Origin: an uncultured Candidatus Saccharibacteria bacterium
GTDB lineage: Bacteria > Patescibacteriota > Minisyncoccia > UBA6257 > JAGOQP01
Length of the DNA stretch: 64,000 nucleotides
Assembly (NCBI GenBank): GCA_964420205.1
Contig: CAYQSO010000002.1
Coordinates: 7,765-71,764, forward strand
Reading direction: 5' to 3'
Part shown: positions 1 to 64,000 of the stretch, piece after piece
How positions within the stretch are numbered: position 1 is the stretch's first letter
Layout of the letters: every line of letters begins with the position of its first letter
Translations under genes and position numbers: made by a program
Notes under the pieces: model-generated
The model's input: only the letters and a program-made list of their open reading frames with translations
Databases searched by the model: none
Told to the model about the DNA's origin: nothing

Positions 1-861
1 ACCTACTATCTCGTAGTAAACTGTCATACCATCGAAAAGAAACGGATAAATTTTATCAGCAGTTTCTTTCCATACATCAGAATCATAAAAATGAGAAATC
101 TTCCTACTATTAAAATATTCATTTTTAATAACTCTTCTAGAACTATATAGCATACCATATTCTGAATCAATTACATTTATTTTTAATAATTTTAATAATT
201 TTTCTAATAAATTTAATCGCTTCTTAACTAATACTTTTCCTACTATAGCAGATGTTCCGTGATACTTCTCAGTAATTGATATAATATCATCCGGTTTTAA
301 TTTAAATATGTTTTTACCAAGCTGATCCGTATCATAATGTAATCTAAACTGTCCGTCTAATATTTTACTTTCTAATTTTTCACCTTGCGCTTTTTTACCT
401 TTACTAAATCCCGAAACATTTCTTTTAATAACATATTTTTTACATATATTAACCTTATTTATTTCATTAAACTCTTGCCCAACCTCTAATTTATCTTTTA
501 AAGACTCATCAATAAAATCTAATGAATCTAATTCTAAAAATAATCCATTCGAAGCATGTCCTCTAAATTTAACAGCCTTAATCCTACCATTATCTTCAAA
601 ATATCCTGGCTTCTCTGCTTCAGGGTTTATATTTTTCTCTTTATGTCTATATAAGTTATTATTCTTAAGAAATTTATTTGATAACTTACACTCAACGGGA
701 AAATAAATACCCATATCTCCTACTTTAGTATCCTTAGATACTATAACCAAATTACCGAAGATATTTGCATGTTGTACATTATCACAATTATCTAATAAGA
801 TAACCTTAGTTATTTGAACAACAGTTCCACAATAATTATTATTTGTTAATTTTAAATCCAT
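1..861 (-). CDS. RNA ligase, 5'-truncated by window edge (Rnl5/Rnl2-type nucleotidyltransferase with N-terminal OB-like module)
   Basis: My own translation of the minus strand from the ATG at 859..861 (not in the ORF track) gives MDLKLTNNNYCGTVVQITKV...ITEKYHGTSAIVGKV... The KxHGTS sequence is the adenylation motif I of Rnl2/Rnl5 (DraRnl-type) ligases, preceded by about 190 aa of OB-like sequence. The ORF runs off the window start. Confidence 0.5.
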   Translation of the reverse strand, partial: MDLKLTNNNYCGTVVQITKVILLDNCDNVQHANIFGNLVIVSKDTKVGDMGIYFPVECKLSNKFLKNNNLYRHKEKNINPEAEKPGYFEDNGRIKAVKFRGHASNGLFLELDSLDFIDESLKDKLEVGQEFNEINKVNICKKYVIKRNVSGFSKGKKAQGEKLESKILDGQFRLHYDTDQLGKNIFKLKPDDIISITEKYHGTSAIVGKVLVKKRLNLLEKLLKLLKINVIDSEYGMLYSSRRVIKNEYFNSRKISHFYDSDVWKETADKIYPFLFDGMTVYYEIVG

Positions 862-976
862 ATTAAACTACATTTCCTTTTAACTCATTACACACTTTAC
901 ACATTGTCTGGTAATTACCCATATAATTCTTAATTTGCACTTGTTCCATTTTTTTCCATTTTTTCTATTCCCTTCC

Positions 977-2020
977 CTAAAACACGTATTCTATTTCATC
1001 AAATTTATCATAAAGAGGTGGTGTAAAAGATTTCATCATATCTAATCTTACACTCACAGGAACAAATTTATTTTCTCTTTGTATATCTCTCTCTGTTATT
1101 ATATCATTACTTGTACAAAACACAATAGCTTTTTTGTAGTATGTATCGGGAACGTTACAAAGTACCTTATTCCTACTTTTAGAAGAAAGATTAGTTCTAT
1201 CTATTACTATATTATCATTATTCTTTAAAGATAACTGAACTCTTTCTGTAAACACACTATCTACTTTTTTGTGGTCTGCTTTTACCCACGCTTCATTGTA
1301 GTTACTTGTTCCACCCTCTTCTAAGACTATATCATCTCTAGAAATAATAGTATAGTTTTCTGTAAAATTTTCTTTCGCATAAGTTGATTTTCCACTACAC
1401 GGAAGACCTATTAACATGATAAATTCATTGTTACAATAATTCTTATCTTTTACAACAAAATATTTATTTAATCTATTAAATATATTATTGGCCTCTCCCA
1501 CAGATAAATACTGCGAAAAATTATTACTTACTTCAGTAAACCTACCATTAGAATCACAATAATAAAAATCAGCTAATGACCTAAGTAAATTTCTATTTCT
1601 ATTAAACTTCTCTTTTATCTTCTTTTCATTATTTTGGATATTTGGTAAATAAGAATGTAAACCAATAATTTCTAATATATACCTCTTACTTTCATTAGAT
1701 AAATGTAATTCGGGTTGATTAAGTATTTCAATAGCTTCAAAAAAACTTACCCCACTATGGCCGTAAAAACGTACTTTATTATCAGTCCTATCATTTCTAA
1801 CAAAACATTTCCCAAGGTCGTGTAAAAGAGCAGCTAATTGTAATCTCTCATCAGCAGAATAAAACTCAGCCATCTTACCTACTAATAAAGAATGAGTCCA
1901 CACATCACCTTCTAAATGATACGGATTTAAGTACTCACTAGAATAATGATGAGTACAACTCTTCATACTCTCTACTAAGTGCGGAAAGTTTTTATGTAAA
2001 AATTTAATATATTTATCCAT
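977..2020 (-). CDS. HD-domain phosphohydrolase fused to P-loop (polynucleotide-kinase-like) kinase
   Basis: N-terminal half has H..HD metal ligands (YHLEGDVWTHSLLV, LLHDLGK); C-terminal half has Walker A (IGLPCSGKST) and a Pnk-like kinase fold. Immediately upstream (in the transcription direction) of the RNA ligase. Confidence 0.55.
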   Translation of the reverse strand: MDKYIKFLHKNFPHLVESMKSCTHHYSSEYLNPYHLEGDVWTHSLLVGKMAEFYSADERLQLAALLHDLGKCFVRNDRTDNKVRFYGHSGVSFFEAIEILNQPELHLSNESKRYILEIIGLHSYLPNIQNNEKKIKEKFNRNRNLLRSLADFYYCDSNGRFTEVSNNFSQYLSVGEANNIFNRLNKYFVVKDKNYCNNEFIMLIGLPCSGKSTYAKENFTENYTIISRDDIVLEEGGTSNYNEAWVKADHKKVDSVFTERVQLSLKNNDNIVIDRTNLSSKSRNKVLCNVPDTYYKKAIVFCTSNDIITERDIQRENKFVPVSVRLDMMKSFTPPLYDKFDEIEYVF

Positions 2021-2498
2021 TAATTGCCCTTTCTAAAAGAGATTCGAAAGCTGCTTCTTCATTACTATACCAAGAATTAGACAACATATCTTTTATCGCA
2101 ATATCTAACATCTTTTCTAAAGTAGTTCTAGTTATATTAGCTTTATCTAACTCTTCTTGAACTCTTACAAGGTCTGCTGTTTTTTGATTAAGAGAATCCA
2201 CATCAGATTTTACTTTTGCTCTAATATTTTTTATTTCTGTCCTTAGCCTACTCTCCTTTTGTTTTAAAAAACTTTCTTTCCTAACTGCATCTCCCACCAT
2301 AACTCTTCCCGAAGTATAATCTATTAATCTTAAATCACACAATTGGGAATGAATTGCCCCCTCAGTTCTTCCAAAATATTTTGCTAATTTCGGTATGGAC
2401 ATACCATTTACAAACATATTTGTAAGTAAGTCTTTTAATTCTTTTGTCCATGGTTCCATGTGATTTCTATACTTCTTTTTCATTTCACTAATTGTCAT
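2013..2498 (-). CDS. HTH DNA-binding protein (sigma region-4-like helix-turn-helix) with C-terminal coiled coil
   Basis: MSIPKLAKYFGRTEGAIHSQL is an HTH-like segment; the remainder is predicted coiled coil. Confidence 0.35.
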   Translation of the reverse strand: MTISEMKKKYRNHMEPWTKELKDLLTNMFVNGMSIPKLAKYFGRTEGAIHSQLCDLRLIDYTSGRVMVGDAVRKESFLKQKESRLRTEIKNIRAKVKSDVDSLNQKTADLVRVQEELDKANITRTTLEKMLDIAIKDMLSNSWYSNEEAAFESLLERAING

Positions 2499-2655
2499 TT
2501 TCTTTCTCCCTATACTATTTCAAATAATAACCTAATACTAAGGAATTGAAATTCCTGTCTATTAAATCTTAAATTAATATTTTGTCCAGCCCAACCAAGA
2601 ACAGTTTCGTATTTCTATTTGTTAAGTACTCGATATCTTTTTCGTACTCTAAAAT

Positions 2656-2844
2656 CTATTGTCTTAGTTTATAAATTTCTGCTTTTGCTTTATTTGCAAG
2701 TGTTACTCCTGTCATATGTTTTACCGGTCTTCCAGTCGTACCGCAAACACTGTTCCGAAGCTTATCTTGGTAAAACACATAATAAGATAATAAACCACAA
2801 CCTTGCCTGTCTTCGTAAGGATAACTTATTAACTTCTTTCCCAT
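2656..2844 (-). CDS. hypothetical small protein
   Basis: 62-aa ORF of non-low-complexity composition in line with flanking minus-strand genes; a GA-rich stretch precedes its start. Confidence 0.3.
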   Translation of the reverse strand: MGKKLISYPYEDRQGCGLLSYYVFYQDKLRNSVCGTTGRPVKHMTGVTLANKAKAEIYKLRQ

Positions 2845-2856
2845 TTTTTCTTCTTC

Positions 2857-3033
2857 CTATACTCTTGAATATCTACTACACATTTCAAAACAAATATCTT
2901 CTTTATTATAAACTGGCTCATACATTTCAAAATTTTTACACTTATAAGCATACCCACACTTACCTTCCGGTAACGCCCTGCCCCTTTTACAGGTAAAACA
3001 GCACTTATTTTCTTCCTTTTTATATTTATACAT
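2857..3033 (-). CDS. hypothetical small Cys-rich protein (not in ORF track)
   Basis: Manual translation: MYKYKKEENKCCFTCKRGRALPEGKCGYAYKCKNFEMYEPVYNKEDICFEMCSRYSRV (58 aa, 8 Cys). It is abutted by the next minus ORF. Confidence 0.3.
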   Translation of the reverse strand: MYKYKKEENKCCFTCKRGRALPEGKCGYAYKCKNFEMYEPVYNKEDICFEMCSRYSRV

Positions 3034-3041
3034 TCTACTAC

Positions 3042-3380
3042 CTATAAGTACATAATTGCAAGATAATTTATTAAGAGATGTGCTGTATTGTCTCTAATGA
3101 TATTTATCCAAACTATCAACCAAACTGGTCTATCAGATTTATTACTATTAAAATAGTTTATTATATTATCTATATACTCACCAAATTTAATATGATCTAT
3201 TATAGCATGCGATAAACATATAACGAGCAAAGCTAATGAACTTTGTGTAATAAGTAAAAATGGTAAGATATATGTCGCAGCATGTTGTAATGCTAATCCG
3301 AAATTCTCTTTTTTACCAAGTGCCTGCCTATCTGTTTGTAGCCAATAGTCACCTATCAAATGAGCTATTAATTGCTCCAT
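3042..3380 (-). CDS. small integral membrane protein
   Basis: Three hydrophobic helices (YILPFLLITQSSLALLVICL, VWLIVWINII, LLINYLAIMYL); overlaps the QueC-like gene by 32 nt. Confidence 0.4.
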   Translation of the reverse strand: MEQLIAHLIGDYWLQTDRQALGKKENFGLALQHAATYILPFLLITQSSLALLVICLSHAIIDHIKFGEYIDNIINYFNSNKSDRPVWLIVWINIIRDNTAHLLINYLAIMYL

Positions 3381-4050
3381 CTCTTAATTCCTTTTCATAC
3401 TTTGCTAATTTATACGTTATACATGGGGTGCACTTCCCACACTCTATTATTTCTTTATTATCTAAAACAGGTTCTTCACACCACCAACAAAAATCTAAAA
3501 GACCTTCCTCTTCTAATTTATTTATTATCTCCAATTTCCTTTTAAGTGATAAAGGGAGCCTCCAAAGAGTACCTGAACACCCCACCATACGAAATGAATT
3601 ATTAATTATACTTTCTAATTCACTATAAGTATACCATATAGAATCATTATATATATAACCTAAATAAATACTGGTATTATCATCAATAAATGATAGTATA
3701 TTTGAAAACCAATAAAAAAATTGTAACCCTGAAGTAGTTCCTTGTTCTACCCAATTAATTTTAGGTAGTTTTAAATCTATTTTAACTTTAGCATAATTTA
3801 CATTATAACCTAAACTTTTTAAATACTTTTTAAACTTTTTTCTACTTTCTTCTTCTTTTTTTATCTTCTCTGATCTTAATCCCCAAAATTCCACAGAGAC
3901 ACAATTAATAGAATGCCCCTCTTTCTTACCATACTTCTTACAAAGTTCATACAATAATAAAGTAGAATCACACCCACCCGACCAAAGCAATAAGTGTTTT
4001 GTATGACCTGACTCAGGGTAATCTCCCAGATAGAAATAATTTTCTTCCAC
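3349..4050 (-). CDS. queC: QueC-like PP-loop ATPase (7-cyano-7-deazaguanine synthase family)
   Basis: PP-loop SGGxDS (LLLWSGGCDSTLLL) near the N-terminus and a QueC-type C-terminal zinc motif C..C...CGKCTPC (compare B. subtilis CGECPACHLR). 233 aa. Confidence 0.55.
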   Translation of the reverse strand: MEENYFYLGDYPESGHTKHLLLWSGGCDSTLLLYELCKKYGKKEGHSINCVSVEFWGLRSEKIKKEEESRKKFKKYLKSLGYNVNYAKVKIDLKLPKINWVEQGTTSGLQFFYWFSNILSFIDDNTSIYLGYIYNDSIWYTYSELESIINNSFRMVGCSGTLWRLPLSLKRKLEIINKLEEEGLLDFCWWCEEPVLDNKEIIECGKCTPCITYKLAKYEKELRDGAINSSFDR

Positions 4051-4110
4051 TACTTTCTCCTTTAAAACTATTAAACTAAATATATACCACTTATACTACT
4101 TTGTCAAGCA

Positions 4111-4145
4111 CAAATAAAAATCCCTTAGTAAAATTTTACTAAGGG
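4111..4145 (-). terminator. rho-independent terminator on minus strand
   Basis: Perfect palindrome cccttagtaaaa/ttttactaaggg (4122..4145), followed on the minus strand by ATTTTTATTTG. Confidence 0.45.
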
Positions 4146-4678
4146 AGATTAATTAGAAAGGATTAAAAATGAAAAACAAAAAATTAATAGTATAGGGTGG
4201 ATTCTGGTATACACACCAAGCTTTCACTACACAGTCATTCACCATTATTCCAGCATCTACCCAACTAATACTTGCAATTATTAATTGATAACAGTAGTAG
4301 AGATTTTCACTCTAAAATTTCACATCCAATACCATTTATTCTGTCTACGTAACTGTTTAAGAATGTGGCCTTTGCTACTTTAACCTCGTACAGAATCTTT
4401 TATTGAAGAAAATCTTCAATTAACCACAAGTACTTATATTTCCTTTGCAAGATATTTCAACCTTGTTCCAGATAACTTTCCTAAGATTTACGAGTCTGTT
4501 ATGGCTTATAGTTACTTACTACTTCCTTCGATTCGCTTTTGACAAAGCTATGAAGTCTATTCCAAGACTCTCTCCAGAATACCTTATGTTCTTGATCAAC
4601 ATATTCAGTCACCATACTATTAAATTTTCAAAGTTCAACTCAACTATATAAATAGCTTACCATGTTATTTAAATAAAA

Positions 4679-5572
4679 TCAACTACTTTTTAAAATATAT
4701 TTCCTAACATCTACTAACAATTTTTCTAAATTTACATGTTCATAGATTCCTGAAGTAGAAAGAGCATTAATTTCTACTACTGCTTCGCACAGGTCACTGC
4801 CACTTGCCCAATAACAAACATCTATAGTGAAGCAATCTAAATCTATATTATGTATAATTTCTTCTACGTTTTCAAAAGTAGATTTAAATGGCTTTGGATC
4901 TATTGCAACAGTATTGTTTACATATAATGAATAAGTAGAAATCTTCTTACCTACTATATAAAACCTGTATTCATACATTATTTCTTTTTCAGTAGATAAA
5001 ACAAGAATTGTATCTTTACTTACTCTAAGGTTATTTAATTTCATCTTCATATCAAATGGACCAAAAGCAACAAATGATTCAAAAATCTTATCGCCTCTAT
5101 CTGGTTTTACAAAAATCCCATTTTTATGTTTCTTAGTATGGGATAGAATACGATCATAATCATGATAAAACTGCTCATAAAAATCCCCCATTAAAGTCCA
5201 CGCTGGTACAAATAAACAATCTTTATTTAATAAAAATTGTTTAAGAATATTGTAATACCTGCTTACGTTATAAAACTCATCAAAACCATAAAATAAAAAA
5301 TTATACCTCTTACCAATACTAGGATAATTTTCAAAATCTATATGTTCTGTAAGCTTTCTAATATTTTGAATACTTGTAAAACCTGTATACAACTGATCTT
5401 TTTTAATGCTAGGGAATTGGTATCTTAAATTATTTGGGCTACTAAAACAAGTTTGCATATCATAAACTTGTCTACTTTTATCACCAAAAGATTTTATTAT
5501 TTGTTTAACTTCCTTAAACTGTTCTTTAGATGAAAATATTATATCTTGTAAAAACCATGTAATCTTAGACAT
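4679..5572 (-). CDS. ATP-grasp family protein
   Basis: C-terminal CEAVVEINALSTSG resembles the ATP-grasp E-x-N/Mg motif; GIFVKPDRGDKIFESF resembles the ATP-grasp lysine loop. 297 aa. Confidence 0.4.
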   Translation of the reverse strand: MSKITWFLQDIIFSSKEQFKEVKQIIKSFGDKSRQVYDMQTCFSSPNNLRYQFPSIKKDQLYTGFTSIQNIRKLTEHIDFENYPSIGKRYNFLFYGFDEFYNVSRYYNILKQFLLNKDCLFVPAWTLMGDFYEQFYHDYDRILSHTKKHKNGIFVKPDRGDKIFESFVAFGPFDMKMKLNNLRVSKDTILVLSTEKEIMYEYRFYIVGKKISTYSLYVNNTVAIDPKPFKSTFENVEEIIHNIDLDCFTIDVCYWASGSDLCEAVVEINALSTSGIYEHVNLEKLLVDVRKYILKSS

Positions 5573-5891
5573 TACTATTTTCCACTATTTAATATTACTA
5601 TAAATTAAAACACAGGTTAAAAGACTTGAACTCTTACTAAACGGGTTGGAGCCGTTTGTGCTACCGATTACACCAAACCTGCAAAATAAAACAGTAGTTT
5701 TTCATCAATACGGAACTATAAAACTACCAAAAATAGTCAGCGATTCTTTAACTAGTATTATTCGCTTAGGAACTTTGTTCAAAGTCTTAACAACCTTTAT
5801 CTTGTTAAGCACTTATCTAGAACAGGGAGAAACACTACCGTCTATTAATATTATAATAGCAAATTAAATATACTATGTCAAGCCTAAATTT

Positions 5892-6539
5892 TTAAAATTC
5901 TATCCCTTTTCTCGCAGGAATGGTTATTAACGTTGCCCCGCAATTAGGACAATAATTACTCCTATATTCAAAACTTCTTTTACAGACCTCACAATGCTTA
6001 TCGAAATAATGTTTAACACATCTAATGTCTGAAAATAAATCTGATATGTCTTTTATTTTATCATATAAAGAGTCTGACCATATCCTACCCGTTAAAACAA
6101 GCTCAAGATTAGATGGTTTTTCTCTTATAAAATCAAAAAACTGTTTCTGAGTAAGTAACCCAAGATTTAAAGCAGGTAATACTTCATCTAAAATCAAGAT
6201 ATTGAACGGGTGCTCATTATTTTCAGTGAGGGTTAGTTTTTCTACCATCAACGACCACGTATTTTGAACGAGCTCTTTATCTTCAGAAGTTTTATTATGT
6301 TCCATTACAATTCTATTAGAGTTATGAGACTGGATTATTGTTATTTTATCTTGGAAAAGACCACACGTCTTTATTTCACCATACTCTGTGTTGTCATCCC
6401 CTTTTAAAAATTGAACAATAAAAACTTTCCAATTTTTAGCTATTGACCGAAACGCAAGTCCAAAAGCACTAGTAGTCTTCCCTTTCCCTGAACCCGTATA
6501 GGTTTGTATGAACCCGTGATTTTTTAATTCATGTCCCAA
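5892..6539 (-). CDS. cobA: ATP:cob(I)alamin adenosyltransferase (CobA/BtuR/CobO family) with C-terminal zinc-ribbon extension
   Basis: TYTGSGKGKTTSAFGLAFRSI...VFIVQFLKG matches the CobA P-loop (TGNGKGKTTAAFG...VVQFIKG). ILILDEV and LVLTGR...VKHYFD match the remaining CobA blocks. An extra CEVCKRSF...CPNCG lies at the C-terminus. Confidence 0.8.
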   Translation of the reverse strand: MGHELKNHGFIQTYTGSGKGKTTSAFGLAFRSIAKNWKVFIVQFLKGDDNTEYGEIKTCGLFQDKITIIQSHNSNRIVMEHNKTSEDKELVQNTWSLMVEKLTLTENNEHPFNILILDEVLPALNLGLLTQKQFFDFIREKPSNLELVLTGRIWSDSLYDKIKDISDLFSDIRCVKHYFDKHCEVCKRSFEYRSNYCPNCGATLITIPARKGIEF

Positions 6540-6556
6540 AATCCATACCTACCTTT

Positions 6557-9500
6557 CTAACGTATGGGGCATACCCCATTTTCACAATCACTACCTAAAT
6601 CATCATCTAAATTATATTGTTTTTCATATTTAGCTATCAATTCGGGTGTTATTTTACCAAATTGTTTATTTAACTTATTATATTCTTCTTCTGTAATTGC
6701 TTCATAAGGGGCTAAAGGGTATTTAGCATCATACAAAGGTAAAAAAGATATTCCAACAAAATCATCCCAATTCTCATAAACCCAATCTATTACACCTGCC
6801 CATTCATTATCTCGAACAGTAACCGTGATAGATGTGTTATGGTCTGTGTAATTTCTCATGAACATTTTATAAGTTTCTAATTGTTCTATTGCACTAATAT
6901 CATATTTATTTTTACCTTCGGGTGACTTTACATAAAAATCTATTACATTAGTATCACAAGTTTCAGGGTCCTGTCCTACTTCAGGTGATATATTATATCC
7001 CAATTCTTCTGCTACTTTTAATAAAGGGTCCCCTGAATTAATTCGCACTCTTCTAATATAGTAAGGGGAGTGTGAATGATGAACACCCGGAGATATAGTG
7101 GGAAGTAAACTAAGTGTTCCAGAAGGTTTAATTGTAGTGACTAACTTAGGGGTATTTCTTCCTAGGGAATTTGCTATTTTAGTTGCTTCCGTACGTGCTG
7201 TTTCTCTTAGGAGTTTTAAAATAGATACTTGGTTCTCTTCCGACTTATCGTAGAGTAAATTCACTGCGTCTTGCCACCCACTTAAAGCTACCCCTAGTAA
7301 CATATGTTCTTCTTGGACTTTTTTCCATTCTGGTAACTCAATATTTACACAAGCCATTCTATACGAAGCACGTGTAAACGTCCTAACAGCATTTAATATT
7401 TCTTCATTAAGCTCCCCATCTTTTACAAAAGATTTTACATTAATCTCTACTAAATTACAAAATCCTTTAGAAGGTAAAAGTATCTCACAATTATGAACCA
7501 TAAAACCATTTACTATGCCCCAATGAGATAAAGGTTCTTCGAAATCAAAAACATCATGCTCCCCTATATGAGAAATATCTTCTATCGTAACAGTATTATA
7601 GTCACGTATTGAATCATTTTTCTTACAGTAAGACTGAAAAATCAAGCATTTACCTTTTAAATCCTTTGCTTTGCAATTTGAACCATCCTCAAGCATAAAA
7701 ATATGGTCTTCTGTACATTTTATAATTCTATTATTAGACATTTTTAACCTAATACAAGGTTTACGACCAGTAAACCAAACTTTGCCTTGTGATATATTTC
7801 CATCAGCATTTATTATATCTATTTGCTTCTCATTCAGTTCTTTAAAAGTTTTATAACCTTTTGATGTCAATAATTTCATATCCCCCGTAAAACAACAGGG
7901 ATTTAGCCCTTCCATAGTAGGGAGTCTACGTTGAGCCTCTTGTTTATTAATAAAGCCAGGTTCACCTGTAGTTTTTATACTGTTAAATATTTCTACCAAC
8001 TCTTCTTTCGACGGTCTTTTATTGAATAGAATACTATTGTTGCTCGATACCCTATGTGTTTTGTTTGGGTCAGATACCCACGCACCATCTTCATTTTGAT
8101 AGTAAATACCTTGTTTAGCCAGTCTCACGTCTTCATCGTCTTTATCAAATAAACAAACTAATGCAGTCCTTCTTACACCCCCAACCTGAACTGCGCATCC
8201 TACTAAATTACATATATCTAAAATGTCTATAGTTTTTAAACTACCATTAGACCTACTTACAATACCTATAATTTTCTCAAACAATATTTTAAGGGGGACA
8301 TGCCCACTTGCATAACCACCAAAAGTTTTTAAGGGGGCGCCTTCAGGTCTAACATTATCGAAGTCTACTAATATAGTAGATAATAGAGGGTTCTCTAAAC
8401 ATTTGAACAAGTACCTTAAGGCACCTACCCAACCCTCCTTAGAATCCCCTACAACAATAGTAGCGACGTTACCTGTGGTTTGTAATGTACTAAACTCTTC
8501 TTTATCTATTTTTTCAGAATATTCTTTAGATAATATTCTAATACTTGTATTTAAATTAGAAAAAGCACTAATATTTTCTATTACATCTAAAAAACCAACC
8601 CCACAACCTAATAAGAGGAGATAAAATAACTCACAGATATCTTCTGTATTATCTATTTTTGTAAAAGAACAATTTTTAGTCAATATATTATTCGCCAGAG
8701 TAAATGATTCTGTTTCTGGTTCAACAACACACCAAACATCTTCTATAATATCTGTTTCTTCTACACCTTTCACAACCCACGAAGGTTCAAAACTTGTTTC
8801 TTTTACACTTGACTTATGTTTACTATTCAAAAAGAAATCATCTGGTACATGTTTTGAATATAAATTCAATCTATAATTCGGAGCGTATTCTCCAGTATAC
8901 GGTGAAAGTTCTCTATTTAATTCAACTTTTCCACAATCAATACCTAATATAGAAAATATACTTTTAATATGGTCTAATGTGTTTTTATTAGAATTACTTA
9001 TTGAGATATTACTCTTGTAATAAGACCCATCTGTGGCAAATAAGCCCATCACAAACCCCATTAAATATTCCACATTAGAGTTCAGAGATGGGAGATTTTT
9101 CCATGTATTTGGTAGGCCATATATCACTTTCTGGTTATATTTTCCAGCGGTACATTGAGACCCTGTTGTAAAATATAATGCAAGTTCCTGCTTATTATCT
9201 ACTAAATGAACCCTACAATGGTTCATTTTTTTATTATATGTCCCATCTCCAAAAACCATACCATGTTGTATCCCAACAGAACACGGAACTATATTAGTTT
9301 GTTCATATCTTCTTTTCTCTCTCAAAATATCGCCATTTTTTAACTCATTAGTAGTCTTAACAATAAATTTTTTCTCAGACTTGTACCTTTTTACATACCA
9401 CCTATGATTTTCTGTAGTGTAAATAATATCTTCTCTTTTACCTCTACCAACAATCAACTTTACCAATTTAGACTTTCCGAAATTTCTAATAGTAGCAGTT

Positions 9501-9928
9501 TTCCACCCACCAGTAGAGGATAATATATCTACGTTATCACCATCACTAAAATCATTAAATGACTTTATTCCTTGCTTTGTTATAAATTCTGTATCTGATT
9601 TAAAACAGTTAAAATTACTAGAGGCATATTTTTTAGAGCTCTCTGTTCCACCTACCCATAATGTTCTGCCGCTTAAAAATCCTTTAAGGTTAAATATCGT
9701 ATCAAATAATTGCTCTGCTTCTCTTATAGAAACTCCATGAACTAACGAACAATTATATTCTACTGCTCTCCTAACTGTCTCCCACCAATACTCTCTTCTA
9801 TTTTGTTCTGGTAAATATCTTGAATAAGTTCTATAATAAACAAACTCTCCCAATGAAGTCATCGGTGGATTCACATCTTTATATTTACTTATAAATTCTT
9901 CACTTAATAACATTAATTTATGCCTCAC
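6557..9928 (-). CDS. nrdJ: adenosylcobalamin-dependent class II ribonucleotide reductase precursor, interrupted by two inteins
   Basis: N-terminal EFVYYRTYSRYLPEQNRREYWWETVRR is the class II RNR signature; NPC...EI thiyl-radical site; 1123 aa. About 450 aa is accounted for by two Hint/intein insertions. Confidence 0.85.
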   Translation of the reverse strand: MRHKLMLLSEEFISKYKDVNPPMTSLGEFVYYRTYSRYLPEQNRREYWWETVRRAVEYNCSLVHGVSIREAEQLFDTIFNLKGFLSGRTLWVGGTESSKKYASSNFNCFKSDTEFITKQGIKSFNDFSDGDNVDILSSTGGWKTATIRNFGKSKLVKLIVGRGKREDIIYTTENHRWYVKRYKSEKKFIVKTTNELKNGDILREKRRYEQTNIVPCSVGIQHGMVFGDGTYNKKMNHCRVHLVDNKQELALYFTTGSQCTAGKYNQKVIYGLPNTWKNLPSLNSNVEYLMGFVMGLFATDGSYYKSNISISNSNKNTLDHIKSIFSILGIDCGKVELNRELSPYTGEYAPNYRLNLYSKHVPDDFFLNSKHKSSVKETSFEPSWVVKGVEETDIIEDVWCVVEPETESFTLANNILTKNCSFTKIDNTEDICELFYLLLLGCGVGFLDVIENISAFSNLNTSIRILSKEYSEKIDKEEFSTLQTTGNVATIVVGDSKEGWVGALRYLFKCLENPLLSTILVDFDNVRPEGAPLKTFGGYASGHVPLKILFEKIIGIVSRSNGSLKTIDILDICNLVGCAVQVGGVRRTALVCLFDKDDEDVRLAKQGIYYQNEDGAWVSDPNKTHRVSSNNSILFNKRPSKEELVEIFNSIKTTGEPGFINKQEAQRRLPTMEGLNPCCFTGDMKLLTSKGYKTFKELNEKQIDIINADGNISQGKVWFTGRKPCIRLKMSNNRIIKCTEDHIFMLEDGSNCKAKDLKGKCLIFQSYCKKNDSIRDYNTVTIEDISHIGEHDVFDFEEPLSHWGIVNGFMVHNCEILLPSKGFCNLVEINVKSFVKDGELNEEILNAVRTFTRASYRMACVNIELPEWKKVQEEHMLLGVALSGWQDAVNLLYDKSEENQVSILKLLRETARTEATKIANSLGRNTPKLVTTIKPSGTLSLLPTISPGVHHSHSPYYIRRVRINSGDPLLKVAEELGYNISPEVGQDPETCDTNVIDFYVKSPEGKNKYDISAIEQLETYKMFMRNYTDHNTSITVTVRDNEWAGVIDWVYENWDDFVGISFLPLYDAKYPLAPYEAITEEEYNKLNKQFGKITPELIAKYEKQYNLDDDLGSDCENGVCPIR
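7490..7894 (-). mobile_element. intein 2 in nrdJ (about 135-aa mini-intein at the NPC active site)
   Basis: NPC|CFTGDMKLL...GFMVHN|CEILLP: N-terminal Cys, C-terminal HN, +1 Cys, and no endonuclease domain. Coordinates by residue counting (aa 679..813). Confidence 0.6.
8672..9607 (-). mobile_element. intein 1 in nrdJ (about 312 aa, LAGLIDADG homing-endonuclease type)
   Basis: Starts with Cys right after NFN (CFKSDTEF...) and ends ...ILTKN before the CSF extein. LAGLIDADG-like blocks HGMVFGDGTY and LMGFVMGLFATDGSY. Coordinates come from residue counting (aa 108..419). Confidence 0.65.
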
Positions 9929-9945
9929 TTAACTAATAAACTCAA

Positions 9946-9974
9946 TTAAAAAATTGCTGTACCTTGAACAGCAA
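9946..9974 (-). terminator. candidate rho-independent terminator on minus strand
   Basis: Stem ttgctgt/acagcaa (9954..9974) with a 7-nt loop; the plus-strand A6 run at 9948..9953 gives a T-run after the hairpin on the minus strand. Confidence 0.35.
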
Positions 9975-10061
9975 CGAAACCCATTTTAATACACAATTAT
10001 CTTAAGAATCTTCGCTTATTTTCTCTTCTAGACTCCCCATAAAAATTCTTACTAACTATAT

Positions 10062-10397
10062 TTAGCCGTACCATCTACCTAACATTTGTGCTAATGCTAC
10101 CCTACTATTTAACTCTATTTCAATATCTCTCAAAATACACTCTATCTCATAAATAGCATTAAATATACTAACATTATCTATTTTAGATTCTATTCGTTTA
10201 ATATCATCTTTATAAAATAGTATACGAAATAATACAGACCCGTCAAAATCATAATAAATTAAATCAAAATACTTATCTTTTCTATTAAAAGATAACTTTA
10301 CCTCCCTCTTGCCCAACTTAGTATCAAAAATATTCTTCCCATTTAGCATCTTCGCTATTTTTTCTATTCTTTTAAAAGTTTCTTTATAATTACACAT
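10062..10397 (-). CDS. hypothetical protein
   Basis: 111-aa ORF co-oriented with neighbours; no recognisable motif. Confidence 0.3.
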   Translation of the reverse strand: MCNYKETFKRIEKIAKMLNGKNIFDTKLGKREVKLSFNRKDKYFDLIYYDFDGSVLFRILFYKDDIKRIESKIDNVSIFNAIYEIECILRDIEIELNSRVALAQMLGRWYG

Positions 10398-10413
10398 TTT
10401 TATCTACTTCTTT

Positions 10414-10725
10414 CTACTTATATTTATATTTATCATCATATTCAGGGGGTTCATATCCTAAATCTTTTAAGTCTCCTAAATACATCCCCTTATACTTTTT
10501 TTCTACCTCTGGTTCTACATAATAAGAATACATCTTACATTTAGTTTTATAAAACTCGCTACCTTTAATTAGTACATTGTGTGTTTCCAATTCCTGTAAT
10601 AGAGGGCAATATGGAATACCACTTTCGTCCCTATCTTTAGTATTATTTACACATGTACTACACTTATCTAACGGAGATATTGAAAGCTCATACTTCTTAG
10701 TACTTTTATTATATACAACTTTCAT
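10414..10725 (-). CDS. hypothetical Cys-containing protein
   Basis: 103-aa ORF with CSTC...CPLL...C cysteines and a KYKYK tail. Confidence 0.3.
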   Translation of the reverse strand: MKVVYNKSTKKYELSISPLDKCSTCVNNTKDRDESGIPYCPLLQELETHNVLIKGSEFYKTKCKMYSYYVEPEVEKKYKGMYLGDLKDLGYEPPEYDDKYKYK

Positions 10726-10967
10726 TACAAAATTTCATCCACTAAATCATCTAACTTTGTTAATTTTTCTCTAGTTTTATTTCCAATTTTACTATTTTTT
10801 AAGAGACCTGTCAATATCCTCTTCATTTCTTGTAATATTTCATTATTTGTCTCTACAAAAATATTGGGTCTTTTTACTAAATACTTATGCAATACTGTTT
10901 TTTCTAAACAGAATTTTCTTTTTCCACCCCTAGATAAATAATAATTACAATTTTCATATGTAAGCAT
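10725..10967 (-). CDS. hypothetical protein
   Basis: 80-aa ORF whose start overlaps the stop of the downstream gene. Confidence 0.3.
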   Translation of the reverse strand: MLTYENCNYYLSRGGKRKFCLEKTVLHKYLVKRPNIFVETNNEILQEMKRILTGLLKNSKIGNKTREKLTKLDDLVDEIL

Positions 10968-11052
10968 ATATCTATCACAAAGATATATTCTATCTATTTC
11001 ATTTTCTTTAAGTTCTTTTAAAAGCTTATATGTAAGAATACAACACCTATTA

Positions 11053-11481
11053 TTAAACTAAACTACTAACTAAAAAGACCAAACTTGAAATTATTATACA
11101 AATATACACTACACATCTTAAAAATGTGAAGTATTTTTCAAAATTCTTATCCATATATTTCTTATATTGTTGTTTAGATTTTTTTAACCAGTACCCATCT
11201 ACACAAGTAAGAATTACTCCGGGAGCAACAAACATATAAGTACTAGAATCAAACAAATGTGTAGATACTGCTGAAGCTTTTCTCGGTTTATCCATACTTT
11301 GTAAAAAGAATAAATATATCCCCAAAGGGCAAAGTAAAAACAGTATTCGTAAAAATAGATCAATACTTTTGAAAATAACCTCTAATAAAAAGATAAAAAA
11401 TACTTTAGTATAATCTGCGCCAAGTCTGTTAGCTTTCGCAGATATTTTTTCTATTGCTTTTAATTTTAGTTTTTTTAGCAT
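11053..11481 (-). CDS. integral membrane protein
   Basis: Several hydrophobic helices (FFIFLLEVIF, ILFLLCPLGIYLFFL, ICIIISSLVFLVSSLV). Confidence 0.4.
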   Translation of the reverse strand: MLKKLKLKAIEKISAKANRLGADYTKVFFIFLLEVIFKSIDLFLRILFLLCPLGIYLFFLQSMDKPRKASAVSTHLFDSSTYMFVAPGVILTCVDGYWLKKSKQQYKKYMDKNFEKYFTFLRCVVYICIIISSLVFLVSSLV

Positions 11482-11483
11482 AT

Positions 11484-11957
11484 TTACTTACCAGTACTTC
11501 CCCAACCACCGTCACTTCTAATTGTTTCAGAAATCTCATCCACCTCTCTTATTCCCGCTCTACAATATTGCACAATAACCATCTGTGCTATTCTCTCATT
11601 AGGTTGAATAGTATAAGGTTCTTTAGATAGATTAATTAACGGAACACCCACAATACCACGAAAATCTGAATCCAATGTTCCTATACAATTGACAAGTGTT
11701 ATTCCGTGTTTTATTGATAGCCCTGAGCGAGGTCTTATCTGAGCTTCAGTCCCTTCCGGTAATTCTACTATTAATCCTGTGGGGATAATTCTTCTTTCAA
11801 ACGGTTGCAGTGTTATAGGTTCTTTTATACAAGCACTCAAATCCATTCCCGAAGAACCTATTGTTTTATACTCAGGTATTATTGCATTTGGGTCTGCTTT
11901 TTTAATATTAACTTCTGTAATTTTATTTGAACAATTACACATCATCTCTTTTTCCAC
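11484..11957 (-). CDS. dut: dUTP diphosphatase (dUTPase)
   Basis: All five dUTPase motifs are present: GSSGMDL, RPRSGLS, GTLDSDFRGIVGV and the C-terminal RSDGGWGSTGK (motif V). 157 aa. Confidence 0.85.
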   Translation of the reverse strand: MEKEMMCNCSNKITEVNIKKADPNAIIPEYKTIGSSGMDLSACIKEPITLQPFERRIIPTGLIVELPEGTEAQIRPRSGLSIKHGITLVNCIGTLDSDFRGIVGVPLINLSKEPYTIQPNERIAQMVIVQYCRAGIREVDEISETIRSDGGWGSTGK

Positions 11958-11977
11958 CTCTCAATATAAATTATAAT

Positions 11978-12382
11978 TTAACTTTTTTCGAACTTCTCTT
12001 TCAATTCAAGGTACTTTTTATAATCTTCTTCATCTTTCTTTTGGTTAACAATCTTATGTCTATCCAAGCGTTCTTTCTGTTTCTTTTTATAAGATTCTTT
12101 TATTTCTTCTATATAAGACTGTAAAGCATTTTCATCCCAAATAAATTCTTCTTTGAATTTTTTATAAGTATTATCACCACACTCTACAAAAACCTCTCGA
12201 TTACTTATCTCGTACTCCGACTCTTCTACTAAGAAAGCCTCCATGTCATAAGCGTAATCCCAGTCATCAAAAATACTGTATACCACATCAAGTTCTATTA
12301 GAGTATTCCCGATGTCACAAATTCGCTGTTTTATTTTATTTTCCTGTTTTCTAAACTCATAGTATTCTTCTTTTGTAATCAT
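11978..12382 (-). CDS. hypothetical acidic protein
   Basis: 134-aa Glu/Asp/Lys-rich ORF with no diagnostic motif. Confidence 0.3.
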   Translation of the reverse strand: MITKEEYYEFRKQENKIKQRICDIGNTLIELDVVYSIFDDWDYAYDMEAFLVEESEYEISNREVFVECGDNTYKKFKEEFIWDENALQSYIEEIKESYKKKQKERLDRHKIVNQKKDEEDYKKYLELKEKFEKS

Positions 12383-12591
12383 CTACTCTGGTACCCCATC
12401 ATCTTAGACAAACAACTTAAACAAATTTTATCGTGGTACGCTGAACATGTCATATTTACCTTCTTCTTACCACATACACCACATTTTTCACCAAATAAAA
12501 AATCTTTTACAGGCTCTAAAAACTTATGTATTCTATACGTCCAATGAAAACGTACTTTACACGGATAAATTGTATAATCTTCTCGTTTCAT
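12379..12591 (-). CDS. hypothetical zinc-ribbon protein
   Basis: CGVCGKK...C..C..C; 70 aa; starts only 34 nt downstream of the tnpB stop. Confidence 0.3.
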   Translation of the reverse strand: MKREDYTIYPCKVRFHWTYRIHKFLEPVKDFLFGEKCGVCGKKKVNMTCSAYHDKICLSCLSKMMGYQSR

Positions 12592-12625
12592 TATCTTCTG
12601 CTCCGTAATTTGTATTCAAACATAA

Positions 12626-13960
12626 TCATTCTAAAACAATTACATTTGAAGTTACTAATTCGCTTTTTCTTGCTTCATTGTACTCTCTTTTGTTGTTGCT
12701 TGCAACAACTACTTGAGTTTGTTTTAACACTCCACAAGCTTTACTAACTCTAACAGAATTAAAGTTAGTTCCCGACAAGCCATCGGTACATGTATTCCTT
12801 ACTTCATTAAGTAGGATATAATCTTTACAGTTCTTGAGATTAACTGCTGCATTGTAGTCTCTTTGGTGCTCTGCACCACAATTACTACATTTCCAGTTTC
12901 TATCTTTTAATTTTAGTTCTTTATTCTTCTCTCCACAGCTACTACATAACTTACTACTTGGAAAGAATTTATTTACTTCTCTTACTTCTATATTATGTTT
13001 TGTACACTTCTGTACAAGAACTTGTTTAAAATAGTAAGGTTTATTTTGAAGAATAGTTTTAGAAAGATGTTTGTTCCTAACCATTCCTTTAATATTTAAG
13101 TTTTCAACTGTAACATATCTAGGTTTCCCCTTAACTATGTTATCTATACATTTATTAGTATAAGAGTTTCTTATTTGTTCTAACCTGTAGTACACTTTTT
13201 CTACTCTTAGTTTATTTTTAATATAATTGTTACTTACTTTATCTCTCTTTTCTTTCTTCTTAGCTTCGTACTTTCTACTTAAAGCTCTCTGTTCTCTTCT
13301 TAATTTCTTTTCTAACTTTTTAACTCTAGTAGTTTTATTAATGTTTTTGTATTCTTCTTTGTTAGAACATGTTAAGAAAGTACTTATTCCCCAATCAATA
13401 CCAATACCTTCATTACAATTCTTATTATCTTTACTACTCTCTTCATCTGTTATAACAGAGATGAAATATCTATTAGATCTCTTAGTTATTACTCCACTTA
13501 TTATTTTATTGTTTCCTGTAGGGAGGTATCCTTTCTCTTTCAGAGAAACCTCTCCGAACATAGGAATTTTAATTTTATGCCTAGAACATCTTATAGGTCT
13601 GTTTGCCTCTACTCTAACAAAATAAACTCCTGTCTTGTCTTTAGAAGCTTTTTTAAATTTAGGAAATCCTTTCTTTGATTTAAATGCTTTTTGGTAAGTT
13701 GAATTACAATTATCTATAGTCTTTCTAAGAGCTTTACTCCCTGCTTCTTTCAACCAATGTTTATCTTCGTTCTCTTTTAAATAAACATTATTAAACCATT
13801 TAGAGAACTCGTAGTTATTAAGATATTTTTCTCCTGCGGAGTAACGTTCTTTATTAACAGAAATAAAAAGATTCCAGACAAATCTACATGCAGAAATTGT
13901 AAGCTTGTAAAGCTTCTCCTGTTCTTTATTTAGTTTTACTTCTGTCTTGTAAGCTTTCAT
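12626..13960 (-). CDS. tnpB: TnpB (IS200/IS605-family OrfB; OMEGA RNA-guided RuvC nuclease), copy 1
   Basis: Canonical MKAYKTEVKLNKEQEKL N-terminus, C-terminal zinc finger CSSCGEKN...CSNCGAEHQRDYNAAVNL (RuvC-III). The track ORF extends to 14086, but Met43 at 13958..13960 is the likely start, judged by alignment to copy 2. Confidence 0.85.
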   Translation of the reverse strand: MKAYKTEVKLNKEQEKLYKLTISACRFVWNLFISVNKERYSAGEKYLNNYEFSKWFNNVYLKENEDKHWLKEAGSKALRKTIDNCNSTYQKAFKSKKGFPKFKKASKDKTGVYFVRVEANRPIRCSRHKIKIPMFGEVSLKEKGYLPTGNNKIISGVITKRSNRYFISVITDEESSKDNKNCNEGIGIDWGISTFLTCSNKEEYKNINKTTRVKKLEKKLRREQRALSRKYEAKKKEKRDKVSNNYIKNKLRVEKVYYRLEQIRNSYTNKCIDNIVKGKPRYVTVENLNIKGMVRNKHLSKTILQNKPYYFKQVLVQKCTKHNIEVREVNKFFPSSKLCSSCGEKNKELKLKDRNWKCSNCGAEHQRDYNAAVNLKNCKDYILLNEVRNTCTDGLSGTNFNSVRVSKACGVLKQTQVVVASNNKREYNEARKSELVTSNVIVLE

Positions 13961-13993
13961 TGATAAAAAGAAAAGTTCTAAGAAATTATTTTG

Positions 13994-14057
13994 TAAGCAG
14001 ATACAATTCTTCCTAGAACTAAAATTAATATAAATCTTATTTAATTGTATCTGCTTA
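13994..14057. repeat. perfect 15-bp inverted repeat (taagcagatacaatt / aattgtatctgctta) with 34-nt spacer in the presumed IS left end
   Basis: Read directly from sequence (13994..14008 and 14043..14057); lies between the real tnpB start and the over-extended track start. Confidence 0.7.
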
Positions 14058-14175
14058 ATATTATAATTTAACTTAAAATTTTTCATTTAGATTTCCCTGT
14101 AAAGGTATTAAAAATGAATATGTTTTACATATATTTGATTATGTTATGGGAGACTGTTCATTATCTTCTCTCCTC

Positions 14176-15069
14176 TTAATTAAATACAGTACTTGTTTCA
14201 CGATGTTTTTCTCTTATATTTCCTATGCAAATGGAGGGTGCTTTTAATTCTATTAAAGTTTTATGGAGAGATATATCTCCCTCCCCTCTCCTTTGTAGTT
14301 TAGCTAAAACATCGGCTACTTTTATAAAAGTAATATTTTCTTTTATTACTTTAGAATCAAAAGCACCATCTATAAAAATTTCCTCATCCTGTTTACACGG
14401 AACTTTTAATTTTACCATTTCACCAGTTTCTGTATCGAACTGTAAATAAAATATTTGTCTATCTCTATTGTAAGTATTTTTATCATGTCTTGTAAAAGAC
14501 CCTATTCTATATAAGATACTATTTCCCACAAAAAGATCATCATACGGCGAATGATCATGATTAAGACACACATACTTATAATTAAGTTTTTTAATATCTT
14601 CTGCTGTTAAAGACTCTTCAAGGCACAAATCCATCTCGTAATAATTGTGTCCTAAAAGTACACCCTCATTCTTCTCATCTACTGGTATTTTACTAATATT
14701 CTTTTCACATAGAGAGACCCCAAACAAAACATTATCTAAATAAAAAAAGTTAGTCTTTACGTCTATTACACCTGTTAACATCAAAGAGCCTAATGTAGTT
14801 TTTTCTAAATTATAATTTCTTAACATTACATCGTGGTTTCCGGGAATTACAATAAACTTCCCTTTGTGCCGTTTAAAGAACTTATAGACTATATTAAAGA
14901 AAAAAGTACTATTTGCAAAACTATGAAATAAATCTCCTGGGATAATACAAACATCATTATTATTTGCAACGTATTCTAGTTTATCTAAAGTACTTTGGAG
15001 AAAATTATCTTTTCTTATACGAGGATTCCTCTCTTGTAAATGTATATCATTTATTATTGCTATTTTCAT
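14176..15069 (-). CDS. SbcD/Mre11-like calcineurin-type nuclease (T4 gp47-like)
   Basis: Metallophosphoesterase motifs INDIHL, PGDLFH, PGNHD and GHNY...H; downstream of an SbcC-like ATPase. Confidence 0.65.
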   Translation of the reverse strand: MKIAIINDIHLQERNPRIRKDNFLQSTLDKLEYVANNNDVCIIPGDLFHSFANSTFFFNIVYKFFKRHKGKFIVIPGNHDVMLRNYNLEKTTLGSLMLTGVIDVKTNFFYLDNVLFGVSLCEKNISKIPVDEKNEGVLLGHNYYEMDLCLEESLTAEDIKKLNYKYVCLNHDHSPYDDLFVGNSILYRIGSFTRHDKNTYNRDRQIFYLQFDTETGEMVKLKVPCKQDEEIFIDGAFDSKVIKENITFIKVADVLAKLQRRGEGDISLHKTLIELKAPSICIGNIREKHRETSTVFN

Positions 15070-15078
15070 TATTAATTC

Positions 15079-15666
15079 CTATATTACTTTTAATTGACAG
15101 AACTCTGGTTTGTGTCCTTTTTGCCAAACACAATGACAATAAGCTATCGAATCTGTCTTATTTGGTTCCCCTGGAATAAACCCCATTCTTTTATGATGTA
15201 CAAAGCAGTATTTAGGCATGTTCTCTTGCCAAAAACTAAAACGATCTTTAGACTCAAAGAAATTTAACCTAAGTAGCATTATAACGTATCCACCTTCTAC
15301 TGTGTCTAATAATGCTTTCTTAATTATATCTATTGCATTGTAAAACGGAGGATTTGTTATAATTAAATCCCATTCTATTTTTGAAGATACTTCCATAGTT
15401 AAATAATTACCTTTTAAGTCAGCCTTACTATCCTCTCTTATATCTACTGTCATTACAAAGTTATCAGTAAATTTACTAAGAGCATTAGGGTAACTCATTT
15501 TATATTTATCTGCACCTCCCGCACAAGGGTCTAATATATTTAAAGCATTTTCAAATATGTTGCCTTCTACTTTTATAAACTCCCCTAGAAATTTTTCTAT
15601 TTCATGTATTGGAGTTACGTAAAAATCTGCTTTATGACGTTCATAACCTCTATTAGTACTTGACAT
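15079..15666 (-). CDS. N6-adenine (NPPF-type) methyltransferase, small
   Basis: SAM-binding DPCAGGADK followed by catalytic ITNPPFYN; 195 aa; embedded in the SbcCD cluster. Confidence 0.5.
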   Translation of the reverse strand: MSSTNRGYERHKADFYVTPIHEIEKFLGEFIKVEGNIFENALNILDPCAGGADKYKMSYPNALSKFTDNFVMTVDIREDSKADLKGNYLTMEVSSKIEWDLIITNPPFYNAIDIIKKALLDTVEGGYVIMLLRLNFFESKDRFSFWQENMPKYCFVHHKRMGFIPGEPNKTDSIAYCHCVWQKGHKPEFCQLKVI

Positions 15667-15965
15667 TACACAGCCTCACAACTTTCTATTATGTCTTCTA
15701 ACATGCTTGCTATTTTATTTAAATAAGTTCTATCTTTTTCACTTTTAAATATCTCTCTAACGTGTAAAGTAACCCCTTCAACATAGCTTCTCTGACTTAG
15801 TTGGTAACAACCATCTATTTCATCTAATAAAACTACATCTATTAGTTGTAATAATCCACCTAACATTTGTTCTTCTACCGGATATAAACTAGAAGACTCA
15901 TCTATAAGCAAAGCACATATATACGACTTCAAGTCCATTAATTTTTGTGTTAATTTACTATTCAT
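15666..15965 (-). CDS. hypothetical protein
   Basis: 99-aa ORF tightly coupled to neighbours. Confidence 0.3.
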   Translation of the reverse strand: MNSKLTQKLMDLKSYICALLIDESSSLYPVEEQMLGGLLQLIDVVLLDEIDGCYQLSQRSYVEGVTLHVREIFKSEKDRTYLNKIASMLEDIIESCEAV

Positions 15966-16596
15966 TTGTTTTTTCTAAGATAGATACATTCCCATTTGCT
16001 ACCAATAAAGTTTCATCTGCGTGGTCCATATGCCTCGGATCATGTGTCACAAGGGCTAAAATTACTTCTTTTGAATCTGATAATTGTTTCAAAAACTCAA
16101 AATACCTCGGTGCATACGCTGCTGAAATCCCTGCTAATTTTTCATCTAAAAATAAAACTTTGCTCCCTAAATTTAAAATATAGTATAATTTAAGGATATT
16201 TCCTATTACTATAGCAGGTCCCTGTCCATCGTCTTCTAGCGGATCTAATCCATAAATATCTTTATCTAGATCATCTAAAGATAAATCAAGAGTCTTATTT
16301 CCTCTCTTGTCCTCTAAAATAAGATTTACTTCTAAATTACAATCATAAAAAGTATACTTTAAAGCAGTATTTATAGTATTTTTTAAAGCACCTATAGACT
16401 TATCATAAATCACATCTACTGCCTGTGAGTAAAACTTTTTACTATCTCTACTTACACTTAACTTTTTATTCAGTTCTTCTATATTCTTACTTACTTCTTC
16501 TATATTAAATTCTATACTATTTTTCATCTTTTGTATAGTATCTAATTCATTTAAACAAAAAGAAAGAGAATTTATTGTACTATCTTCTGTTAACAT
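15958..16596 (-). CDS. SbcC/Rad50-like ABC ATPase, C-terminal lobe (Walker B, D-loop, H-loop)
   Basis: VLFLDEKLAGIS (Walker B and D-loop) and LVTHD (H-loop); no Walker A, so it is the C-terminal half only. Confidence 0.6.
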   Translation of the reverse strand: MLTEDSTINSLSFCLNELDTIQKMKNSIEFNIEEVSKNIEELNKKLSVSRDSKKFYSQAVDVIYDKSIGALKNTINTALKYTFYDCNLEVNLILEDKRGNKTLDLSLDDLDKDIYGLDPLEDDGQGPAIVIGNILKLYYILNLGSKVLFLDEKLAGISAAYAPRYFEFLKQLSDSKEVILALVTHDPRHMDHADETLLVANGNVSILEKTNE

Positions 16597-16884
16597 CTAA
16601 CGTACTAGCCCTTCATCTAACTTTTGTTTTAAAGCACTATAATCTGCAATTACTTGCTCTGCTTCTTTTCTTTCTTCTGTAATAAGGTTACTTAGTTCTA
16701 CTTCCTTTTCTCTGAGTTTCGGAATATCCTGTAAAGAAGAAAATCCAAAAGATTTCATTATTTCTACCCCACGCTTCTTCTTCTCATTTGCCCTATCTAT
16801 TAAAATATTCTTTTCCTGAGCGCACTTATTTCTCTCTTCAATAAGTTTTTTATGTTCTTGTAAATCTTTTTCTGTTAACATCAC
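16597..16884 (-). CDS. coiled-coil segment protein (possible SbcC/Rad50 arm fragment)
   Basis: 95 aa, heptad-rich and charged; stop/start abutment on both sides (TAG then ATG at 16594..16599). Confidence 0.35.
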   Translation of the reverse strand: MMLTEKDLQEHKKLIEERNKCAQEKNILIDRANEKKKRGVEIMKSFGFSSLQDIPKLREKEVELSNLITEERKEAEQVIADYSALKQKLDEGLVR

Positions 16885-17243
16885 TATTCATCCTCTTTAT
16901 CATCTACTTGCGTACGTATAAATAATTCATTAAAAATTTCTTGTATAAGATCATCCGGTAGTTTTAAAATTTCTCTAATTACACTGTCAACATTGGTCAT
17001 TCCCACATATTCCATATCATCGGTACTATCATAAAACCCTGCCCAATCACAGTAGTCACAACCTTCCCCAAAACATTCATCACACTTTTCTACGGCTTCT
17101 CTGAAATCTCCCCTAGGGTCAAGCTGCCCTTCTGTTCCAAATCTATCATTACTTTTTAAATTATTTAAAGCATCTTGAAGCAAATTACAAAGACCACTTG
17201 ACGAACCATTTTCCAGTATATTTTTGAAAAAATCTTTACTCAC
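16884..17243 (-). CDS. acidic CxxC protein (possible Rad50 zinc-hook-like fragment)
   Basis: CDECFGEGCDYCDW cysteine pairs; 119 aa; overlaps the upstream ORF by 8 nt. Confidence 0.3.
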   Translation of the reverse strand: MSKDFFKNILENGSSSGLCNLLQDALNNLKSNDRFGTEGQLDPRGDFREAVEKCDECFGEGCDYCDWAGFYDSTDDMEYVGMTNVDSVIREILKLPDDLIQEIFNELFIRTQVDDKEDE

Positions 17244-18489
17244 AACTATTTCCTACTAATAATTGACCACATTTATCACAACGGTATTTCTCATACTCTT
17301 TTAATTTAACATCTGTATCAAATATTTTTTTATCTAGTATATTTTCATTTCTAGTACAACTCTCTATATCCGACTCAATCTCTTCTACCAATTTTATACT
17401 CTTTACTACTTCTATATATTTGTCACTAATTGTTTCTACTAAATCTATTTTATCTTGTTGCTTTACTATTTTACAATAATTACTTAGAGATTTCAACTCA
17501 CCTAAAGCGTTTTTTAAAAGAATATATTTATTCAGTATTTTTAAAGATATTTCTTCTATGGGAATTAAGTCTATTTGAAATTGATTCTCTATTTCTTCCA
17601 GTTCTATTAAAGCACTTAAAATCTTCCCGTACTCAATTAAACTATCAAAAGAAATTATCTCTTCTTTATTTTCTCCCCCTATTATTTTACAGTAGTAGTA
17701 TATCTCTTTGAGTTCTCTTAAACTCTTTACAACCTCAACATACTCATTTAGTATATCGTAAGGCCTTACTTCTACTTCAGTAGTATCCTCGATAATATTT
17801 AGATAATTAACTGTCTCTTCTACTGCTTCTATACTAATAGAAACCTTAGAAAAGTCCTTATTTAATTTAATAAGATTATCTCGTACTCTTTCTAAATTTT
17901 CTTTTTTAACACTCTTCTGTAAGTCTTCTATTAAAATAATTTTATCTTTATTTCTCTGAAACTCTATTTCTTTCTCTTTTATCTCAGAAGAAAGTAAATC
18001 TTCTTCCTGTTTATAGGCTTGAAAAATCTTAGCACTATCTGAAACAGAAAATATATTTTCAAATAATTTAAACAACTCCGAGTTTGTTAGCCCGTAAGGA
18101 AATAGTATTTCTTTTATTCCTTCTATATTATAACACTTATTCTTATTCCCGTCATAAGTAAAACCAGTATCTTGTAGTAACTTAAATAGATTAGAGTTCC
18201 CTACTTTCTTATACTCCTCACCATTAATTATATACATAGATTCTTTCTTAGTACGTACCCATGTAATATCATTACCATTATATAGCATACGTACTTTTGC
18301 ACAATCTGTTCCAATTCTTATTTTATTTTGAGACCCCGATGGATTAAGTAAAAGATATTTTAACGCCCTAAAAATTGCAGACTTACCATTCCTACTTTCA
18401 CCTGTTATAAGAGTTAACCCTTTATTAAAAACAATATGTTCTTTTTTAATAATCTCAAAATTTTCTATAAATAATTCTAATTTATTCAT
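17236..18489 (-). CDS. SbcC/Rad50-like ATPase, N-terminal lobe with coiled coil (T4 gp46-like N-half)
   Basis: Walker A GLTLITGESRNGKSAIFRALKY at the N-terminus, then about 300 aa of coiled coil ending in CDKCGQLLVGNSC. Confidence 0.65.
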   Translation of the reverse strand: MNKLELFIENFEIIKKEHIVFNKGLTLITGESRNGKSAIFRALKYLLLNPSGSQNKIRIGTDCAKVRMLYNGNDITWVRTKKESMYIINGEEYKKVGNSNLFKLLQDTGFTYDGNKNKCYNIEGIKEILFPYGLTNSELFKLFENIFSVSDSAKIFQAYKQEEDLLSSEIKEKEIEFQRNKDKIILIEDLQKSVKKENLERVRDNLIKLNKDFSKVSISIEAVEETVNYLNIIEDTTEVEVRPYDILNEYVEVVKSLRELKEIYYYCKIIGGENKEEIISFDSLIEYGKILSALIELEEIENQFQIDLIPIEEISLKILNKYILLKNALGELKSLSNYCKIVKQQDKIDLVETISDKYIEVVKSIKLVEEIESDIESCTRNENILDKKIFDTDVKLKEYEKYRCDKCGQLLVGNSCE

Positions 18490-18506
18490 TAACTAGATCT
18501 TCCAAT

Positions 18507-18650
18507 TCTTTATACATCTTATCTATATTCATCTTTTTCTTCTTGTGTCTGAATATACTCTTCCACATCTACTGAAATAGAACCGTCTTCATTTTCTACA
18601 GCAATGAAATATACTGCTTGCCCATCTTTTAGTAAATTTTTTCTACTCAT
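18507..18650 (-). CDS. hypothetical small acidic protein (not in ORF track)
   Basis: Manual translation: MSRKNLLKDGQAVYFIAVENEDGSISVDVEEYIQTQEEKDEYR (about 47 aa). Confidence 0.2.
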
Positions 18651-18695
18651 TTCATATAGTAATTATACTATAATCTTCTAAAAAATACAATAGTT

Positions 18696-18729
18696 CAAAA
18701 TAAAAAAACTAGTAGAGATTTTCTACTAG
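18696..18729 (-). terminator. rho-independent terminator on minus strand
   Basis: Hairpin ctagtaga-gattt-tctactag (18709..18729), followed on the minus strand by TTTTTTTATTTTG. Confidence 0.5.
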
Positions 18730-18761
18730 TAAAGAGAAGGATAAACGTACAAAACAATTTC

Positions 18762-19937
18762 CTAGTCTTCTTCGTCCTCATATTCGTCATTATTATCGTC
18801 TTCAACTTCCTGGCTACTTAAAACAAGCTTATATTGGTCTCTTTCCTTTAAAAAACTTATTAACTCTCCTCTATTTTCATGCACAAACACATTTAACTCA
18901 CGTAAAGTTAACTTTTCTTTTGCACTTTTTACAGGGAGTTCATCGCTTAATAAATAAATATTACTTTTTTTAGTGGGTTTATAAATATAACCAATCCCTT
19001 CTAGCATTCTTCTCAAAATATGCCAGTTATGAATATTCTTACCATAATGTACCAACGTACTCACATCAGGAAGTCTAAAAAATCTGTTCTTACAGGTCTT
19101 ACCTTTTGTACTAAGAGTAAGAATATATTTTTCAGTTATAGTTTCCTCACCAAAGCAAGTCTGTACCTTAACTTTTTTAATTTCTTTATCACTTACTCTC
19201 TTAGACAACTTACTAATAATACTTGCATAATGAACATCTGCCTTTGTTACAGCGTACCTGTCTTTTTCATCAAACAGCCCTGCACCTTGGTTATCTCTTA
19301 CTTGACATATTGATACCAAAGTAATACCTTTAGCCTCTAATTGTGGGACATACTGCTGTAAAAAAACTGAACGTGATTTAGCATTTAATCCAAAATTATT
19401 TTTTTCACAATTATTATCTAATAAGGTAGCTGAAATAACAGATGATATACTATCAATTACTATAAACTTAATATCTTTAAGCCTTGTTGGTGGTTTAGAT
19501 GATAATAATTTCTTAAAAAAATCTCCTAAATATTCGTAAGTTAAACTTCCCCCCCTATAAAGTAAATCCCCTGAATTTATAAAATCAGATACCTTCTCAT
19601 CAGGGTCATCAGAAAACCTTATTGTATTTAAAAGACCTTTAGACCCCTCTATATCAAAATACGCTACCTTATATGGTACTTTAATTGCTTTATGCCTTTT
19701 TATTAGCCTTGCACTACAATCAAGCATAAGAGTTGATTTTCCTACACTTGGAGGGGAATAAAAAAGTAAATACCCACCTTGTGGGATACCTAAACCATTA
19801 GTCAACCCTAAGTCAATTAGCATATTTCCTGTTTCTATAAAAGACATTTCAGTCTCTTCTGATGATGTTAAAAAATCTTCTAAAAACGCATTAGCAGTCT
19901 TTTTAGTCGTAGTTTCTTTTCCTTCATTATCTATCAT
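18762..19937 (-). CDS. RecA-superfamily recombinase (UvsX-like)
   Basis: 391 aa (same length as T4 UvsX); Walker A LLFYSPPSVGKSTLML, YFDIEG, FIVIDSISS (Walker B region) and an acidic C-terminal tail. Confidence 0.65.
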   Translation of the reverse strand: MIDNEGKETTTKKTANAFLEDFLTSSEETEMSFIETGNMLIDLGLTNGLGIPQGGYLLFYSPPSVGKSTLMLDCSARLIKRHKAIKVPYKVAYFDIEGSKGLLNTIRFSDDPDEKVSDFINSGDLLYRGGSLTYEYLGDFFKKLLSSKPPTRLKDIKFIVIDSISSVISATLLDNNCEKNNFGLNAKSRSVFLQQYVPQLEAKGITLVSICQVRDNQGAGLFDEKDRYAVTKADVHYASIISKLSKRVSDKEIKKVKVQTCFGEETITEKYILTLSTKGKTCKNRFFRLPDVSTLVHYGKNIHNWHILRRMLEGIGYIYKPTKKSNIYLLSDELPVKSAKEKLTLRELNVFVHENRGELISFLKERDQYKLVLSSQEVEDDNNDEYEDEED

Positions 19938-20063
19938 ATTATATATTATCCTTTATTTATTAACTATCTATATTTTCTATTAAAGTACCTTTATTAACTA
20001 CCAACAATATCGAAATTTAACTTAACTGAAAATATGGTCGAATTTACATTTCCCATAATTTCT

Positions 20064-20579
20064 CTAAAGTACTGTCTGGTATTGTATTAACCCGTATAAA
20101 CTTAAAAGGAGTGACTCTGATAAGTCTACGTGTTTATTTCTATTAGATTTTTGAAATTTCAATAACCCTATTCCAAACTCTTTTAAAAAAGCTTCAAATA
20201 TTTCGTTTGCTTTTAAAACGGACAATTCTTTATCCCCAGAAAGACCAAAATAACTCTTCCACTCTTCTGGTGTAGGATTATAAAACTCTACAGGATTTAA
20301 ATAAGAACACTGTCCTCTATGAATTCCACAAGAATCCCCAAAAATAAACGCTGTGTAATGACTTTCACCATATTTTGTAAATACTTTTTCTATTGAATAA
20401 ATAATTTCATATTTACCATTTACATAAGGTGTATATATTTCTCGTAACTTAGTAAAATCTGTCCACTTAAACTCTTTAAAAGCTTTTTCATACTTCCCTG
20501 TTTCTTTGTTTAAGACAAGTTTTTTTCTCTTTAATGAACTGCTTTTTGTAGTATAATAAGGTGCTGTTCTTAACTCCAA
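20064..20579 (-). CDS. hypothetical protein
   Basis: 171 aa; the FIFGDSCGIHRGQCSY segment is not assignable to a family. Confidence 0.3.
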   Translation of the reverse strand: MELRTAPYYTTKSSSLKRKKLVLNKETGKYEKAFKEFKWTDFTKLREIYTPYVNGKYEIIYSIEKVFTKYGESHYTAFIFGDSCGIHRGQCSYLNPVEFYNPTPEEWKSYFGLSGDKELSVLKANEIFEAFLKEFGIGLLKFQKSNRNKHVDLSESLLLSLYGLIQYQTVL

Positions 20580-20705
20580 TATCTTAAGGTCTTCTGTTAT
20601 TACCGAAATTCCCCCGCCTGATGCGCCTAACCAGGGTCCACTCCTATTGACAATAGTTTAGACACCTATAAATCACCTCTCTTTAATTATTTCTTAAACT
20701 ATTTA

Positions 20706-21839
20706 TTAATCATCTATTCCCATGAAATCTTCTTCACCATCATTATCAAATTCAAAGTCTTCTTCAGAAAAAGAATCATCTATTTCTATTTCACCTTTTT
20801 GAACTATTGAAGTAGATTTAACAACTTTTTGTTCAACTGATTTTACTTCTTCCTCTTCAATATCAAACGGAATATCTTCTTCTACTACTTGATTAGCCTC
20901 TTCTTGATCTTGTTTTTGTTTAGACTCTTTATAAGCTTTTATATTTTCTGCTCTTTCTTCATCACCTATAATATACTGGTTAAGCTCTTCAGGCGTCCAA
21001 GACATTGTAAAACTAGGTTCTTCTTTCTCCATAAGAGTAAGAAACTCTGTAACTTCTTCTCTAAACTCTTCAAGACCTTTTTCTTTTTCCCAATTCACTA
21101 TTTTTCTTCTGTCGCCAGATACTTTTGCAATAGCTTGCGCTGAAAACGGAATGAAAGAAAACTTAAGTAAATATTTTGCACTTGACTCTGAATCTGTCAC
21201 ATCAACCCTTACTACTACTTTTGAAAGGTATTTAGTAAGAACATCAAGTAACTCCTCATCTTCTAAAGAAGGGTCTATTATACTCTCCCCAGTATTGTCA
21301 TCTGCTTTTTTAAGTCTAGTTGCCAAACCCCCTAAAATATCTTGCCCCCATTGTTTTTTCGAGAATTCAAAGAAACAAAACTGACTTCCATCAAACTTAA
21401 GATGAGTCGCTTCATAAGCTTGGATTTTAGGATCTGTTAAACAATGTGCTAATTGAAGAGCAGGTAAATGATAAATTGGTTTTGCATAATCAATTAATCT
21501 TTTATCAGAATCTTTTCTTTCTGGGAGACGTTCTTTGTCGTGTTCATACAAATTACAACATATTGCAGGTTCTTCCAACCTATTGCCTTCCTCATCAAAT
21601 GAAGCGCACCTAATTTTAGGGTATGGGTTGTTTTTAAATTTTACTCTATCTGACTTTTTCTTTACACTATGTACCATAGATGAATAAGTATTTTCCTGTG
21701 GTCTAAGAAAAATAAAATATCTAGTAGCTCCTATTGTTTTTTCACTGATATCAGCTACTCTTCTAAAATTAAACTCACTACTAAAATACGTTTTTGGTTG
21801 AGCGTCTTCTGCTGCTTTTTTTAAACTAATTTTTGCCAT
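20706..21839 (-). CDS. possible gp32-like single-stranded DNA-binding protein
   Basis: His/Cys cluster H...C...CC..H resembling the gp32 zinc site (VHSVKK...KIRCASF...AICCNLYEH) and a long acidic C-terminal tail ending DDSFSEEDFEFDNDGEEDFMGIDD. Adjacent to the UvsX-like gene. Confidence 0.35.
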   Translation of the reverse strand: MAKISLKKAAEDAQPKTYFSSEFNFRRVADISEKTIGATRYFIFLRPQENTYSSMVHSVKKKSDRVKFKNNPYPKIRCASFDEEGNRLEEPAICCNLYEHDKERLPERKDSDKRLIDYAKPIYHLPALQLAHCLTDPKIQAYEATHLKFDGSQFCFFEFSKKQWGQDILGGLATRLKKADDNTGESIIDPSLEDEELLDVLTKYLSKVVVRVDVTDSESSAKYLLKFSFIPFSAQAIAKVSGDRRKIVNWEKEKGLEEFREEVTEFLTLMEKEEPSFTMSWTPEELNQYIIGDEERAENIKAYKESKQKQDQEEANQVVEEDIPFDIEEEEVKSVEQKVVKSTSIVQKGEIEIDDSFSEEDFEFDNDGEEDFMGIDD

Positions 21840-21936
21840 CGAAAAATTTCTCCTTTTAAATTTTTTCTTCTACTTAACTAATTATTAAAATACACTTTAA
21901 TAAATCTATAATTCCACTAACTTTTAAAAATACATT

Positions 21937-22425
21937 CTAATTTTCCATATTTTTATGAAGCTGTATTTTACTCTGTACTACTTTTTCTTCTAACTGAAGA
22001 TTAAGAGTTTTTAAAATAGATACCCATGTAATTTTTTCACTTTTAAAATTTTCTAACTTCTCATACAGGGGTTTTTTAATTTCATGAAACTGACTATTTC
22101 TATGACTAGACGAAAAATCAGAACTAGTTATATTTATTAACTGTGTGATTAATACAGATAAATTAGAAAGAATTTCTTGTACTGTGTCTATTTTCTTAGT
22201 TAAAGATATACTATCTAATACTTCAAATTCTGTTACTAGTAATAAATACCTCTTCTCATAACTAGATAATACTCTTCTTAAAAGAATCTGAGTATCTTCA
22301 AACTCTACTTCTTTCTCTCTATATTTATCTATTTTATCAACTAAATCTCTTAATCTTTTTACTACATAATCCGGTTTTTCATCGAAAAGATTACATACAT
22401 AATTTTTAATATAAATTAAATCCAC
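21937..22425 (-). CDS. hypothetical protein
   Basis: 162-aa ORF with no motif. Confidence 0.3.
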   Translation of the reverse strand: MDLIYIKNYVCNLFDEKPDYVVKRLRDLVDKIDKYREKEVEFEDTQILLRRVLSSYEKRYLLLVTEFEVLDSISLTKKIDTVQEILSNLSVLITQLINITSSDFSSSHRNSQFHEIKKPLYEKLENFKSEKITWVSILKTLNLQLEEKVVQSKIQLHKNMEN

Positions 22426-23156
22426 TATCTATTTCTCTCTAACTGTTTTTCTAATTTTTTATTTTTATTTTTAAGTCTGTTTATCTCTAATCTCATTTCA
22501 TAAATCTTATTTTTATAAACTTGTGAATCTCCATAACTTCCACTACGAGCTATTTTTCTCTCTGTTAGTATATCTTTATACGGAAAACCTAAATGTTTTG
22601 CTTTATTTATAACACGCTGTTTATCAACTCCTAAAACAGATACTAAATCTTCTAGGGTTCTTCCGTTACTTAAATATTCTATAATAATTTTTTCCTGTTC
22701 TTCTGTCCAATTTATATAGGTATTATTTCTTTTAACAAAACCGTGTTTATAAGAATAATTGATTACAGAATTTATAGGTTTGTTTAAAATCTCAGCAATT
22801 TCGTGAACCATAAACCCGTCTTCTTTTAAAAGCTTAAGCTGTTGCAATTCTTCGTCAGACCAAATATCTCTATGTTCTCTAACAGATATTCCTATGTAAT
22901 TCCTTCTATATAAAATACTACTATAAGATCTATTAGGTAGAAGCTTCATTAGATAAAATGGGGTTCGTTTACTATTGGTTTTTAATATAGTGTCTTCCTC
23001 TTCAGTCCACCTTTTAGAAGAGCCTTTTCTATATAGTAGTTTTATTTTTTCTATTATCTGATCTTCAGATTTATTAGGGAAAACTCTTTTAAGCCCTACT
23101 AAAGCTTTATCCATATTTTCTTTTAAAAGACTAGTTTCTTCTTTTGTCCACTTCAT
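22425..23156 (-). CDS. DNA-binding protein with three Myb/SANT-like (W-x-EE) HTH repeats
   Basis: KWTKEETSLLKENMDK, RWTEEEDTILKTNSK and NWTEEQEKIIIEY, each followed by helix-turn-helix-like segments; basic coiled-coil C-terminus. Confidence 0.45.
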   Translation of the reverse strand: MKWTKEETSLLKENMDKALVGLKRVFPNKSEDQIIEKIKLLYRKGSSKRWTEEEDTILKTNSKRTPFYLMKLLPNRSYSSILYRRNYIGISVREHRDIWSDEELQQLKLLKEDGFMVHEIAEILNKPINSVINYSYKHGFVKRNNTYINWTEEQEKIIIEYLSNGRTLEDLVSVLGVDKQRVINKAKHLGFPYKDILTERKIARSGSYGDSQVYKNKIYEMRLEINRLKNKNKKLEKQLERNR

Positions 23157-24090
23157 TACTAATACTTTCTTCTGCTATTTTTATAAACTCATTATTTAGT
23201 TCTATACCAACGTATCTTCTATTATGTTTAATAGCATTAGCTGCTACTGTTCCACCACCCATAAATGGGTCTAATACAATCCCGTTTTCTGGACATCCAG
23301 ACAATATCATTGGTTCTACTAGCTTATCTGGAAACTGTGCAAAATGATTATTTTTTCTCGGTTGAGTATTAATACTCCATACAGTTCTCTTATTTCTACC
23401 ACCTTTGTTATAGTAGTCTCTATCCCCTTCAGAAAATCTATTTATACCCCCCATTCCATTATTACAATTTTGTTTTGATTTGTCAATAGGTTTTTGTTTT
23501 TTACTTTCATAAGGTTCTAATATTTGATTAAAATAGTACTTTTTATTTTTAGTAAAAAAGTAGAGATACTCATGAGAGCGAGTAAATCTATCTTTTACTG
23601 ACTCAGGAAGACAATTTGGTTTTTCCCATATTATATCATTTCTAAGTAAAAATCCTAATTCGTCTACCATTCTAATAGCAAATCTCTGTGGAATTTGTAT
23701 AAGAGATTTCTTGGGATAGTCTTTTAAATTATTCTTAGAAACTTCTTGCCCATTTCTACCTTCTTTGTACTTAGAATCTCTGTAACTACCTTTACTCCCT
23801 GTCCCATTAAAACTATCTGATATGTTTACAAAAAGAATTCCTTCATCTTTTAGGACTCTCTTAACCTCTTTAAAAATACATATTAAGTGGGCTATGTACA
23901 TATTGAAATGCGGTTCTTGTCCCAATTCACCTACCCAACCATCTGGCCATTCTACTGGATTTGTTTTGTAGTTCCTTAAAGCATAATACGGTGGTGACGT
24001 AATAACACTATCAACACTATTAGAAGGTATATTTTTTAATACTTCTAAAGAATGTCCTTGATATATGTGATTTATTTTTAATTCTTTCAT
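23131..24090 (-). CDS. DNA methyltransferase, beta-class (N6-adenine or N4-cytosine)
   Basis: Motif IV VITSPPYY precedes motif I LDPFMGGGTVAANA (circularly permuted beta-class order). Confidence 0.8.
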   Translation of the reverse strand: MKELKINHIYQGHSLEVLKNIPSNSVDSVITSPPYYALRNYKTNPVEWPDGWVGELGQEPHFNMYIAHLICIFKEVKRVLKDEGILFVNISDSFNGTGSKGSYRDSKYKEGRNGQEVSKNNLKDYPKKSLIQIPQRFAIRMVDELGFLLRNDIIWEKPNCLPESVKDRFTRSHEYLYFFTKNKKYYFNQILEPYESKKQKPIDKSKQNCNNGMGGINRFSEGDRDYYNKGGRNKRTVWSINTQPRKNNHFAQFPDKLVEPMILSGCPENGIVLDPFMGGGTVAANAIKHNRRYVGIELNNEFIKIAEESISNEVDKRRN

Positions 24091-24102
24091 TGTATAAAAA
24101 CC

Positions 24103-24474
24103 TTAATATAATTCGTCTGATTGTACAGGGGACTGCTTTATAAAATCAAAAATTACCGTAGACGGTGTATTCCAACTCACCAATTCTTTCTTTCCTGTAC
24201 CACCATCATATTTTCCATGTAAATAATCTTTATTATTCTCTGAAACATCCCAACATATCTTATCTATATAATGTACCCCGAACCACTCCATTCTGTTACC
24301 TATTTGCATCCTATAACCAGATTTCCAAATCTTCTCAGCGTGTTCTCTTGCTTTAAATTCATTTTCTATTTCATACTGGCCTACGCTTCCATTTGTAAGA
24401 TAAATATAAATTTTCATAACTACTTCCCTCTCACAGTAATTAGTGTTTGTAACTCTTCTCTTGTTTTTACACAT
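24103..24474 (-). CDS. hypothetical protein
   Basis: 123-aa ORF with a probable internal start at MKIYIYL. Confidence 0.3.
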   Translation of the reverse strand: MCKNKRRVTNTNYCEREVVMKIYIYLTNGSVGQYEIENEFKAREHAEKIWKSGYRMQIGNRMEWFGVHYIDKICWDVSENNKDYLHGKYDGGTGKKELVSWNTPSTVIFDFIKQSPVQSDELY

Positions 24475-25940
24475 TTATTCGGAGTTTTATCGTGCTTAAA
24501 TTGTAACCCTTCTCCGTAAAGTACTGCATGATTAAATTTCAATTCTTTATGACTCAAAGAACGCCCATTTATAGCAAGAACTTTACCTAAATATTCCTTT
24601 TTAATAATAATTTTACCATCAAAATCTACCTCACTTAAAAGGTATTTATCTTCATGTCTTAACCCTGATATATTACCTATTATGTGTTCTGTAAATTCTC
24701 CATCATCTTCTTTAATATAAATAGATACTGTTAGAGCTGCAAATAATCCTTTTTCTTTAAAATCTTTACTTTTAGGTTGGGTGCATCCAGAAATAAAAGC
24801 ATCAAAATCTTCTACTTCTCCAGTATTATCTAACATATGGGAAATACTAGTTTTTATTTTATACATTGCTCTATGAGACCTATTATCTGTTGCAAAATAC
24901 GGTGCTTCTAATAACTTTATTATACTCCCTTCTAAACCATTTCGTATCATCTCATCAGCAAATGCAACTTTATCTCCATCATCTGATTGAATATGGTCAA
25001 ACGGTAACCCCTGCCCCTTTAAAAAATTAATTATATTGTTTCTTAGTTTTCTTCTCTTTTTAAAAGCCCAATGTCTTATATCACCTTCTAAAGAATCTTT
25101 TAAACCATATAAATAGGCATATAAAGATTTTCCCGGAGACTTCTCCCAACCTTTCTTACCTTTTTTACCATGTTCATCTAATAGACAACTAGTTATTAAA
25201 TAAGATTTAAAATTATCTTCAACCCATTTCGCTTCTTCTTGTGTTACTTCTTCTTTTCTAAATTTGTACTCCATTATTTGAGATAATATTTCTTCAATTG
25301 GTTTTGCTTCTTTCTCAAAATAAATACAATCGAAGCCCCTAAAATTTAAAGTCTTTCCTTGTAATTGTAATTCATGCGAACGTTGTGGCAATGACCCTAA
25401 TATAGATTGTAACAAATCTTCTACTGAAAGATATTCAACCCCGTCTGCTATAAGACTTGATTCTGTCATAGCTCCACAATCTAATACAAATCTATACGGG
25501 AAAACACCTTTATAATCTTCCGGTCTTCGTACTATTCCGTTTTTTATAAGCAAAACATTAGGGGTAAAATTATTAAATAGATACGTACCTACTACCTGAT
25601 TCCTGGAAAAAAACTCAAAACCCTGCTCTGGTGAGTATGAAATTAGCATTCTAAAATCGTCGCACTTGAGTTCACTTACCCAATGTTGGGAATCTATTGG
25701 AAGGTAATCTTCTGTATATCTATGTTTGTTATCTTTATAGTGATTCACAAGGCAGGGCGATTCTAGCGCACAGTTACAAAAAAGCTCCCCAAACGTATGA
25801 GTTTCAGGGTTATTTTTTATATAGTCATTTCCTAGTACTTTTATACTATTTATAATAGTTAATTTTATATCGTCTGGTACTTGAATACCTCTTTTTGATA
25901 TTTCTTCATTAAGTGCATCTTTTTTAAAAGACTGTGACAT
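24420..25940 (-). CDS. ATP-dependent polynucleotide ligase (DNA ligase-like)
   Basis: Motif I/Ia ELKCDDFRMLISY...FFSRN (K-x-D-D-x-R with Asp in the Gly position, then SRN), motif III FVLDCGAM, motif IV EGSIIK, motif V AMYKIK; 506 aa. Confidence 0.5.
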   Translation of the reverse strand: MSQSFKKDALNEEISKRGIQVPDDIKLTIINSIKVLGNDYIKNNPETHTFGELFCNCALESPCLVNHYKDNKHRYTEDYLPIDSQHWVSELKCDDFRMLISYSPEQGFEFFSRNQVVGTYLFNNFTPNVLLIKNGIVRRPEDYKGVFPYRFVLDCGAMTESSLIADGVEYLSVEDLLQSILGSLPQRSHELQLQGKTLNFRGFDCIYFEKEAKPIEEILSQIMEYKFRKEEVTQEEAKWVEDNFKSYLITSCLLDEHGKKGKKGWEKSPGKSLYAYLYGLKDSLEGDIRHWAFKKRRKLRNNIINFLKGQGLPFDHIQSDDGDKVAFADEMIRNGLEGSIIKLLEAPYFATDNRSHRAMYKIKTSISHMLDNTGEVEDFDAFISGCTQPKSKDFKEKGLFAALTVSIYIKEDDGEFTEHIIGNISGLRHEDKYLLSEVDFDGKIIIKKEYLGKVLAINGRSLSHKELKFNHAVLYGEGLQFKHDKTPNKCVKTREELQTLITVRGK

Positions 25941-25941
25941 C

Positions 25942-26472
25942 TTACATTATCTCCTTTTTCTCTAAATACTTTTCATATGTTTTTAAAAATAACTCGTGCC
26001 CCCATTCAGAGTTACACAATAATTCTATACATTTTAAAGAGTTATCCTTATAAATATTTTTTCGTGACCCGTTACAAGAAGAACAAGTAACCCAATCGTG
26101 GTCTATGATATTTGGGACAGAATAACCTCCCAATCCCTTGCATTTTACACATCTTTCCTGTTCCTTAATAGCAGGTTCTACTTGATCTAGAATATTTGTT
26201 ATTTCTTTATGTTCTAGTAAATCTTCTAATAATTTATGATGGATATTCGCATAAATTAACCTCTTTATTTCTATTAAACTAGATAACTCCTGTAATATAA
26301 AATCTTTATCTATTACAGTTTCATCTACTATAGGATTCCTTAAAAGACTCTTAAACTCTCCTAAAACTCTTTGTACTTCTGAATATTGGCTGTATGCTTT
26401 TTTCTTTAATTCATCATTATAATACTTTTTACTGGCTTTCTCAAAAACATTTCTTAACTCTATTAAATCCAT
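25942..26472 (-). CDS. hypothetical protein with C-terminal zinc ribbon
   Basis: CVKCKG...CSSCNG motif; 176 aa. Confidence 0.3.
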   Translation of the reverse strand: MDLIELRNVFEKASKKYYNDELKKKAYSQYSEVQRVLGEFKSLLRNPIVDETVIDKDFILQELSSLIEIKRLIYANIHHKLLEDLLEHKEITNILDQVEPAIKEQERCVKCKGLGGYSVPNIIDHDWVTCSSCNGSRKNIYKDNSLKCIELLCNSEWGHELFLKTYEKYLEKKEIM

Positions 26473-26795
26473 TATTCTCTATACCTAGTCCCAGTTTCCT
26501 TATACTCTCTTATTTTAATATTATCTTCTTCTACACAATCACAAGTAACATATATATTATCATCACTACACCAGAAGTATATTTCTTCTGCTATTTCGTC
26601 CCAGTATTCTACTTCATCTTCTTCTATACAAAAAGTATTATGTACTATCTTCTTAAATTTGTCAAACTTTTTATAATACTTTTTTATTTTGAAAGAATTT
26701 AAATGTGTGAACGGAAATACTTGAATCCAATACCCTTTCCCTAATTCATAATACTCTTTAGTTTCATCCTTTATTAAATAATATTCTACACCCAC
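26472..26795 (-). CDS. hypothetical protein
   Basis: 107-aa ORF, tightly coupled. Confidence 0.3.
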   Translation of the reverse strand: MGVEYYLIKDETKEYYELGKGYWIQVFPFTHLNSFKIKKYYKKFDKFKKIVHNTFCIEEDEVEYWDEIAEEIYFWCSDDNIYVTCDCVEEDNIKIREYKETGTRYRE

Positions 26796-26796
26796 G

Positions 26797-27207
26797 TTAT
26801 AAACTCCTTATTATATTTGTTATTTTATTTAAAGCGTCTTCAAATTTTTTCTTATAGTATTCTTGACAATCATTTAATCCGTAATTTTCGCTTACTATAT
26901 TAGACCAATGTAAAGGGCTGGTGATTAGCTCTATTTCATAACTATCATCCAAGTCTATCCCATTATCAGAAAAAGCATCTTCCCTAATATCAATGTAAAT
27001 ACCTTTTTCAGAGCTTAAAATCTTATGAAAGTATTCTGCCCCTAATGCACATGAGCTGTGCCCATACCTATAAAATGGGAACGTAACTTCGATTTCTTTT
27101 GTTTGAGTAACAGTTTCTTTAATTTTAATCTTTTGTTTCATCCCTAGTACCTTTCTTATTGTTCCAATACACCTTGTTAGAAAATAACATAAATAAAGGA
27201 ATTCCAC
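26797..27207 (-). CDS. hypothetical protein
   Basis: 136-aa ORF. Confidence 0.3.
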   Translation of the reverse strand: MEFLYLCYFLTRCIGTIRKVLGMKQKIKIKETVTQTKEIEVTFPFYRYGHSSCALGAEYFHKILSSEKGIYIDIREDAFSDNGIDLDDSYEIELITSPLHWSNIVSENYGLNDCQEYYKKKFEDALNKITNIIRSL

Positions 27208-27409
27208 TCCTATAAGCTAAGTTATAACATCTTACAAAACCAAGGTCAAACCCTGCTCCAAACATTAACATTACTTAATCCTTTAGGTCGTACCGTTTAT
27301 TTAACTTGCTTTTATCTTCTAGAATATCGTCCATCCACCTACCCTCGAGTAAAACCTCTTCTAGATATTCGTCTAATTCTTCATTTATTGGTTTATATTC
27401 TTCCATTAT

Positions 27410-27658
27410 TTATTCTTCTCTAATAATTCTTTTAAGATATTTTGATTTAATTTGTATAGTCAATATATTTTCTAAAAACTTTTCGCTAAGTTTAGTTCTT
27501 TTTTCTACTATGTTTAACAGTCCCTCCGAATCACTATCCTCTAGCACACCTATATTATCTACTAGATCTTCAAAAACAACACCAAACTTACTATTCAAAT
27601 CTTGGGAACTTTTTAAATACCCACTTAGTTCTTGACTTAGGGAATTATATTCTTCCAT
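27410..27658 (-). CDS. hypothetical small acidic protein
   Basis: 82-aa ORF. Confidence 0.25.
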   Translation of the reverse strand: MEEYNSLSQELSGYLKSSQDLNSKFGVVFEDLVDNIGVLEDSDSEGLLNIVEKRTKLSEKFLENILTIQIKSKYLKRIIREE

Positions 27659-27661
27659 TAT

Positions 27662-27988
27662 TTAGTCCTTAACTGTAAACTCAAATATTGTAAACATTGT
27701 TTCATCACCTATGTCAGAGTATATTTCTGTTAAAACCTCTTCTAGCTCTCTTTTGTCCTGAAAACCGTCATTTTCAGCATCTTGATTTGTTAGAGAAAAT
27801 AAAGTTTTAAATTCTAATCTATCTAAGGTTGCATAAGCAATATCTTCTTCAAAATTATCATTACTGTCTCTTAACGCTTTTAAGACTAAATCCCTACTTT
27901 CAGGGATTCTTACTCCTTTTCGAATAGTAGTAAATTTTTCTCCTGATAAAGTCATTTGAAAATATTCATCTTTAAATAATAATTCCAT
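27662..27988 (-). CDS. hypothetical small acidic protein
   Basis: 108-aa ORF. Confidence 0.25.
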   Translation of the reverse strand: MELLFKDEYFQMTLSGEKFTTIRKGVRIPESRDLVLKALRDSNDNFEEDIAYATLDRLEFKTLFSLTNQDAENDGFQDKRELEEVLTEIYSDIGDETMFTIFEFTVKD

Positions 27989-28007
27989 TACCTATTCCCC
28001 AATCTTT

Positions 28008-28829
28008 TTAATAACTCTTAGTTTGAAATCCACTAGCTTTTACATGTCCGCCACCACCGTATTTCTCAGCTAACTTAGAACAGTTTATGTTATCTTTCTT
28101 AGTATAAATAGAAATAGTGTATTGCTGCCCATCATAGAAGAAAGGCATCATCAAATCAAAGTCTTCCTTTACACTGTCAAATAACTTACTCGACGTTTTC
28201 GCTACGTTACAGCAAACTGCTTTATGTCCCTCAAACTCTGCAAAAAACCCAACAGCTTCTATAACCTCTTTATATAACTCAGTTCTATATTGTAAAGCAT
28301 TCCTACCCTTCCCCAATACTTCTTTTAAGCCGTTCCCAAAAACCCAACTCAACCAATTATTACTATTCGGTGAAGTATCAAACAAAACTAAACCCGCTTG
28401 TAAAACATCTAATTGTTTTCCATACTTACCAAAATCCCAGACATCATAATGTCCTACCATTTCTACTGCTTTTGGAACTTTAACATTTGGATTATAATAT
28501 TCCCATGTTAACATGCAACCGGCAGTACCATCTCTTCTTATACCATCAAGAGTTTTGTTCTCTTCTTTATTTTTATTAATCGCTGAAATATGGTGATCAA
28601 TCCATACCACATTTTTAGTAATATCTAATAGTTTTTTAAACTCCCCTTCCTTTTGTAAAGAGAAATCTACTATTATTACTTCTTCATCTTTCTTTATTTT
28701 ATCGAATGGAAAATCTTTATTATAATCCATTTCTATAAGATCGTTATTTTTTACTTTATTTATATTTGCTCTATAAGCTATAAATGCAGAGCATCTTCCA
28801 TCTGCATCATTATGATAAAATATCTTCAT
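28008..28829 (-). CDS. DHH-DHHA1 family phosphoesterase (NrnA/RecJ-core-like)
   Basis: N-terminal HNDADGRCSA (DHH motif I region), WIDHHIS (DHH) and C-terminal GGGGH (DHHA1). Confidence 0.7.
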   Translation of the reverse strand: MKIFYHNDADGRCSAFIAYRANINKVKNNDLIEMDYNKDFPFDKIKKDEEVIIVDFSLQKEGEFKKLLDITKNVVWIDHHISAINKNKEENKTLDGIRRDGTAGCMLTWEYYNPNVKVPKAVEMVGHYDVWDFGKYGKQLDVLQAGLVLFDTSPNSNNWLSWVFGNGLKEVLGKGRNALQYRTELYKEVIEAVGFFAEFEGHKAVCCNVAKTSSKLFDSVKEDFDLMMPFFYDGQQYTISIYTKKDNINCSKLAEKYGGGGHVKASGFQTKSY

Positions 28830-28894
28830 AATTATTTTCTCCTTTCCTTCAGATTATTATAATCTCTCTATTATATTTTTGTCAACTACTCTGT

Positions 28895-30760
28895 TTATAT
28901 TTTCCAACTATATTCTCCATTAGGTTTTTTCAAAATGTTAATTAGAGACACACTACCATTTCTGTATATTATAGCAGAGCTATTCAACCACGTAGATGGT
29001 CCATGATTATAACCCATCCTCAATTTAGATAAGGTTCCTGTTTGGACTACATTCCTATGTATTCTAGGGGAGTGTGAGTGTCCTATAATTGCTTTAGGAT
29101 AGCACTTTTCTATATTTACAGCAGAACCTCTAGCTCCATTTGGTCCTAAAAAACCATGATTAGCACACTGCCACCCTTTTACACAATAGTCCTCATCGAA
29201 ATCTAACCACCTCATACTTATATTGTCTGATAAACCTACCTTTTCCTCCAATGTATACTGTAATGGATTCTTACCCTCCATATAAGCTTTACATATATCT
29301 AAAGCATAATAGCAATTTTGAGCATCATTAAGAAAACGACCATCCTCAATATAGCGTGTCAAGAAAGCGTCGTGGTTGCTTCTTATCACTACTACTTCCC
29401 CATCAATCCAACTACCAACATCCTCTAGATACTCTGCTGTTTGTATACACTCTTTTTCCAAGGACCCTACCCCATTTATAGCATTAGTCGCTCTTATAAT
29501 AGGTTTACTGTAGGTGTGGTGTGATATAGAACCCCCCTCAAACAAGTCATGGAGTAATACAGAATTTGTATTAGTCTCGTAAACTATTTCTTTCATTATT
29601 TCGTGAACTTCATCATCTTTTTCAGAAGCGTGAGAATCCCCAAAAACCATAACAGAGTCTTCCAAATATTCTATAGAGCCATCAGAAAAATACTCTGTAT
29701 TAATATCACAAAAACTTTCAGATTCCTCTATATACTGTATTTGTCTAAAATGAAAAATTTCTTCATCTTCAACTTCTACTACTACTGCACTTACCTTATG
29801 ATCCTGATCTGCAAGCTTGGAAAGCCGTTTACTCATATAAAAATCTGTTTCATAATTATTTACTGTGATTGCACCTGTACTCATTATAGCAATAGGGACT
29901 TTATTATTCCCCGTCGGAACAAACTCAAGAAATTGCTTCGGCGATGCTAAAACCATTGACCCTCTTCCTTGTCCCAATCTAGAAAGCCCTCTAGTAGGGA
30001 GTAGAAATTTCGCACTCACCTTAATATCACTGATAAAAATATTATTATTTAAATAAGTATCTTTAAATACCACGTAACCTAAATCTCTTAATTTTGGATC
30101 TAAGTCCCATTGACATGGCGATTTTCTATTACAAACATCCTCACAAGGTAAAATAAGAGTAAGTGCTTTTTGTCTCTTAGCGTAGTTCTGTAAAGTTTTA
30201 TAAAATCCTTCGTGTACTTTCTTACCGGATACTGCTGTAGTTATTACAAACCTCTTGTATTTTTTAACCTCTTTTCGAAACACTGTATTATAGTCCTCCG
30301 TAAAAGATGTCTCATTAAATACTAGTTTTTTTATTTCTTTATTCTTTTCTGCTGTCTCATTAAAAAGTTCTATAATAGAATTGAAATGTTTCCTTATTGT
30401 TCTCCTATCAATCATAGAATAAGTGACAAATTCCTCTAATGACGGAATTCTATTTAATTCCTTAATATAGTCTGAGAAAACCTCTATTATCGAATCTTTT
30501 TCTACTAAAATCTCATCTTTCTTTTCTCTGTTTTCTTTTATAATTATTGGCTTAGGAAAAAATAGATTTAACGCATTCCTGTAACCCCCGATCTGGAATA
30601 AGTTATCTTTATGTAAATATACAATTTTGTTTTCCAGGCACGTTCTACAATACTCGTCTCTCTTAATACGCCATGGTTCTTTTTTAAGTATTTTAGCTAC
30701 CTCTTGTAAAGACTCTTTAAAAATACACGTCAATTCTTGTAAATTACTACTTCTTACCAT
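28895..30760 (-). CDS. large protein with C-terminal calcineurin-like metallophosphoesterase domain
   Basis: C-terminal third has VMVFGDSHAS, LLHDLFEGG, IRSNHDAF and GHSHSP motifs (GDxH / GNH[DE] / GHxH); the N-terminal 350 aa are unassigned. Confidence 0.5.
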   Translation of the reverse strand: MVRSSNLQELTCIFKESLQEVAKILKKEPWRIKRDEYCRTCLENKIVYLHKDNLFQIGGYRNALNLFFPKPIIIKENREKKDEILVEKDSIIEVFSDYIKELNRIPSLEEFVTYSMIDRRTIRKHFNSIIELFNETAEKNKEIKKLVFNETSFTEDYNTVFRKEVKKYKRFVITTAVSGKKVHEGFYKTLQNYAKRQKALTLILPCEDVCNRKSPCQWDLDPKLRDLGYVVFKDTYLNNNIFISDIKVSAKFLLPTRGLSRLGQGRGSMVLASPKQFLEFVPTGNNKVPIAIMSTGAITVNNYETDFYMSKRLSKLADQDHKVSAVVVEVEDEEIFHFRQIQYIEESESFCDINTEYFSDGSIEYLEDSVMVFGDSHASEKDDEVHEIMKEIVYETNTNSVLLHDLFEGGSISHHTYSKPIIRATNAINGVGSLEKECIQTAEYLEDVGSWIDGEVVVIRSNHDAFLTRYIEDGRFLNDAQNCYYALDICKAYMEGKNPLQYTLEEKVGLSDNISMRWLDFDEDYCVKGWQCANHGFLGPNGARGSAVNIEKCYPKAIIGHSHSPRIHRNVVQTGTLSKLRMGYNHGPSTWLNSSAIIYRNGSVSLINILKKPNGEYSWKI

Positions 30761-30887
30761 TTAAATTCCTCTATTTAATTAAATACTTTTATATTTTAAT
30801 GTATTTTACTCAACGAGTACCCAATTAAAGAATTGTTTTATATTTAATAAATCCCCTGAGACAACTCTTCCATACACCCAAAAAACA

Positions 30888-31148
30888 TTAAACAATAACC
30901 CATCCTTTATTCCCAAAATAATTAAGTAAACTATTCCTATCTTTTGTTTCATATACTTCTAAATAGGTACCGTTATCTTGCATTATTGCTAATCCATAAG
31001 ATAATACCCCCATTTCTAATTCACTGCCACTAGTTTCTTTAGGATAAGATAAACACTTATATGTTATTTTAGCACACGGAATAGTAATTGTGAAGCTTTT
31101 ATGAGAAATTTTATTTAATAATCCGTGAAAATCTATACTATTTTTCAT
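30888..31148 (-). CDS. hypothetical protein
   Basis: 86-aa ORF. Confidence 0.25.
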   Translation of the reverse strand: MKNSIDFHGLLNKISHKSFTITIPCAKITYKCLSYPKETSGSELEMGVLSYGLAIMQDNGTYLEVYETKDRNSLLNYFGNKGWVIV

Positions 31149-31485
31149 TATAAAATCTTTCTAATATATCATCTGTTATTTTTCTAACTGTGATTGAATA
31201 AGAATACAAATTAAACATATTAATTAAACTTAAATGTTCGAAGTACACGTGTACTACCTTATTACTTTTAAACAAGACAATAATTTTATATTTAAGTGTT
31301 CGATGATCATAGTCTACTGCTACATAATCTATAATATTCTTACTTCTTAAATAATATTTTAAATATTTAAGAAGTCTATCTACTTCGTTAAACTTTTTCC
31401 AACTCTGTTTATGTTCTACTTCAATAGAACTGAACCAACATAAAATATCTTCTTTTATTTTATTGAAACTTAAACTTATTCTCAA
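31138..31485 (-). CDS. hypothetical protein
   Basis: 115-aa ORF. Confidence 0.3.
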   Translation of the reverse strand: MRISLSFNKIKEDILCWFSSIEVEHKQSWKKFNEVDRLLKYLKYYLRSKNIIDYVAVDYDHRTLKYKIIVLFKSNKVVHVYFEHLSLINMFNLYSYSITVRKITDDILERFYNEK

Positions 31486-31847
31486 CCTAATTCTATCCCA
31501 TTATCGTTATAAAATTCTATCGCAGAAGAAATAGCGTCCTCCATTTTTTCTACATCATCTGTCCTATAACCCTTTTCAATAATATAATAAAGTTCTTTTA
31601 TTAATTTGTATTGCCTATTAGCCTCATCTATATAAGATTCCATATCATTTATTGTAAAATTTAAATCATCTATTTTTTCTTCTAACTCATCTATTTCTGA
31701 CACTAAATCTTGAGAAAAACCACGTCCCGTTTCTAATTTTACTCGTTTTTCTAAACATTCAAAAGAACAGTAAAAATCTCCATTATATTTAATAGAGTTC
31801 TCGTCTATTCTTGGAGAGTAACATGTATTACATAAACTTATTATCAT
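31482..31847 (-). CDS. hypothetical zinc-ribbon/coiled-coil protein
   Basis: CNTCYS...CSFEC cysteines; 121 aa. Confidence 0.3.
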   Translation of the reverse strand: MIISLCNTCYSPRIDENSIKYNGDFYCSFECLEKRVKLETGRGFSQDLVSEIDELEEKIDDLNFTINDMESYIDEANRQYKLIKELYYIIEKGYRTDDVEKMEDAISSAIEFYNDNGIELG

Positions 31848-31848
31848 C

Positions 31849-32115
31849 TTATCCTTTTATATTTAATTTACTACCAGTATGTTTATTATACAAATTATTT
31901 TGTTTATTAAATAGTATATCCTCTACCTTATGCTTCATTTTATTGTGCCATGCTAACACACTCTGTCTTTCCGTCTTTTGTGGATTAAAAAATGTTACTT
32001 CGCTTTTATTAGTTGACAACATCTCTTTTAATCCTCGAATTTCACCTTCACTAAATTTAAGATAAAGTGGGATATTTAAAGAATTTAAACTACTATAGCC
32101 TACTCTTACTTCCAC
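31849..32115 (-). CDS. hypothetical protein
   Basis: 88-aa ORF. Confidence 0.25.
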   Translation of the reverse strand: MEVRVGYSSLNSLNIPLYLKFSEGEIRGLKEMLSTNKSEVTFFNPQKTERQSVLAWHNKMKHKVEDILFNKQNNLYNKHTGSKLNIKG

Positions 32116-32125
32116 TTACTTACCT

Positions 32126-32947
32126 CTATTCTTCTATCTCATTTGAATCTGGTTCAGCAAAACACATGTTTTCTTTCTTAGGTTTTAAACCACAACTTTT
32201 AAATTCATTACAGTACCCTAAAGAAAAACATTTAGGTTTAAGATACGGTTTAAGCCAATTCTCCTTTTTTAAAACCTCTAATGCCATTTCCTTAACCAAC
32301 GCCCTAATTTCTTGTTGAGCATTATTACACATTCTTAAGTTACATAAATGTATCAATGCTTGTAAATTACACGTAACTACTACATTTGTTTTGAAATTTA
32401 ACCCTAAAATACCCCTAGCATCTTCTGCTTTTACCCCCCTTTGAACAAGTTGTCTATAACTCAGCATGCTGTTAAAACAGGCTACTTTATATAATTCTAG
32501 TTGTTCCTCAGTTTTAAGATTGGGTATTACATAATACTTTTCTACGTCTACTTTTTTTAACGTTTCAAAATCAAACTCAACATATCTCATTGACTGTTGA
32601 GAGTAAGCAAACCCTGCAATATGCCTTTCTAACTGATTAATACAAGCCCTACTTACACCACTTAATGTAAATACAAAATTAATATGTCTAAGTACTGATA
32701 AATGCCCAGAATTAATAACCTTATTTACAAGAGATAAAACTTTTTTAGTATTTACTTTATTTACTTTTTCACAAGTACCTAACTCAAATAATAGACAAAT
32801 AGGATCGTGTTCACTTGTGCAATCTTTACAAGGGTTAATAACTTCTTCAAAGATTGCTTCAGGCGTTTGTTCTGAATAACACGTCCTACACGCTGTATAT
32901 ATTATTTCTTTTAAATTATTTGGTTTACTTATTAATTTTACTTCCAT
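32126..32947 (-). CDS. thyX: flavin-dependent thymidylate synthase ThyX
   Basis: ThyX signature RHxxxSxxxxSxRY present as LERHIAGFAYSQQSMRYV; 273 aa. Confidence 0.85.
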   Translation of the reverse strand: MEVKLISKPNNLKEIIYTACRTCYSEQTPEAIFEEVINPCKDCTSEHDPICLLFELGTCEKVNKVNTKKVLSLVNKVINSGHLSVLRHINFVFTLSGVSRACINQLERHIAGFAYSQQSMRYVEFDFETLKKVDVEKYYVIPNLKTEEQLELYKVACFNSMLSYRQLVQRGVKAEDARGILGLNFKTNVVVTCNLQALIHLCNLRMCNNAQQEIRALVKEMALEVLKKENWLKPYLKPKCFSLGYCNEFKSCGLKPKKENMCFAEPDSNEIEE

Positions 32948-32956
32948 CCTATTCTC

Positions 32957-33802
32957 CTACTTTATGAAATGCAGATAACCTGTTTTAGGTTTCCACTTTA
33001 TTACATCGAAAGCGCTATTATGTAAAAAATAATGCAGCCCCGTAGAATCTACAATCCCATGCCCATTTTCACTTACGTATAGGGCGATAGGTTCGTTTAT
33101 CTTCTCTACTACACTACTATCTTTTAAATATACTCTGTAACTTTCTGAAGATATGTCAGTAAATTCTAAACCAGACTTATTTATTAAGTCTTCAAACTTT
33201 AAAGTGTTTTCAACAGATTTTTGCTTTACACTTGGTGGTCTTTCCTCTGAACAATCTTTTGGCGGTTCATTTGTTCCAAATTTTTCTTTTTTAAATTCAG
33301 TTAAATAATCCCTCCGAGAATCATTCAGCACATGAACGTTATCACTTAACTCAGAGTTTGTAAAATTCCCAATACTTAAAATATTATCAGAGTTTTTTAA
33401 TTCCAGGGCGTCAGCAGCTTTTTGTGCTAATTCAGATTCTAACTTTAACTCTTCTTGGGGGTCATACCTATGTGCCCTAATTTCAAGTTTACCGTCTATT
33501 ACATATGTATAGGTTTCATCCCAATCCCCAGACTTTTCTCTTCTATTACTCACATCTTCTACATTTTCAAACATCACTGTGTTAAAAGATATGGGATAAT
33601 CTTTCTTTCCTGAAGAGTAATGGTAAGAATAAATTTCTTTTAGATAAACTCCAGAGTTGCTTCTCCCTATTCTTATGGGTTCTGAAACTTCATATTCTTC
33701 ACCTTCTTTTAAGAACTTATTTGCGTATTTTCTCTCGCTATCATACCCATTTTTATTATGATAACGTACTTTATCACCTATTCTTGTTTTATAAATATCC
33801 AT
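32957..33802 (-). CDS. hypothetical protein
   Basis: 281-aa ORF with no motif. Confidence 0.3.
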   Translation of the reverse strand: MDIYKTRIGDKVRYHNKNGYDSERKYANKFLKEGEEYEVSEPIRIGRSNSGVYLKEIYSYHYSSGKKDYPISFNTVMFENVEDVSNRREKSGDWDETYTYVIDGKLEIRAHRYDPQEELKLESELAQKAADALELKNSDNILSIGNFTNSELSDNVHVLNDSRRDYLTEFKKEKFGTNEPPKDCSEERPPSVKQKSVENTLKFEDLINKSGLEFTDISSESYRVYLKDSSVVEKINEPIALYVSENGHGIVDSTGLHYFLHNSAFDVIKWKPKTGYLHFIK

Positions 33803-33804
33803 CT

Positions 33805-34116
33805 CTATCCTCTTTTATAGCAATCCATTAAATAAGTATAGTCCATGTCACTACAATCCCCTTTATCTGACCAAAAAGACCAGTCTACAGTGTCGTCTCT
33901 TTGTAATACAACACTATCATCTTTAGCCCAATTTTCTATAAAATCCCACTCTACTTTAGAAAACTCGTCTGCTCTATCGAAAAAATTTCTCGGTCTCCAG
34001 TTAGGTATTTTAAAAACATGCATTATGTCGGGGAAAACACTACCTATAAAGCTACCTTTACCTAAGTGTAGGACTTCTTTTATATTTGGTTTTACTAAAT
34101 AAAATTCTGTTGCCAT
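33805..34116 (-). CDS. hypothetical protein
   Basis: 103-aa ORF. Confidence 0.3.
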   Translation of the reverse strand: MATEFYLVKPNIKEVLHLGKGSFIGSVFPDIMHVFKIPNWRPRNFFDRADEFSKVEWDFIENWAKDDSVVLQRDDTVDWSFWSDKGDCSDMDYTYLMDCYKRG

Positions 34117-34363
34117 TTTTATTCCATTGTCTATAAAATTAAATAAAATAAGTTTACTTCCTAATATGTCTTTATTCCTCGTAAGGGTATTTCTTTATGT
34201 TTAACCAAGTCCTTAAATCTTCAAAACAGTCCCAACAAATATAACACAATGTATCTGTTGAAAATCCCGAATCTAATAGTAACCTTGGTTTTCTGTAGTC
34301 ATTTTTTTAACTCTTTTCCACACTTAAGACAATTTTCTTTTAACATAATTAATCTCCTATTTA

Positions 34364-35056
34364 CTAAAAATCTGCCTCTCCAATTATTCTACAAAAAGCG
34401 TCTTGCACACTTTCACCGTTCTTCATTTTTCTGCTGAACCCAACAACCCCGCCTTTCCAACTTCCCTTATCACTCCCTATTTCCCTATCAAATTCTATGT
34501 TAAGATCTTGTATTACTCTTTTCGGAAACAATTTCCAAATACCTAATTTCTTTAGAATTCTCCAACTACCTATCCATCTTTCCATTGAACAAGTCGCTAC
34601 TGCTTTCTGATTTAATACATCTTCTGGTAAATGTTCTTTCCACGATGGTAAGCAGTATCTTAAACCAAATTGCCATGTCTTTAATCTATTCTCTTTAAAC
34701 CAATAACGTTCTTTCTCTGTTAAATTCTCCCAGTTTTCCTCTTCTATAATGTCTTCCTTCCACATACCATTTACTGTATAATACTCTTTCGCTACTTGCT
34801 CTATCATCCACGGCATATAAAATATTCGCCAGTTCTGTGGTATCTCTTTACCTATTGGTTTAAAACCTTCACAAACTCCCCAATGAACATATAAACTACC
34901 ATTATCATAAGATACCTCATATTTGTATGTAAGTAACCTATCTAATGATTTAGACACTGGAATGTACCACTTATCATTTATTTTTAAGCACCAAGGGGCT
35001 TTTTGCCCCACGATGCTCTTTTTCGTATAATTAACTAATGCAATACCAAATTTCAT
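34364..35056 (-). CDS. hypothetical Trp-rich protein
   Basis: 230-aa ORF. Confidence 0.3.
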   Translation of the reverse strand: MKFGIALVNYTKKSIVGQKAPWCLKINDKWYIPVSKSLDRLLTYKYEVSYDNGSLYVHWGVCEGFKPIGKEIPQNWRIFYMPWMIEQVAKEYYTVNGMWKEDIIEEENWENLTEKERYWFKENRLKTWQFGLRYCLPSWKEHLPEDVLNQKAVATCSMERWIGSWRILKKLGIWKLFPKRVIQDLNIEFDREIGSDKGSWKGGVVGFSRKMKNGESVQDAFCRIIGEADF

Positions 35057-35251
35057 TTAAAACTCCTAAACCTACAAAACAAACACTTTATTTTCTTTAT
35101 CTTCCTCTAACATGTCGGGTAAATGAAAACTACAACTATAAGTCAATTCGTAAGGTTTATTTTGATATTGAATTTCGAATTCTGCTTTTCTATTACATTT
35201 TTCATAACAACAAACTAAAGTATCTTTCATAATTTACTCCTCTTATAACTA

Positions 35252-36727
35252 CTAATCGTTAATTATCTCACCACCATCATCTAACTGTTTTTTAAACCAA
35301 TCAGGTTTAGAATTATTAATAGAAGTATTTTGATCTACTGCACCTACTACTTCTTTTCCATCTACCATAGAACCAAAAACCGTTGGTAATTGAATTCCAG
35401 CTTGTTTAGCTAAGTCCTGCATTTGTGGAATCGTACCCATAATATCTCTTGCAAGACCTGAAATAAGACCCTGACCATCTTTTCCACTACTATTTCCAGA
35501 ATCCCAAATAGTAAGTTTATCAATTTTAAGATTTTCAAGAGCTTTAACCTGTTCTTTAATAATAGGTTCAATCTTATCAAGCATTAAATATCCGTTTGCC
35601 ATTGCAGGGTTTCCTCCAGCAGCTTCTACTAGCTTTTTATAACCATCTGCTTGCGCTTTCAGAACCTTCTCAATACCATCTGCTTCTGCATAATACTTAG
35701 CTTTTACAGCGTCTGCCTCGCCTTGAGCTATTCTACGAATTCTCTCTGCTTCTGCTTCTGCTTGTACTGCTATTTTCTGTTTCTCAATTTCTTCTCTTAC
35801 AACTTCTTCTTTTTCTAAGCGAGCTTTTTCTGTAAGTTTCTGTGCCTCTGCTACAGCTTTCTCTGCTTCTGCCTTTGCTATGTCACCTTTTCTCATAGTT
35901 TCAGCTTCCTTAATCTTTAACTGAGCATTTGTTTCAGCAATCACCATTTTAGAAGTATTCTCACCTTCTACAGCAGTTGCATTTAATTCAGCAGTTTTTA
36001 TCCTCCTTTCCTGTTCTGCTCCCACCTGACCAATATTTGTCTGAGCCATTTGCTGTGCCACTTCAACTTCTCTACCTCTTACAGCTTTTGCCTCTCCTGT
36101 AGCACCGAACTGTTCCTGTTGTGCAACTTCTACTCTTGCTTTGTTTATTGCTTCTGAGGCCGCTTTCTTGCCTATGGCTTCAATATAACCAGACTCATCT
36201 GTGATATCTGTTATATTTACATTAATAAGACTTAATCCAATTTTATTAAGTTCTTCTTCTACATTAGTATTGATTTGGTTTAAGAATTTTTCTCTATCTT
36301 GATTAATTTCTTCTATAGTTAAAGTTGCTGCTACTAACCTTAGTTGGCCAAATATAATATCCCTAGCCTGTTCTACTATTTCCTTTTCTGAAAAATCTAA
36401 CAATCTTTCTGCTGCATTCTGCATAAGTTCATCTTTTGTTGACACTGCAAAAGTAAACGTAGAAGGAATATTAATTCTAATATTCGTCTTAGATAAAGCT
36501 CCTTTAAGGTCAATATCAGCTACCATAGGATGTAATGATAAGTACCCGTAGTCTTGTAAAATAGGAATTACGAATTTACCACCACCATGATAACTCTGAG
36601 CAGATTTACTACCTGTTTTACCAAAAACTACTAAAATCTGATTAGAAGAACAACGTTTATACTGCGCTATAAAAACAGTAGATGCTACTCCTAATCCACC
36701 TAAACCAAATAAACTTTCTAAAATCAT
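35252..36727 (-). CDS. flotillin-like SPFH/band-7 membrane protein (FloT/YuaG-like)
   Basis: N-terminal membrane anchor (LFGLGGLGVASTVFIA), SPFH domain and a long Glu-Ala-rich coiled coil (AKAEAEKAVAEAQK...AVQAEAEAERIRRIAQGEADA) characteristic of flotillins. Confidence 0.7.
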   Translation of the reverse strand: MILESLFGLGGLGVASTVFIAQYKRCSSNQILVVFGKTGSKSAQSYHGGGKFVIPILQDYGYLSLHPMVADIDLKGALSKTNIRINIPSTFTFAVSTKDELMQNAAERLLDFSEKEIVEQARDIIFGQLRLVAATLTIEEINQDREKFLNQINTNVEEELNKIGLSLINVNITDITDESGYIEAIGKKAASEAINKARVEVAQQEQFGATGEAKAVRGREVEVAQQMAQTNIGQVGAEQERRIKTAELNATAVEGENTSKMVIAETNAQLKIKEAETMRKGDIAKAEAEKAVAEAQKLTEKARLEKEEVVREEIEKQKIAVQAEAEAERIRRIAQGEADAVKAKYYAEADGIEKVLKAQADGYKKLVEAAGGNPAMANGYLMLDKIEPIIKEQVKALENLKIDKLTIWDSGNSSGKDGQGLISGLARDIMGTIPQMQDLAKQAGIQLPTVFGSMVDGKEVVGAVDQNTSINNSKPDWFKKQLDDGGEIIND

Positions 36728-36739
36728 TTTGTACTCTCT

Positions 36740-36860
36740 CTTTCTTTTTAATGTGTATTTTACTAACTATTAACTTACTTAATGTATATTATATTAACTA
36801 TTAATTTTTTAAAACCTATTATACCTGTTATTAATGTTCCTGAAACCCTTATAGAGTATA
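36740..36860 (-). promoter_or_regulatory. AT-rich promoter-like region with duplicated TTAATAGTTA motif upstream of the flotillin gene
   Basis: Minus-strand reading ...TTTTAAAAAATTAATAGTTAATATAAT...TTAATAGTTAGTAAAAT... gives two -10-like hexamers (TATAAT, TAAAAT), each preceded by TTAATAGTTA. Confidence 0.25.
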
Positions 36861-36865
36861 TTATA

Positions 36866-37090
36866 TTATATTTCTTTTAATTTATTTTGCATAAGTAATA
36901 TTTCTTCTACGAACAAATCTCTCATATCTTTCTCATTTCTAAAATTATAAATTTTAACTACACCTGACTTATATACTATAGATACTATATAATCTGTTTT
37001 ATCTAAAAACTCACCAAAATCAATATCTACTTCCATTGAAAGTATCTCATCTATATCTATATAATAATCACTACAAATCTCAGTTAGCAT
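36866..37090 (-). CDS. hypothetical small protein
   Basis: 74-aa ORF. Confidence 0.25.
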   Translation of the reverse strand: MLTEICSDYYIDIDEILSMEVDIDFGEFLDKTDYIVSIVYKSGVVKIYNFRNEKDMRDLFVEEILLMQNKLKEI

Positions 37091-37170
37091 ACTACTATCC
37101 TAATTTCTCCATATTAATACAAATCTACATCTAAATAATCACATTGTTCACGTATTTCGTCATCTATAGA

Positions 37171-37392
37171 CTATCTTCCTTTATCTATGCATCCTATATG
37201 TTTATTAATCAATGCTTTCACATAATCATCTTCTCTATTATCTTTCAATTCTATTATAATGTTATCTTCAAATACCTTAACAGAAAAATATTTTAAGTCT
37301 AAATCAGCTATTAAATCTTTTAAGTTATCTTTAAAATCATCATGACCTAAATATTCAGAAGCACCTGAGTAAGCATTGAAAACTCTCCCCAT
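37171..37392 (-). CDS. hypothetical small protein
   Basis: 73-aa ORF. Confidence 0.25.
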   Translation of the reverse strand: MGRVFNAYSGASEYLGHDDFKDNLKDLIADLDLKYFSVKVFEDNIIIELKDNREDDYVKALINKHIGCIDKGR

Positions 37393-37664
37393 TATAAACT
37401 ACTTTCTACCTCCATAAATAATTTGCTTACGAAATAATCTAAAGAATTATATGTAATTTTAATATCTTTTATCATAATTTGAACAGGTTTTAAATCGTTA
37501 ATATATTTCAATAAATGCGATATATCATCATAATGAGTTGAATCTAGTTGAACTAATAAACTTATACAAGCTACTCCTGTCTTTTTAACAAACACTCTTT
37601 TTACAGATGGCCTTCTTTTTAATTCCTCTATCAAATATTCCTCACTTCCAAATTTAGACATCAC
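37392..37664 (-). CDS. hypothetical small protein
   Basis: 90-aa ORF, coupled to the ACP-like gene. Confidence 0.25.
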   Translation of the reverse strand: MMSKFGSEEYLIEELKRRPSVKRVFVKKTGVACISLLVQLDSTHYDDISHLLKYINDLKPVQIMIKDIKITYNSLDYFVSKLFMEVESSL

Positions 37665-38047
37665 ACCTTACCCACTAATATTTCGTAAATATCTCTAACA
37701 ATATATATGTCATCCCATTCTTCATCTGTAATTTCAATATTAAACTCATCTTCTAAAGCCATCACTAGCTCAACTTCATCTAAATAGTCTAAGGATAGAT
37801 CTTCATAAATATTAGAATCTATATCTATTACTATATCACTCCCTCTTAAATAAGTAAAGTACTTATAAAGAACATCATAAATTTTATTTAATACATCATT
37901 ATCTAAGGAATCTTCTCTATCATTTTTATAATAATTCTGATAGTAATAATAAACATCGTAACATTCTTCATATCTTGTAATATAATCGGAATAACTATGT
38001 ATTAATTTAATAAGTTGTTCTTTATTTAGTTTTTTAAGGTCTAACAC
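37661..38047 (-). CDS. acyl-carrier-protein-like protein (ACP helix-II look-alike; canonical phosphopantetheine Ser replaced by Tyr)
   Basis: C-terminal [25 protein letters not shown] aligns with E. coli ACP [25 protein letters not shown], but the DSL serine position is Tyr (DYL). Verified by manual back-translation. Confidence 0.5.
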   Translation of the reverse strand: [128 protein letters not shown]

Positions 38048-38268
38048 TAAGACTCTCCATATCTTCTGTAAGCTTCTGATTTAGGGTCAAATACCCCTTC
38101 GGATTCTAAATAAACCAATTTAACACACCCTAATTCCATACCAACGTCTTCCTGTACATATAAGTCTCCTAAGTAAGGTGACTTTCCTAATTGCTGTGAT
38201 AAATAACCTATCCAATTAGTTTTATTTTCTTTGTACGTTTTAGGATGAACCTTTACTACAAATCCCAA
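38047..38268 (-). CDS. hypothetical small protein
   Basis: 73-aa ORF. Confidence 0.25.
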   Translation of the reverse strand: MGFVVKVHPKTYKENKTNWIGYLSQQLGKSPYLGDLYVQEDVGMELGCVKLVYLESEGVFDPKSEAYRRYGES

Positions 38269-38353
38269 ATTTATTTCTCCTTAAATAAAAATAGTTTACT
38301 ATTTATTAGAATAATAAACTACTTTTTATCTTGTGTCAATACGTAGATTTATT

Positions 38354-41300
38354 TTAGAGCGGTTTCGGTATTAAAGTAGTACGTGATTCATCATCTACCC
38401 ATTTAAAATCGAATATTTGTCCAAAACGATACCCCAGTCCAATTGTAGCTTTAATAGGCAAAGGCCAATCTGGTAAGCTAAAATACATTATATCTTCTAT
38501 TAACCTAGTGTATTCTACTATTTTATCTAAATCAACATAAAGGTTCACTTCGTCATGTATTGTCGAAAGAAAAGCACACTCTTTTTCTTTTTCGGATATA
38601 CTAAATATTTTCTGATACATCTTCTTAAGAACTATACGCATAATATCCCCCGCACTTCCCTGGATTATGTGGCTGCTGACTCTTCTCTCAGCAGCAGATA
38701 TCATATTATTTGACTCTCTTTCACCTTTCCTAGGGTCTTCTGCTTCTCTTTCTATCCTCTCAGCCATATTTACATATGACCCGAAGCGTCTGGGCCTCCC
38801 ACAGAACGTAAATGTAGTTCCGGCATTATTCCACATCTTATTTATTTCATTTTGTCTCCATTGCATAGCCCCAAAAAAAGCTTCACAATAGGCATCATAA
38901 AGAGCTGTTGCGTGTTCTAACGGGATTCCAGAATTCTTAGATATGGAATCAGAATGACCACTATAATTTATAGCAAAATTCACAGCCTTTGCTATTTTTC
39001 GTAGCCCCTTGTTATAATTTTCTCTACCCCATATAGCGTACGCTGTCGCAGTATGTGGATCAATACCTTCCCTGAAATTTGATAACTTTACACTATCTTT
39101 ACTGTAATTAGTAAGGAGAACGTCTTCCTGTGAACTGTAATCCACACTCAAAATAATCTTTTTCTTACTATTAACCTTTTTAAATGATGGAACTACTACA
39201 CAATTTCTAATATTAAAATTAGGGGAGAACCCTTCTACTAAATAACAGTCTTCTGAGTCAGTGTGGTTTTTAATGTCTTCATCAGACATTAAATCAAAAC
39301 ACCAACCTAATATATTACCCTCTTTCTCAGATTTGTATGCTTTATAAATCGCTCCTGACGGTTTACTAAGATTCTGCGCATTAAGATCTATATAATAGGG
39401 GTTCTTAGTCTTCTTATCACTCTTACTCCCATTACCACTTGCAAATCTCCCTGAAGCGGTCCCAAAAAGTTTATATCTCATCCTACACTCATCTACCTTA
39501 GTCAGTTTATCAATGTAACTATTGATAGCCTTATTCATAGTAGAGTACTTCTGTATCTTCTTTAAAATACTTAACTTTTCATTTTCTTTTTTAAGCATTA
39601 TTTTTAATATTTTTAAAAAATATTTTCTATTGAGAATTCTACTTCCTTTTTTAAGCGGAACTAGTTTCTTATTTTTATTCTTTCTTTTCGCTCTGCTCAA
39701 TACTCTTATAGTATTGTTATTCAACTGCATTACTTGGAAATAGTCACTCCCATGTGCTTCTAGTATTTTATATAAATAAAACATATCTACGTGTTCTCTT
39801 ATATGTAATTCTGAAGCACAAAATCCTTTTGTAAAATAACCTTCTTCATTCTTTTCTAATTTTTCTATAATACCTCGTAAATCTGTTAAATTCTTAGAAA
39901 ATATTCTTGTACCATCTTTTTTACCAAAAGAAATCTGATCTGTATCTGTCCTTGCCCCAGTATCTATATTCTTAGATGCCATAGCATTTTTAAACTCTTT
40001 AGAAGAGGTACTAAGGTTGAATATTCCTATATCAAAATAATTATATATTTCCTCCTTAAGCTGAGTTATTACTTCGATAGCTTTTTCTTTATATTTTTTA
40101 GCTTCTTCTTTATCTATATAAAGTTTAGTATGTCCATAATAATCAATCCAATACCTTATAAGAGTGTTGTCTGATTTTATAACGTCAAATTTTTTACCGT
40201 TAAACTCTACTATATTGGGGTAAGTACTTATTAGTTTTTTAACTTTCGGATATAAATAGTAAAAAAGTGCCAAGCAGCAACATGAGTCTGCACAATTACC
40301 CGAAACCAAGACTTTACCATTTCTTCTAGTTATTAAAGTGTGATTTGGTACTTCTGCACAATAAACCACCCCACTATATGGAACAATTTCTCTCTGGTAT
40401 TTCTTGTATCTAACACTTTTCTGTCTTTGTGTGTACACACTATAAATTTGGTGCACATTTTCTCTTTTTATTACACGTCCTCTAATAACACAGTCTTTTT
40501 TAGGTGGTGCTTTTAAAGTTAATATACTAGTCCTACCACCCAACATTAATAGCTCTTGTAACTGATTAGCCATTTTGATAGATGTAGTATAAAAAACCCA
40601 CGCTGAGTCAGTTTTTCTAGACCCATCACAATAATTAAAATATTTTAGAAACTCATTTATACAGTACGAATCCATTTTAAAAATTTCAGGTGGAATATAC
40701 TTTTTCTGAGCCTTACCTTCCATATAAGGTTTTATCCAATTATAAAACTTTTTATTATAACAAACCCAGCTATTCCCTTTTTCTCTTTTGTTAGGGCGAA
40801 ACCCCATATTAGTTTCCATTAACATATTTTCTAACTCTTTTTTGAATTTATCGCTACAAACAGCCAGCCCTATGTGATAACAAACTTGCTTGTCGCCTCT
40901 TTGAACAATCCAACCATCTGCCAACAACGCACCTGTTAATCTGGCTAATTGTACAGGGGTTAAATTAACATTCTTACTAAAATGAAAAGAATCCTTCCCA
41001 CTACCTTTCTTCTCTGTGGGAGCTTTATAACCGCTTTCTTCAACTAAAAGATCTTTTGCCTGTTTGAATACCCATTCTTTATGTTGTGCTCGCTTAACTA
41101 GCATATTATGGTTGGGGGTAACACAAAAATCAAGATGTTTACTTTTATAAGAAATCATCTCTCCTTTATATTCATACGCATATAACCTTAGAGGACGCTG
41201 GTACTCTAATTCATCTTTTTCCACATTTACAGTAGCTAAAAGGTCTTCTCCATTATAATCTTTCCACATTACCCAACCATTTTCAGTCAATACTTCAGTC

Positions 41301-42319
41301 TGATCATCGTGGCATGCATAAATAACTGTGCTCCTATCGTAGGGGCATACATACTTGAATTCACCCGGAAATTCTAACATAGTACGTCCTAGATACAATT
41401 TAGCACTTAACTTAAGTCCTGCCATTTTTGACTCCGCATCAAAAAGATACGGAAGTATCATAGAGTCAAAAAAGTTAACTTTTTCAATAGAATAACCTTC
41501 TTTCTTATACATATTAAGGTCAAATTCAGCATTATGGATTACTACTAACTTTGCACTTGTTAAAGCTTTATATAAAATATCAAGGGACTTTTTTGCACTT
41601 CTCTCATTTTCTTCTTCTGTTAAAACATAACTAGAAACTTCCATTTCAGATAAATGCTTTTCAAAGTCTCCTATCATACAGTCTATACTACCAAGTTTAG
41701 CTTCTACTACTTCTTTTTCTAAATCTTTAGAATTTTCAAGAAAGTTTTCTTTATCTTGTTTTAACCCATCTATTAATTTTTGCGTCTCTTCTCTTTGTCT
41801 CTGTAATTCTAATTGCTCCCTTACTTCTTTGCTACATATATTTCCATTATGTAATGAATACTCATACGTCTTTACCGTAGTCTGACTTACTCTTCCTGTT
41901 TTAGTATATACTACATTTCCTTCTTCATCTAATTTAGGAACTTTTTCTGAACCCACTTCTTTTTTTCGCATATGTCTCAAAGGGCAATAAATCCCCGAAT
42001 TGTCGTCCAGTGAAAGAGAGAACCCTACAATGTAATCACCACCTTCTTCTCGAGGTGAACTGTTCAGTCCAGTAGTTTCAGTGTCAAACCCGATTATCTT
42101 ATCTTTACAAAGTTCTACGAATTCTTCCAACTCTTCTAAAGTATTAACAAGTTTATAGTCCCCTAAATAAATAAGATTCCCTTCCTCATCGTATTTATGA
42201 AACTTATTATCAAACTCTCTATAACCATGTACAGGTATATATTTGTACAACGTTTTACTGCTTTTTTTCTTTTGTTCTACCTTTTGTTGAACATATTTTT
42301 TCTTATAATCTTTTGTCAT
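38354..42319 (-). CDS. family A DNA polymerase (3'-5' exo plus polymerase domains) precursor containing an intein
   Basis: Exo I IGFDTETTGL; polymerase motif A LSVDYSSQE, motif B RKIAKAVNFAINYS, motif C LSTIHDEVN. The likely true start is MTKDYKK, 12 codons inside the track ORF (which begins at 42355). Confidence 0.85.
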   Translation of the reverse strand: MTKDYKKKYVQQKVEQKKKSSKTLYKYIPVHGYREFDNKFHKYDEEGNLIYLGDYKLVNTLEELEEFVELCKDKIIGFDTETTGLNSSPREEGGDYIVGFSLSLDDNSGIYCPLRHMRKKEVGSEKVPKLDEEGNVVYTKTGRVSQTTVKTYEYSLHNGNICSKEVREQLELQRQREETQKLIDGLKQDKENFLENSKDLEKEVVEAKLGSIDCMIGDFEKHLSEMEVSSYVLTEEENERSAKKSLDILYKALTSAKLVVIHNAEFDLNMYKKEGYSIEKVNFFDSMILPYLFDAESKMAGLKLSAKLYLGRTMLEFPGEFKYVCPYDRSTVIYACHDDQTEVLTENGWVMWKDYNGEDLLATVNVEKDELEYQRPLRLYAYEYKGEMISYKSKHLDFCVTPNHNMLVKRAQHKEWVFKQAKDLLVEESGYKAPTEKKGSGKDSFHFSKNVNLTPVQLARLTGALLADGWIVQRGDKQVCYHIGLAVCSDKFKKELENMLMETNMGFRPNKREKGNSWVCYNKKFYNWIKPYMEGKAQKKYIPPEIFKMDSYCINEFLKYFNYCDGSRKTDSAWVFYTTSIKMANQLQELLMLGGRTSILTLKAPPKKDCVIRGRVIKRENVHQIYSVYTQRQKSVRYKKYQREIVPYSGVVYCAEVPNHTLITRRNGKVLVSGNCADSCCCLALFYYLYPKVKKLISTYPNIVEFNGKKFDVIKSDNTLIRYWIDYYGHTKLYIDKEEAKKYKEKAIEVITQLKEEIYNYFDIGIFNLSTSSKEFKNAMASKNIDTGARTDTDQISFGKKDGTRIFSKNLTDLRGIIEKLEKNEEGYFTKGFCASELHIREHVDMFYLYKILEAHGSDYFQVMQLNNNTIRVLSRAKRKNKNKKLVPLKKGSRILNRKYFLKILKIMLKKENEKLSILKKIQKYSTMNKAINSYIDKLTKVDECRMRYKLFGTASGRFASGNGSKSDKKTKNPYYIDLNAQNLSKPSGAIYKAYKSEKEGNILGWCFDLMSDEDIKNHTDSEDCYLVEGFSPNFNIRNCVVVPSFKKVNSKKKIILSVDYSSQEDVLLTNYSKDSVKLSNFREGIDPHTATAYAIWGRENYNKGLRKIAKAVNFAINYSGHSDSISKNSGIPLEHATALYDAYCEAFFGAMQWRQNEINKMWNNAGTTFTFCGRPRRFGSYVNMAERIEREAEDPRKGERESNNMISAAERRVSSHIIQGSAGDIMRIVLKKMYQKIFSISEKEKECAFLSTIHDEVNLYVDLDKIVEYTRLIEDIMYFSLPDWPLPIKATIGLGYRFGQIFDFKWVDDESRTTLIPKPL
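40295..41314 (-). mobile_element. intein in DNA polymerase (about 340 aa, LAGLIDADG type) inserted in the Exo III motif (YA|C..D)
   Basis: VIYA|CHDDQTEVLTENGW...LARLTGALLADGW...FLKYFNYCDGS...VPNHTLITRRNGKVLVSGN|CADSCCCLALFYYL; the extein junction restores the Y-x-x-x-D exo motif. Coordinates by residue counting (aa 348..687). Confidence 0.6.
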
Positions 42320-42644
42320 TATTAAAATTAACTCCTGTACTAGATAAACCAACATTAGTGAAATTAAAATCTTTGTACTTCCACCAATCTTTTTTCTTCA
42401 TCATCTTTTTAACTTTTCTTGGGTACTTATCCCACCTACAGTACTTCCCGATACCTAATATGTAATTAAATATTATTAATTTTACTCTATTTTCTATATT
42501 AGTTTGAATTTCTCCCACACATTCGCCATAGGGCTCTCTTACAGCAGAAGTAGCAGTATCTCTTGACTCACATAAATATTGAGACGATATTCCTGTTGCC
42601 ATAACAATGTCTTGTCTTAATTTATATAATCTCTCTTCTATCAT
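42303..42644 (-). CDS. hypothetical protein
   Basis: 113-aa ORF upstream of the polymerase. Confidence 0.3.
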   Translation of the reverse strand: MIEERLYKLRQDIVMATGISSQYLCESRDTATSAVREPYGECVGEIQTNIENRVKLIIFNYILGIGKYCRWDKYPRKVKKMMKKKDWWKYKDFNFTNVGLSSTGVNFNNDKRL

Positions 42645-43828
42645 CTATTAATTCTCTCTACTACTTCTCCTACACCTAAATTCATTAAATATTCCTGAGC
42701 TGTTGCAGGTAAAATCCTAATATCATCTCTTAACTCTTTTTCTAATATCTCACACTGCTCCTGTTCTAAAATATTTTTCGCCATATTATCTATTAAACAC
42801 CTTTTATCAATATCTTTTAACTCTAACTTTATATCCATCCTACCATCTCTTAAAAAGGCTCGGTCTAATTTATCAATATGATTAGTTGTGAAAAAACAAA
42901 TAAGACTTTCCGGTGTATTTATTCCGTCAAAAATATTCAAAAGATTTGACAATGATAACCTACTGTCACTATCATTACTATTATATACAATACTACCTTC
43001 CCCCCCACTATTTCCTCTACTCTTACTCAAACATCTCTCATGTACGTCTACTCCCGCTGCATCAATGTCCTCTATGAGAAATATTGTATTTTTATTACAA
43101 GCCAATATTCTCTGTAAATCATTAAAACTACCCATAGTTTCTAAATTAACTATACATATTTTAAAACCAAAATAAGAGGCCAGCGCCCATACTAATGAAG
43201 TTTTACCTGTCCCTGGAGTTCCATAAAATAAATAGTTTCTCTTATAAGAAATTCCTTTAGACCTATAGGATTGTTTACTGTCTAAAAAAGAACTTATATC
43301 TTTTATTAAAAAATCTTTATCTTTCTGCGAGAGAGCTATTGTATTTAAAGGTCTTTTACCCTTTAAAAACCTAGTATACCCTGAAATAACTACAACGTCA
43401 TCCTCATAAGCAGAATCATTAAACTGCGTTACCTCATCTAATATAGTACTAACATCTTTAAGGTTTCCGAAAAAAACTTTTATTGTAATAGAATCTATTA
43501 CTTTAAAACTTCCATTTTTATCTATTCTCTCTTTTCCCACAGAACAAAATTTCCCGTTGATATTATAAAGAGACTGGCCATATCCTACACCCAAAAAAGT
43601 TTTTTCTACTTCTTCATTTTCTTTTAATTGATAGGTATTACAAAATACTACCTTCTGTTGCCCCAACCACCCCTCTAACTTATTAAATAATTCTTCATTT
43701 ACAGAGTTATCTATAGTAATCTGTTTATAAACTAAATTACTTATTAAATCAAATAAACTAGTTACATGATTTTTTAAAGTAACGAATATTAACCCGCCTA
43801 TTCCTAATTCTATTCCTGATATAGTCAA
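42641..43828 (-). CDS. BCS1-like AAA+ ATPase
   Basis: Walker A LFYGTPGTGKTS, Walker B IFLIEDIDAAG, and LSNLLNIFDGINTPESLICFFTTNHIDKLDRAFLRDGRMD matching the BCS1 sensor and arginine-finger region. Confidence 0.75.
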   Translation of the reverse strand: MTISGIELGIGGLIFVTLKNHVTSLFDLISNLVYKQITIDNSVNEELFNKLEGWLGQQKVVFCNTYQLKENEEVEKTFLGVGYGQSLYNINGKFCSVGKERIDKNGSFKVIDSITIKVFFGNLKDVSTILDEVTQFNDSAYEDDVVVISGYTRFLKGKRPLNTIALSQKDKDFLIKDISSFLDSKQSYRSKGISYKRNYLFYGTPGTGKTSLVWALASYFGFKICIVNLETMGSFNDLQRILACNKNTIFLIEDIDAAGVDVHERCLSKSRGNSGGEGSIVYNSNDSDSRLSLSNLLNIFDGINTPESLICFFTTNHIDKLDRAFLRDGRMDIKLELKDIDKRCLIDNMAKNILEQEQCEILEKELRDDIRILPATAQEYLMNLGVGEVVERINR

Positions 43829-43838
43829 TTTATAAAAC

Positions 43839-44054
43839 CTATATCTTTCCTGTTATGTATAAATGTAAACAATAACAATAATCACAAATAATTTTATTCT
43901 CTAATAAATAAGAAAATCCTTGAGGAAATTTTGTCCTACATTGTTCACATATTATTTCTGTATTAAACCATTCCTCATTTTCTTTTCTCATTTCTTCTAT
44001 ATCTGATTTAAACAACCTCACCATTCTACCACCATAACAGATGCCATAGTCCAA
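43839..44054 (-). CDS. hypothetical zinc-ribbon protein
   Basis: CEQCRTKF...CDYCYC; 71 aa. Confidence 0.3.
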   Translation of the reverse strand: MDYGICYGGRMVRLFKSDIEEMRKENEEWFNTEIICEQCRTKFPQGFSYLLENKIICDYCYCLHLYITGKI

Positions 44055-44118
44055 TTCTGTACTCTAAAACCTACTATATTACTCAGTAAAATTCTCTTCA
44101 GAAATTTTCCTAGCTTCT

Positions 44119-44856
44119 TTAGCCGTTAACATCTACGCACCCCATTTTTTCTTTACACATATAATATTCTCTTAGACAATTTCCACAATCCTTACACTTT
44201 ATAACTCCGTCACAATAATATACTAACTTATTCTTATAAATATCTTTTAGCTTATTAATATAATCTATTTTTAAACACCAGTAACTATTAGTAACCCGTT
44301 GCCTAAATTCATAATAATCTTTATAATCTTCAGGGCCTCTTTCATTATAATATGACATAAAAGTCAAGACTACCGGTATATTATTATCTGTATAATAATG
44401 TATCGCAGGTTCTACTACACTTTTTAAATTCCACATATTAACTCTAACCCTAACAAACATCAAATTACTTGGTACAGGACTTAATTTATGAAAAAATTTA
44501 TCTGTCATTTCCGCAGGGTTAACCGTTAATACCACAGGGGCTTTAAAACCCTCAATATCTCTTGGGATAGATGTATTATAAAAATAATCATCAAATTGCT
44601 CTGCCGTAGACATTACGAGTTCTCGTTGAATATTTGAGTCATTCCCGTCATTCATACGAACCACCTTTCCTTTAGTCATTTCTAACGATGGTATGTGTGG
44701 TAAATTTTCTGACAGCGGCTCTATATACGAACGTCCACTTTGAAAAAAACAATCTTTACATCCTACAGGACATTCACCCTCTTGTGGAATACATTCTATT
44801 ATTCCACTGCCTATTAACTTAGGATTTCTTTTAAACACCTTACTACTCACTTTCAC
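44119..44856 (-). CDS. Fe-S protein with radical-SAM-type CX3CX2C motif and second C-terminal Cys cluster
   Basis: ECPVGCKDCFF (C-x3-C-x2-C) at residues about 29..36; C-terminal CDGVIKCKDCGNC...C...C; 245 aa. No clear GGEP-like SAM motif seen. Confidence 0.35.
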   Translation of the reverse strand: MKVSSKVFKRNPKLIGSGIIECIPQEGECPVGCKDCFFQSGRSYIEPLSENLPHIPSLEMTKGKVVRMNDGNDSNIQRELVMSTAEQFDDYFYNTSIPRDIEGFKAPVVLTVNPAEMTDKFFHKLSPVPSNLMFVRVRVNMWNLKSVVEPAIHYYTDNNIPVVLTFMSYYNERGPEDYKDYYEFRQRVTNSYWCLKIDYINKLKDIYKNKLVYYCDGVIKCKDCGNCLREYYMCKEKMGCVDVNG

Positions 44857-45424
44857 AATTGTTATACTTAACTATATAATCATATAAATCTTCTATTGTC
44901 TTTATATTATTTACTACATAAAAACTATCATCTTTTGTTTTATACACAAAATCCTGAAATAAAGCTAACCCGTCTTCTCCAACACAACCTTCTAATGCTA
45001 CTTCAAACGAAAATAAAATACTCTCGTAAATTTCATCTGTATTTATAAATCCTGTGTCTTCTAATTTTTCTTTATCCTGTACATATTTTATATAATAATC
45101 ATAAATACGAATAAACTTCTTTTTAGATATATTTATGTTAGTATCCAAATAAACAATATCCCCACTCTCCACTAGGTAGTCATTTGAATTTATAAAATAG
45201 CCCGTAGTGCAGCCTGTATCTAACCTAGAATTTGGTTCATATCCAACCTCATAAAGCTTACACTTACCCTCTTCCCAAAAGTCCCCAACGTGTTTTTTAC
45301 ACACATGCCAATAATTAACAGAATAATTAAGACTACACTCATCCACTACCGTAAAATAAGCTGGACTCTCACACCGAACACCATCTTTACAGTAACAACA
45401 CTTAATTTCCTCTTCTTCACTCAT
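44843..45424 (-). CDS. hypothetical Cys-rich protein
   Basis: IKCCYCKDGVRCES plus further Cys and His residues; 193 aa. Confidence 0.3.
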   Translation of the reverse strand: MSEEEEIKCCYCKDGVRCESPAYFTVVDECSLNYSVNYWHVCKKHVGDFWEEGKCKLYEVGYEPNSRLDTGCTTGYFINSNDYLVESGDIVYLDTNINISKKKFIRIYDYYIKYVQDKEKLEDTGFINTDEIYESILFSFEVALEGCVGEDGLALFQDFVYKTKDDSFYVVNNIKTIEDLYDYIVKYNNCESE

Positions 45425-45429
45425 TCACT

Positions 45430-45897
45430 TCACCCACCCAAACTGTAAACTTTCTCTATATAATCTGACACATCTTCTTCACATTCTATATAAGTATTAT
45501 TTAAATACTCTATTTTCTTTTCTAACAGAGCAGAATCAATATTAATATATCCTTTTTGGAGTGCTTCATATAACGGTAAAATTTCTTCTTTATTCTTATT
45601 TTTTATTAAGTATTCATAAGGGTCTTCTTCCATTACCATTGTTACGTAATCGTATACAGAATAATTTCTTCTTGATGTCCAGCAGTGCAACTCTTGAATA
45701 TCTTTTTCATCGTTATAAAACATCTTAGAAGCAGGGGATCTTAAATTTTCCGAATACCCTTCTGCTGGATGAAACTTACAGTAAATGTTTCCTGTGTTAC
45801 TATCAACCCCATCATAATAAGAATCTAACTCTGCAAAAGTAAACAATCTTTCTACTATTACTCTTAATATTTTTTTATTGTTTTTTAACTGCTCCAT
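45430..45897 (-). CDS. hypothetical protein
   Basis: 155-aa ORF. Confidence 0.3.
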   Translation of the reverse strand: MEQLKNNKKILRVIVERLFTFAELDSYYDGVDSNTGNIYCKFHPAEGYSENLRSPASKMFYNDEKDIQELHCWTSRRNYSVYDYVTMVMEEDPYEYLIKNKNKEEILPLYEALQKGYINIDSALLEKKIEYLNNTYIECEEDVSDYIEKVYSLGG

Positions 45898-46231
45898 TTT
45901 ATATTCCTTTTTAAATTATATTTTTTTAAATATTCTTGTAATGAAATTTCTTTCCTGTACGGTATAGAGATTGGTCTAAACCAGCGTATTTTCCAATATT
46001 TTTCCACCGATCTTTGGAAAGAAATTTGTGACAAGCTCTCTCATAGTTTAACCCATATATTACCCGTTCCATTTGTTTTTCCGTGAAACTGTATCTTTGT
46101 TTTATGGTTTGTATAAATTCTTTAGTATAGTCTACACTCCCATAGACATTTTAATAAAATCATACCACTTAGGGCTATCAAATGGAACTAGTCTTGAAAA
46201 ATCTACAATAACAGTTGAATATTCATCTCTT

Positions 46232-47764
46232 TTAATCAACATCCATGAAATCCTCATCTACCATTGCTTCTACATCTTCTTGCGAACAATCTTCTTTTAT
46301 ATTCGTAACTTTTTCTCTAAACTTATCTATATCCCCCCTTCTTTCAGTTAAGTCTATTATTGCTTCACCCCCTATAATACCTTGTGCAAAATTAGAATGT
46401 AACTTTATAGGTGTACTCGGCACTTCTCCTTCTCTTGATTTAGAGAAATATATATTAACTCTTTGTAACGACCTCATCGGGGGGTCCGAATAAATTACCA
46501 TACCTACTGTACATCTATCCCCCAATGCTCTGTATTGTCTAAATACTGTCGGGTCTATTTTTACATCACTTTTCTTTTCCCCGTCAGTATTCATGTTTTT
46601 TTCATTTTTAATTATTTTAGCAATACCCTCTTGACTTAATTGTGTAAGGAACAGAAATACAGTACCATATCCATCACAATATGTTTTAACAAAATCGTCA
46701 GTCTCTATTATGTGGTTATTAACATTATCATTAGCGTCTGACGATACCCCCCTGAATCTTTTTAAACTATCTACGTTTTCTATTATAACGAGGTCAGCGG
46801 GTCTCCCTCTATCCCCTGCTATTTTCTCCAACTTAGCCTTAAACTCCCCATAAGTGTTCATACTGAAATCTTCAGCCCCCAACGGGTTTAAAAATCCATC
46901 AGATTCCTTTAATTTTGCAAGTAATGATGTCATGTTCTTTTTATATAGAGTTTTTCCACCGTCATCTAACTTGTTCTGCCTCATATCTTTATAAATCATA
47001 TTATCTTTAGAATAATAACTCTCTATAGCTACCATTCCCATCCAAATGTACTCTTTAGGGTCTTCAAAAGATATGTAATCTACAAACTTACCGCCATGAA
47101 CCGATGCATTATACGCTATCGTTCTTGCTAAAGTTGATTTACCAGAAGCATTTGGACCTCCCAAGACAGCAATACTTTTATTTCCCAATACACCTATTAT
47201 ATTATCTATTAAAGGAATATGCGTTTTTATACCGTTATAATTTTTAGAAAATTCCTCATAAAGATTAATAAGAGATTCTTTTGTTTGTTTATTATCCTCT
47301 AAATTTCTAAAGGAGTAGTTAGTTAGGAGCTTTACAAATTCTTGTGCTTTTTCAGGGTCTACATTATGGGGGTCACTTAAAAGTAACTCCTTGTCCAAAT
47401 GAATTATTTGTACATCTAACCACCTTAAAAACTCCTCATAAATATAAAATGACCAATCATACCTATAATCTTCTTTAATTATTATATTCTTATCTTTAAA
47501 TCGTGCACTTAAACATTTTACATCAGGAAATTTACCGTGTTGCTTGAAAAATTGATTGTAAGCGTAATCATACCAGTCCCACATAGTAAGAGCCGGATTA
47601 CTAAATCTCTTTGCTACAGGGTGGTACTTTACTTTATCCAATCTATTCATAATAGCTTTAATAAGTTCGGGTTTTTTATCAAACTCAACTAAAGAATTTA
47701 ACATAATCCAATTAAGTCTCTCGGGTGTGAGTTTCTCTTGGAATTCCTTTTTAAATACTACCAT
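46232..47764 (-). CDS. DnaB-family replicative helicase
   Basis: RecA-fold C-terminal domain with Walker A IAVLGGPNASGKSTLA, Walker B VIIENVDS, FLTQLSQEG (H3-like) and YRALGDRCTVGMVIY (arginine finger region); about 190-aa N-terminal domain. Confidence 0.65.
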   Translation of the reverse strand: MVVFKKEFQEKLTPERLNWIMLNSLVEFDKKPELIKAIMNRLDKVKYHPVAKRFSNPALTMWDWYDYAYNQFFKQHGKFPDVKCLSARFKDKNIIIKEDYRYDWSFYIYEEFLRWLDVQIIHLDKELLLSDPHNVDPEKAQEFVKLLTNYSFRNLEDNKQTKESLINLYEEFSKNYNGIKTHIPLIDNIIGVLGNKSIAVLGGPNASGKSTLARTIAYNASVHGGKFVDYISFEDPKEYIWMGMVAIESYYSKDNMIYKDMRQNKLDDGGKTLYKKNMTSLLAKLKESDGFLNPLGAEDFSMNTYGEFKAKLEKIAGDRGRPADLVIIENVDSLKRFRGVSSDANDNVNNHIIETDDFVKTYCDGYGTVFLFLTQLSQEGIAKIIKNEKNMNTDGEKKSDVKIDPTVFRQYRALGDRCTVGMVIYSDPPMRSLQRVNIYFSKSREGEVPSTPIKLHSNFAQGIIGGEAIIDLTERRGDIDKFREKVTNIKEDCSQEDVEAMVDEDFMDVD

Positions 47765-48292
47765 TTAATATACTGCTCCATTCGTAGAAATTGATTGTGG
47801 GGTACTTGTAAACTTACCTACACCTTTAATATCATCCGTTCTTAAATATACCATCTCTATCTCATCTTCTATTTTTTCAAAATACTTTAAATTCTTTTCA
47901 GTTAATATTAGAGTATAACAATTTTCTAATCTATTTCTATTTCCTACTATATCTAATAATACATCTTTTATATAACTTTCAGTATTCCCTGTTTCTATAG
48001 TATTCTTATGATAAACAATTATCATTAATTCTGGACAAGGTAAAGGTGTATTAGAAAACTTGTAGTCTAACAACTCACCTACTGTAAAAGTAATATAACT
48101 ATAGTAATCATTATTAGTATAGAGTAAAAAAGTATTAACAAATTTCTTAAGTGTTTTATAACTAGTAGAAAATGCCACATAAGACTTTTTCTGTAAGTTA
48201 AGAGCATCAAAATATTTTGATTCCTTCTTAGAAAAAGGTACATCATACTTTCCTAAGTATATCTTAAGTTGTTCAAAAAAATTATCTGACAA
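47765..48292 (-). CDS. hypothetical protein
   Basis: 175-aa ORF immediately downstream of the helicase, overlapping its stop and start. Confidence 0.3.
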   Translation of the reverse strand: MSDNFFEQLKIYLGKYDVPFSKKESKYFDALNLQKKSYVAFSTSYKTLKKFVNTFLLYTNNDYYSYITFTVGELLDYKFSNTPLPCPELMIIVYHKNTIETGNTESYIKDVLLDIVGNRNRLENCYTLILTEKNLKYFEKIEDEIEMVYLRTDDIKGVGKFTSTPQSISTNGAVY

Positions 48293-48363
48293 TCTCTACT
48301 ACTCCAATAAATTAAACTACTATATAGAATAGCAGTTTTTTAAAAATAAATCAAGTAGTAAAA

Positions 48364-49083
48364 CTATTTTTTAAGTTTCCTACTTCTACGTCGCCATAAA
48401 ATACTTTGTCTTACCTGCTCAAAAACATGCTTATGGTAATTATCATATTCTGCTGTAGGTATTGAGTTACAATGTAGAAGCCCCTCTTCTATAGTAGACC
48501 TACTACTTAGTAACTCTTTAGAATATTCATCTATAGTTCCATTAACTATTATAAACCTTATTTTAAATATATCAAACTTACCAAACATCCTAGCAATACG
48601 CCCAATAACCTGCCTAAATTTGCGATACGCAGTGGGTACTGTATAAAGGATAAGTTCATCAGTAGGATTAAGATTAAGAGAGGCTCCCCCCGCATCACTA
48701 ATAAAAACTATCTTTCTTTCTGGATTATCATGAAACCAGTCTTCTACTTCTTTTCTTTTGTGTGTTTTCTCAACACCTGTTATCTTTTTACACTGAACGT
48801 TAATGTCTTTACTTTTTATAAATTCTATTAAATTAGAGATTGTTTTTACTCTTTTTGCATAAACAACTACACCTTTATCTATAATCTTTTTACCAGAATC
48901 CTCATCCACTACCTCAGCCAATACTTTAAAGAACAAGTCTTTTTTCTCATCGGTATTATCTACATATTCCTGCATATCGGCAAGAGCAGCACCGACATTT
49001 AACTTCTTTTTCTTCTCTTTAGAAGAGTTACTCTTCTTTATTATATTTAGTGCTTTTTGTAGATTTAGATTTATCTTTGGCAT
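48364..49083 (-). CDS. SF2 helicase, C-terminal domain (motif VI)
   Basis: FRQVIGRIARMFGKFD corresponds to helicase motif VI (QxxGRxxR); continuation of the upstream ORF after a frame change. Confidence 0.5.
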   Translation of the reverse strand: MPKINLNLQKALNIIKKSNSSKEKKKKLNVGAALADMQEYVDNTDEKKDLFFKVLAEVVDEDSGKKIIDKGVVVYAKRVKTISNLIEFIKSKDINVQCKKITGVEKTHKRKEVEDWFHDNPERKIVFISDAGGASLNLNPTDELILYTVPTAYRKFRQVIGRIARMFGKFDIFKIRFIIVNGTIDEYSKELLSSRSTIEEGLLHCNSIPTAEYDNYHKHVFEQVRQSILWRRRSRKLKK

Positions 49084-49891
49084 TTTTTTCCAACCCTATC
49101 TTTATTATACTATCATACTCTTTATAGTCTTTTAACTCAGTAGTATATTCAAAAAACTTTAAATTTATTTTAGGGAAATAAAAATAAGTAAACGATTCGA
49201 GCTCTTTTCTTAGTCCTGAAATATTAATGTACTCTACAGGGTCCATTCTAAGAAACTTCCCCCTCCAATCTTTAACTTCTTCTTCTACTATATATTTTTG
49301 TTTAAATTCCTTTATAGCACTGCTTAAATATTTATAATATTTTTCCGGTCTTACCAAACACATCATACCTAAAACCTGTAACAAAGAACTCGACCACGGG
49401 GTAGCTGTCATCGCTATGATTCTATCCCACATAAAATAAATTTTCTGGTAAGCACCGTGAACTATAGAATCGTAGTTATTCATTTCGTGTGCTTCATCTA
49501 TAATTAGTAATATCTTCTTATAATTCTTAGTTAAAGACTTTTTAAAGAATTGAATGTTTTCTTCATCTAACCCAATATCCTTAATCATAGAATGTTTTAT
49601 TAAAATTATTTTATCATCACCCTCAACAGCCTTTTTAAAATCTTCTACTAATTCAATTATACTTAGTTTTATACCTAATTTTTCAGCATCTTTAATAAAA
49701 GGAGTCGTTGCTGAAGGTGTTGCTACAATAACTATTTTATCTATCATTTTATTTTTATACAAATAACGTCCTGTAAAGACCGAGGATAGGGTCTTACCTG
49801 CACCTGCTGATACAAACCATAAACACTTCTTAATATTTATAGCAAATTTAGCTGCGTTTTGCTGATAATCTCTTAAAACTATTTTTTTCAT
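49028..49891 (-). CDS. SF2 helicase, N-terminal RecA-like domain (motifs I, II, III)
   Basis: Walker A FVSAGAGKTL, DEAH box LIIDEAHEM and motif III MTATP. Overlaps the downstream ORF by 56 nt in another frame. Confidence 0.6.
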   Translation of the reverse strand: MKKIVLRDYQQNAAKFAINIKKCLWFVSAGAGKTLSSVFTGRYLYKNKMIDKIVIVATPSATTPFIKDAEKLGIKLSIIELVEDFKKAVEGDDKIILIKHSMIKDIGLDEENIQFFKKSLTKNYKKILLIIDEAHEMNNYDSIVHGAYQKIYFMWDRIIAMTATPWSSSLLQVLGMMCLVRPEKYYKYLSSAIKEFKQKYIVEEEVKDWRGKFLRMDPVEYINISGLRKELESFTYFYFPKINLKFFEYTTELKDYKEYDSIIKIGLEKNAKDKSKSTKSTKYNKEE

Positions 49892-50406
49892 TATGGATTG
49901 AATACCTCTGGGTAACCTGTAAAAGTTTCAATCCCGTCTATATGAACATACCCTTTAGGAACAGTTACTTTGTCTATTTCTATTCTTTTAAAAAATTTTA
50001 ATCTACCTTGTATCATCAAATCCCATATAAAATTAAAAAATAACTGATACTGCTTATTAGCAGGTTCTAAATCAAAAGCTCTAAAAGAACAATGAGCACT
50101 TAAATAAGGTATTTTCTTACCTTTTACAATAGAATCTATGTTTGACCTCAATCCTCTCTGTGTCATATTACCATTAAAAGCCCACGTATTTATAAAAATG
50201 CCCTTAGACAGGACTTTAAGATCAGAGAAGGTATCACAATATTCTTCCCACTTTTCTCTTATAAAATCTAACTCCCTCGGAGCTTGTTCAGGGAACATTA
50301 ACCATAAAAATTCCTCTCCAAAACGAGGAACATAATAATTATATACTAAAGGGCTAACTAACTCCTTTAAAATAAAATGTTCACACTTATACATACTACA
50401 CACCAA
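49891..50406 (-). CDS. LAS-superfamily zinc peptidase (M15-like), possible peptidoglycan hydrolase
   Basis: SAHCSFRAFDL fits S-x-H-x4-A-x-D and the downstream GYVHIDG fits the second His ligand of M15 peptidases; 171 aa. Confidence 0.4.
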   Translation of the reverse strand: MVCSMYKCEHFILKELVSPLVYNYYVPRFGEEFLWLMFPEQAPRELDFIREKWEEYCDTFSDLKVLSKGIFINTWAFNGNMTQRGLRSNIDSIVKGKKIPYLSAHCSFRAFDLEPANKQYQLFFNFIWDLMIQGRLKFFKRIEIDKVTVPKGYVHIDGIETFTGYPEVFNP

Positions 50407-51310
50407 TTAAACTTAAATTAACTTTATAAAACTGACATAACTGTGTTAGTTCTTCCTTAGAAATTGTGCTAAGTAACATTTTAGTGTTACTTAAAATAGA
50501 TTTATCTTTCCAACAATCCAACAAAGATACTAATTTATAATTTAATAAGATAGTATCAAAATTTTCTGCTATCTTATGTTTTAAAGACATATCTGTTAGA
50601 TTACATATTATGTTATCTGCTAAATTCCCCTCATCTAAATATTTACCATTCCACTTCTGTATTATAGCTTTCACATCCTTATAATTTATTTTCGGAATTG
50701 CTGGTTTAATATTATCTGAAATATCACCTTTAAAAGTTTTCCATAATACAGATGTTTTTAAATCCTCCGATATAAAACTATAATCATTATCTTTACCTAC
50801 TTTAAACTTTTTATTAAGGTCTTTTTTAGATAGGGTTATGAATTTCCCGCCCCTATAGTTATTCGAAAGACTTATATTAGGAAATCCGCACAGTTGGATA
50901 AGATCCTTATCCCCACTATGTATTGTTGCTTCTTTACCTTTTCTAGACTCTTTTACCGCTAGTGCTGCAATAACTTCATCTGCTTCATGAAATTTATTTC
51001 GTAATATAATGAATTTACTATTAAAAGAAGATAAAATCTTTAAAAAATCACCCCAATTTTTATAAACAGTTTCTTTTTTATCCCCTCTCCCAGATTTATA
51101 TTCTGGATAGAGTTTTTTCTTTTCGTGGTTCTTTAAATCAGAATCTAATACAATATAAATCTTTCCAAACTCTTCTAGATTATTTCTTGCTATAAGATTT
51201 AAAAAATAACAAGTACCATAAATTCCGGGGTCTTTATAACCTTGACCATCATTTACATACCAATACCTATGGAAAACATATGATAAATCTACTATTAAAA
51301 TTTTTTCCAA
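50396..51310 (-). CDS. 5'-3' exonuclease / flap endonuclease (FEN, T4 RNase H-like)
   Basis: N-terminal ILIVDLSYVFHRY, IYIVLDSD and YPEYKSGRG (the YKxxR motif of the 5' nuclease family), plus a downstream acidic cluster. Confidence 0.7.
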   Translation of the reverse strand: MEKILIVDLSYVFHRYWYVNDGQGYKDPGIYGTCYFLNLIARNNLEEFGKIYIVLDSDLKNHEKKKLYPEYKSGRGDKKETVYKNWGDFLKILSSFNSKFIILRNKFHEADEVIAALAVKESRKGKEATIHSGDKDLIQLCGFPNISLSNNYRGGKFITLSKKDLNKKFKVGKDNDYSFISEDLKTSVLWKTFKGDISDNIKPAIPKINYKDVKAIIQKWNGKYLDEGNLADNIICNLTDMSLKHKIAENFDTILLNYKLVSLLDCWKDKSILSNTKMLLSTISKEELTQLCQFYKVNLSLIGV

Positions 51311-51312
51311 AA

Positions 51313-52071
51313 CTATATCTCTATTACTAAATCTTCTTGAAAACCTGTGTCTTCATTAGGGTATCCTAATTGGTTGCTAATAAAAACTACCTCACCGTTA
51401 GTAAAGGGTTTACTAATTCTATGAGAACAGTGAGTATGCCCTGAAAACCAATATGTACAGAGTCTCTCTGCTTTATTAAAATCATCAGTCAAATCAACTT
51501 CGAAAGCATACTTCAGTACACTATTACTTTCTGTTAAAAAAGGTTGATGGTGTGTTACTACTATACAGACCTCTTTACTATTATTTAACTCATTAAAAAT
51601 ATATTCTTTACTTTGTTCATATAAGTAATTAACGAAAAACGGAGTTATCCCTTTATAATTAAGTTTTTCAGTAGTAATATATTTATAATCATTTAAACCA
51701 AACTGGATATTATAAATATCTGTCGAATTCATTCTATTGAAATCTGTCCAAAGCGTACTTCCTATAAACCTGACATTATCTATTACTACTGAACTATTAT
51801 TTAAAAAGAAATATCTATCATTTTCTTCAGACTTCTCTTTCATTCTCCTATCTATCTTTTCCATCCTATGACTAGAATAATATAGATGATTTCCAGGAAC
51901 CTCTACTATTTTTAAAATAGGGTATTTTTTTAATAATTTATCAGAAAATTCCCACGCTGTAAGACCCTCACCTATATCTCCAGCAAGACACAAAACATCT
52001 ATACCCTCTAAATTAGGTTCATAATCTAGTCTAAACCCTAAATGTATATCACTAAATAATTTTATTTTCAT
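51313..52071 (-). CDS. calcineurin-like metallophosphoesterase
   Basis: MKIKLFSDIHLG, LCLAGDIGEG, VPGNHLYY and GHTHCSHR motifs. Confidence 0.7.
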   Translation of the reverse strand: MKIKLFSDIHLGFRLDYEPNLEGIDVLCLAGDIGEGLTAWEFSDKLLKKYPILKIVEVPGNHLYYSSHRMEKIDRRMKEKSEENDRYFFLNNSSVVIDNVRFIGSTLWTDFNRMNSTDIYNIQFGLNDYKYITTEKLNYKGITPFFVNYLYEQSKEYIFNELNNSKEVCIVVTHHQPFLTESNSVLKYAFEVDLTDDFNKAERLCTYWFSGHTHCSHRISKPFTNGEVVFISNQLGYPNEDTGFQEDLVIEI

Positions 52072-52108
52072 TTTAATAGTTTAAACTATTTTAAAAATTT
52101 AGTCAAGT

Positions 52109-53026
52109 CTAAGCTAAAATAGAAATAAGTTTGTTTATTTCTTTTTTCCACTCACCTTCTATGTAATCATAAGTAAGATTTATAAGGTTTGGGATATTCT
52201 CTATTGTGTTCATTGCATCTAATTTTTCTGGGAGAATTGGATTAAACACGAATCTACGATCTTCGTCTAGTAATTTTTGAATAGCATAGCTTGTCGTATC
52301 ACTTTGCCCATCATTCACTATGTCGAAGAGAGAAGATGCCCAATTAAATACTGTCCAATTCTTAATCTTATTAAAAGGTATTGAATAAGAATAACTACCT
52401 GTCCCAATACTTACTACTATTACTTCTTTATCTGGGAACATCTTTTTTGCTTCAATATACCCATATATTGTAGGATCATTGGCAAAAACACCCCCATCTA
52501 TCAGAGACATACTTCCTATCTTATAAGGTGGGAAGTATGTAGGAGCCGCACTAGTTGCACGAGCAAACTTCCATATCTCAATATCCTCATATATCTCTTG
52601 AGTAGAATTTATAAAACGGGCTTGTCTATCTTTAGTATCATACATAGTAGTTATGACAGGATTACTTAAAGTTGTTAAAGTATACTCACCTAGCTTCTCC
52701 TTTAAAATACCTTCGATGCCCTCTGAAGAATGTTTATGTTTGATATAATTTATAGGCCACTTAAAAATTCTTTTATCAAAAATTTTTTTAGCCGACTCAC
52801 CTGTAAAGAAATCTATTACGTCTTTTGTAGTATACCCTTGCCTACACGTATAAAGATAAGATAAAATACCCCCTACAGAAGTACCTATAAAAGCATCAAA
52901 TAAATCTCTCGGCTGCTTCCCCGTTAAATTAAAAATATGGTGAAGCAAAATAGCTTGTATAACTCCTTTACAACCCCCACCCGAAAGACTAAGTAATACT
53001 ACCCTATTTTTACCTATTTTCATCAT
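52109..53026 (-). CDS. patatin-like phospholipase
   Basis: Oxyanion loop SGGGCKG, nucleophile elbow GTSVGG (GxSxG), ATSAAPTYFPP and DGGVFANDP (catalytic Asp). Confidence 0.8.
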   Translation of the reverse strand: MMKIGKNRVVLLSLSGGGCKGVIQAILLHHIFNLTGKQPRDLFDAFIGTSVGGILSYLYTCRQGYTTKDVIDFFTGESAKKIFDKRIFKWPINYIKHKHSSEGIEGILKEKLGEYTLTTLSNPVITTMYDTKDRQARFINSTQEIYEDIEIWKFARATSAAPTYFPPYKIGSMSLIDGGVFANDPTIYGYIEAKKMFPDKEVIVVSIGTGSYSYSIPFNKIKNWTVFNWASSLFDIVNDGQSDTTSYAIQKLLDEDRRFVFNPILPEKLDAMNTIENIPNLINLTYDYIEGEWKKEINKLISILA

Positions 53027-53339
53027 CTCTAAAATTTTTAAAACTACTACTAAGAATTATATTAACTTTTGCATCTAATCCTGTTACAGACTTTAATATT
53101 TCTGTATTAGAATTTTTTAAATCATTAAAAGCTCTTTGTAACTCTCTTAATGCTTCATTGTCCGCTTTCTTTTCTATTTTATCATAAATTTCTTTTCTAC
53201 ATTTTTGTTGGCATTGTACACAAGACTCATTTGTTTTAAATGCGTTACTAAGAAATTCTATGACTTTCTGAATAGCATTAATTATTATATAGAGTACTAT
53301 AAAGGCACCTAAACCTACTACATAATATATTGAATCCAT
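53010..53339 (-). CDS. small membrane-anchored coiled-coil protein
   Basis: N-terminal TM helix YYVVGLGAFIVLYIIINAI, CVQCQQKC, then predicted coiled coil; overlaps the patatin gene start by 17 nt. Confidence 0.35.
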   Translation of the reverse strand: MDSIYYVVGLGAFIVLYIIINAIQKVIEFLSNAFKTNESCVQCQQKCRKEIYDKIEKKADNEALRELQRAFNDLKNSNTEILKSVTGLDAKVNIILSSSFKNFRDDENR

Positions 53340-54810
53340 TATTGTTCTCCTTACCTATTGACTTTTAATCTGTTGAACTAAAGACTCTATATACAAATCA
53401 AACTGCTCCAAATTAGTAACTTTAAACATAATTTATCCTACTTGAAGTTACTAATTCGCTTTTTCTTGCTTCTCCAGTATACCTGTTAGGTATACAATCG
53501 TACTCTCTTTTATCACCAGAGGCGACTACTTGAGTTTGTTTTAACACTCCACAAGCGTTAATTCCCGACAAGCCATCGGTATTTACACTATTTAACAATG
53601 TGTATTCTTTACAATTCTTAAGGTTTACTGCTGCATTGTAGTCTCTCTGGTGCTCTGCACCACAACTACTACATTTCCAGTTCCTATCTTTTAATCTTAA
53701 CATATTATTTTTAGTATTACAAATACTACATAATTTAGATGAAGGGTAAAATCTACCTACTTCTCTTACTTCTATATTATGTTTAGTACACTTTTGTGTT
53801 AGAGTTTGTTTAAAGTAATAAGGTTTATTTTGTAGGGTAGCTTTACTTAGATGTCTGTTTTTAACCATTCCTTTTACATTAAGGTTCTCAATAGAAACAA
53901 ATTTAGGTTTCTTCCTAACTATATCATCAATACACTTATTAATGTAGGAATTTCTTATTTGTTCTAACCTATAATGAAGTTTAGAAACTTTATCTTTATT
54001 CTTTATATAATTGTTAGAAACTCTATCTCTTTTCTCTTTTTTCTTGGCCTCGTACTTCCTATTTAAAGCTCTCTGTTGTCTTTTAAGATTTTTTTCTAGC
54101 TTCTTAATCTTAGTAGTCTTATTAATATTTTCGTAACTAGTACTATTAGAACATGTCAAATATGTACTAATCCCCCAGTCAGCACCAATTCCTTCATTAC
54201 AATTCCTGTAATCTCTCGTACTCTCCTCGTATACTATAACAGAGATAAAATACTTACTAGCTCTCTTAGTTATTGCTCCACTTATTATTTTATTAGACTC
54301 TATAGGAAGATATCCTTTTTCTTTTATGTGTATCTCTCCAAACATAGGAACTTTTATCTTGTGTCTCTCACATTTAATAGGTTTATCTAAAGATGCTCTT
54401 ACAAAATATACCCCTGTCTTATCAGTAGAAGCTTTTTTAAATTTAGGAAATCCTTTCTTCTCCTCCATAAATTTAACATAAGTATTATCACAATTCATCA
54501 TTGTCTTCCTAAGAGCTTTACTTCCAGCTTCCTTTAACCACTGTTTATCTTCATTCTCTTTGAGATACTCATTATTGAACCATTTACTAAAGTTGTAGTT
54601 ATTAAGATATTTTTCTCCTACGGAGTATCTTTCTTTATTAACAGAGATAAACAAATTCCAGACAAACCTACAAGCTGAAGTAGTAAGCTTGTAAAGCTTT
54701 TCCTGTTCCTTATTTAATTTTATCTCTGTTCTATAAGCTTTCATTAATGGGACTGTTCTATCTTTTATACTCATCAAATGTGTAAAATAATGTTATTAAA
54801 ATTTAATTTA
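53340..54810 (-). mobile_element. second TnpA-less IS605-family element (boundaries approximate)
   Basis: tnpB copy 2 with a 10-bp inverted repeat aattagtaac/gttactaatt flanking its stop codon (53411..53456) and a 3' flank partly shared with copy 1 (aaacataat). Confidence 0.45.
53422..54744 (-). CDS. tnpB: TnpB (IS200/IS605-family OrfB; OMEGA RNA-guided nuclease), copy 2
   Basis: MKAYRTEIKLNKEQEKLYKLTTSACRFVWNLF N-terminus; CSICNTKNN...CSSCGAEHQRDYNAAVNL C-terminus. Roughly 70 percent identical to copy 1 by eye. The track start at 54777 is 11 codons upstream of the canonical MKAY start. Confidence 0.85.
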   Translation of the reverse strand: MKAYRTEIKLNKEQEKLYKLTTSACRFVWNLFISVNKERYSVGEKYLNNYNFSKWFNNEYLKENEDKQWLKEAGSKALRKTMMNCDNTYVKFMEEKKGFPKFKKASTDKTGVYFVRASLDKPIKCERHKIKVPMFGEIHIKEKGYLPIESNKIISGAITKRASKYFISVIVYEESTRDYRNCNEGIGADWGISTYLTCSNSTSYENINKTTKIKKLEKNLKRQQRALNRKYEAKKKEKRDRVSNNYIKNKDKVSKLHYRLEQIRNSYINKCIDDIVRKKPKFVSIENLNVKGMVKNRHLSKATLQNKPYYFKQTLTQKCTKHNIEVREVGRFYPSSKLCSICNTKNNMLRLKDRNWKCSSCGAEHQRDYNAAVNLKNCKEYTLLNSVNTDGLSGINACGVLKQTQVVASGDKREYDCIPNRYTGEARKSELVTSSRINYV

Positions 54811-55509
54811 GTTTGCTTTTATTTGGCCTATTAAGACGTTAACGTACAAATCAAACTCTACATCCGTCATATTTATTATACTATTTGCATTACCCATTAT
54901 AGCCATCGCAAACTGATTTAATTGTTGCTCCGTCATAGTAAATACTGCTATTGCTAACTGTTCATTAGCTGTTCTTATTTTATTACTTATTTTTACATCC
55001 AGCTCTGTTAAATCATCTACTTTTTGTGTGATCAAATCTCTTATTCTCTCTACCTCAAAAGAATCTATGGAAATTACTTCATCTAAACCTGTATCATAAT
55101 GTTTAATTTTATGTTTCTTTATACTACCGGATTTCATAGCAGTAAGCACAAGATCACTCAATGTTTCTTCAAGGAGATTTAACTTAGCAATAACTTTATA
55201 CCCATCTGCTTTAGTTACCTGTACTGGAAACGATAAAGCTCTATATTCACTTGCTTTTTCTAAATAAAAATTAAGCCCGTTTTCTCTAAGTAATTCTATG
55301 TCTAATAGCTTTTCTCTATAATAAGGGTAATTATCCATTGGTTCATACTCTTTACCATCATCAGGAATTTCAACTAAATTATAAAAAGAGCTATTTTCAC
55401 ATTCTGTATTATTCTTACTATAAATTATACTTAATGTTTCTTTATCTAATATTCTACAACTTTTATACACTATTAAAAACTCCTCTTTGTTGTAAATATA
55501 ATTTCCCAT
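54808..55509 (-). CDS. hypothetical protein
   Basis: 233-aa ORF directly upstream of the tail-fibre genes. Confidence 0.3.
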   Translation of the reverse strand: MGNYIYNKEEFLIVYKSCRILDKETLSIIYSKNNTECENSSFYNLVEIPDDGKEYEPMDNYPYYREKLLDIELLRENGLNFYLEKASEYRALSFPVQVTKADGYKVIAKLNLLEETLSDLVLTAMKSGSIKKHKIKHYDTGLDEVISIDSFEVERIRDLITQKVDDLTELDVKISNKIRTANEQLAIAVFTMTEQQLNQFAMAIMGNANSIINMTDVEFDLYVNVLIGQIKAN

Positions 55510-57179
55510 TTAGAGTATGTTATTCTGCATTCTTCTATACCCGCTTCTCTAATAACTGCAAATGGTTGAAGAGTTCCAGCAGCTCTAGTTGTATGAGTTA
55601 TTCCAGTTAATTTATTTAATTTATAAACATATTCACTAGAGTCAAAAACGCCATCAATACTTTTACCAAACCCTTTTGCTTTTTCACCTACCTCATATCC
55701 ATATTCAGAAGAAATACATATTAATTCATTTTCACTCTTGCAGTCTGAACCAATATTATGGCTAAATGATATATTTGTTAATGCTGTTGATGGAATAGCA
55801 CTTTGTATGACTGATTTACCATTTAAAGCATAACTTATGGGTGTTCCAAGTATTCCACCTGTTTTTGTAACTTCACCTAATTTAACAAATTGTGTTTCAA
55901 TCCAAGCACCCCCACCATATTTATATGGAATATATGGTTTAACAGATATATCTAACCAATAATCACCACTTGAAGGTGTTGCTGGTTCACTATAACTTTC
56001 GGTTATTGTACCACTACATAATGAAGCAGTTGTATTACCTTTTTCAATTATAATATAATACGTATCATCAGAAGATAATTCACTTGAAATATTTGCTAAA
56101 CTTTCAAATGTTGAAACAGTTCCATCTGGAAAAGTACAAACTAAATTTTCATAGCTTGTTCCACCATCTACATCAAAACTTACTTCTGTATCTGATACTT
56201 TATTAATAAAATCAGCATATCCATCTGAGTCTCTATATGCACTATTTACTGAATAAGTAGTATATATATCAGGTTGTAAGCTTATTAGTTGACTATAGTT
56301 TACTGCGTCATAATTAGATACCCCGTTAGCTACTTCAAAATTAACAGAACTATCTCCTAATCTCTTTGCATAATCTCCTACAACACTATAAGCTATTTCT
56401 CTACATCCAGTAGCACTAAACTCGTAAATTCCCACATCACCAATTTGTGTAACTCTATTAGTTCCTCTTAATAATACCAAACTTGTTGCATTATATGTTA
56501 AAGTTCTCACAGTATTCCAACGTATTACAGCAATACCTTTTGTCCACCCTGTAATAGATGTTATGGTTTCTCCCCCATTCGCTATAAAAGAATTACTTGT
56601 CTCATCTAACGTTAATACACCGCCAGATGAAGTTTTGGAAACAGAATTTGGTTGGTGCAAGGCACCTGTCATAGTATCCCCTGCTTTTTTTACCCATCTA
56701 TCTTGGTGAGCATTGAGATCTAAGTTATGTGCGTTTACATCCCCAGCAGCATAAATAAAATTAAATACACCTGCTCCTGAGCCTTGTGAAAATTGTACTT
56801 CTACATCTATCTGATAATTTACAATTTCTGAATATGTAATAGCATTTCCATCGGGAGGATGTATAATTGCTAAAAGATATGTACTACCGCCATTAGTATT
56901 CGCATATAAATATAACTCATTTATTAAACTACCGTCTACTATAGGAACTTCATCGGAAGACGGTGGAATAATCATAGATATCTCTATTTTATTATCGGAA
57001 ACTGTTGCTACTGGATTAAAGGTATCGGTGAACCACGTTGGATTTGCAATTGTTCTTGTGGGGTCTAATGTCCCTTGAACAGATGATACTGCAAAAGAAG
57101 TTACATTTATAAGACTTGGATTAGCTAAAACTTCTGATAATGCTTGTGCTGTAAGCACCCCTGTAAATGAATTTGACAT
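55473..57179 (-). CDS. tail fiber protein
   Basis: Contains the widespread tail-fibre motif KAGDTMTGAL, is rich in Ser/Thr/Asn/Gly, and is positioned after the baseplate genes. Confidence 0.55.
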   Translation of the reverse strand: MSNSFTGVLTAQALSEVLANPSLINVTSFAVSSVQGTLDPTRTIANPTWFTDTFNPVATVSDNKIEISMIIPPSSDEVPIVDGSLINELYLYANTNGGSTYLLAIIHPPDGNAITYSEIVNYQIDVEVQFSQGSGAGVFNFIYAAGDVNAHNLDLNAHQDRWVKKAGDTMTGALHQPNSVSKTSSGGVLTLDETSNSFIANGGETITSITGWTKGIAVIRWNTVRTLTYNATSLVLLRGTNRVTQIGDVGIYEFSATGCREIAYSVVGDYAKRLGDSSVNFEVANGVSNYDAVNYSQLISLQPDIYTTYSVNSAYRDSDGYADFINKVSDTEVSFDVDGGTSYENLVCTFPDGTVSTFESLANISSELSSDDTYYIIIEKGNTTASLCSGTITESYSEPATPSSGDYWLDISVKPYIPYKYGGGAWIETQFVKLGEVTKTGGILGTPISYALNGKSVIQSAIPSTALTNISFSHNIGSDCKSENELICISSEYGYEVGEKAKGFGKSIDGVFDSSEYVYKLNKLTGITHTTRAAGTLQPFAVIREAGIEECRITYSKWEIIFTTKRSF

Positions 57180-57354
57180 ATTTTATATTAAACCTGTAAA
57201 TTGACTGTATTAGATACTATTAATAAAATTTAACTTAAAACTAAGTAAACTTAACCTACTATCTTTAATATTACTTCTATATTTAACACAGTTAGTAGAA
57301 ATATTTATCTTCAATATTTTAGTCATATTTAAGAGTAAATTTCATTTTCACTCC

Positions 57355-58458
57355 TTATGGTTTATCTATATAGCCTTCATAATTTCCTCTTGTATTAGCA
57401 CTTGGGGATAAACCACTTGCTGTTGTAGCATGGGCATAAATAAAACCGCCACTTCTAGCATATAAATCATTTGTAGAGTTACTACTAGCTGTGCCACTTC
57501 CAAATTGAACACTTGCGCAAACAGATGCTTGTACTCCATTGCCACCATTACTAGAACAAGTTCCACCAGAAGCATATACCCTTGCTCCATTACTTGCGTT
57601 TATACCATCTCCACCATTATTAGAACTATTTATATTAGTTACAATTGAATCCCCACCATTAGTACTATATCCATCATCTAATGCATTTTGACTAATAATA
57701 TCTTCTGCTCTTAAATAAGAACCACTATGACATACAATGTTTTTATAAAATTCTATAATTTTAACTTGAGGTTCAGCAGTACAATTTCCACCTTCTTTTA
57801 ACCATAAACCATAAACATCTGATGTAACGCCATCACCTTTAATCGTTACGCCTGATATTCTAAACACACATCCACAATCAACAACAAACCCGTTTGAGCC
57901 ATTATTAAAATGTAAAATAACATTATCTGCATCTGTCGGGTCTCCCTGGACAAGAATATTTTGCCCCTGTGAATGATTTCTTAAAAATTCATCATTAAAT
58001 GTATACGTCGTAGGGGGGCTAGAATAATCCAACTGGATCGTAACCAAGACACCTGCCTTGATAACTTTATCGGCAAGATACTCAAATGCATCGTTAAGCG
58101 TTGGATAATCTGTTGATGGCACACTTATAGTAGTATCAACAGAAATCATAATAGCTTTTAAAACATCTAACTGGGTCTGAATATTACTATAAACATTATC
58201 CAAATAGCTTAACTCAGTAGCTGTAATATCTGAAACAACTATTTTACCACTTGCATCAGTGACTCCTACCCTATCCCCAGTCAAATTAGCATCTATTAAT
58301 TCACTAACAGCGCCATCTTGTGCACCCCCTTTTACAAAGTCTTGTACAGTGCATTTTTTACTCACGGGAAAGCTGTTTACATCATCAACTATATAAGCTA
58401 AATTGTCTACTGCTACTTCAGTTTCTGGATTTAATTGCGTTACTTTTTTATCTATCAT
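57355..58458 (-). CDS. tail fiber / tailspike protein with Gly-Asn-rich beta-helix-like C-terminal region
   Basis: Repetitive NGGDSIVTNINSSNNGGDGINASNGARVYASGGTCSSNGGNGVQASV segment typical of parallel beta-helix/pectate-lyase-like fibres. Confidence 0.45.
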   Translation of the reverse strand: MIDKKVTQLNPETEVAVDNLAYIVDDVNSFPVSKKCTVQDFVKGGAQDGAVSELIDANLTGDRVGVTDASGKIVVSDITATELSYLDNVYSNIQTQLDVLKAIMISVDTTISVPSTDYPTLNDAFEYLADKVIKAGVLVTIQLDYSSPPTTYTFNDEFLRNHSQGQNILVQGDPTDADNVILHFNNGSNGFVVDCGCVFRISGVTIKGDGVTSDVYGLWLKEGGNCTAEPQVKIIEFYKNIVCHSGSYLRAEDIISQNALDDGYSTNGGDSIVTNINSSNNGGDGINASNGARVYASGGTCSSNGGNGVQASVCASVQFGSGTASSNSTNDLYARSGGFIYAHATTASGLSPSANTRGNYEGYIDKP

Positions 58459-58483
58459 ACATCCTACCTATTTACTTTAAAAT

Positions 58484-60433
58484 TTAATTAAAAACAAGAA
58501 TATAAGAGATAGTATTATTATCCTCTGTTAAAACATAATGATTATTATCATTTTTTATAATATTTGCATATACTAGTGAATTCTCAATATCTTCTTTAAC
58601 AAATATTCTAGTAATATTTAAACTATTAATAAACTCTATAGTATCTACTATAAATTCATTCGAATTGGAACTACTATAATAAGCATTTATTCTATCCCAC
58701 TCTTGAAAATGTGTTGTAAAATCACTTATCCCTACTTTATCTAAATATATCGCTAAAGCATTATTAATGTTTATTATTGCGGTTTCTGTCAATTCCTCAG
58801 CTATAATAAAATCTACATATTTAACACCTATAAACCTACTAGCATCATCTTCCTGATATCTACTTTCTACCTTAGCTGATGTATTTTCCATAGAAACATA
58901 AGCTTGTAAAGTATTCTCACTAGTATCTAATTCAGAACCACCCCTAAATATTTTTATACCTGCTCTAGGGTCCGACTCATTTCCATCATAAGTTGCTGTA
59001 TATAGAGAATTACCAAAATAACTTCCTACATCTGAGTATCTACCTTGTGTAATACCAGAAGAATTATCTGTAAGATAAAAATAGGTTTTGTTATTATCTC
59101 CTACATAGAATCTCCATTCTTTATTTCCTGTATAATATTTAGATAAAAATGTTTTTTTAACACTGTCATAATTAACGTTACAATAACTACCCACTGAAAA
59201 AGGTGAATCACTAATACCGTCTCCAAAAGAAAAATCATCAGTATCGTTTATATACATATATTCATCTGTTTCTTGAAAAGAGATACCTCTCCCATCTGCG
59301 GATAACAAGGAAGCATCTTTTGTTAAATATAACGTATTCCCATTTCCCGAATAATCTGTTATTTCTGTTCCCGAAGTAATATTATAAAACCATAGTCCTT
59401 TTATATTACTTTCGCTAGAAATATTGTCTTTTATAACATTATATAAATCTAGTTCTTCCTCTGATAAAGAAGTGTTTTTTTGAATATCGAAATAATCCTT
59501 ATCACTATTTACTACTTGTTGAGCTAATATTGTATATTCTCTTTGTACTGCTCCTTTTATTATTTTTGAATAAACTCTTGAATTTGGAATACTCTCGGCA
59601 ACATAAACTCTTGTTGCATTTAAACTGTTTACGTATTCAAAACTGCTTACTATATAATCGTCATAAATCCCAGTAGCATAAAAACAATGTAAAATTCCCC
59701 CTGCTAAAAAATTATCTGTATAATCACCTTCTATTTCAAAATAATCTAAAGCACTATTTATTACTTGTTGATCTGTTATTAAAAATTCTTCATAATCTTC
59801 TAGTAAAAGCCTCCCTTTTGGGGTACTTATTGTTCCATCATTATAAGTTACACTATAAGAACCTTGTAAATCTGTGTTTAAAGTAATACCAATAGTAGTA
59901 GAATACTCTATTTTAAACTGTACTTCGGGGTAAACATAATTACGTATAAAAGTTTCAAATTTTCTATACGTTTCAGCGTCTTCTTGGTCTGCAAAAGTAC
60001 TTGAATCTATAACAAGAGTGAAAGTATTCGGTGTTCCTACAGGGGTTTCTTCCCACCACTCAGTTATCTGGGCACTTATTCCTACAATATTTAATACTAA
60101 TTCAAGACCTATTCTACTTCCCTTTAAAAAATGAACAAGCATTAAAAAAGCAACTAATTTTTTAGCTCTCGCTTCATCTAACTGTAAGAAGTCATTAATA
60201 TATCCATAACCCATTTCATCAATATACTTCACAAGTCCTTCTAAAGGAAGGTCTTGCGTATTAATATATTTATCTATAATCTGGTAAAATGCCTCACTCA
60301 TTTTACTTTTTTCTACATTATTATTAGATAAAAACCAATCTATTAACGGGATTAACTTGTCACTCCAAAGCGAGGCGTTTTCAATCCACCACCTCGGTAA
60401 TAATCTTGCTGCGCTGTAACCTAATATAGACAA
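58484..60433 (-). CDS. baseplate/tail-fibre structural protein (gpI-like position)
   Basis: 649 aa, positioned between a J-like gene and the fibres; no catalytic motif. Confidence 0.3.
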   Translation of the reverse strand: MSILGYSAARLLPRWWIENASLWSDKLIPLIDWFLSNNNVEKSKMSEAFYQIIDKYINTQDLPLEGLVKYIDEMGYGYINDFLQLDEARAKKLVAFLMLVHFLKGSRIGLELVLNIVGISAQITEWWEETPVGTPNTFTLVIDSSTFADQEDAETYRKFETFIRNYVYPEVQFKIEYSTTIGITLNTDLQGSYSVTYNDGTISTPKGRLLLEDYEEFLITDQQVINSALDYFEIEGDYTDNFLAGGILHCFYATGIYDDYIVSSFEYVNSLNATRVYVAESIPNSRVYSKIIKGAVQREYTILAQQVVNSDKDYFDIQKNTSLSEEELDLYNVIKDNISSESNIKGLWFYNITSGTEITDYSGNGNTLYLTKDASLLSADGRGISFQETDEYMYINDTDDFSFGDGISDSPFSVGSYCNVNYDSVKKTFLSKYYTGNKEWRFYVGDNNKTYFYLTDNSSGITQGRYSDVGSYFGNSLYTATYDGNESDPRAGIKIFRGGSELDTSENTLQAYVSMENTSAKVESRYQEDDASRFIGVKYVDFIIAEELTETAIININNALAIYLDKVGISDFTTHFQEWDRINAYYSSSNSNEFIVDTIEFINSLNITRIFVKEDIENSLVYANIIKNDNNHYVLTEDNNTISYILVFN

Positions 60434-60443
60434 ACCAACAACC

Positions 60444-62609
60444 CTATAAAATCGTCAAATCATAATTTATTGAGTTATATGACTTCCAACTAGTTAAACA
60501 CTTAGTATTATCGTCTACTATAACCCAATTTATAAAACCGTCTTGGGTCCCTACATATTCTTTCTGAATTTTTGTATAAGAGAGAGAATTCACTACTGTT
60601 TGATTAACAGTTACTCTTGTTCTTCCCGTACTATTTAAATAAGCTACTGTATCTACTGAAAAAGAGTAGTATAAAGAATTACTCACAAAAACCTTTAAAA
60701 CATCGTCTTCCTTAAAAAATGCTGAGTAATCTCCTGTTATTTCAAAATAATCAGCACCTTTATCTACTATAATATATTCGTCTAGTTCAAATATGGGGGT
60801 GGTAGAAAGAGCTTCATCTGTTTTACCTCTGTATCCCACACACTCATAAGAATAAGAACCTACTTTTATATTATCTCCTAAACGATAATTTGTATTTGCT
60901 GTTCTATCAGGGTGGGACATATTTAAAAGCTTTCTAACCCATAAAATATTTCCATCATTTACAAAATCACCTATTTCCCCAGTAGAAAAACCAGATGGGG
61001 TAGCAGATAATGCTTCGTCATTATATTTTATTAAATCAACAACTTTAAACATATAATATGGGAAAGATGTTGATAAAACATAATCACCTATCTTATACTT
61101 AGTATTAGCCTGCCAATTTTCTAACCTAGAAATATCTAATTTCTTGTAAGTTCTCCAAACAATACTATTGTCTATTGTATCTAATTCTGTATCAATATCT
61201 GTAGCAGGGATTGATAAAGCTGGGACATTCCATAACGGTTCTAAAGAGTCTGACTGTCCTAGTACCTCACACGCTTTATAATTAATATCATCCTTTAAAA
61301 TTACATCCCCAATATTATAGTAAGTATTTGCTATACGTGTTTTTTCATTTACAGTTACCCTAGCATATTTAACATAACTTAATTGTTCTATTAATTTTTC
61401 TACATCAAAAGTATCTAAAGTTTTATTTACTATATTCTCATAATAAACTTCAAAAATACTATTTAAATCTGTATTAACATTTGCAAGAGAGACAAGATTA
61501 TTTAAAGGTTTAATACTTATATCTAAAGTTACTAAATCTCTTTTAGGATTAGTTATATCTGGTAAGGGGGCTCCAATACTTCTTTCTCCTTCTAGAGTTG
61601 TTTTTAAATTTGTTCTCTCTGTACTTGTTAAAAAAGACAGATCATTTTTTAAATAAGAAACTGCAACATACTCAGGTGTTATATCTATTAAATCAGAATA
61701 TGTTATTTTTGTATTAATTTCTGGAAATCTTTTCGGATAATCTTCTCTAGCTCGTATTGTACTTTGTACTTCATGACTATAGGGTGCTGTTATTTTTATT
61801 CTCTGTACAGTCTCCGGTGCATTATATTTTTCAATAACTCTTGTATTATCTAATGTAAAATAAGTAAACATTCCACTTATGTACTGAATACTAGGGGCAT
61901 CTGCTAACTCTATATATTTTATAGTAAATATGGACTCTGTATTATAAGTATATTGGGCTCCTACAGCATCGTTTAAATACTGAATATCAATAGAACCAAA
62001 CGGATTAGTCCTTACCCAGTATTTATCATCTGCCATGTCTTTAGCAACTTTAGAAAACGGTACTTCAACACTGTCTTTTAAAAGAACTAAATCTTCTGAT
62101 ATTTTTTCCGTATAAAAAGTAAACGTCTTTAATTCAGAAGTTCCTGCTCTTTGTTGAATTGTTTTTACTTTTCCAATTACAGTAAGAACTTCTACTTGTA
62201 CGTTTTCCTGTAAAGTAGTGTCTTCTAAATTAATAATGTCATAGTCGTTATTATACGTTCCTATTACACTAAATTTTGGTAAAACTACTGTTTGTGAGGG
62301 GGTAACTGTTATAAGTCTCCTTTGATTTGAACCCCTATAAACTGAATAACCTAAATTGACAGCAATACCTGTAACAGAGGATAGTAAATTAGCTGTACTT
62401 ATAAATGCTTCTCTAAAATAAGATATAATTCGATAACTTAAATTAGAAAGGACAGTTGCCATAACTCTTATTAAAAAAGTACCTTCAGTAGTTCTTGTTA
62501 AAGACTTATAAGCACTATTATTATCTTGTGAAGTAAAGTAAGACTTTATTAAATTAAAGCAACTGGTTATTGATAAAGCACTTAATGTTTCGTTATCTGG
62601 GGCTGTCAT
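60444..62609 (-). CDS. baseplate wedge protein (gp6 / baseplate-J-like by position)
   Basis: 721 aa, immediately downstream of a gp25/W-like gene as in the T4, P2 and Mu gene orders. Confidence 0.4.
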   Translation of the reverse strand: MTAPDNETLSALSITSCFNLIKSYFTSQDNNSAYKSLTRTTEGTFLIRVMATVLSNLSYRIISYFREAFISTANLLSSVTGIAVNLGYSVYRGSNQRRLITVTPSQTVVLPKFSVIGTYNNDYDIINLEDTTLQENVQVEVLTVIGKVKTIQQRAGTSELKTFTFYTEKISEDLVLLKDSVEVPFSKVAKDMADDKYWVRTNPFGSIDIQYLNDAVGAQYTYNTESIFTIKYIELADAPSIQYISGMFTYFTLDNTRVIEKYNAPETVQRIKITAPYSHEVQSTIRAREDYPKRFPEINTKITYSDLIDITPEYVAVSYLKNDLSFLTSTERTNLKTTLEGERSIGAPLPDITNPKRDLVTLDISIKPLNNLVSLANVNTDLNSIFEVYYENIVNKTLDTFDVEKLIEQLSYVKYARVTVNEKTRIANTYYNIGDVILKDDINYKACEVLGQSDSLEPLWNVPALSIPATDIDTELDTIDNSIVWRTYKKLDISRLENWQANTKYKIGDYVLSTSFPYYMFKVVDLIKYNDEALSATPSGFSTGEIGDFVNDGNILWVRKLLNMSHPDRTANTNYRLGDNIKVGSYSYECVGYRGKTDEALSTTPIFELDEYIIVDKGADYFEITGDYSAFFKEDDVLKVFVSNSLYYSFSVDTVAYLNSTGRTRVTVNQTVVNSLSYTKIQKEYVGTQDGFINWVIVDDNTKCLTSWKSYNSINYDLTIL

Positions 62610-62619
62610 TTATTATCCT

Positions 62620-63012
62620 TTATGTATTAGATATAACTTCTATGGTAGGTAAGTTAAATTCTTCGCCTGTTTCTATAATCTGTAAAACAAGGTCAATTTT
62701 TATAGACTCATTATCATAATCAACTGTAAGAAGGGATTTATCTTCTAAAATAATAATAGAATCTGAAAAAAATCTTTCTATCTTATCTCTAATATATTCA
62801 TAAACAATATCACCTGTATCAAAATTCAAAGGCATATGAAGAAACTGTTCAAGGTTTAACCCCCACGCTCTATAATAAGGGGTTTCTTGTTCTTTTGACC
62901 TAATAAATAAAATGAGGGACTGCTTTATTGCATCATAATCATAGACAACCATATTATCAGAGTCATCTACTTCTTTAATCCTTACATTTATATCAGAAAA
63001 AATACTTACCAA
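62620..63012 (-). CDS. baseplate wedge protein, gp25/GPW family
   Basis: YDAIKQSLILFIRSKEQETPYYRAWGLNLEQFLHMPLN matches the DAIKQSI..IL.T..GER...P.FG core of the GPW/gp25 family; 130 aa. Confidence 0.65.
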   Translation of the reverse strand: MVSIFSDINVRIKEVDDSDNMVVYDYDAIKQSLILFIRSKEQETPYYRAWGLNLEQFLHMPLNFDTGDIVYEYIRDKIERFFSDSIIILEDKSLLTVDYDNESIKIDLVLQIIETGEEFNLPTIEVISNT

Positions 63013-63051
63013 GAGAAGACCTACAAAACCTACTATTATATAAAATTTAAC

Positions 63052-63453
63052 TTAAATGTCTAAAGGATCTGGTAAAGTTGGTGCTTCGGGTAAATCGGGA
63101 GTTTCTATATTACATTGTAACGTGGATATTTTATTAATAATAGTTGTTATTAATTCTGTATATTTTTGAACCATTTCAGCATATGTTTCTATTGTATCTA
63201 TAAGTGGGAGGTAATACTTGACTACTAAATTTTTTATTTTATTTAAATACCCTAAAACACCATCAACGGACGACGGAATCGTTAATAAATCTTCTAATAA
63301 AGATTTCAACTCTAGTTGCTTATCTAAAGATTCTATTTGTTCTGCTAAAGCATCTTGTACTAATTGTAATTTTTCATTAAGCAATTGACACTGGTTTTCT
63401 TGCTCTACCCACTCTACTGTCTTATCAAACCACTCTAAATTTACTTTTGACAT
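63052..63453 (-). CDS. hypothetical coiled-coil protein (baseplate module)
   Basis: 133-aa ORF between a spike-like gene and the gp25-like gene. Confidence 0.3.
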   Translation of the reverse strand: MSKVNLEWFDKTVEWVEQENQCQLLNEKLQLVQDALAEQIESLDKQLELKSLLEDLLTIPSSVDGVLGYLNKIKNLVVKYYLPLIDTIETYAEMVQKYTELITTIINKISTLQCNIETPDLPEAPTLPDPLDI

Positions 63454-63474
63454 CGCTCATCTCCTTATAAAACT

Positions 63475-64000
63475 TGAACTAAAATACCATTTTCAAATAT
63501 TAGTACATTAGAACCACATACTATGGTAGCAGATTTCCCTGTACTTGCACCTAATTTCCCATCTATAAATAAGCTAGGGGCTTTTATCTCCAATCCGCTA
63601 TCACGGAACTTATATGTGCTACCCTTTTTAGATTGTACTATTATTTCTCCATAATCGTCTAACGTAACTTTAGACCCTAAACTATGTTCTAATTTAGTAT
63701 AGTCTTCTGTTATTTCTACATAACTTCCATTAGCATGTGTAGCTTTTATATTTCCGTTCTCTATAATCTTAATATTAGTGCCGGAACTATGTTGGAAAAT
63801 AATTTCTTTTTTTGTTTTGTTTACTTTAAAGAAATTTAAAATACTATCAACCCAACCATACGTTTGAGGATAATTTTCAAACAGAACATTTTCTTTATTA
63901 ACGTTTAAATTAGTTAAGTATGTTCCTTTATATGCAGGATTATTTTTATCCTTATTTGGAAAAAATACAGTAACATCTGTACCTACTTCCGGTATACTTA
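63475..64000 (-). CDS. baseplate-associated protein, 5'-truncated by window edge (possible central spike/gpV-like)
   Basis: Manual translation of the minus strand ends ...GSKVTLDDYGEIIVQSKKGSTYKFRDSGLEIKAPSLFIDGKLGASTGKSATIVCGSNVLIFENGILVQVL* (stop at 63475..63477). The beta-strand-rich Gly/Ser C-terminus and its position upstream of W/J-like genes suggest a spike/hub protein. Confidence 0.3.

Follow-up and report, generated by a model that had tools for sequence, protein, structure and literature searches.

A phage SbcCD-type gene module with a Rad50-like ATPase in three separately encoded pieces

The window (the whole 64,000-nucleotide stretch of DNA analysed) carries a group of genes that, with a probability of roughly 0.8, specifies a phage DNA-end-processing complex of the Mre11-Rad50 (SbcCD) type, in which the Rad50-like ATPase is formed from three separately translated, collinear polypeptides. 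We refer to these as the N-half, B94 and the C-half. The gene order RecA, N-half, B94, C-half, small ORF, SbcD is kept in ∼20 divergent loci with 30–45% identity, and also in a distant GC-rich lineage (L043). Because the pattern recurs in ∼20 divergent loci, it cannot be due to chance, and conservation of the three-piece form in many relatives indicates that the fragmentation is a real and old design rather than sequencing error. Judged from these comparisons, the split is native, comprising three conserved separate proteins with the cut right after the zinc hook. Homologues and related loci thus bear out the central proposal of an earlier note on this DNA, namely an SbcCD/Mre11-Rad50-like module with a natively split, tightly coupled ATPase. 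We found no paper describing a split Rad50-like module.

Organization of the locus

All seven ORFs of the module lie on the minus strand. The coordinates given in the earlier note were confirmed, as were its overlaps of 8, 1–2 and 0 nt. The features are as follows.

18762..19937, minus strand: RecA/UvsX-like recombinase, conserved upstream of the module (phrog_97, E 5e-24)
17236..18489, minus strand: ORF1, the N-half of the split Rad50/SbcC-like ATPase, 417 aa
16884..17243, minus strand: ORF2, an acidic Cys-rich protein, lineage-specific insert, 119 aa
16597..16881, minus strand: ORF3 (B94), a helix-loop-helix protein, 94 aa
15958..16596, minus strand: ORF4, the C-half of the split ATPase, 212 aa
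15666..15965, minus strand: ORF5 (D99), an acidic helical protein, 99 aa
15079..15666, minus strand: N6-adenine-type DNA methyltransferase (MTase), 195 aa
14176..15069, minus strand: SbcD/Mre11-like metallophosphoesterase nuclease, 297 aa

The junctions were read straight off the sequence. ORF1 and ORF2 overlap by 8 nt (GTGAGTAA), as do ORF4 and ORF5 (ATGAATAG). The ORF2/ORF3 junction reads TAG-TG-ATG, which gives a 1-nt overlap if ORF3 starts at the GTG at 16884 and a 2-nt gap if it starts at the ATG at 16881. The latter, yielding 94 aa, is the likely start, because the homologues (an alignment of 11 lineages) all begin with ML. ORF3 and ORF4 abut in frame (TAGATG, 0 nt), ORF5 and the MTase gene overlap by 1 nt (TAATG), and 9 nt separate the MTase gene from that of the nuclease. 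In another assembly of the same phage (L004), 9 kb match the window with one substitution and no indel; a further assembly (L005) is identical over junctions 1 and 2. In all loci that extend far enough, a RecA/UvsX-like gene lies immediately upstream of the N-half.

The two ATPase lobes

The N-half contains a Walker A motif (GESRNGKS, residues 29–36) and matches Pfam AAA_23 (E 6e-10). Its family profile finds P. furiosus Rad50 as the best match in the PDB (E 1e-9), and a Foldseek search with the AF2 model of the lobe returned Rad50 (1f2u), SMC heads and RecF as top matches. The module scores below the curated NCBIfam Rad50 cutoff (16.6 versus 700 bits), and a canonical Q-loop glutamine was not evident in the N-half when the alignment was read by eye. 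All 19 of 19 N-half homologues are stand-alone proteins (368–417 aa). The hook motif, CDKCG, is C-terminal, 10 residues before the stop, and its cysteines (C404/C407) are invariant in 18/18 N-half sequences. The CxxC, mostly KVCPLCG, is likewise invariant when the cultured relatives and L043 are included, always 5–20 residues from the C-terminus. The earlier note pointed out a CxxC part in ORF2; it is the C-terminus of ORF1, and not ORF2, that carries the conserved hook-like motif.

Between lobe and hook, the helical arm of the window N-half contains four tandem repeats of ∼37 aa each (R1-R3, z = 9.0; R1-R4, z = 5.8). Each repeat is a helix plus loop modelled by AF2 with low confidence, which makes it doubtful that the arm forms a simple two-stranded antiparallel coil over its full length.

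The C-half begins with a long helix (residues 4–82), followed by a signature-like GQG (124–126), a Walker B motif (LFLDEK, 148–153, within VLFLDEK) and an H-loop (H185, in VTHD); these motifs contain invariant columns of the family alignment. The pLDDT of its AF2 model is 74.7. In BFVD, the top matches are stand-alone proteins of 193–219 aa, followed by full-length viral Rad50/SbcC. Close homologues are stand-alone in 30/30 cases (205–231 aa). The wider family comprises 423 clusters (50% identity, E ≤ 1e-10), and among the best 149 of these there is no full-length ATPase, nor any protein longer than 350 aa.

B94 and the returning arm

The gene for B94 always lies between those for the N-half and the C-half. 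Homologues fall into 349 clusters at E ≤ 1e-3, and of the best 120 of these 349, nearly all are exactly 94 aa. The protein carries a loop motif, (Y/F)G(F/Y)xSLxD, and the PDB matches of its profile are confined to coiled coils and designed helical hairpins. Counterparts exist in 0305phi8-36 (gp7, E 6.6e-7) and phBC6A51 (BC1854, E 4e-4). We infer that B94 is the descending arm segment following the hook. The arms are unbalanced in length, with ∼200 to 350 residues for the N-half arm across relatives (in proteins of 367–518 aa) versus ∼77–100 aa for B94 and ∼80–137 aa for the N-terminal helix of the C-half.

This imbalance bears on another reading, in which the ATPase has two chains, the N-half and the C-half, and B94 (and ORF5) are independent accessory subunits, such as an adaptor to SbcD or RecA or an arm-clamping regulator. 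B94 is constant in length, whereas N-half arms vary widely; as a helical hairpin whose loop is conserved, it is as reminiscent of small adaptor proteins as of an arm segment; and neither a B94-C nor an N-B94 fusion was seen among the best 149 representatives and the ∼20 loci. However, the strict order N, B94, C persists in 0305phi8-36 even though SbcD has moved and is fused upstream, the B94/C-half junction measures 0–5 nt in most lineages, and in the shortest N-halves (367–368 aa) the arm, ∼203 residues, is close to the ∼176 residues of B94 plus the C-half helix. On balance, we consider an accessory B94 unlikely, and favour three collinear ATPase pieces.

The nuclease and the variable genes

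The SbcD-like nuclease matches Pfam Metallophos (43.1 bits, cutoff 21.5; E 8e-11) and phrog_100, an SbcD-like family (E 7e-11), with P. furiosus Mre11 giving the best PDB matches (E 3e-5). Its motifs DxH, GD, GNHD, GH and HDH are intact, and each of the complete related loci has an orthologue of ∼298 aa (E 1e-58 to 1e-97). The curated cutoff of NCBIfam sbcd is missed (20.4 versus 77.65 bits).

Four ATPase fragments had been counted originally, ORF2 among them, but only three pieces are conserved. For ORF2 (pI 4.05, CxxC-x4-CxxC), none of the related loci holds a homologue; the protein has no match in Pfam, PHROG, PADLOC or NCBIfam, and it forms a one-member cluster. Its position is empty in L003, L006, L010, L014 and L015, filled by unrelated small ORFs in L001, L002 and L013, and filled by an MTase gene in L008. 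By these comparisons, ORF2 is a singleton lineage-specific insert and not a conserved piece of the ATPase.

The MTase (motifs DPCAGG and NPPF; phrog_799, E 2e-47; Pfam Dam, E 3e-5, under the Dam cutoff) had been taken as part of the design. It behaves as a variable insert: no homologue was found between the gene at the ORF5 position and SbcD in the other loci, it is absent from L001, L002 and L010, and L003 and L008 carry an MTase of a different family at a different junction, with N6_N4 MTases at other junctions in other lineages. Its distribution marks it as a lineage-specific cargo gene, inserted between ORF5 and SbcD.

ORF5 had been regarded as a bystander. In 10/10 tabulated loci, however, the C-half is followed by an ORF of 71–125 aa, and the position before SbcD is always occupied. 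A profile of the 97–99-aa proteins found there matches ORF5 end to end (E 2.8e-5, a single comparison). Because hhalign support is weak (probability 4.8%), this homology is tentative; ORF5 is probably a conserved accessory member of the module.

Could the ATPase belong instead to a defence or counter-defence system (cf. Lamassu LmuB, Septu PtuA, Gabija GajA or OLD) that adjoins a phosphoesterase by chance? The N-half has weak PADLOC matches to LmuB (E 7e-9), GajA and PtuA, a JGI label reads ‘OLD family endonuclease’, and methyltransferase cargo lies inside the cluster. These matches, however, cover the generic Walker A and coil, and they score below the PDB Rad50 matches. Partners of the LmuA, LmuC, TOPRIM or HNH kind are lacking. 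What accompanies the ATPase invariantly is an Mre11/SbcD-type nuclease, the invariant neighbours form a replication module (RecA-like, resolvase, ligase, dUTPase, ThyX), and the CPxCG hook is typical of Rad50/SbcC. A defence role of this kind is thus quite improbable.

Junctions across lineages

The spacing between B94 and the C-half ranges across lineages from 0–5 nt, in frames 0, 1 and 2, to 0.7–2.4 kb of MTase genes. The N-half/B94 junction takes one of three forms: a 13–15 nt gap that includes an AGGAG of its own, an overlap, or an entire gene. L010 and L014 are the simplest loci, without any insert; elsewhere, junction cargo includes up to four methyltransferases, or MazG. As the junctions span all three frames or hold whole genes, indels and read-through are ruled out.

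Recoding is known in phages, and the in-frame TAG at ORF3/ORF4, together with the overlaps at other junctions, could suggest that a single polypeptide arises through programmed frameshifting, stop-codon read-through or suppression, or protein or RNA splicing. Against this, junction frames vary by lineage (0, +1, +2) and some junctions hold 0.3–2.4 kb of unrelated genes, N-half/B94 junctions have their own Shine-Dalgarno and ATG, and the pieces lack spare length for split-intein halves. The sole tRNA in the window is Trp-CCA, so no suppressor is present, and ORFs of up to 1333 aa indicate use of the standard code. We regard a single polypeptide as very improbable. Comparison with orthologous loci, which the earlier note had proposed as a check, shows the ATPase split in related phages and excludes sequencing error and pseudogenisation: we give almost no credence to artefactual or degenerative breakage of one gp46-like gene, despite the single in-frame TAG at ORF3/ORF4 and other junctions only 1–2 nt off a continuous frame, given that the layout is shared by divergent loci and cultured phages, every piece retains its motifs and a uniform length, whole genes lie between pieces in several lineages, and two other assemblies are free of indels.

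Proposed complex

We infer both the physical assembly of the N-half, B94 and the C-half and the biological function of the complex; a role in recombination is most likely, based on genomic context. In the complex that we propose, the N-half would supply the Walker A lobe and an ascending helical arm ending a few residues past the CxxC zinc hook. The returning arm would be made up of B94 and the N-terminal ∼80-residue helix of the C-half. The C-half would also complete the ATP site with its signature, Walker B and H-loop lobe, and this lobe would pair non-covalently with the N-lobe to give an SMC/Rad50-type head. PDB entries 1f2u, 1ii8, 3qkr and 3kta are Rad50/SMC heads whose N and C parts were solved as separate chains, and a two-chain head is therefore physically viable. 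Two assemblies would dimerise, heads via ATP and hooks via zinc, and the SbcD-like nuclease would dock onto the ATPase scaffold. Stop/start junctions within 0–9 nt across the seven genes may give coupled and balanced expression. Like T4 gp46/gp47, the complex would most likely resect or open DNA ends to allow recombination and replication that depend on RecA/UvsX. The junctions between pieces tolerate cargo genes, here ORF2 and the N6A methyltransferase.

Comparison with known systems

Two cultured Bacillus examples carry the same module: prophage phBC6A51 (BC1852-BC1857) and phage 0305phi8-36 (gp8/gp7/gp6/gp5). Like the window, both have an N-half ending in CPLC or CPTC, a B94-related protein (77–92 aa), a stand-alone C-half (211–236 aa), an SbcD-like nuclease and extra genes at junctions, although they are only distant relatives in sequence (profile E 1e-8 to 1e-26). 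Their records give the individual pieces unconnected labels: ‘SbcC’, ‘chromosome segregation ATPase’ or ‘hypothetical’. In 0305phi8-36, unlike the window, SbcD is fused onto the N-terminus of the N-half; this fusion has been described as one that ‘lacks one P-loop segment’ and was not linked to gp5 (PMC3175470).

With T4 gp46/gp47 and E. coli SbcC/SbcD, the module shares an ABC ATPase of the SMC type, in which a helical arm separates the Walker A lobe from the Walker B lobe and carries a CxxC hook, an adjoining calcineurin-like nuclease and a recombination/replication gene setting. In T4, small ORFs (46.1 and 46.2) lie between the two genes (PMC5105663), as small ORFs do here. The window differs in that the ATPase comes as 417 + 94 + 212 aa, the cuts lying directly behind the hook and ∼80 residues ahead of the C-lobe, in lacking a clear Q-loop glutamine, in its ∼37-aa arm repeats, and in similarity that stays under curated family cutoffs.

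In the two-chain constructs 1f2u, 1ii8, 3qkr and 3kta, lobes on separate chains form a working ABC head, and in fold searches it is exactly these fragments that the window halves match. Having been truncated in the laboratory, those constructs are without arm and hook, whereas the split in the window is natural and retains both.

Genes in pieces are familiar from lytic phages: T4 topoisomerase gp39/gp60, split gene 43 DNA polymerases, and nrdA of Aeromonas phage Aeh1, split by a homing-endonuclease gene. There too, an essential enzyme is made as collinear fragments that reassemble non-covalently, with foreign genes at some break points. In the module described here, by contrast, no homing endonuclease is found at the junctions, the inserts being methyltransferases, MazG and small ORFs, and the split is much older and more widespread, persisting in L010 and L014 without an insert.

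Organization of the locus

Seven tightly packed ORFs run along the minus strand from 18489 to 14176, at the coordinates assigned to them in an earlier note, which proposed from the sequence alone that a Rad50-like ATPase is natively split into four ORFs, with an embedded methyltransferase.

ORFs of the module and the junctions between them
17236..18489, minus strand: ORF1, N-half of the ATPase
ORF1 to ORF2 junction: GTGAGTAA, 8-nt overlap (direct sequence reading)
16884..17243, minus strand: ORF2
ORF2 to ORF3 junction: TAG-TG-ATG, 2-nt gap from ATG 16881, or 1-nt overlap from GTG 16884
16597..16881, minus strand: ORF3, 94-aa protein (B94)
ORF3 to ORF4 junction: TAGATG, 0 nt, in frame
15958..16596, minus strand: ORF4, C-half of the ATPase
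ORF4 to ORF5 junction: ATGAATAG, 8-nt overlap
15666..15965, minus strand: ORF5 (D)
ORF5 to methyltransferase junction: TAATG, 1-nt overlap
15079..15666, minus strand: methyltransferase
Methyltransferase to SbcD-like gene junction: 9-nt gap
14176..15069, minus strand: SbcD-like nuclease

For ORF3, the start at ATG 16881 is favoured because all of its homologues begin with ML. The 94-aa gene (16881..16870) and the C-half gene (16596..16585), both on the minus strand, share an identical first 12 nt, ATGTTAACAGAA, which is partly expected given that ML begins both families. A scan for terminators found one terminator-like hairpin, at 18708-18730, upstream of the cluster and after a RecA-like gene. 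Given this hairpin and the close packing, the seven genes look like one translationally coupled operon. A promoter scan was uninformative (40 found versus 40.1 expected).

The window was compared with two further public assemblies of this phage. Over 9 kb, one of them (L004) differs by one substitution and by no indel, and the second (L005) shows no difference across the first two junctions. Because both may derive from the same reads, their agreement excludes assembler artefacts only. The substitution, at position 16841, falls inside the 94-aa gene and is the only difference from L004 over the 9 kb; it changes the protein, since the two sequences share one 90% cluster.

The ATPase is encoded in pieces across relatives

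All homologues found for either half stand alone: 19/19 for the N-half (368-417 aa) and 30/30 for the C-half (205-231 aa). An exhaustive C-half search (E<=1e-10) gave 423 clusters at 50% identity; median length is near 214 aa in the best 149, with no protein among them longer than 350 aa. For the 94-aa protein 349 clusters were found, and a length of exactly 94 aa is shared by nearly all of the best 120. We recovered ~20 distinct loci, on contigs as long as 206 kb, from ENA, JGI, Logan and IMG/VR. All have the gene order RecA-like, N-half, 94-aa protein, C-half, small ORF, SbcD-like, with the three ATPase pieces invariably on separate ORFs. Among the best 149 representatives and the ~20 loci there was no full-length or fused form, that is, no single polypeptide with both lobes and an antiparallel coil. 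Longer C-half representatives were considered as B94–C-half fusions; the 260-aa proteins have N-terminal extensions without a match to B94, and one further candidate, P0216, looks chimeric. No relative was retrieved by megablast of the region against GenBank phages, by back-translated single-protein searches of IMG/VR, or by an alignment-based scan of GTDB genomes, although a Bacillus prophage carries a distant version.

The junctions themselves differ between loci. The C-half gene begins 0-5 nt after the 94-aa gene, with all three relative frames represented, except in two related loci (L003 and L008), where one or three methyltransferase genes lie between them. The N-half gene and the 94-aa gene either overlap, flank a whole gene, or lie 13-15 nt apart with a separate AGGAG in the gap. 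Because the frames vary, whole genes intervene and the downstream gene can have its own AGGAG, neither an indel nor read-through could restore continuity across these junctions. The window has the standard code and lacks a suppressor tRNA, so stop-codon reassignment was rejected; split inteins were rejected on length and for want of intein motifs. Judged from these comparisons, the ATPase is natively split, and in this respect the proposal of the earlier note holds: where orthologous loci might have shown either a single or a divided gene, the ATPase is divided in all ~20, and every homologue found stands alone.

The N-half ends at a hook motif

The Walker A lobe of the N-half contains GESRNGKS (residues 29-36), in which G30, S32 and K36 are invariant in the family alignment. 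Compared with the PDB, the N-half family profile best matched P. furiosus Rad50 (E 1e-9), and a Foldseek search with the confident part of the AF2 N-lobe placed the Rad50 N-fragment 1f2u, SMC heads and RecF at the top, as for an N-terminal Walker A lobe of the Rad50/SMC fold. Profile and fold searches were needed to see this, single-sequence PDB searches having given weak ABC-transporter and RecF matches only. The generic Pfam family AAA_23 is the only one passed by the N-half (40.5 versus a cutoff of 27), and the ATPase does not reach the NCBIfam thresholds for Rad50 PRK03918 (16.6 bits versus 700) or recN (33.9 bits versus 407.85).

Residues C404 and C407 are invariant in the family, mostly within KVCPLCG, and are preceded by a confidently predicted 54-residue helix. 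This CxxC sits 5-20 residues before the C-terminus of the N-half, versus mid-chain in Rad50/SbcC. It is the hook motif of Rad50/SbcC, a putative zinc hook at the apex of the arm, and the chain ends directly behind it.

Residues 244-395 of the window N-half form four tandem repeats of ~37 aa, each a helix plus a loop (z 9.0 for R1-R3, 5.8 for R1-R4), which AF2 modelled poorly. N-half length ranges from 367 to 518 aa across relatives, and gaps in the family alignment point to different repeat numbers among homologues of 367-417 aa. If so, arm length would evolve by unit duplication, and the 94-aa partner would show no matching change.

The 94-aa protein and the C-half

The family alignment of B94 points to two ~40-residue helices joined with a conserved (Y/F)G(F/Y)xSLxD loop, and all of its PDB profile matches are coiled coils or helical hairpins.

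Invariant positions of the C-half family comprise G124-Q125-G126 and L148/L150/D151/E152/K153 (LxLDEK), and the H-loop residue H185 is nearly invariant. The signature is GQG rather than SGG, with RGGG in distant members. In the AF2 model (pLDDT 74.7) a 79-residue helix (4-82) precedes an alpha/beta lobe. A long helix leading into a lobe with signature, Walker B, D-loop and H-loop is the arrangement of a Rad50-type C-lobe; no Pfam family scores above cutoff. The predicted viral structures that the C-half matches best are stand-alone proteins, 193-219 aa in length (TM 0.79), and full-length viral Rad50/SbcC comes next. The BFVD matches to this fold include Q0E500, a 153-aa '16.8 kDa Rad50-like protein' of Spodoptera frugiperda ascovirus 1a, and eukaryotic viruses may also have stand-alone Rad50 lobes.

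The nuclease and the conserved core

Translation of the SbcD-like gene gives a 297-aa protein with motifs I-V of the calcineurin-like phosphoesterases, all intact: DIH (8-10), GD (44-45), GNHD (76-79), LGH and NHDH. It passes Pfam Metallophos (43.1 bits versus a cutoff of 21.5) and its best PDB match is Mre11; the curated thresholds for SbcD/Mre11 are not reached (TIGR00619 sbcd, 20.4 bits versus 77.65; Mre11_Pyroc, 20.7 versus 600). Every complete locus has a downstream Metallophos protein of ~298 aa as its Mre11/SbcD-type partner. The slot after the C-half is likewise always filled, by an ORF of 71-125 aa. ORF5 matches a 97-99-aa family from end to end (E 2.8e-5, single comparison); because the hhalign result is weak, its membership is called probable. 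The predicted conserved core is five genes: N-half, B94, C-half, D and SbcD. The module adjoins RecA/UvsX-like and resolvase-like genes within a replication region (polymerase, RNR, helicase, ligase) and, by its motifs and predicted folds, is of the Mre11-Rad50/SbcCD type.

Elsewhere in the window, the ribonucleotide reductase ORF (6557..9928, minus strand; 1123 aa) matches its family at residues 416-1123 only, and the DNA polymerase ORF (38354..42355, minus strand; 1333 aa) has an internal stretch weakly like thymidylate-synthase and PhoH-like families; an additional domain or an intein may be present in either ORF. The phage also has two TnpB/IS605-OrfB paralogues, 75% identical, at 12626..14086 and 53422..54777 (both minus strand). 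The first lies directly downstream of SbcD, where relatives have dUTPase, and no TnpA was seen beside it. Its 3' end is overlapped by an Rfam RAGATH-18 RNA (12667..12738, minus strand; 64.7 bits versus a gathering score of 44.9), plausibly a guide or omega-type RNA of the TnpB element. In two related loci, a Pfam PF25188 (Tad6) gene directly follows SbcD (L001, 10520..11182; L002, 10498..11163).

Cargo at the junctions

ORF2 encodes a very acidic protein of 119 aa (pI 4.05) with a CxxC-x4-CxxC motif (CDECFGEGCDYC). It forms a one-member cluster, and no homologue was found in any related locus or elsewhere. Its slot is empty in L003, L006, L010, L014 and L015 and occupied by unrelated genes in the other loci. 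We therefore regard ORF2 as cargo rather than an ATPase fragment. The earlier note had counted its CxxC towards the ATPase; the invariant CxxC in fact stands at the end of ORF1, and the four proposed fragments reduce to three conserved pieces plus cargo. ORF2 is acidic, relatives carry methyltransferases or other cargo at its junction, and it could be an anti-defence or DNA-mimic-type protein.

The embedded methyltransferase shows, in translation, the DPCAGG (SAM motif I) and NPPF (motif IV) motifs of N6-adenine DNA methyltransferases; it matches phrog_799 (E 2e-47) and falls below the Pfam Dam cutoff (24.1 bits versus 28.1). Methyltransferases differ among loci in family, number and position, so that this gene, too, drops out of the module proper. 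At the split-ATPase junctions of relatives we observed one methyltransferase gene in L003 (2341..3084), an insert in L008 (4616..8011; four N6_N4 methyltransferase genes and a 58-aa ORF) and in L009, and MazG in the distant lineage L043 (5675..6004). It appears that methyltransferases and other cargo insert at these junctions. As regards a gene left in pieces by mobile insertion, the fragments are collinear in all loci and foreign genes (methyltransferases, MazG, small ORFs) stand at the junctions in many; the junctions of L010, L014 and L015 have no insert (2-15 nt), and no homing endonuclease was seen at junctions in the examined loci.

Cultured and distant relatives

The split module can be followed into a B. 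cereus prophage and a Bacillus phage.

Corresponding genes in Bacillus phages
phBC6A51 BC1852: 'Exonuclease SbcC', 518 aa, ends in VCPLCESPMSFDHSH
phBC6A51 BC1853: 100-aa insert
phBC6A51 BC1854: 77 aa, B94-like (E 4e-4)
phBC6A51 BC1855: 'Chromosome segregation ATPases', 211 aa, C-half (E 5.6e-9)
phBC6A51 BC1856: 125-aa ORF in the slot after the C-half
phBC6A51 BC1857: 'Exonuclease SbcD'
0305phi8-36 gp8: SbcD fused to an N-half ending in CPTC (E 8.6e-26)
0305phi8-36 gp7: 92 aa, B94-like (E 6.6e-7)
0305phi8-36 gp6: insert
0305phi8-36 gp5: 'ATPase', C-half (E 5e-8)

A 2011 survey described the gp8 fusion as one that 'lacks one P-loop segment' and did not connect it with gp5 (PMC3175470). At this locus (L019, 3972..8008) the C-half is a separate gene two ORFs downstream of the SbcD/N-half fusion, and what was published as an 'Mre11/Rad50 fusion lacking a P-loop segment' therefore belongs to a split system in which SbcD and the N-half have fused. 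In the distant GC-rich metagenomic lineage L043, the order is N454 (CPTCG hook), an 83-aa ORF, MazG, C267 and SbcD. The C-half is found on its own, too, in Microbacterium phage Magritte (as gp2, labelled 'exonuclease'), in vB_BboS-125, PHBA67-T, Tunturi_5 and Mvi-JY20, and in a 485-kb uncultured phage. No partner of Magritte gp2 was located: gene 247 ('ASCE ATPase', 412 aa) is not an N-half, and gene 1 has no detectable B94 likeness.

Proposed working and significance

In the usual description, Rad50/SbcC is a single chain with a coiled coil that ascends to a zinc hook and returns. In their order, the genes of the module match the domains along a normal Rad50 chain: the N-lobe, the ascending arm, the hook, the descending arm and the C-lobe. 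B94 and the C-half helix would supply the returning arm, and the N- and C-lobes would associate as in the recombinant two-chain Rad50/SMC heads that top the fold searches. The shortest N-halves have an arm of ~203 residues, close to B94 plus the C-half helix (~176 residues). Because N-halves vary between 367 and 518 aa whereas B94-type proteins keep to 77-100 aa, and because the window arm contains ~37-aa helix-and-loop repeats that AF2 models poorly, the arm may not be a plain two-stranded coil. It is conceivable, if unlikely, that B94 is an accessory clamp rather than a segment of the returning arm.

We tentatively propose, with a probability of about 0.3, that a large, old phage clade has an Mre11-Rad50 machine whose arm coheres non-covalently and is cut exactly at the zinc hook. 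N-half, an exchangeable ~94-aa hairpin subunit and C-half would form an 'open' arm, making DNA entry or hook-head signalling independent of a continuous chain. The variable repeat arm would not be a classical two-stranded coil, and the break points would be protected landing sites for counter-defence cargo (methyltransferases, MazG, acidic ORF2).

How changes in the ATP state of the head couple to the arm and hook is an open mechanistic question. The split module is widespread and bears on signal transmission through Rad50 arms: a natural chain that ends at the hook, with a return arm that would come from separate proteins, offers a test of the need for covalent continuity through the hook, and the cultured Bacillus hosts open it to experiment. 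It also provides an annotation rule for hundreds of 'hypothetical' phage proteins of 94 and ~210 aa, and connects the inconsistently labelled pieces in phBC6A51, 0305phi8-36 and Magritte. The apparent insertion sites at its junctions bear on how phage operons acquire counter-defence genes.

Comparison with known systems

Full-text literature searches, exclusive of the main classification of ABC ATPases (Krishnan et al. 2020, PMC7544218), yielded no description of Rad50/SbcC split into separate polypeptides, and such a split appears undescribed. Similarity to defence ABC ATPases is limited to weak PADLOC matches (LmuB, E 7e-9; GajA, 8e-6; PtuA, 2.5e-5), and the partners that would mark Lamassu LmuB, Gabija GajA, Septu PtuA or OLD (LmuA/LmuC, TOPRIM, HNH) are all absent. 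Compared with Rad50/SbcC, the window module departs in not being a single polypeptide and in falling below the curated score cutoffs, whereas it shares the fold, the motifs and the nuclease partner and carries the CxxC of a putative hook.

Follow-up and report, generated by a model that had tools for sequence, protein, structure and literature searches.

The two adjacent phosphoesterase genes on the reverse strand at positions 28008-30760 of the window (the whole 64-kb stretch of DNA analysed here) probably encode two independent enzymes of nucleic-acid catabolism that are neighbours by chance, namely a homologue of the phage T5 protein A1 that would act as a DNase on host DNA, and a DHH-DHHA1 enzyme that would clear oligonucleotides. 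What appeared to be a phosphoesterase cluster is in this way turned into a recognisable host-takeover gene with an unrelated neighbour. Both open reading frames are present exactly as in the original prediction, and the alternative given there, a role in breakdown and salvage of host nucleic acids, is the better supported one. Our observations concern homology, motif conservation, folds, synteny and a pairing that is not conserved. The window surrounding both genes represents a replication and recombination module, and a megablast search of 20 kb of it against 50,697 phage records returned no match to a close cultured relative.

The larger gene (28895..30760, reverse strand) encodes a protein of 621 aa which, judged by sequence, is an orthologue-grade member of the family of the T5 pre-early protein A1 ('DNA transfer protein'), and not the generic calcineurin-like protein that it was first taken for. 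Amino acids 118-610 match phrog_1745 (E 5.8e-92; profile positions 33-535 of 542), and BLASTP aligns aa 158-617 (~460 aa) with aa 85-554 of the T5-type A1 of Escherichia phage SUT_E1620 at 27% identity (E 1e-37). The family is large, comprising 1951 clusters at 50% identity, and a total of 1131 phage records match the protein in tblastn, most of them annotated as A1 or DNA transfer protein and including phages of Vibrio, Flavobacterium, Caulobacter and Rhizobium. Comparison with the sequences in the PDB gave no meaningful match.

The N-terminal 350 aa, previously left unassigned, are mostly A1-family sequence. The helical extension formed by aa 1-85 (30506..30760, reverse strand, as for all parts of this gene) is lineage-specific, being missing or replaced in most family members, and the helical region that follows (aa 86-165, 30266..30505) is common to most members outside T5. 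This second region weakly resembles HNH_repeat (PF18780, E 0.004, below the gathering score and in two of the ten members tested); a pair of homing-endonuclease-type repeats was considered and rejected, the Pfam match being sub-threshold and hhalign of the two halves giving a probability of 3.6%. The beta-rich middle domain (aa 166-365, 29666..30265) is specific to the A1 family, judged by alignment with T5 A1, where its counterpart lies at aa ~95-300, and by invariant residues including T175, V177, K180, P205 and D208; it is predicted with pLDDT mostly >85, and none of the structural matches in the PDB covers aa 166-365. The C-terminal metallophosphoesterase (calcineurin-like) domain (aa 366-621, 28898..29665) contains all five catalytic motifs, with GD375xH377, D405, N462-H463, H535 and H561xH563 invariant in 33 aligned sequences and motifs I-V lining up with those of T5-type A1. 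The predicted model of the protein is confident (pLDDT 90), and its C-terminal domain adopts a metallophosphoesterase fold resembling PolD-DP1, SbcD and Mre11. Despite this resemblance, sequence similarity to the Mre11/SbcD and PolD DP1 nucleases is not detectable and, unlike the Mre11/SbcD nucleases, the A1-like protein features neither a capping domain nor a Rad50 partner.

Genetic evidence identifies T5 A1 as necessary and sufficient for degradation of the host chromosome, A1 alone being enough for loss of the Escherichia coli chromosome, and for the A1 family this role is known from T5 A1 in vivo only (bioRxiv 10.64898/2026.04.02.716235). The two proteins share a two-part core, in which a beta-rich domain precedes a metallophosphoesterase domain, and the catalytic motifs GDxH, HD, NHD, H and GHxH are identical in both. 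They differ in that the A1-like protein has ~70 extra N-terminal residues, its first ~85 aa being lineage-specific, and in that its gene, unlike that of T5, is found outside any terminal-repeat first-step-transfer region, embedded between PolA and ligase in the replication module. Homologues of A2 and Dmp and a T5-like pre-early module were absent from the 64-kb window according to tblastn; the pre-early setting with A2 and dmp is a mark of the T5 lifestyle and not of the protein family. In one uncultured, low-GC group of phages A1 is therefore among the core genes for replication, and neither A2 and Dmp nor any recognisable setting of first-step transfer accompanies it. Such homologues would be useful to those working on T5 A1, because they could allow the roles in DNA degradation and in second-step transfer to be separated, and the variable N-terminal modules of the family are candidate determinants of DNA protection or targeting. 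A more speculative reading is that the A1 family could be a modular nuclease destroying host DNA, with exchangeable N-terminal targeting modules and operating outside T5-like two-step injection.

The original prediction had drawn on the two enzymes occurring together, and this arrangement does not hold up as a conserved pair. The DHH gene was found in none of eight A1-like loci (tblastn, ±4-10 kb) and the A1-like gene in none of five DHH loci (tblastn), and the tandem arrangement is therefore incidental; a conserved operon or module is further contradicted by a predicted promoter between the genes. In related uncultured phages the A1-like gene belongs to the fixed backbone, flanked by the genes for DNA polymerase A and DNA ligase, and the DHH gene occupies a variable slot, its homologues adjoining genes for replication, RNA-end processing or nucleotide salvage. 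The 65-nt gap between the two genes holds a perfect sigma-70 consensus, TTGACA-18-TATAAT (28856..28885, reverse strand), followed by the ribosome-binding site GGAAAGGAG, and the DHH start codon lies 26 nt downstream of the consensus. This is the sole 12/12 match in the 64-kb window, where 0.15 would be expected by chance, and the DHH gene is accordingly predicted to have its own promoter, separate from the A1-like gene. Downstream of DHH by 19 nt is a gene for an ASCH-domain protein of 108 aa (27662..27988, reverse strand; PF04266, E 1.1e-6, 29.7 bits against a gathering score of 21.2), which is possibly co-transcribed with it, and DHH-ASCH as a conserved pair was not seen among the five DHH loci examined. 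A weak terminator-like hairpin (27241..27255, reverse strand), the only such site in 27000-31600, where 1.2 are expected by chance, might tentatively be placed at the end of a transcription unit comprising DHH, ASCH and an 82-aa reading frame.

The smaller gene (28008..28829, reverse strand) encodes a protein of 273 aa belonging to phrog_4771, with the DHH domain at aa 1-~135, for which the Pfam match is above the gathering score, and the DHHA1 domain at aa ~194-273. Its motifs qualify it as a complete DHH-DHHA1 enzyme: motifs I-IV (DxD, D, DHH, D) and the GGGH of DHHA1 are all present, and D8/D10, D55, D78-H79-H80, D129 and G259-G260-G261-H262 are invariant or nearly so among homologues, of which 1067 were found at E <= 1e-5, mostly of 275-290 aa and labelled NrnB/COG2404-like by JGI. 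The predicted model (pLDDT 91.8) displays the two-domain fold with a linker helix and matches 81 PDB chains at E <= 0.001, all DHH-family among the matches listed; the best of these are dinucleases acting on linear dinucleotides (E 1e-11 to 1e-7). The same two-domain architecture, catalytic motifs and GGGH are common to the stand-alone DHH-DHHA1 dinucleases and nanoRNases (NrnA, TM1595, PggH, Rv2837c, DhhP; NrnB/COG2404). Unlike these, the protein is a member of a phage-borne clade and is shorter (273 aa vs ~310-340 aa), and the RxRxR motif, which binds substrate phosphate in the DHHA1 domain of NrnA (PMC9779919), is missing from the aligned segment of the protein. At this site, where TM1595 has SMRSK and DhhP has GLRSK, the protein reads T-I-S-I-Y-T-K-K (family consensus tvSxYTKK), i.e., an S-x-Y-T-K segment lacking arginine. 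The score for the NrnA equivalog of NCBIfam (NF053633) was 24.8 bits, falling short of the cutoff of 350.

In the reading that we consider best, the A1-like protein would be a two-metal enzyme of the metallophosphoesterase fold, most likely a DNase by analogy with T5 genetics, that degrades the host chromosome early in infection, bringing about host shut-off and the release of nucleotides. Unlike T5 A1, which has A2 and Dmp as partners, it would act without either, and its helical N-terminal extension may guide it towards a partner protein or towards DNA. The DHH gene would belong to a small accessory cassette occupying a variable slot, with expression driven by the gene's own consensus promoter. 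To judge from the structures most similar to the model and from the settings in which its homologues occur, the DHH protein would most likely convert dinucleotides or short linear oligonucleotides of RNA and/or DNA into mononucleotides. This would remove primer remnants or the products of degradation and would supply the RNR/ThyX nucleotide pathway of the phage.

Alternative roles can be envisaged for each of the two proteins. The A1-like protein could be something other than a DNase, such as a regulator or adaptor involved in host nuclease activation, RNA polymerase binding or control of DNA entry, or a small-molecule phosphodiesterase. We regard this as very unlikely, as catalysis is argued for by the invariant metal-binding and catalytic residues in the 33 aligned homologues, which match those of T5-type A1, and both the sufficiency of T5 A1 for chromosome loss and the position of the gene between polymerase and ligase in this phage group speak in the same direction. 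The DHH enzyme might serve replication or recombination instead of salvage, being either a minimal 5'-3' exonuclease similar to RecJ/Cdc45 or a primer or flap processor acting with the replisome. Structural matches to RecJ and archaeal RecJ-Cdc45 (E 4e-8 to 4e-6) and the replication and recombination character of the window are compatible with such a role, as are homologues placed beside a DnaG-like primase and DnaB (locus L005), a topoisomerase (L006) or RNase H and ligases (phage EL). However, the best structural matches are dinucleases and not RecJ, the whole 273-aa model corresponds to the catalytic core without the OB-fold or C-terminal extra domains of RecJ, and the RecJ_archaeal model of NCBIfam was not reached (18.4 bits vs a cutoff of 360), so that we consider this reading unlikely.

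Equally hard to favour is an anti-defence role for the DHH enzyme, alone or together with the A1-like protein, as a phosphodiesterase directed against cyclic di- or oligonucleotide signals (CBASS, type III CRISPR, Pycsar or similar systems). The idea is not new, as anti-signalling functions were predicted in 2021 both for phage DHH enzymes and for T5 A1 orthologues (Iyer et al. 2021; PMC7824862, section 3.4.8). For the 621-aa protein a role in degrading second messengers, as the original prediction proposed, is unsupported, this protein being a homologue of T5 A1, whose phenotype is degradation of the chromosome. The DHH enzyme has more in its favour: c-di-AMP phosphodiesterases are found among the DHH-DHHA1 enzymes, and the model matches the catalytic domain of GdpP at E 2e-8; the gene is an accessory insertion with a strong predicted promoter; one homologue lies near a Gad2-family gene (L013); and the family lacks RxRxR, so that another substrate is conceivable. 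Against this, its homologues reside mainly within modules for replication, RNA-end processing and salvage, linear dinucleotides are the substrates of the closest structural matches, and the pairing of the two genes is not conserved. Neither protein matched a PADLOC model or a known anti-defence family, and searches of the literature yielded no phage DHH or A1 protein degrading cyclic signals. Acb1, Apyc1 and AcrIII-1 are phosphodiesterases likewise carried by phages, with folds (2H, metallo-beta-lactamase and DUF1874, respectively) unrelated to those of DHH and A1. The membrane-associated ring nuclease of Sulfolobus is of the same DHH-DHHA1 superfamily, but in contrast to it the 273-aa model is fully folded with no apparent membrane anchor. 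In its most specific form, this idea would see the phrog_4771 clade (~275 aa, with an aromatic/lysine segment in place of RxRxR) as a dedicated anti-signalling enzyme, which could hydrolyse the cyclic di-/oligonucleotide messengers of immunity, or the linear products of these, and could enter the replication modules of many unrelated phages as a mobile, self-promoted cassette. If true, the clade would represent a family directed against CBASS or type III CRISPR that is new, a quite improbable outcome in our estimation. Its lack of RxRxR, together with a gene that roams and brings its own promoter, ranks the clade as a reasonable, low-priority candidate for substrate profiling.

Two further calcineurin-like open reading frames in the window had been taken as a hint of anti-defence activity, and their neighbours point elsewhere. 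The third (14176..15069, reverse strand) is an Mre11/SbcD-like nuclease subunit (Metallophos E 8e-11; SbcD-like phrog_100 E 6.6e-11) located ~2 kb from a Rad50/SbcC-like AAA_23 ATPase (17236-18489), and the fourth (51313..52071, reverse strand) is a phrog_1649 metallophosphoesterase (E 4.6e-34; Metallophos E 3.3e-9) adjoining a 5'-3' exonuclease (50396-51310; PF02739, E 3.5e-18). The possibility that the four phosphoesterases are paralogues of one expanded family was also considered and rejected, since similarity between the two small metallophosphoesterases is marginal (E 0.02) and both match PHROG/NCBIfam families different from that of the A1-like protein.

The large protein of the tandem, encoded by a 621-aa ORF located exactly where it was originally predicted (28895-30760, minus strand), can now be identified as a divergent new member of a known phage family, and this identification is the main value of the analysis. 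In PHROGs it matches phrog_1745 'DNA transfer protein' (E 5.8e-92, aa 118-610), and a tblastn search of 50,697 phage records returned 1131 matching records, the majority being T5-like phages with the match annotated as 'A1 protein' or 'DNA transfer protein'. The non-T5 records include Vibrio, Flavobacterium, Caulobacter and Rhizobium phages, and the top match is Ochrobactrum phage vB_OspM_OC (37% identity). In pairwise BLASTP, aa 158-617 of this A1-like protein align to aa 85-554 of the 556-aa A1 protein of Escherichia phage SUT_E1620, which like T5 belongs to the Demerecviridae (27% identity, E 1e-37), with all five catalytic motifs in register. The calcineurin-like domain proposed for the protein is real despite a Pfam Metallophos match of only E 0.016, as the active site is intact and its motifs (G374-D375-x-H377, D405, N462-H463, H535 and H561-x-H563) are invariant across 33 aligned homologues. 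Searched exhaustively, a set of 1.84 billion representative proteins yielded 1951 family clusters at E <= 1e-3, including 829 at E <= 1e-30.

Most of these clusters begin to match at query aa ~86-90, and the N-terminal 350 aa, previously regarded as one unassigned region, therefore divide in three: a helical extension specific to the lineage (aa 1-85; 30506-30760, minus strand), a helical segment common to most non-T5 relatives (aa 86-165) and a beta-rich A1-family domain (aa 166-365), for which no structural neighbour was found in the PDB. Ahead of a shared conserved core, the extreme N-terminus takes at least three unrelated forms (~80-170 aa) in different metagenomic lineages, T5 A1 has yet another version, and these variable modules may serve in targeting or partner binding. 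Similarity of the N-terminus to Pfam HNH_repeat was below threshold, and a suspected internal repeat was unsupported (hhalign probability 3.6%).

The A1-like protein has relatives with 43-54% identity on metagenomic contigs, and the closest of them (loci L011 and L001) keep the backbone order DnaB - 155 aa - PolA - (variable) - A1-like - (variable) - ligase - 162 aa - 377 aa - 171 aa - RecA - Rad50-like. In remoter relatives the gene still resides in a replication module, adjoining PolIII-alpha and RNR in L003. A secondary outcome is that A1 homologues are backbone replication-module genes, with swappable N-terminal modules, in a non-T5 phage group. In T5, second-step DNA transfer depends on A1, which is membrane-associated and pairs with A2 as a heterodimer (bioRxiv 10.1101/866236); homologues of the T5 partners A2 and Dmp were not detectable by tblastn in the 64-kb window.

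The smaller protein (273 aa; 28008-28829, minus strand, also precisely as predicted) is a bona fide DHH-DHHA1 enzyme, matching Pfam DHH (E 1.4e-8, above the gathering score), DHHA1 (E 3e-4, below the gathering score) and phrog_4771 'DHH phosphoesterase' (E 1.4e-39). Across 29 aligned homologues D10, D55, D78-H79-H80, D129 and G259-G260-G261-H262 do not vary, and D8 hardly does. The family comprises at least 1067 proteins, mostly of 275-290 aa, and is labelled by JGI as 'oligoribonuclease NrnB/cAMP/cGMP phosphodiesterase (DHH superfamily)'. The structure model (pLDDT 91.8) best matches an H. pylori homologue, PggH, DhhP, TM1595, Rv2837c and NrnA (E 1e-11 to 1e-7), stand-alone DHH-DHHA1 enzymes with linear dinucleotides, nanoRNA or pAp as substrates; scores are slightly lower for the GdpP catalytic domain and for RecJ. 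In NrnA-type enzymes an RxRxR motif contacts substrate phosphates (PMC9779919), whereas the aligned segment here reads S-x-Y-T-K-K. Because this motif is absent and the scores are far below the NCBIfam cutoffs for both NrnA and RecJ, we assign the protein to the DHH-DHHA1 superfamily and to neither of these.

The two genes are separated by 65 nt, and this gap contains a promoter for the DHH gene that is independent of its neighbour: a perfect TTGACA-N18-TATAAT at 28856-28885 (minus strand), the sole one across all 64 kb of the window (chance expectation 0.15). This sigma-70 consensus is oriented with the DHH gene, sits 26 nt before its start codon and precedes a GGAAAGGAG ribosome-binding site. 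Only 19 nt past the DHH gene is an ASCH-domain gene (27662-27988, minus strand; PF04266, E 1e-6, above the gathering score), ASCH being a PUA-like domain that binds nucleic acids or modified bases, and further downstream come an 82-aa ORF and a weak terminator-like hairpin. As promoter, closely spaced ASCH gene, 82-aa ORF and hairpin occur in series, the arrangement suggests a small self-promoted cassette, in which the DHH and ASCH genes would have a host-RNAP-dependent, probably early, transcription start. The DHH-ASCH pairing was absent from five other DHH loci. The slot between A1-like gene and ligase is filled differently in each relative: L011 has a 77-aa ORF, L001 a 221-aa ORF and a methyltransferase, L002 several small ORFs, and L012, whose contig stops before any ligase, a 173-aa ORF. 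With tblastn, a DHH homologue was found at none of eight A1-like loci (±4-10 kb) and an A1-like homologue at none of five DHH loci; the adjacency is therefore specific to the present genome, and the pair is not a conserved two-gene system.

The window represents the module for replication and nucleotide metabolism of a large uncultured phage, for which no near-identical phage is on record (megablast of 20 kb of the window against the 50,697 phage records). Its G+C content is ~30%. When ORFs were called by a simple greedy choice of the longest non-overlapping frames, 74 of 79 fell on the minus strand, an extreme bias, and GC skew is strongly negative all along the window (-0.14 to -0.40); both features are consistent with a single long direction of transcription or replication. 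The module includes a class II ribonucleotide reductase (6557-9928), a Rad50/SbcC-like AAA_23 ATPase of 417 aa (17236-18489) and DNA polymerase A (38354-42355), all on the minus strand, as well as DNA methyltransferases, a UvsX/RecA-like recombinase, an ATP-dependent DNA ligase, ThyX, a clamp-loader-like ATPase and DnaB helicase. The third and fourth calcineurin-like ORFs of the original prediction do exist, as an Mre11/SbcD-like metallophosphoesterase (14176-15069, minus strand; Metallophos E 8e-11) and an ORF at 51313-52071 (E 3e-9) adjoining a 5'-3' exonuclease, and are ordinary recombination and replication nucleases. Structural genes start near 55-64 kb of the window.

Degradation of immune second messengers, the role first considered for these phosphoesterases, is not a new idea, since an anti-CBASS, Pycsar or type III role was predicted by Iyer et al. 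2021 (PMC7824862, section 3.4.8) for T5 A1 orthologues as well as for phage DHH phosphodiesterases; experiments supporting that prediction did not turn up in literature searches. For the A1-like protein it is disfavoured by later T5 genetics, which points to DNA degradation. For the DHH enzyme, a hint comes from L013, a 63-kb contig with YopX-domain genes, in which a gene of the Gad2 family (anti-Gabija) is followed, ~700 bp further downstream, by a 52% identical homologue (the two at 8396-9280 and 10001-10894), the only context seen that points to an anti-defence neighbourhood. Elsewhere, DHH homologues are located between a DnaG-like primase and DnaB (L005), beside a topoisomerase (L006), inside an RNR - dUTPase - ThyA - NT5C salvage cluster on a prophage-like Clostridium contig (L007, L008), in a crAss-like phage where the gene overlaps one for a polynucleotide kinase/3'-phosphatase, and between RNase H and RNA ligase in Pseudomonas phage EL. 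On balance these circumstantial contexts favour nucleic-acid end-processing or oligonucleotide clearance over immune-signal degradation, and we consider cleavage of cyclic nucleotides by the DHH enzyme rather improbable. Breakdown or salvage of host nucleic acids, originally given as the alternative, is the better-supported reading, and the locus comprises divergent new members of two known phage protein families within an ordinary replication module.

We infer DNA cutting for the A1-like protein and oligonucleotide hydrolysis for the DHH enzyme. Under this breakdown reading, the two-metal site of the A1-like protein would cleave the host's DNA at an early stage of infection, in line with what T5 genetics indicates for A1, acting without A2 or Dmp and possibly targeted by its variable N-terminal helical module. 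The DHH enzyme would convert short oligonucleotides or dinucleotides, which primers or the breakdown of DNA or RNA could supply, into mononucleotides able to feed the phage RNR/ThyX pathway. Although the proximity of the genes would be fortuitous, their activities could be successive in one catabolic route, by analogy with T5, where A1 lies two genes from the 5'-deoxynucleotidase gene dmp.

DNA polymerase A bears an intein with a LAGLIDADG endonuclease (insert ~aa 262-698) that matches unrelated host genes in many phages, and the ribonucleotide reductase also carries intein/LAGLIDADG segments. Inteins further occur in the ligase of the A1-like relative L002 and in RecA of L006, an unrelated DHH-carrying contig, and the polymerase of L001 is split by a free-standing LAGLIDADG gene. 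Two TnpB genes (12626-14086 and 53422-54777, minus strand; OrfB_IS605 and Cas12f1-like TNB), about 40 kb apart, are 75% identical to each other. The ~2 kb between the Mre11/SbcD-like gene and the short Rad50/SbcC-like ATPase hold a DNA methyltransferase fragment-like ORF (15079-15666), and in L011 this ATPase is kept beside RecA.

Follow-up and report, generated by a model that had tools for sequence, protein, structure and literature searches.

A gene encoding a flotillin-family protein (Table 1) lies in the 64-kb stretch of DNA analyzed here (hereafter, the window), where all genes occupy one strand and genes for replication and nucleotide metabolism, namely, PolA with an intein, class II RNR, ThyX, ligase, a UvsX-like recombinase, and helicases, are found along with structural genes for a baseplate wedge, a tail protein, and a virion protein. 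Phage genes flank the flotillin gene on both sides, in agreement with the phage origin assumed in the original prediction. The flotillin gene sits in the early module of a novel tailed phage, among the genes for replication and nucleotide metabolism. No near relative of the window was detected among 50,697 phage records, and searches for relatives of this phage using 15 kb in megablast, the helicase protein in tblastn, and a scan with the Acb3-like gene all returned no match; the AAA ATPase identified only jumbo-phage homologs, with 35 to 37% identity and no shared gene order. Two contigs on record under different names, one of 16.7 kb in ENA and one of 83 kb, the longest, agree at 99.96 to 99.99% where shared; the ENA contig shows this identity to the window over the overlap, with the same gene order. 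The Acb3-like gene matched its Pfam family with E = 1.5e-21 and 77.8 bits (cut-off 27), and the same match is precomputed for the ENA contig. No recognizable lysis cassette adjoins the flotillin gene, and no lysogeny genes were seen in the window.

Table 1. Features of the flotillin locus, with positions in the window
Feature	Position	Strand	Basis
Acb3-like protein (candidate CBASS cyclase inhibitor)	34364..35056	minus	PF25187; two genes downstream of flotillin
Flotillin-family CDS	35252..36727	minus	ORF with ATG start, 491 aa plus stop codon; Pfam; PDB flotillin-1
N-terminal hydrophobic segment LFGLGGLGVASTVFIA, putative membrane anchor	36665..36715 (codons 5-21)	minus	Hydropathy, alignment, low-confidence model
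SPFH/Band 7 domain	36113..36649 (codons 27-205)	minus	Pfam PF01145, 102.5 bits
Ala/Glu/Lys-rich long helical region (EA repeats)	35618..36196 (codons 178-370)	minus	Composition, model, flotillin-1 alignment
C-terminal Flotillin domain (oligomerization region in known flotillins)	35396..35752 (codons 326-444)	minus	PF15975
Lineage-specific C-terminal tail	35255..35395 (codons 445-491)	minus	15% identity to bacterial consensus
Leader/intergenic region with tandem 29-nt duplication	36728..36865 (138 nt)	minus	Sequence comparison
Sigma-70-type promoter, TTGACA-17-TATTAT	38311..38339	minus	11/12 matches; nearest strong one upstream

As judged from sequence comparison, the gene encodes a genuine full-length flotillin-family protein comprising a hydrophobic segment, an SPFH/Band 7 domain, an Ala/Glu-rich, predicted helical region, and a flotillin domain. 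The limits of the coding sequence coincide exactly with those of the ORF, stop codon included, and residue 1 of the bacterial homologs aligns with the N terminus of the phage protein. The Pfam Band_7/SPFH profile was matched almost completely (profile positions 4 to 175 of 176; E = 3.5e-29; gathering cut-off, 23.6 bits), and the Flot profile passed narrowly (29.7 bits against a cut-off of 27; E = 7.4e-07; profile positions 1 to 123 of 124). Both domains are also precomputed for all of the best 120 homologs. Thus, the HMM search suggested earlier recovered the Band_7/SPFH and Flotillin families rather than an unrelated coiled-coil family. Residues 186 to 372 contain 20% Ala, 17% Glu, and 12% Lys, with 21 EA/AE dipeptides, and the Ala/Glu-rich region aligns to the coiled-coil part of flotillin-1 in the profile alignment; together with the two Pfam matches, this composition bears out the combination of SPFH domain and EA-repeat region that had been proposed. 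The composition and a low-confidence AlphaFold model, with helices at residues 178 to 230 and 236 to 370, suggest that this region is a nearly unbroken helix. The hydrophobic segment yields the highest Kyte-Doolittle window of the protein (1.91), its sole strong hydropathy peak, is modeled with low confidence as a helix spanning residues 2 to 21, and aligns with the hydrophobic N terminus (anchor) of bacterial homologs, which is 4 to 5 residues longer. This segment and the near-full alignment to flotillin-1 and flotillin-2 (see below) are consistent with the claim of a full-length protein with a predicted N-terminal anchor. The C-terminal tail is longer than in the homologs.

In the PDB search, human flotillin-1 of a solved complex was matched with E = 2.6e-27 (phage residues 25 to 438 against 4 to 409) and flotillin-2 with E = 7e-20, and a flotillin-1 profile was matched with E = 1.5e-30 in two stretches spanning profile positions 29 to 495. 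The NCBIfam FloT equivalog model (NF058507) aligned end to end (residues 15 to 452 against positions 13 to 473 of 477), with a score of 136.8 bits against a cut-off of 700. The designation “FloT-like” therefore holds at the level of the family and fails as an equivalog assignment: by these matches, the phage protein is a member of the flotillin family and not a FloT ortholog. No HflK or HflC family was found among the Pfam, NCBIfam, or PDB matches, with flotillin scoring best throughout. Membership in a defense system was rejected, given that neither the flotillin nor nine neighboring proteins matched any PADLOC defense model at E ≤ 0.01. AlphaFold modeling with 22 near-identical homologs resulted in a mean pLDDT of 39.9, which increased to 51.8 when the csAssE-type clade was added. 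The better model displays the expected order of secondary-structure elements, and its top Foldseek matches were the flotillin complex, followed by prohibitin and stomatin, with E values down to 2.1e-09 but TM-scores of only ~0.2. Because of the low pLDDT, the identification leans on sequence homology to solved structures, and because both models are of low confidence, oligomerization and membrane insertion are predictions from homology.

Upstream of the gene, the original prediction had placed a duplicated promoter-like motif. The duplication is real: the leader contains two 29-nt copies (36748-36776 and 36779-36807) that are 86% identical and 31 nt apart, and a degenerate 26-mer derived from both copies has these two sites as its sole occurrences in the 64 kb, whereas chance would predict 0.02. 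The promoter reading of this motif found no support: a sigma-70 scan identified no minus-strand promoter in the leader, and the 13-mer and 11-mer sub-motifs of the duplication occur at chance frequency elsewhere in the window. An RNA element found no support either: the leader RNA shows less structure than shuffled sequences do (z = +1.78), and neither an Rfam family nor a stable RNA fold was found in this region. One similar 11-mer is present in another intergenic region (30800-30810), too few for a motif. No terminator-like site was found in 34000..38500, and because none separates the gene from the sigma-70-type promoter at 38339..38311, this promoter is the likeliest source of the transcript; we infer that it is the candidate start of a transcription unit running through five small genes into the flotillin gene.

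The flotillin partner encoded in the canonical nfeD(yuaF/yqiJ)-flotillin operon is a multi-pass membrane protein with a C-terminal beta domain. A partner HMM, whose profile matched the C-terminal domain of B. subtilis YuaF only weakly (E = 0.035), detected this gene directly upstream of flotillin in 75 of 80 bacterial loci (of the five loci missed, three lay on contigs truncated upstream) and in 79 of 82 viral flotillin loci. ORFs of 40 aa or more in the window gave no match to the same HMM at E ≤ 0.01, and tblastn for the partner gene in the window returned nothing; a 74-aa ORF upstream was considered as a partner remnant and rejected, with no HMM, tblastn, or family support. Thus, the flotillin has no YuaF/NfeD-like partner within the 64-kb window of the phage genome, whereas elsewhere the partner is nearly always found upstream. 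The absence of the partner, combined with the divergence of the C-terminal half of the protein, could reflect an altered function rather than a host-like one.

The best matches to the phage flotillin are bacterial FloT/YqiK-type flotillins from metagenome-assembled genomes (MAGs) of gut Candidatus Gastranaerophilales (Melainabacteria/Vampirovibrionia), with 55 to 58% identity over the whole alignment and 53 to 62% by BLAST. The SPFH domain shares 73% identity with the bacterial consensus, and of its columns with 90% or more conservation among bacteria, the phage has retained 77%. For the coiled-coil and Flot regions, the share of bacterial near-invariant columns retained is 59 to 63%, and the Flotillin domain is ~50% identical to the consensus. 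Among the positions with 97% or more conservation in the bacterial proteins, 85 carry a substitution in the phage protein. The GC3 of the gene is 0.19, compared with an overall GC of 0.30 in the window, which fits an AT-rich phage. This identity and GC3 show that the flotillin copy is old and diverged, not a recent capture. In particular, recent capture from Gastranaerophilales is not supported: the phage protein is about as distant from these bacteria (56.5% identity) as they are from other phyla (56.0%), and in the neighbor-joining bootstrap, a purely Gastranaerophilales sister group was recovered in only 31 of 100 replicates. The phage flotillin is a deep, divergent branch, and the tree leaves its origin without firm placement. 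Tentatively, the gene hints at the host of the phage, perhaps gut Melainabacteria; no described phage of gut Melainabacteria was met in literature searches aimed at other questions. The exact lineage comprises one sequence among 5.8 billion clusters, the next best match being 62% identical, and with a single sequence, purifying selection within the lineage is not measurable.

Flotillin had been considered unusual in a phage. Such genes are rare indeed, but they have been annotated before, in csAssE-Sib and Vibrio phage KIT04 in GenBank, and in IMG/VR, at least 143 contigs encode a flotillin, most of which belong to a ~150-kb lineage that is abundant in the human gut. The IMG/VR matches were obtained with an alignment that included the two GenBank phage flotillins, whereas the first alignment-based viral scan gave no matches; single-protein scans of IMG/VR and of species genomes found nothing, their peptide patterns being too specific. 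In the abundant gut phage lineage, the flotillin-partner pair is fixed, with one 90% cluster comprising 2433 member sequences on contigs of up to ~155 kb, which argues that flotillin is useful to phages. Overall, several large phages with no relation to each other carry flotillin genes, and a very abundant lineage from the human gut is among them. With the flotillins of csAssE-Sib and KIT04 already known, what is new here is a divergent orphan copy in a novel phage.

In bacteria, flotillin serves to organize membrane patches. Membrane fluidity is controlled by flotillins in bacteria (eLife 2020, PMC7360373), flotillin and other SPFH proteins assemble into closed, dome-shaped oligomers (PDB 9bq2, 9l3g; PMC12624060), and host membrane-remodeling proteins, such as DynA, affect the outcome of phage lysis (PMC8844932). 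We propose that the phage flotillin is a membrane-scaffold protein that is made during infection and preserves the host membrane until lysis, a reading to which we assign about an even chance. According to this scaffold model, flotillin would be transcribed with the early or middle genes, most likely from the sigma-70-type promoter described above, and residues 5 to 21 would anchor the protein to the cytoplasmic face of the host inner membrane, where it might self-assemble into a ring or dome around a membrane patch, as in the solved flotillin/SPFH complexes. Such a scaffold could keep the host membrane fluid, intact, and organized during host expression shutdown and membrane stress, so that membrane-dependent processes, such as energy supply and envelope synthesis, would last until programmed lysis. 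The flotillin would then represent a structural “auxiliary host gene” rather than an enzyme.

Alternatively, the phage flotillin could be a Trojan subunit that co-assembles with the host flotillin and uses the YuaF/NfeD-like partner of the host, altering or poisoning the microdomains for host takeover. The phage has no partner gene of its own in the window, unlike the candidate hosts and almost every other carrier, and divergence is greatest in the oligomerization half and the tail of the protein, as expected if the interfaces were retuned. Flotillin-1 and flotillin-2 are roughly half identical. The phage protein, with ~57% identity, is at least as close to the candidate host flotillin as these two paralogs, which form a mixed ring (PDB 9bq2, 9l3g), are to each other. 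The divergence of the C-terminal half could, however, equally block co-assembly, and the argument is purely inferential, with the host flotillin only a candidate, so that we consider this scenario unlikely. The scaffold might also stabilize or repair the inner membrane against membrane-disrupting effectors of abortive infection, for example, those of the transmembrane or phospholipase type in CBASS, buying time for replication to be completed. Anti-defense genes often cluster, the flotillin gene is two genes upstream of the gene matching Acb3, described as an inhibitor of CBASS cyclases (bioRxiv 10.1101/2025.07.23.666291), and SPFH proteins are tied to Psp-type membrane repair (PMC8581546). 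Nevertheless, adjacency to a single gene is a weak argument, no PADLOC or anti-defense family matched the flotillin or its small neighbors, and the csAssE-Sib flotillin is surrounded by replication genes, not anti-defense genes, all of which makes such a role quite unlikely. More generally, the orphan flotillin might be a retooled host-takeover or anti-defense factor, residing in host flotillin-partner rings or forming a phage-specific cage that shields the inner membrane against abortive-infection effectors, and acting with the Acb3-like putative CBASS inhibitor, which we regard as possible but doubtful.

The predicted membrane location of the protein and its probable early production would suit a scaffold that blocks the entry of competitor DNA, or one that sequesters the holin or another membrane protein and thereby delays lysis, and a role of phage SPFH proteins in adsorption or DNA entry has been guessed by other authors (PMC13239085). 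Superinfection exclusion or lysis timing appears decidedly improbable, however, for a gene that adjoins no recognizable lysis cassette, and flotillin has no precedent in exclusion. HflK/C is an SPFH cage around FtsH that influences the lambda CII decision. A comparable cage enclosing and regulating the host FtsH or another membrane protease, and thereby protecting unstable phage proteins, has a precedent in HflK/C that is discussed for phage SPFH proteins (PMC8540360); yet, the phage protein is of the flotillin type, with flotillin-1 and flotillin-2 as the best PDB and profile matches and no match to an HflK/HflC model, and the window shows no lysogeny genes, so that we deem such protease control very improbable. 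Finally, the occurrence of the exact lineage as one sequence, with the next match at 62%, might signify a passenger or a decaying capture, or else a bacterial or chimeric contig, that is, not a functional phage gene. This explanation has hardly any likelihood: stop codons are frequent in a genome of 30% GC, yet the ORF is intact over its 491 codons, the protein retains 77% of the near-invariant SPFH positions, the composition is adapted to the phage, the two contigs agree almost perfectly, and phage genes lie to either side.

Flotillins and other SPFH proteins occur across every domain of life, and their role in bacteria remains under debate. Virus-borne flotillins represent a natural experiment, since a gene that brings no gain within a single infection cycle is not retained by a phage. 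Comparison of paired and orphan flotillins could reveal the contribution of the partner and could show which membrane process, whether fluidity, repair, protease control, or defense evasion, is most important to the phage. If the takeover or anti-defense reading proves true, the phage flotillin would provide the first demonstration of a structural membrane-scaffold protein in the service of a phage. By itself, this single locus is of moderate value, given that the identification is routine, similar annotations exist, and the mechanism is speculative.

Compared with known systems, the phage flotillin is most similar to the bacterial FloT/YqiK-type flotillins, which have the same domain order and a similar size (461 to 528 aa among the best 120 matches, compared with 491), and it shares with the Gastranaerophilales proteins the QYKRC motif after the hydrophobic N terminus and many invariant SPFH residues. 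The bacterial best matches are ~82% identical among themselves, whereas the phage protein forms a long branch and differs in its shorter anchor, unrelated C-terminal tail, and lack of a YuaF/NfeD-like gene upstream. Eukaryotic flotillin-1 and flotillin-2 (PDB 9bq2, 9l3g), also the top fold match, are homologous over nearly the whole length with ~22 to 25% identity; their anchoring is through acylation and a hairpin, and the two paralogs together form a mixed ring. The short phage SPFH-domain lipoproteins (PHROG 200; Schitoviridae, Bruynoghevirus, and jumbo phages) have the SPFH domain and the phage origin in common with the flotillin described here, but they match it only weakly and in part (E = 1.5e-4, residues 128 to 231), and the C-terminal domain of flotillins is missing from them. 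Where SPFH proteins come up in phage genome papers, their role is described as unclear (PMC13239085, PMC8540360, PMC13384950).

Among the phage flotillins, that of Vibrio phage KIT04 (LC487410, BBL19217.1; Demerecviridae), a T5-like phage of a proteobacterium, likewise has no detectable partner gene, but with 33 to 35% identity, it appears to be an independent lineage. The csAssE-Sib protein (OR575929, WOZ57345.1) is longer (566 aa), is ~40% identical to the flotillin in the window, and, in contrast to the latter, has the partner membrane protein encoded directly upstream. csAssE-Sib is an unrelated phage, given that in the 17.6-kb stretch compared, flotillin alone matched an ORF in the window. 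Nevertheless, csAssE-Sib and its IMG/VR gut relatives encode, as here, a full-length flotillin (Band_7 and Flot) in a replication module, and both csAssE-Sib and the phage in the window carry an ACP-family gene a little upstream of flotillin.

The open reading frame that the original prediction had put forward as a FloT-like flotillin of a phage starts with ATG and encodes 491 amino acids, with both ends placed exactly. The N-termini of bacterial homologues align with its residue 1, and an open frame of ~1.5 kb is not expected by chance because stop codons are common at 30% GC. The assignment to the flotillins was correct: in a Pfam profile search, the protein scored above the cut-offs for both Band_7/SPFH (residues 27-205; 102.5 bits, cut-off 23.6) and Flotillin (residues 326-444; 29.7 bits, cut-off 27), and its best PDB matches were flotillin-1 (top match, E = 2.6e-27, residues 25-438 aligned with 4-409) and flotillin-2, both from the flotillin complex whose structure was solved recently. 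With a profile built from 45 homologues, the match improved to E = 1.5e-30 and now reached the C-terminal domain. The FloT model of NCBIfam matched the protein end to end but scored 136.8 bits, where the equivalog cut-off is 700; the phage protein is therefore a flotillin family member rather than a FloT orthologue. Among PHROGs, the sole match was weak and partial, to phrog_200 (SPFH 'lipoprotein' family).

Residues 5-21 form the only strong hydropathy peak of the protein, and residues 186-372 are rich in Ala (20%), Glu (17%) and Lys (12%), with 21 EA/AE dipeptides. Two AlphaFold runs yielded low-confidence models (pLDDT 39.9 and 51.8); the input homologues were too similar to one another. 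In the latter model, read at that low confidence, an N-terminal helix is followed by six strands, four helices and a helix of ~190 residues, which is the expected layout, and a Foldseek search of PDB with the low-confidence model retrieved the flotillin complex first (E = 2.1e-09) and then prohibitin and stomatin.

The window is part of the genome of a novel tailed phage, with every sizeable gene on the minus strand. In addition to the genes listed in the table, it encodes ThyX, an ATP-dependent ligase, a DnaB-like helicase, an AAA ATPase, a UvsX-like recombinase, a tail protein, a virion structural protein, a baseplate wedge subunit, an exonuclease and further helicase fragments. Neither megablast with 15 kb of the window nor tblastn with its helicase produced a match among 50,697 phage records, and homologues of the AAA ATPase were found only in human-gut jumbo phages (35-37% identity), with which gene order is not shared. 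An ENA contig (L003) carries the same genes and is 99.96-99.99% identical to the window; ~73 extra bases (L003 2688-2760) within the small Cys-rich ORF represent a strain-level indel, the product having 59 aa and an altered C-terminus in L003 versus 52 aa in the window. The two adjacent, overlapping phrog_62 ORFs match consecutive stretches of the family profile and may represent one helicase gene that is split or frameshifted, or else a case of programmed frameshifting. Weak homologues of the TnpB-like paralogues occur in some loci related to phage csAssE-Sib (OR575929).

Coordinates of features in the phage genome (near-perfect sigma-70 promoter: TTGACA, 17 nt, TATAAT or TATTAT)
Feature	Coordinates	Strand	Details
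Sigma-70 promoter, near-perfect	about 4051..4120	-	precedes gene 3349..4050
tRNA-Trp gene	5610..5683	-	anticodon CCA; single gene
Class II ribonucleotide reductase	6557..9928	-	1123 aa; interrupted: intein and LAGLIDADG homing-endonuclease segments
dUTPase	11484..11957	-	
TnpB-like 'transposase'	12626..14086	-	phrog_506, E = 1e-94
Sigma-70 promoter, near-perfect	28830..28894	-	precedes DHH-family phosphoesterase gene 28008..28829
Acb3-like protein	34364..35056	-	230 aa; Pfam Acb3, E = 1.5e-21, 77.8 bits (cut-off 27)
Cys-rich ORF	35072..35230	-	52 aa
Flotillin	35252..36727	-	491 aa
Gap upstream of flotillin gene	36728..36865		138 nt
29-nt direct repeats	36748-36776, 36779-36807		86% identity; starts 31 nt apart
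Protein with ACP-like C-terminal half	37661..38047	-	128 aa; PP-binding 18.9 bits, just below cut-off
Sigma-70 promoter, near-perfect	38311..38339	-	TTGACA-17-TATTAT; precedes small gene 38047..38268
Family A DNA polymerase	38354..42355	-	1333 aa; interrupted: intein and LAGLIDADG homing-endonuclease segments
Helicase ORF	48364..49083	-	phrog_62, profile positions 692-895
Helicase ORF	49028..49891	-	phrog_62, profile positions 990-1124
TnpB-like 'transposase'	53422..54777	-	phrog_506, E = 2e-91

The flotillin gene is flanked by five small unknown genes, located downstream of the polymerase gene, and by the Cys-rich ORF, which is followed by the Acb3-like gene, two genes downstream of flotillin. 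Acb3 has been described as a CBASS cyclase inhibitor (bioRxiv 10.1101/2025.07.23.666291), and its profile match marks the window gene as a candidate anti-CBASS gene; the protein had no match in PADLOC and no relatives in a single-protein scan of IMG/VR. Genes of the ACP family lie within ~1.3 kb upstream of flotillin in both unrelated flotillin-carrying phage lineages, those of the window and of csAssE-Sib. The ACP-like protein of the window has a tyrosine (LSLDYLDEVEL) where the csAssE-Sib ACP has the phosphopantetheine-attachment serine (LGLDSLDQIEL).

The gap upstream of the flotillin gene had been described as containing a duplicated promoter-like motif. The duplication is real: a degenerate 26-mer, derived from the very two repeat copies it then finds, occurs at just those two sites in 64 kb (0.02 expected by chance). 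The promoter reading is unsupported, since the motif is unlike the textbook TTGACA/TATAAT promoters that precede other genes and shows no enrichment of its sub-motifs in the rest of the window; it could be a regulator binding site, a non-sigma-70 promoter or functionless. No folding was detected in the leader (z = +1.78), nor any family match in Rfam. The good coding-strand sigma-70-type promoter nearest to the flotillin gene is that preceding the small gene just downstream of the polymerase gene, and no terminator-like sites were found between it and the Acb3-like gene. The near-perfect sigma-70 promoters suggest that the early genes are driven by host RNA polymerase.

The exact phage flotillin is a singleton in a set of 5.8 billion protein clusters, where the next best matches are 53-62% identical. 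The best 24 loci, counted as one genome per species, belong almost exclusively to Candidatus Gastranaerophilales or Melainabacteria MAGs from animal gut, with a locus GC of 0.28-0.41. The phage protein shares 56.5% identity with the Gastranaerophilales group and 52.6% with other phyla; Gastranaerophilales flotillins share 81.7% identity among themselves and 56.0% with other phyla. A purely Gastranaerophilales sister group was recovered in only 31 of 100 neighbor-joining bootstrap replicates. The dUTPase of the phage shares 58% identity with that of one Gastranaerophilales MAG (L019 6730-7233), encoded ~2 kb from the MAG's flotillin gene, a comparison with this single MAG that provides a weak second pointer to this host group. 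Gastranaerophilales/Melainabacteria may be considered, only tentatively, the source of the gene or the host of the phage. The phage copy is old and fast-evolving: its third-position GC is down to 0.19, identity to the bacterial consensus falls from 73% in SPFH to 54% in the coiled-coil, 50% in Flot and 15% in the tail, and 85 substitutions affect positions ≥97% conserved in the bacterial set.

In Gastranaerophilales, a same-strand ORF of ~185 aa, hydrophobic in its N-terminal two-thirds and soluble in its C-terminal part, lies a few bases upstream of flotillin. An HMM of this partner matches 75 of 80 bacterial loci from many phyla (of the five misses, three are contigs truncated upstream); among 82 viral loci, it matches the ORF immediately preceding flotillin in 79. 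The partner profile weakly matches the C-terminal domain of Bacillus subtilis YuaF (E = 0.035), an NfeD-like protein whose gene lies upstream of floT. In the 64-kb window, beyond which the phage genome extends, neither the HMM, run against every ORF of 40 aa or more, nor tblastn matched a partner gene. The 74-aa ORF upstream of flotillin showed no detectable relation to the partner.

Identity, architecture, genomic setting, age and orphan status of the gene are established, and its function is inferred. By analogy with the known roles of flotillins and other SPFH proteins, the phage flotillin would be made during infection as an autonomous membrane scaffold, maintaining the fluidity, integrity and organization of the host inner membrane up to lysis. 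We regard this as the most likely reading, with roughly an even chance of being right, an estimate that counts in the secure identification as a flotillin. Alternatively, the orphan protein might co-assemble with host flotillin and the host partner protein. It might also protect against membrane-targeting abortive-infection effectors, a possibility to which the Acb3-like neighbor is the sole pointer; defence-system models gave no match to the flotillin itself. Superinfection exclusion or lysis-timing control, HflK/C-like control of a membrane protease, and a functionless passenger gene are further, less probable alternatives to the autonomous scaffold. In genome papers, the role of phage SPFH proteins is called unclear or guessed at (PMC13239085, PMC8540360, PMC13384950), and we found no published functional test of any phage flotillin.

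The original prediction had also held a flotillin to be unusual in a phage. Eight records of the GenBank phage collection match the protein, three of them over most of its length: csAssE-Sib (44% identity) and Vibrio phage KIT04 (LC487410; 33%), both annotated as 'flotillin family protein', and a faecal contig that carries no annotation. When IMG/VR was scanned with a mixed alignment, flotillin was detected in at least 143 contigs, mostly csAssE-like, 80-155 kb and from human gut, plus four more diverse ones, and a single 90% cluster of the csAssE type, common in public data, comprises 2433 member sequences. Therefore, phage flotillins are indeed rare among cultured phages, but already annotated and abundant in gut viromes. 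Within the replication module of this abundant human-gut lineage of ~150-kb, csAssE-Sib-like phages (L001, L084-L163), ACP, a YuaF/NfeD-like membrane protein and flotillin form a conserved block. The window flotillin is a new, divergent and partner-less addition to a class already present in databases. What chiefly sets the locus apart is this orphan state, seen within a window beyond which the phage genome continues; KIT04 likewise lacks the partner gene.

Follow-up and report, generated by a model that had tools for sequence, protein, structure and literature searches.

A serine-less acyl carrier protein-like protein with an N-terminal extension, encoded behind the DNA polymerase gene of a phage-like contig

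The locus and its genomic setting

The analysed DNA, a stretch of 64,000 nucleotides here called the window, was phage-like, with about 30% GC and all genes on the minus strand. It carried a gene for a tail protein and a replication module that combines an intein-containing family-A DNA polymerase (PolA) with a DnaB-like helicase, a split SNF2-type helicase, a 5'-3' exonuclease and an AAA ATPase at 42641..43828. No cellular genes turned up in the window. Further genes of nucleotide and DNA metabolism encoded a dUTPase, ThyX, a ligase, a RecA-like protein, methylases and a class II ribonucleotide reductase that contains an intein and a LAGLIDADG domain and adjoins a corrinoid adenosyltransferase. 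Also present were two genes for TnpB and one each for a patatin-like phospholipase and an Acb3-like anti-CBASS protein. No close relative of the window was obtained from INPHARED (megablast, 10 kb) or from IMG/VR (PolA-based scan), and with tblastn against known phages the intein part of PolA alone gave matches. The best matches of the TnpB proteins were located on plasmids and phages of Clostridia (42-45% identity), an affinity that hints, though weakly, at a host among the low-GC Firmicutes.

The gene of interest encodes an acyl carrier protein (ACP)-like protein with a pI of about 4.05 and a net charge of about -20, and is preceded by the ribosome-binding site GGAGAG, 5 nt before its GTG start. 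Given this site and the full-length homologue P0003 described below, the ORF 38047→37661 is a real gene. It belongs to an overlapping array of four small genes (38268→37171), from which the flotillin/SPFH gene is set off by intergenic gaps and one more small ORF (Table 1). The run of five tiny genes beside a flotillin-like gene, as described in an earlier reading of the sequence alone, was recovered in the ORF coordinates between PolA and the flotillin/SPFH gene. The small ORFs neighbouring the ACP-like gene had no family match in Pfam and NCBIfam scans. The region's best sigma-70-like promoter match falls between the end of PolA and the start of the first small gene; with the total of promoter-like matches in the region not above shuffle expectation, its assignment as a promoter for the array is suggestive only. 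The Acb3-like anti-CBASS gene follows about 2.6 kb downstream of the ACP-like gene, past the flotillin gene, and orphan small genes with such a gene nearby are a setting typical of phage host-interaction genes.

Table 1 Features of the ACP-like gene and its surroundings, in window coordinates
Feature	Position	Strand	Remarks
PolA, family-A DNA polymerase with intein	38354..42355	(-)	sole neighbour shared with homologous locus L001
Sigma-70-like promoter match	38311..38339	(-)	TTGACA-17-TATTAT, 11/12
Upstream ORF, 73 aa	38047..38268	(-)	stop overlaps ACP-like start by 1 nt (TAGTG); missing from L001
Serine-less ACP-like gene	37661..38047	(-)	128 aa + stop, GTG start; from ORF list
N-terminal extension, residues 1-49	37901..38047	(-)	two predicted helices (9-25, 30-46); conserved YYxxYYKxDRE motif
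Four-helix ACP domain, residues 50-128	37664..37900	(-)	predicted helices I 50-63, II 88-102, III 108-112, IV 117-127
DxLD motif and recognition helix II, residues 83-102	37742..37801	(-)	acidic docking residues kept
Codon TAT, Tyr88	37784..37786	(-)	position of the 4'-phosphopantetheine serine; from HMMER alignments, pairwise alignment and codons
Downstream ORF, about 90 aa	37392..37664	(-)	start overlaps ACP-like stop (GTGTGATG)
Fourth array gene, 73 aa	37171..37392	(-)	from ORF list
Fifth small ORF	36866..37090	(-)	between overlapping array and flotillin/SPFH gene; from ORF list
Flotillin/SPFH gene	35252..36727		about 1 kb downstream of ACP-like gene; Band_7 E 3.5e-29, Flot E 7.4e-7
Patatin-like phospholipase gene	52109..53026		E 1.1e-27

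Relationship to acyl carrier proteins and predicted structure

The protein sequence was compared with PDB sequences using phmmer, which gave matches to 121 ACP chains at E 2e-9 (best match, a Thermus ACP) to 6e-7; several of these alignments paired query residues ~50-127 with ACP residues ~4-78. PHROG 5934 'acyl carrier protein' was matched at E 4.5e-12, with residues 74-123 on profile positions 34-83 of 93. The NCBIfam AcpP models gave E 6.6e-13 to 1e-9, all far under their curated cut-offs (TIGR00517, 44.2 bits against 70.45; NF002148, 48.3 against 71), and Pfam PP-binding (PF00550) scored 18.9 bits, slightly under its gathering score of 20.8. On the strength of the PDB, PHROG 5934 and NCBIfam E-values, the likeness to ACP is attributed to homology and not to a chance effect; the protein is accordingly ranked by E-value as an ACP homologue, but, from its scores under the family thresholds, not as an equivalog. 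DUF1493 (PF07377) was rejected as an identity (16.2 bits against a threshold of 21, E 0.017; literature uninformative), and this match was treated as weak cross-similarity among ACP-like folds.

An AlphaFold2 model, computed from a 101-sequence alignment, had a mean pLDDT of 87.5 and a pTM of 0.70, with block-mean pLDDT values of 88-98 for the ACP helices, and shows the four-helix ACP fold in the predicted structure. Residues 83-102 are identical to E. coli AcpP at 15/20 positions, compared with 8/29 flanking aligned residues. The sequence-only reading had described a C-terminus nearly identical to the E. coli ACP recognition helix, which holds at these 15 of 20 positions, and had proposed structure prediction as a check, naming a missing four-helix fold as counter-evidence; the model has that fold. 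Its notion of a helix II look-alike is right for helix II and too narrow as a whole, the phmmer alignments and the model both pointing to a full ACP domain at residues ~50-128. Likewise, the Tyr-rich N-terminal 60 aa that it regarded as unrelated to ACP are indeed Tyr-rich and unrelated, but shrink to about 49 aa, with the ACP domain starting at ~50.

This N-terminal extension contains 10 of the 18 Tyr residues of the protein. The same two N-terminal helices were predicted by AlphaFold for both homologues, at pLDDT 62-84 in the window protein, and no counterpart of the extension was seen among the Pfam, PHROG, PDB or BFVD matches.

Loss of the phosphopantetheine attachment site

In the HMMER alignments LDYLD of the window protein pairs with the DSLD motif of ACPs, so that Tyr88 takes the place of the phosphopantetheine serine; the exchange of Ser for Tyr, noticed in the earlier reading, was confirmed by this alignment and by the TAT codon. 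The same position is occupied by Ser in 87/99 related proteins and by Asp87 (codon GAT) in P0003. Since the serine is missing from two independent assemblies, the metagenomic homologue having GAT at the same codon, an assembly or sequencing error is not the cause of the loss. Ser85, three residues before Tyr88, had been suggested earlier as an alternative site of modification; it is Trp in P0003 and Gly in 69/99 related ACPs. Genes for a phosphopantetheinyl transferase (PPTase), fatty acid synthesis (FAS) or acyltransferases were not detected when practically all window ORFs of >=100 aa were scanned against Pfam, about 19 kb of the 83-kb source contig lying outside the window. With the serine gone and no substitute conserved, phosphopantetheinylation by the canonical route is impossible. 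Because the serine is replaced (Tyr/Asp), Ser85 is Trp in P0003 and no PPTase or FAS gene occurs among the scanned ORFs, acyl carriage by the protein is very unlikely.

A single homologue behind a related polymerase gene

When 1.84 billion representative proteins were searched exhaustively with phmmer, 1,615 matches resulted, and P0003 (127 aa, 47% identical, E 7.9e-24) was the lone full-length homologue among them. P0003 is encoded on a 998-bp Logan contig (locus L001), 13 nt downstream of a PolA C-terminus, and its AlphaFold model has the same architecture of two N-terminal helices followed by the ACP fold. The place of the ACP-like gene after the polymerase gene is conserved, and the genes on the other side differ between the window and L001; the downstream ORF at 37392..37664 has no counterpart in L001, whose next ORF at that place is Cys-rich.

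The PolA C-terminus of L001 is 79% identical to the window PolA, compared with about 46-47% for the ACP-like gene. Within the latter, identity between the two members amounts to 47% in the N-terminal extension, the same as in the ACP domain, 36% in helix I and the following loop, 42-43% in the remaining segments, and 65% in the DxLD motif with helix II, all others falling within 36-50%, figures that are statistically thin for a family of two. The acidic residues of helix III are partly gone in P0003 (TDAVWYNAK). From these values the docking helix and the extension appear to be the parts preserved in a gene that evolves much faster than PolA.

Further searches added no member to the family. 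A word-indexed search of 5.8 billion proteins found the query itself and one ordinary ACP only, a search seeded with P0003 returned P0003 alone, scans of IMG/VR and GTDB with the two-sequence alignment gave ordinary ACP domains only, and PolA-based scans of IMG/VR and JGI metagenomes gave no match. A degenerate DNA pattern for YYxxYYKxDRE hit 24 JGI stretches and none in IMG/VR, without a family member among them; L146, the sole weak tblastn match among the JGI stretches, was discarded as a chance match; the frame involved is non-coding and faces an ORF that resembles sugar epimerases.

Serine-less ACP-like proteins in other sequences

Among the top 101 relatives from the search of representatives, 14 lack the serine, the query and P0003 counted; Ser is replaced by D five times, by E three times, by Y twice, and by W, Q, R, K and P once each. 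In IMG/VR, 11/47 genuine query matches are serine-less and fall into four lineages, represented by L005 (E), L006 (A), the L027 group (Y) and L038 (D). The serine is kept in all of the best 80 of at least 375 confirmed GTDB matches, a comparison that is biased in that these are the best-scoring GTDB matches, whereas the viral list takes in weak ones. L005 (DELD) and L164/P0111 (DDLD) constitute one serine-less phage lineage (64% identical to each other) and lie immediately upstream of an AEP primase-polymerase in each of the two contigs, the primases being 74% identical. Contexts were read for eight serine-less representatives. Seven lie among consecutive small genes on one strand that have no Pfam hit, and two of these seven contexts also show phage markers (Dam in one, Pam3_Gp34 and AEP primase in the other). 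The eighth, P0046 (DYLD), comes from a cellular sequence, where it follows fabD directly.

The other phage-like serine-less proteins (L005/L164 with E/D, L006 with A, the L027 group with Y, L038 with D, P0043 with W, P0069 and P0145 with D, P0053 with R and P0047 with Q) resemble the window protein in having an ACP fold or PP-binding match, a residue other than Ser at DSL and a place in small phage-like gene arrays. They differ from it in having 74-84 aa and no N-terminal extension, and are at most about 40-50% identical to it over the ACP domain. Trp at the position equivalent to A59 is common to the window protein, P0043, P0069 and P0145. A plugging of the acyl pocket by Trp111 was considered and dropped, W being present in 5/14 serine-less and 9/87 serine-containing sequences of a query-biased sample, which is weak evidence. 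The distribution suggests that serine-less ACP-like proteins are a recurrent, undescribed viral theme; literature searches on serine-less ACPs of phages, on ACPs as anti-defence proteins and on ACP-like DNA mimics yielded no relevant paper.

Comparison with known acyl carrier proteins

With canonical AcpP (PF00550, TIGR00517) the ACP-like protein has the four-helix fold and the acidic helix II in common. It differs in the replaced serine (Tyr, or Asp in the homologue) and in family scores below the cut-offs, in the additional two-helix N-terminal extension of 49 aa, and in a genomic position in a phage replication/accessory region with neither fab genes nor a PPTase among the scanned window ORFs. 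Phage ACPs (PHROG 5934 and 4154; g153 of fHe-Yen9-04; the ACP of Prochlorococcus phage P-HM1) likewise represent a viral ACP fold, and N-terminal extensions also occur on some of them (L009; BFVD matches of 134-162 aa). As the PHROG and BFVD matches cover the ACP domain alone, the extension of the window protein is unrelated to those of phage ACPs. The named phage ACPs that were inspected keep the DSL serine, in contrast to the window protein; a demonstrated function for them was not found in the literature searched.

A parallel for the lost serine is the mitochondrial ACP (mACP) of Plasmodium falciparum, which has Phe113 at the serine position and binds Isd11-Nfs1 without cofactor or acyl chain (PMC8547962). 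This protein and other serine-less apicomplexan ACPs combine the ACP fold with an exchange of Ser for a non-modifiable residue, which is aromatic in the window protein, too. The serine was lost convergently, in unrelated lineages. Moreover, the Plasmodium Phe is a required contact, whereas the residue in the phage proteins varies, and with Tyr and Asp in the two members it is not a tuned contact of the Phe113 kind. Pfam Complex1_LYR was absent among the matches of the ACP-like protein at E up to 10.

Obligate apo-ACPs (E. coli apo-ACP and Ser-to-Ala mutants) have an intact docking surface and are not converted to the holo form, as predicted for the window protein. They are laboratory constructs or a state of imbalance, not evolved inhibitors, and the window protein differs by its extra N-terminal module.

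Docking surface, proposed mechanism and alternatives

ACP is among the most connected bacterial proteins, and its helix II docks onto dozens of enzymes. In the window protein the acidic residues D87, D90, E93, E99, D100 and E101 are present, which are the equivalents of E. coli D35, D38, E41, E47, E48 and E49. Neutralising D35, E41 and E47/E48 of E. coli ACP stops modification by AcpS in vivo (bioRxiv 10.1101/2025.01.28.635281), and the part of PMC4736557 that cites Keating 1995 states that obligate apo-ACP is an inhibitor of sn-glycerol-3-phosphate acyltransferase and suppresses growth when over-expressed. Judged from the alignments and the structural model, the ACP-like protein is very probably a non-acylatable ACP fold that acts via protein-protein docking.

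For the partner, a host ACP-client protein is tentatively proposed and seems quite possible, with the phage protein as a dead-end competitor that evolved to mimic apo-ACP. The phage would express the protein from the small-gene operon right after the polymerase gene; the serine-less domain could be loaded with neither cofactor nor acyl chain and would be a permanent 'apo-ACP' mimic, which would fill the basic ACP-binding patch of host clients (AcpS, FabD/FabH, PlsX-type acyltransferases or similar) and block them as a dead end, and the N-terminal hairpin may add affinity, specificity or a second interface. Helix II as the docking interface, a host ACP client as the partner and the inhibitory effect are all three what we infer here. 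Of the non-acylatable decoy or scaffold envisaged in the sequence-only reading, the lack of acylation and the retained docking helix agree with sequence and model, and the interpretation as a whole is partly supported. Against a host client as the partner speak the partial loss of acidic helix III residues in P0003, the varying residue at the serine position and the lack of an evident gain for a phage from a block of lipid synthesis. The conserved PolA neighbour and the primase-syntenic serine-less lineage would fit a phage-internal partner equally well.

Such a partner is at the centre of the main rival reading, less likely but serious, in which the protein serves a phage complex as a structural or regulatory subunit. 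The replisome is the most plausible such complex, and the serine-less fold would be a docking adaptor for the polymerase or some other replication protein of the phage. PolA as the sole conserved neighbour of the gene, and the synteny of the unrelated L005/L164 lineage with a primase, speak for it, as do the precedents of cofactor-independent or structural ACPs in MukBEF, mitochondrial complex I, the ISC complex and Plasmodium mACP. The PDB match lists, too, contain many ACP chains that are structural subunits of large complexes. Against this, most unrelated small early genes of phages also adjoin replication genes, the differing genes on the other side in L001 suggest a variable accessory region, and the other serine-less contigs with readable context show no replication link. 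Family-A polymerases are not known to have an ACP-like subunit. A functional phage ACP now decaying or persisting as a neutral remnant, or a generic acidic protein (DNA mimic, anti-restriction) with incidental ACP ancestry, is regarded as improbable: the strong negative charge, the unconstrained residue at the serine position (Tyr vs Asp) and the extreme rarity of the family, two members in 1.84 billion representatives, would be expected of it, but both copies have intact frames and good ribosome-binding sites, the extension and helix II remain 47% and 65% conserved in an otherwise fast-diverging gene, and the fold is predicted with confidence. Canonical ACPs are equally acidic, so that the charge alone is no sign of DNA mimicry.

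A function in phage membrane or lipid remodelling, together with the flotillin/SPFH protein and the patatin-like phospholipase, for instance by regulation of a lipid enzyme at microdomains, is considered very improbable. Both genes are in the window, the former close by, and in Eneladusvirus jumbo phages mass spectrometry of the phage proteins picked up both an SPFH protein and an ACP (PMC7760394). However, without the serine acyl groups can be neither accepted nor donated, and the flotillin gene is separated from the array as described above. A linkage of SPFH and ACP genes, taken up from the Eneladusvirus proteomics, was rejected, as in Yersinia phage fHe-Yen9-04 the annotation shows no SPFH gene within 12 kb of the ACP gene. 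It is hardly credible that the protein still functions as a carrier, with an unusual transferase acting on Ser85, Ser78 or Tyr88. Ser85 is close to Tyr88, and Ser78 is kept in both members; yet Ser85 is not conserved, Ser78 maps to about A26 of E. coli ACP, in the loop before helix II, whereas PPTases act at the N-terminus of this helix, Tyr88 is Asp in the homologue, and no PPTase was found among the scanned window ORFs.

Conclusions

Phage ACP-like proteins and serine-less structural ACPs are already known; a serine-less ACP in phages is undescribed, and not unprecedented in principle. Serine-less ACP-fold proteins might form a recurrent phage class that uses the ACP docking helix without the cofactor, either jamming host hubs (AcpS, lipid synthesis) or serving phage replication enzymes, with the window orphan as a specialised two-module member; this generalisation is possible but doubtful. 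Should the role in the replisome be true, a case from a bacterial virus would join Plasmodium mACP on the short list of cofactor-independent structural ACPs. If, as preferred here, the protein is an evolved cofactor-less ACP mimic of a phage, it would amount to a natural inhibitor or adaptor directed at the ACP hub, and could reveal an ACP-dependent step important in infection or provide a template for inhibitors of ACP-client interfaces.

Serine-less ACP-like genes in other contigs

Replacement of the phosphopantetheine serine was found in further ACP-like genes, the coordinates of which are collected in the table. A second serine-less viral lineage, represented by contigs L005 and L164 (64% identity between their ACP-like proteins), carries Glu or Asp in place of Ser and lies in conserved synteny, in the order Pam3_Gp34-like gene, ACP-like gene and gene for an AEP primase-polymerase/PriCT_1 protein of ~860 aa. 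An 83-aa PP-binding protein with the motif GADYLE (Ser to Tyr) was found in the high-GC, viral or prophage contigs L027, L029, L030, L032, L033, L034, L037 and L045, several of which come from isolate genomes, and GcrA-like and terminase-small-subunit-like genes were located near its gene. On the cellular contig L159, an ACP with DYLD (Ser to Tyr) is encoded directly downstream of fabD, the canonical position of acpP; the genome may be a reduced one whose FAS system has degenerated.

In L006, a viral contig unrelated to the window, a DUF3307 gene follows immediately downstream of a serine-less ACP-like gene with DALD. The window also encodes a DUF3307 membrane protein, and the joint occurrence of both genes in the window and L006 may be a coincidence.

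Coordinates and annotation of the features discussed
Feature	Location	Strand	Annotation
L005/L164 syntenic block	L005 9983..12822; L164 2732..5551
GADYLE protein gene (example)	L032 9914..10165
DYLD ACP	L159 4833..5081
DUF3307 gene, L006	L006 10225..10599		E 3.6e-13
DUF3307 membrane protein	window 3042..3380	-
tRNA-Trp (CCA)	window 5610..5683	-	sole copy
Class II ribonucleotide reductase	window 5892..9928	-	1123 aa; B12-dependent
TnpB/Cas12f-like genes (n = 2)	window 12626..14086; 53422..54777	both -	HTH_OrfB_IS605, OrfB_IS605, TNB domains
Acb3-like protein	window 34364..35056	-	230 aa; PF25187, E 1.5e-21, above cut-off; PHROG 7203
Flotillin/SPFH protein	window 35252..36727	-	491 aa; Band_7, E 3.5e-29; Flot, E 7.4e-7
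PolA	window 38354..42355	-	1333 aa; intein at ~residues 262-694
Patatin-like phospholipase	window 52109..53026	-	PF01734, E 1.1e-27

Other genes of the phage

The flotillin/SPFH protein is carried by a phage of ~83 kb; in jumbo phages, mass spectrometry of the phage proteins is reported to have revealed SPFH proteins (PMC7760394). Just past its gene sits the Acb3-like gene, which, judged from its match to the Pfam family "CBASS inhibitor Acb3", is likely an anti-CBASS gene. Patatin-like phospholipases are an enzyme type serving as CBASS effector, and this type was found here on the virus side.

Matches of PolA in known phages by tblastn were confined to the intein part and corresponded to inteins sitting in unrelated genes; a close relative of the polymerase itself was found in neither INPHARED nor IMG/VR. 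For TnpB, the best tblastn matches were Clostridia plasmids and the Clostridium phages c-st and D-1873 (42-45% identity). The phage also encodes a tRNA-Trp.

Intein splicing and LAGLIDADG domains are both present in the ribonucleotide reductase, and immediately downstream of its gene a corrinoid adenosyltransferase (CobA/BtuR, E 4.3e-41) is encoded; it seems that the enzyme activating the cofactor of the phage reductase is also provided by the phage.
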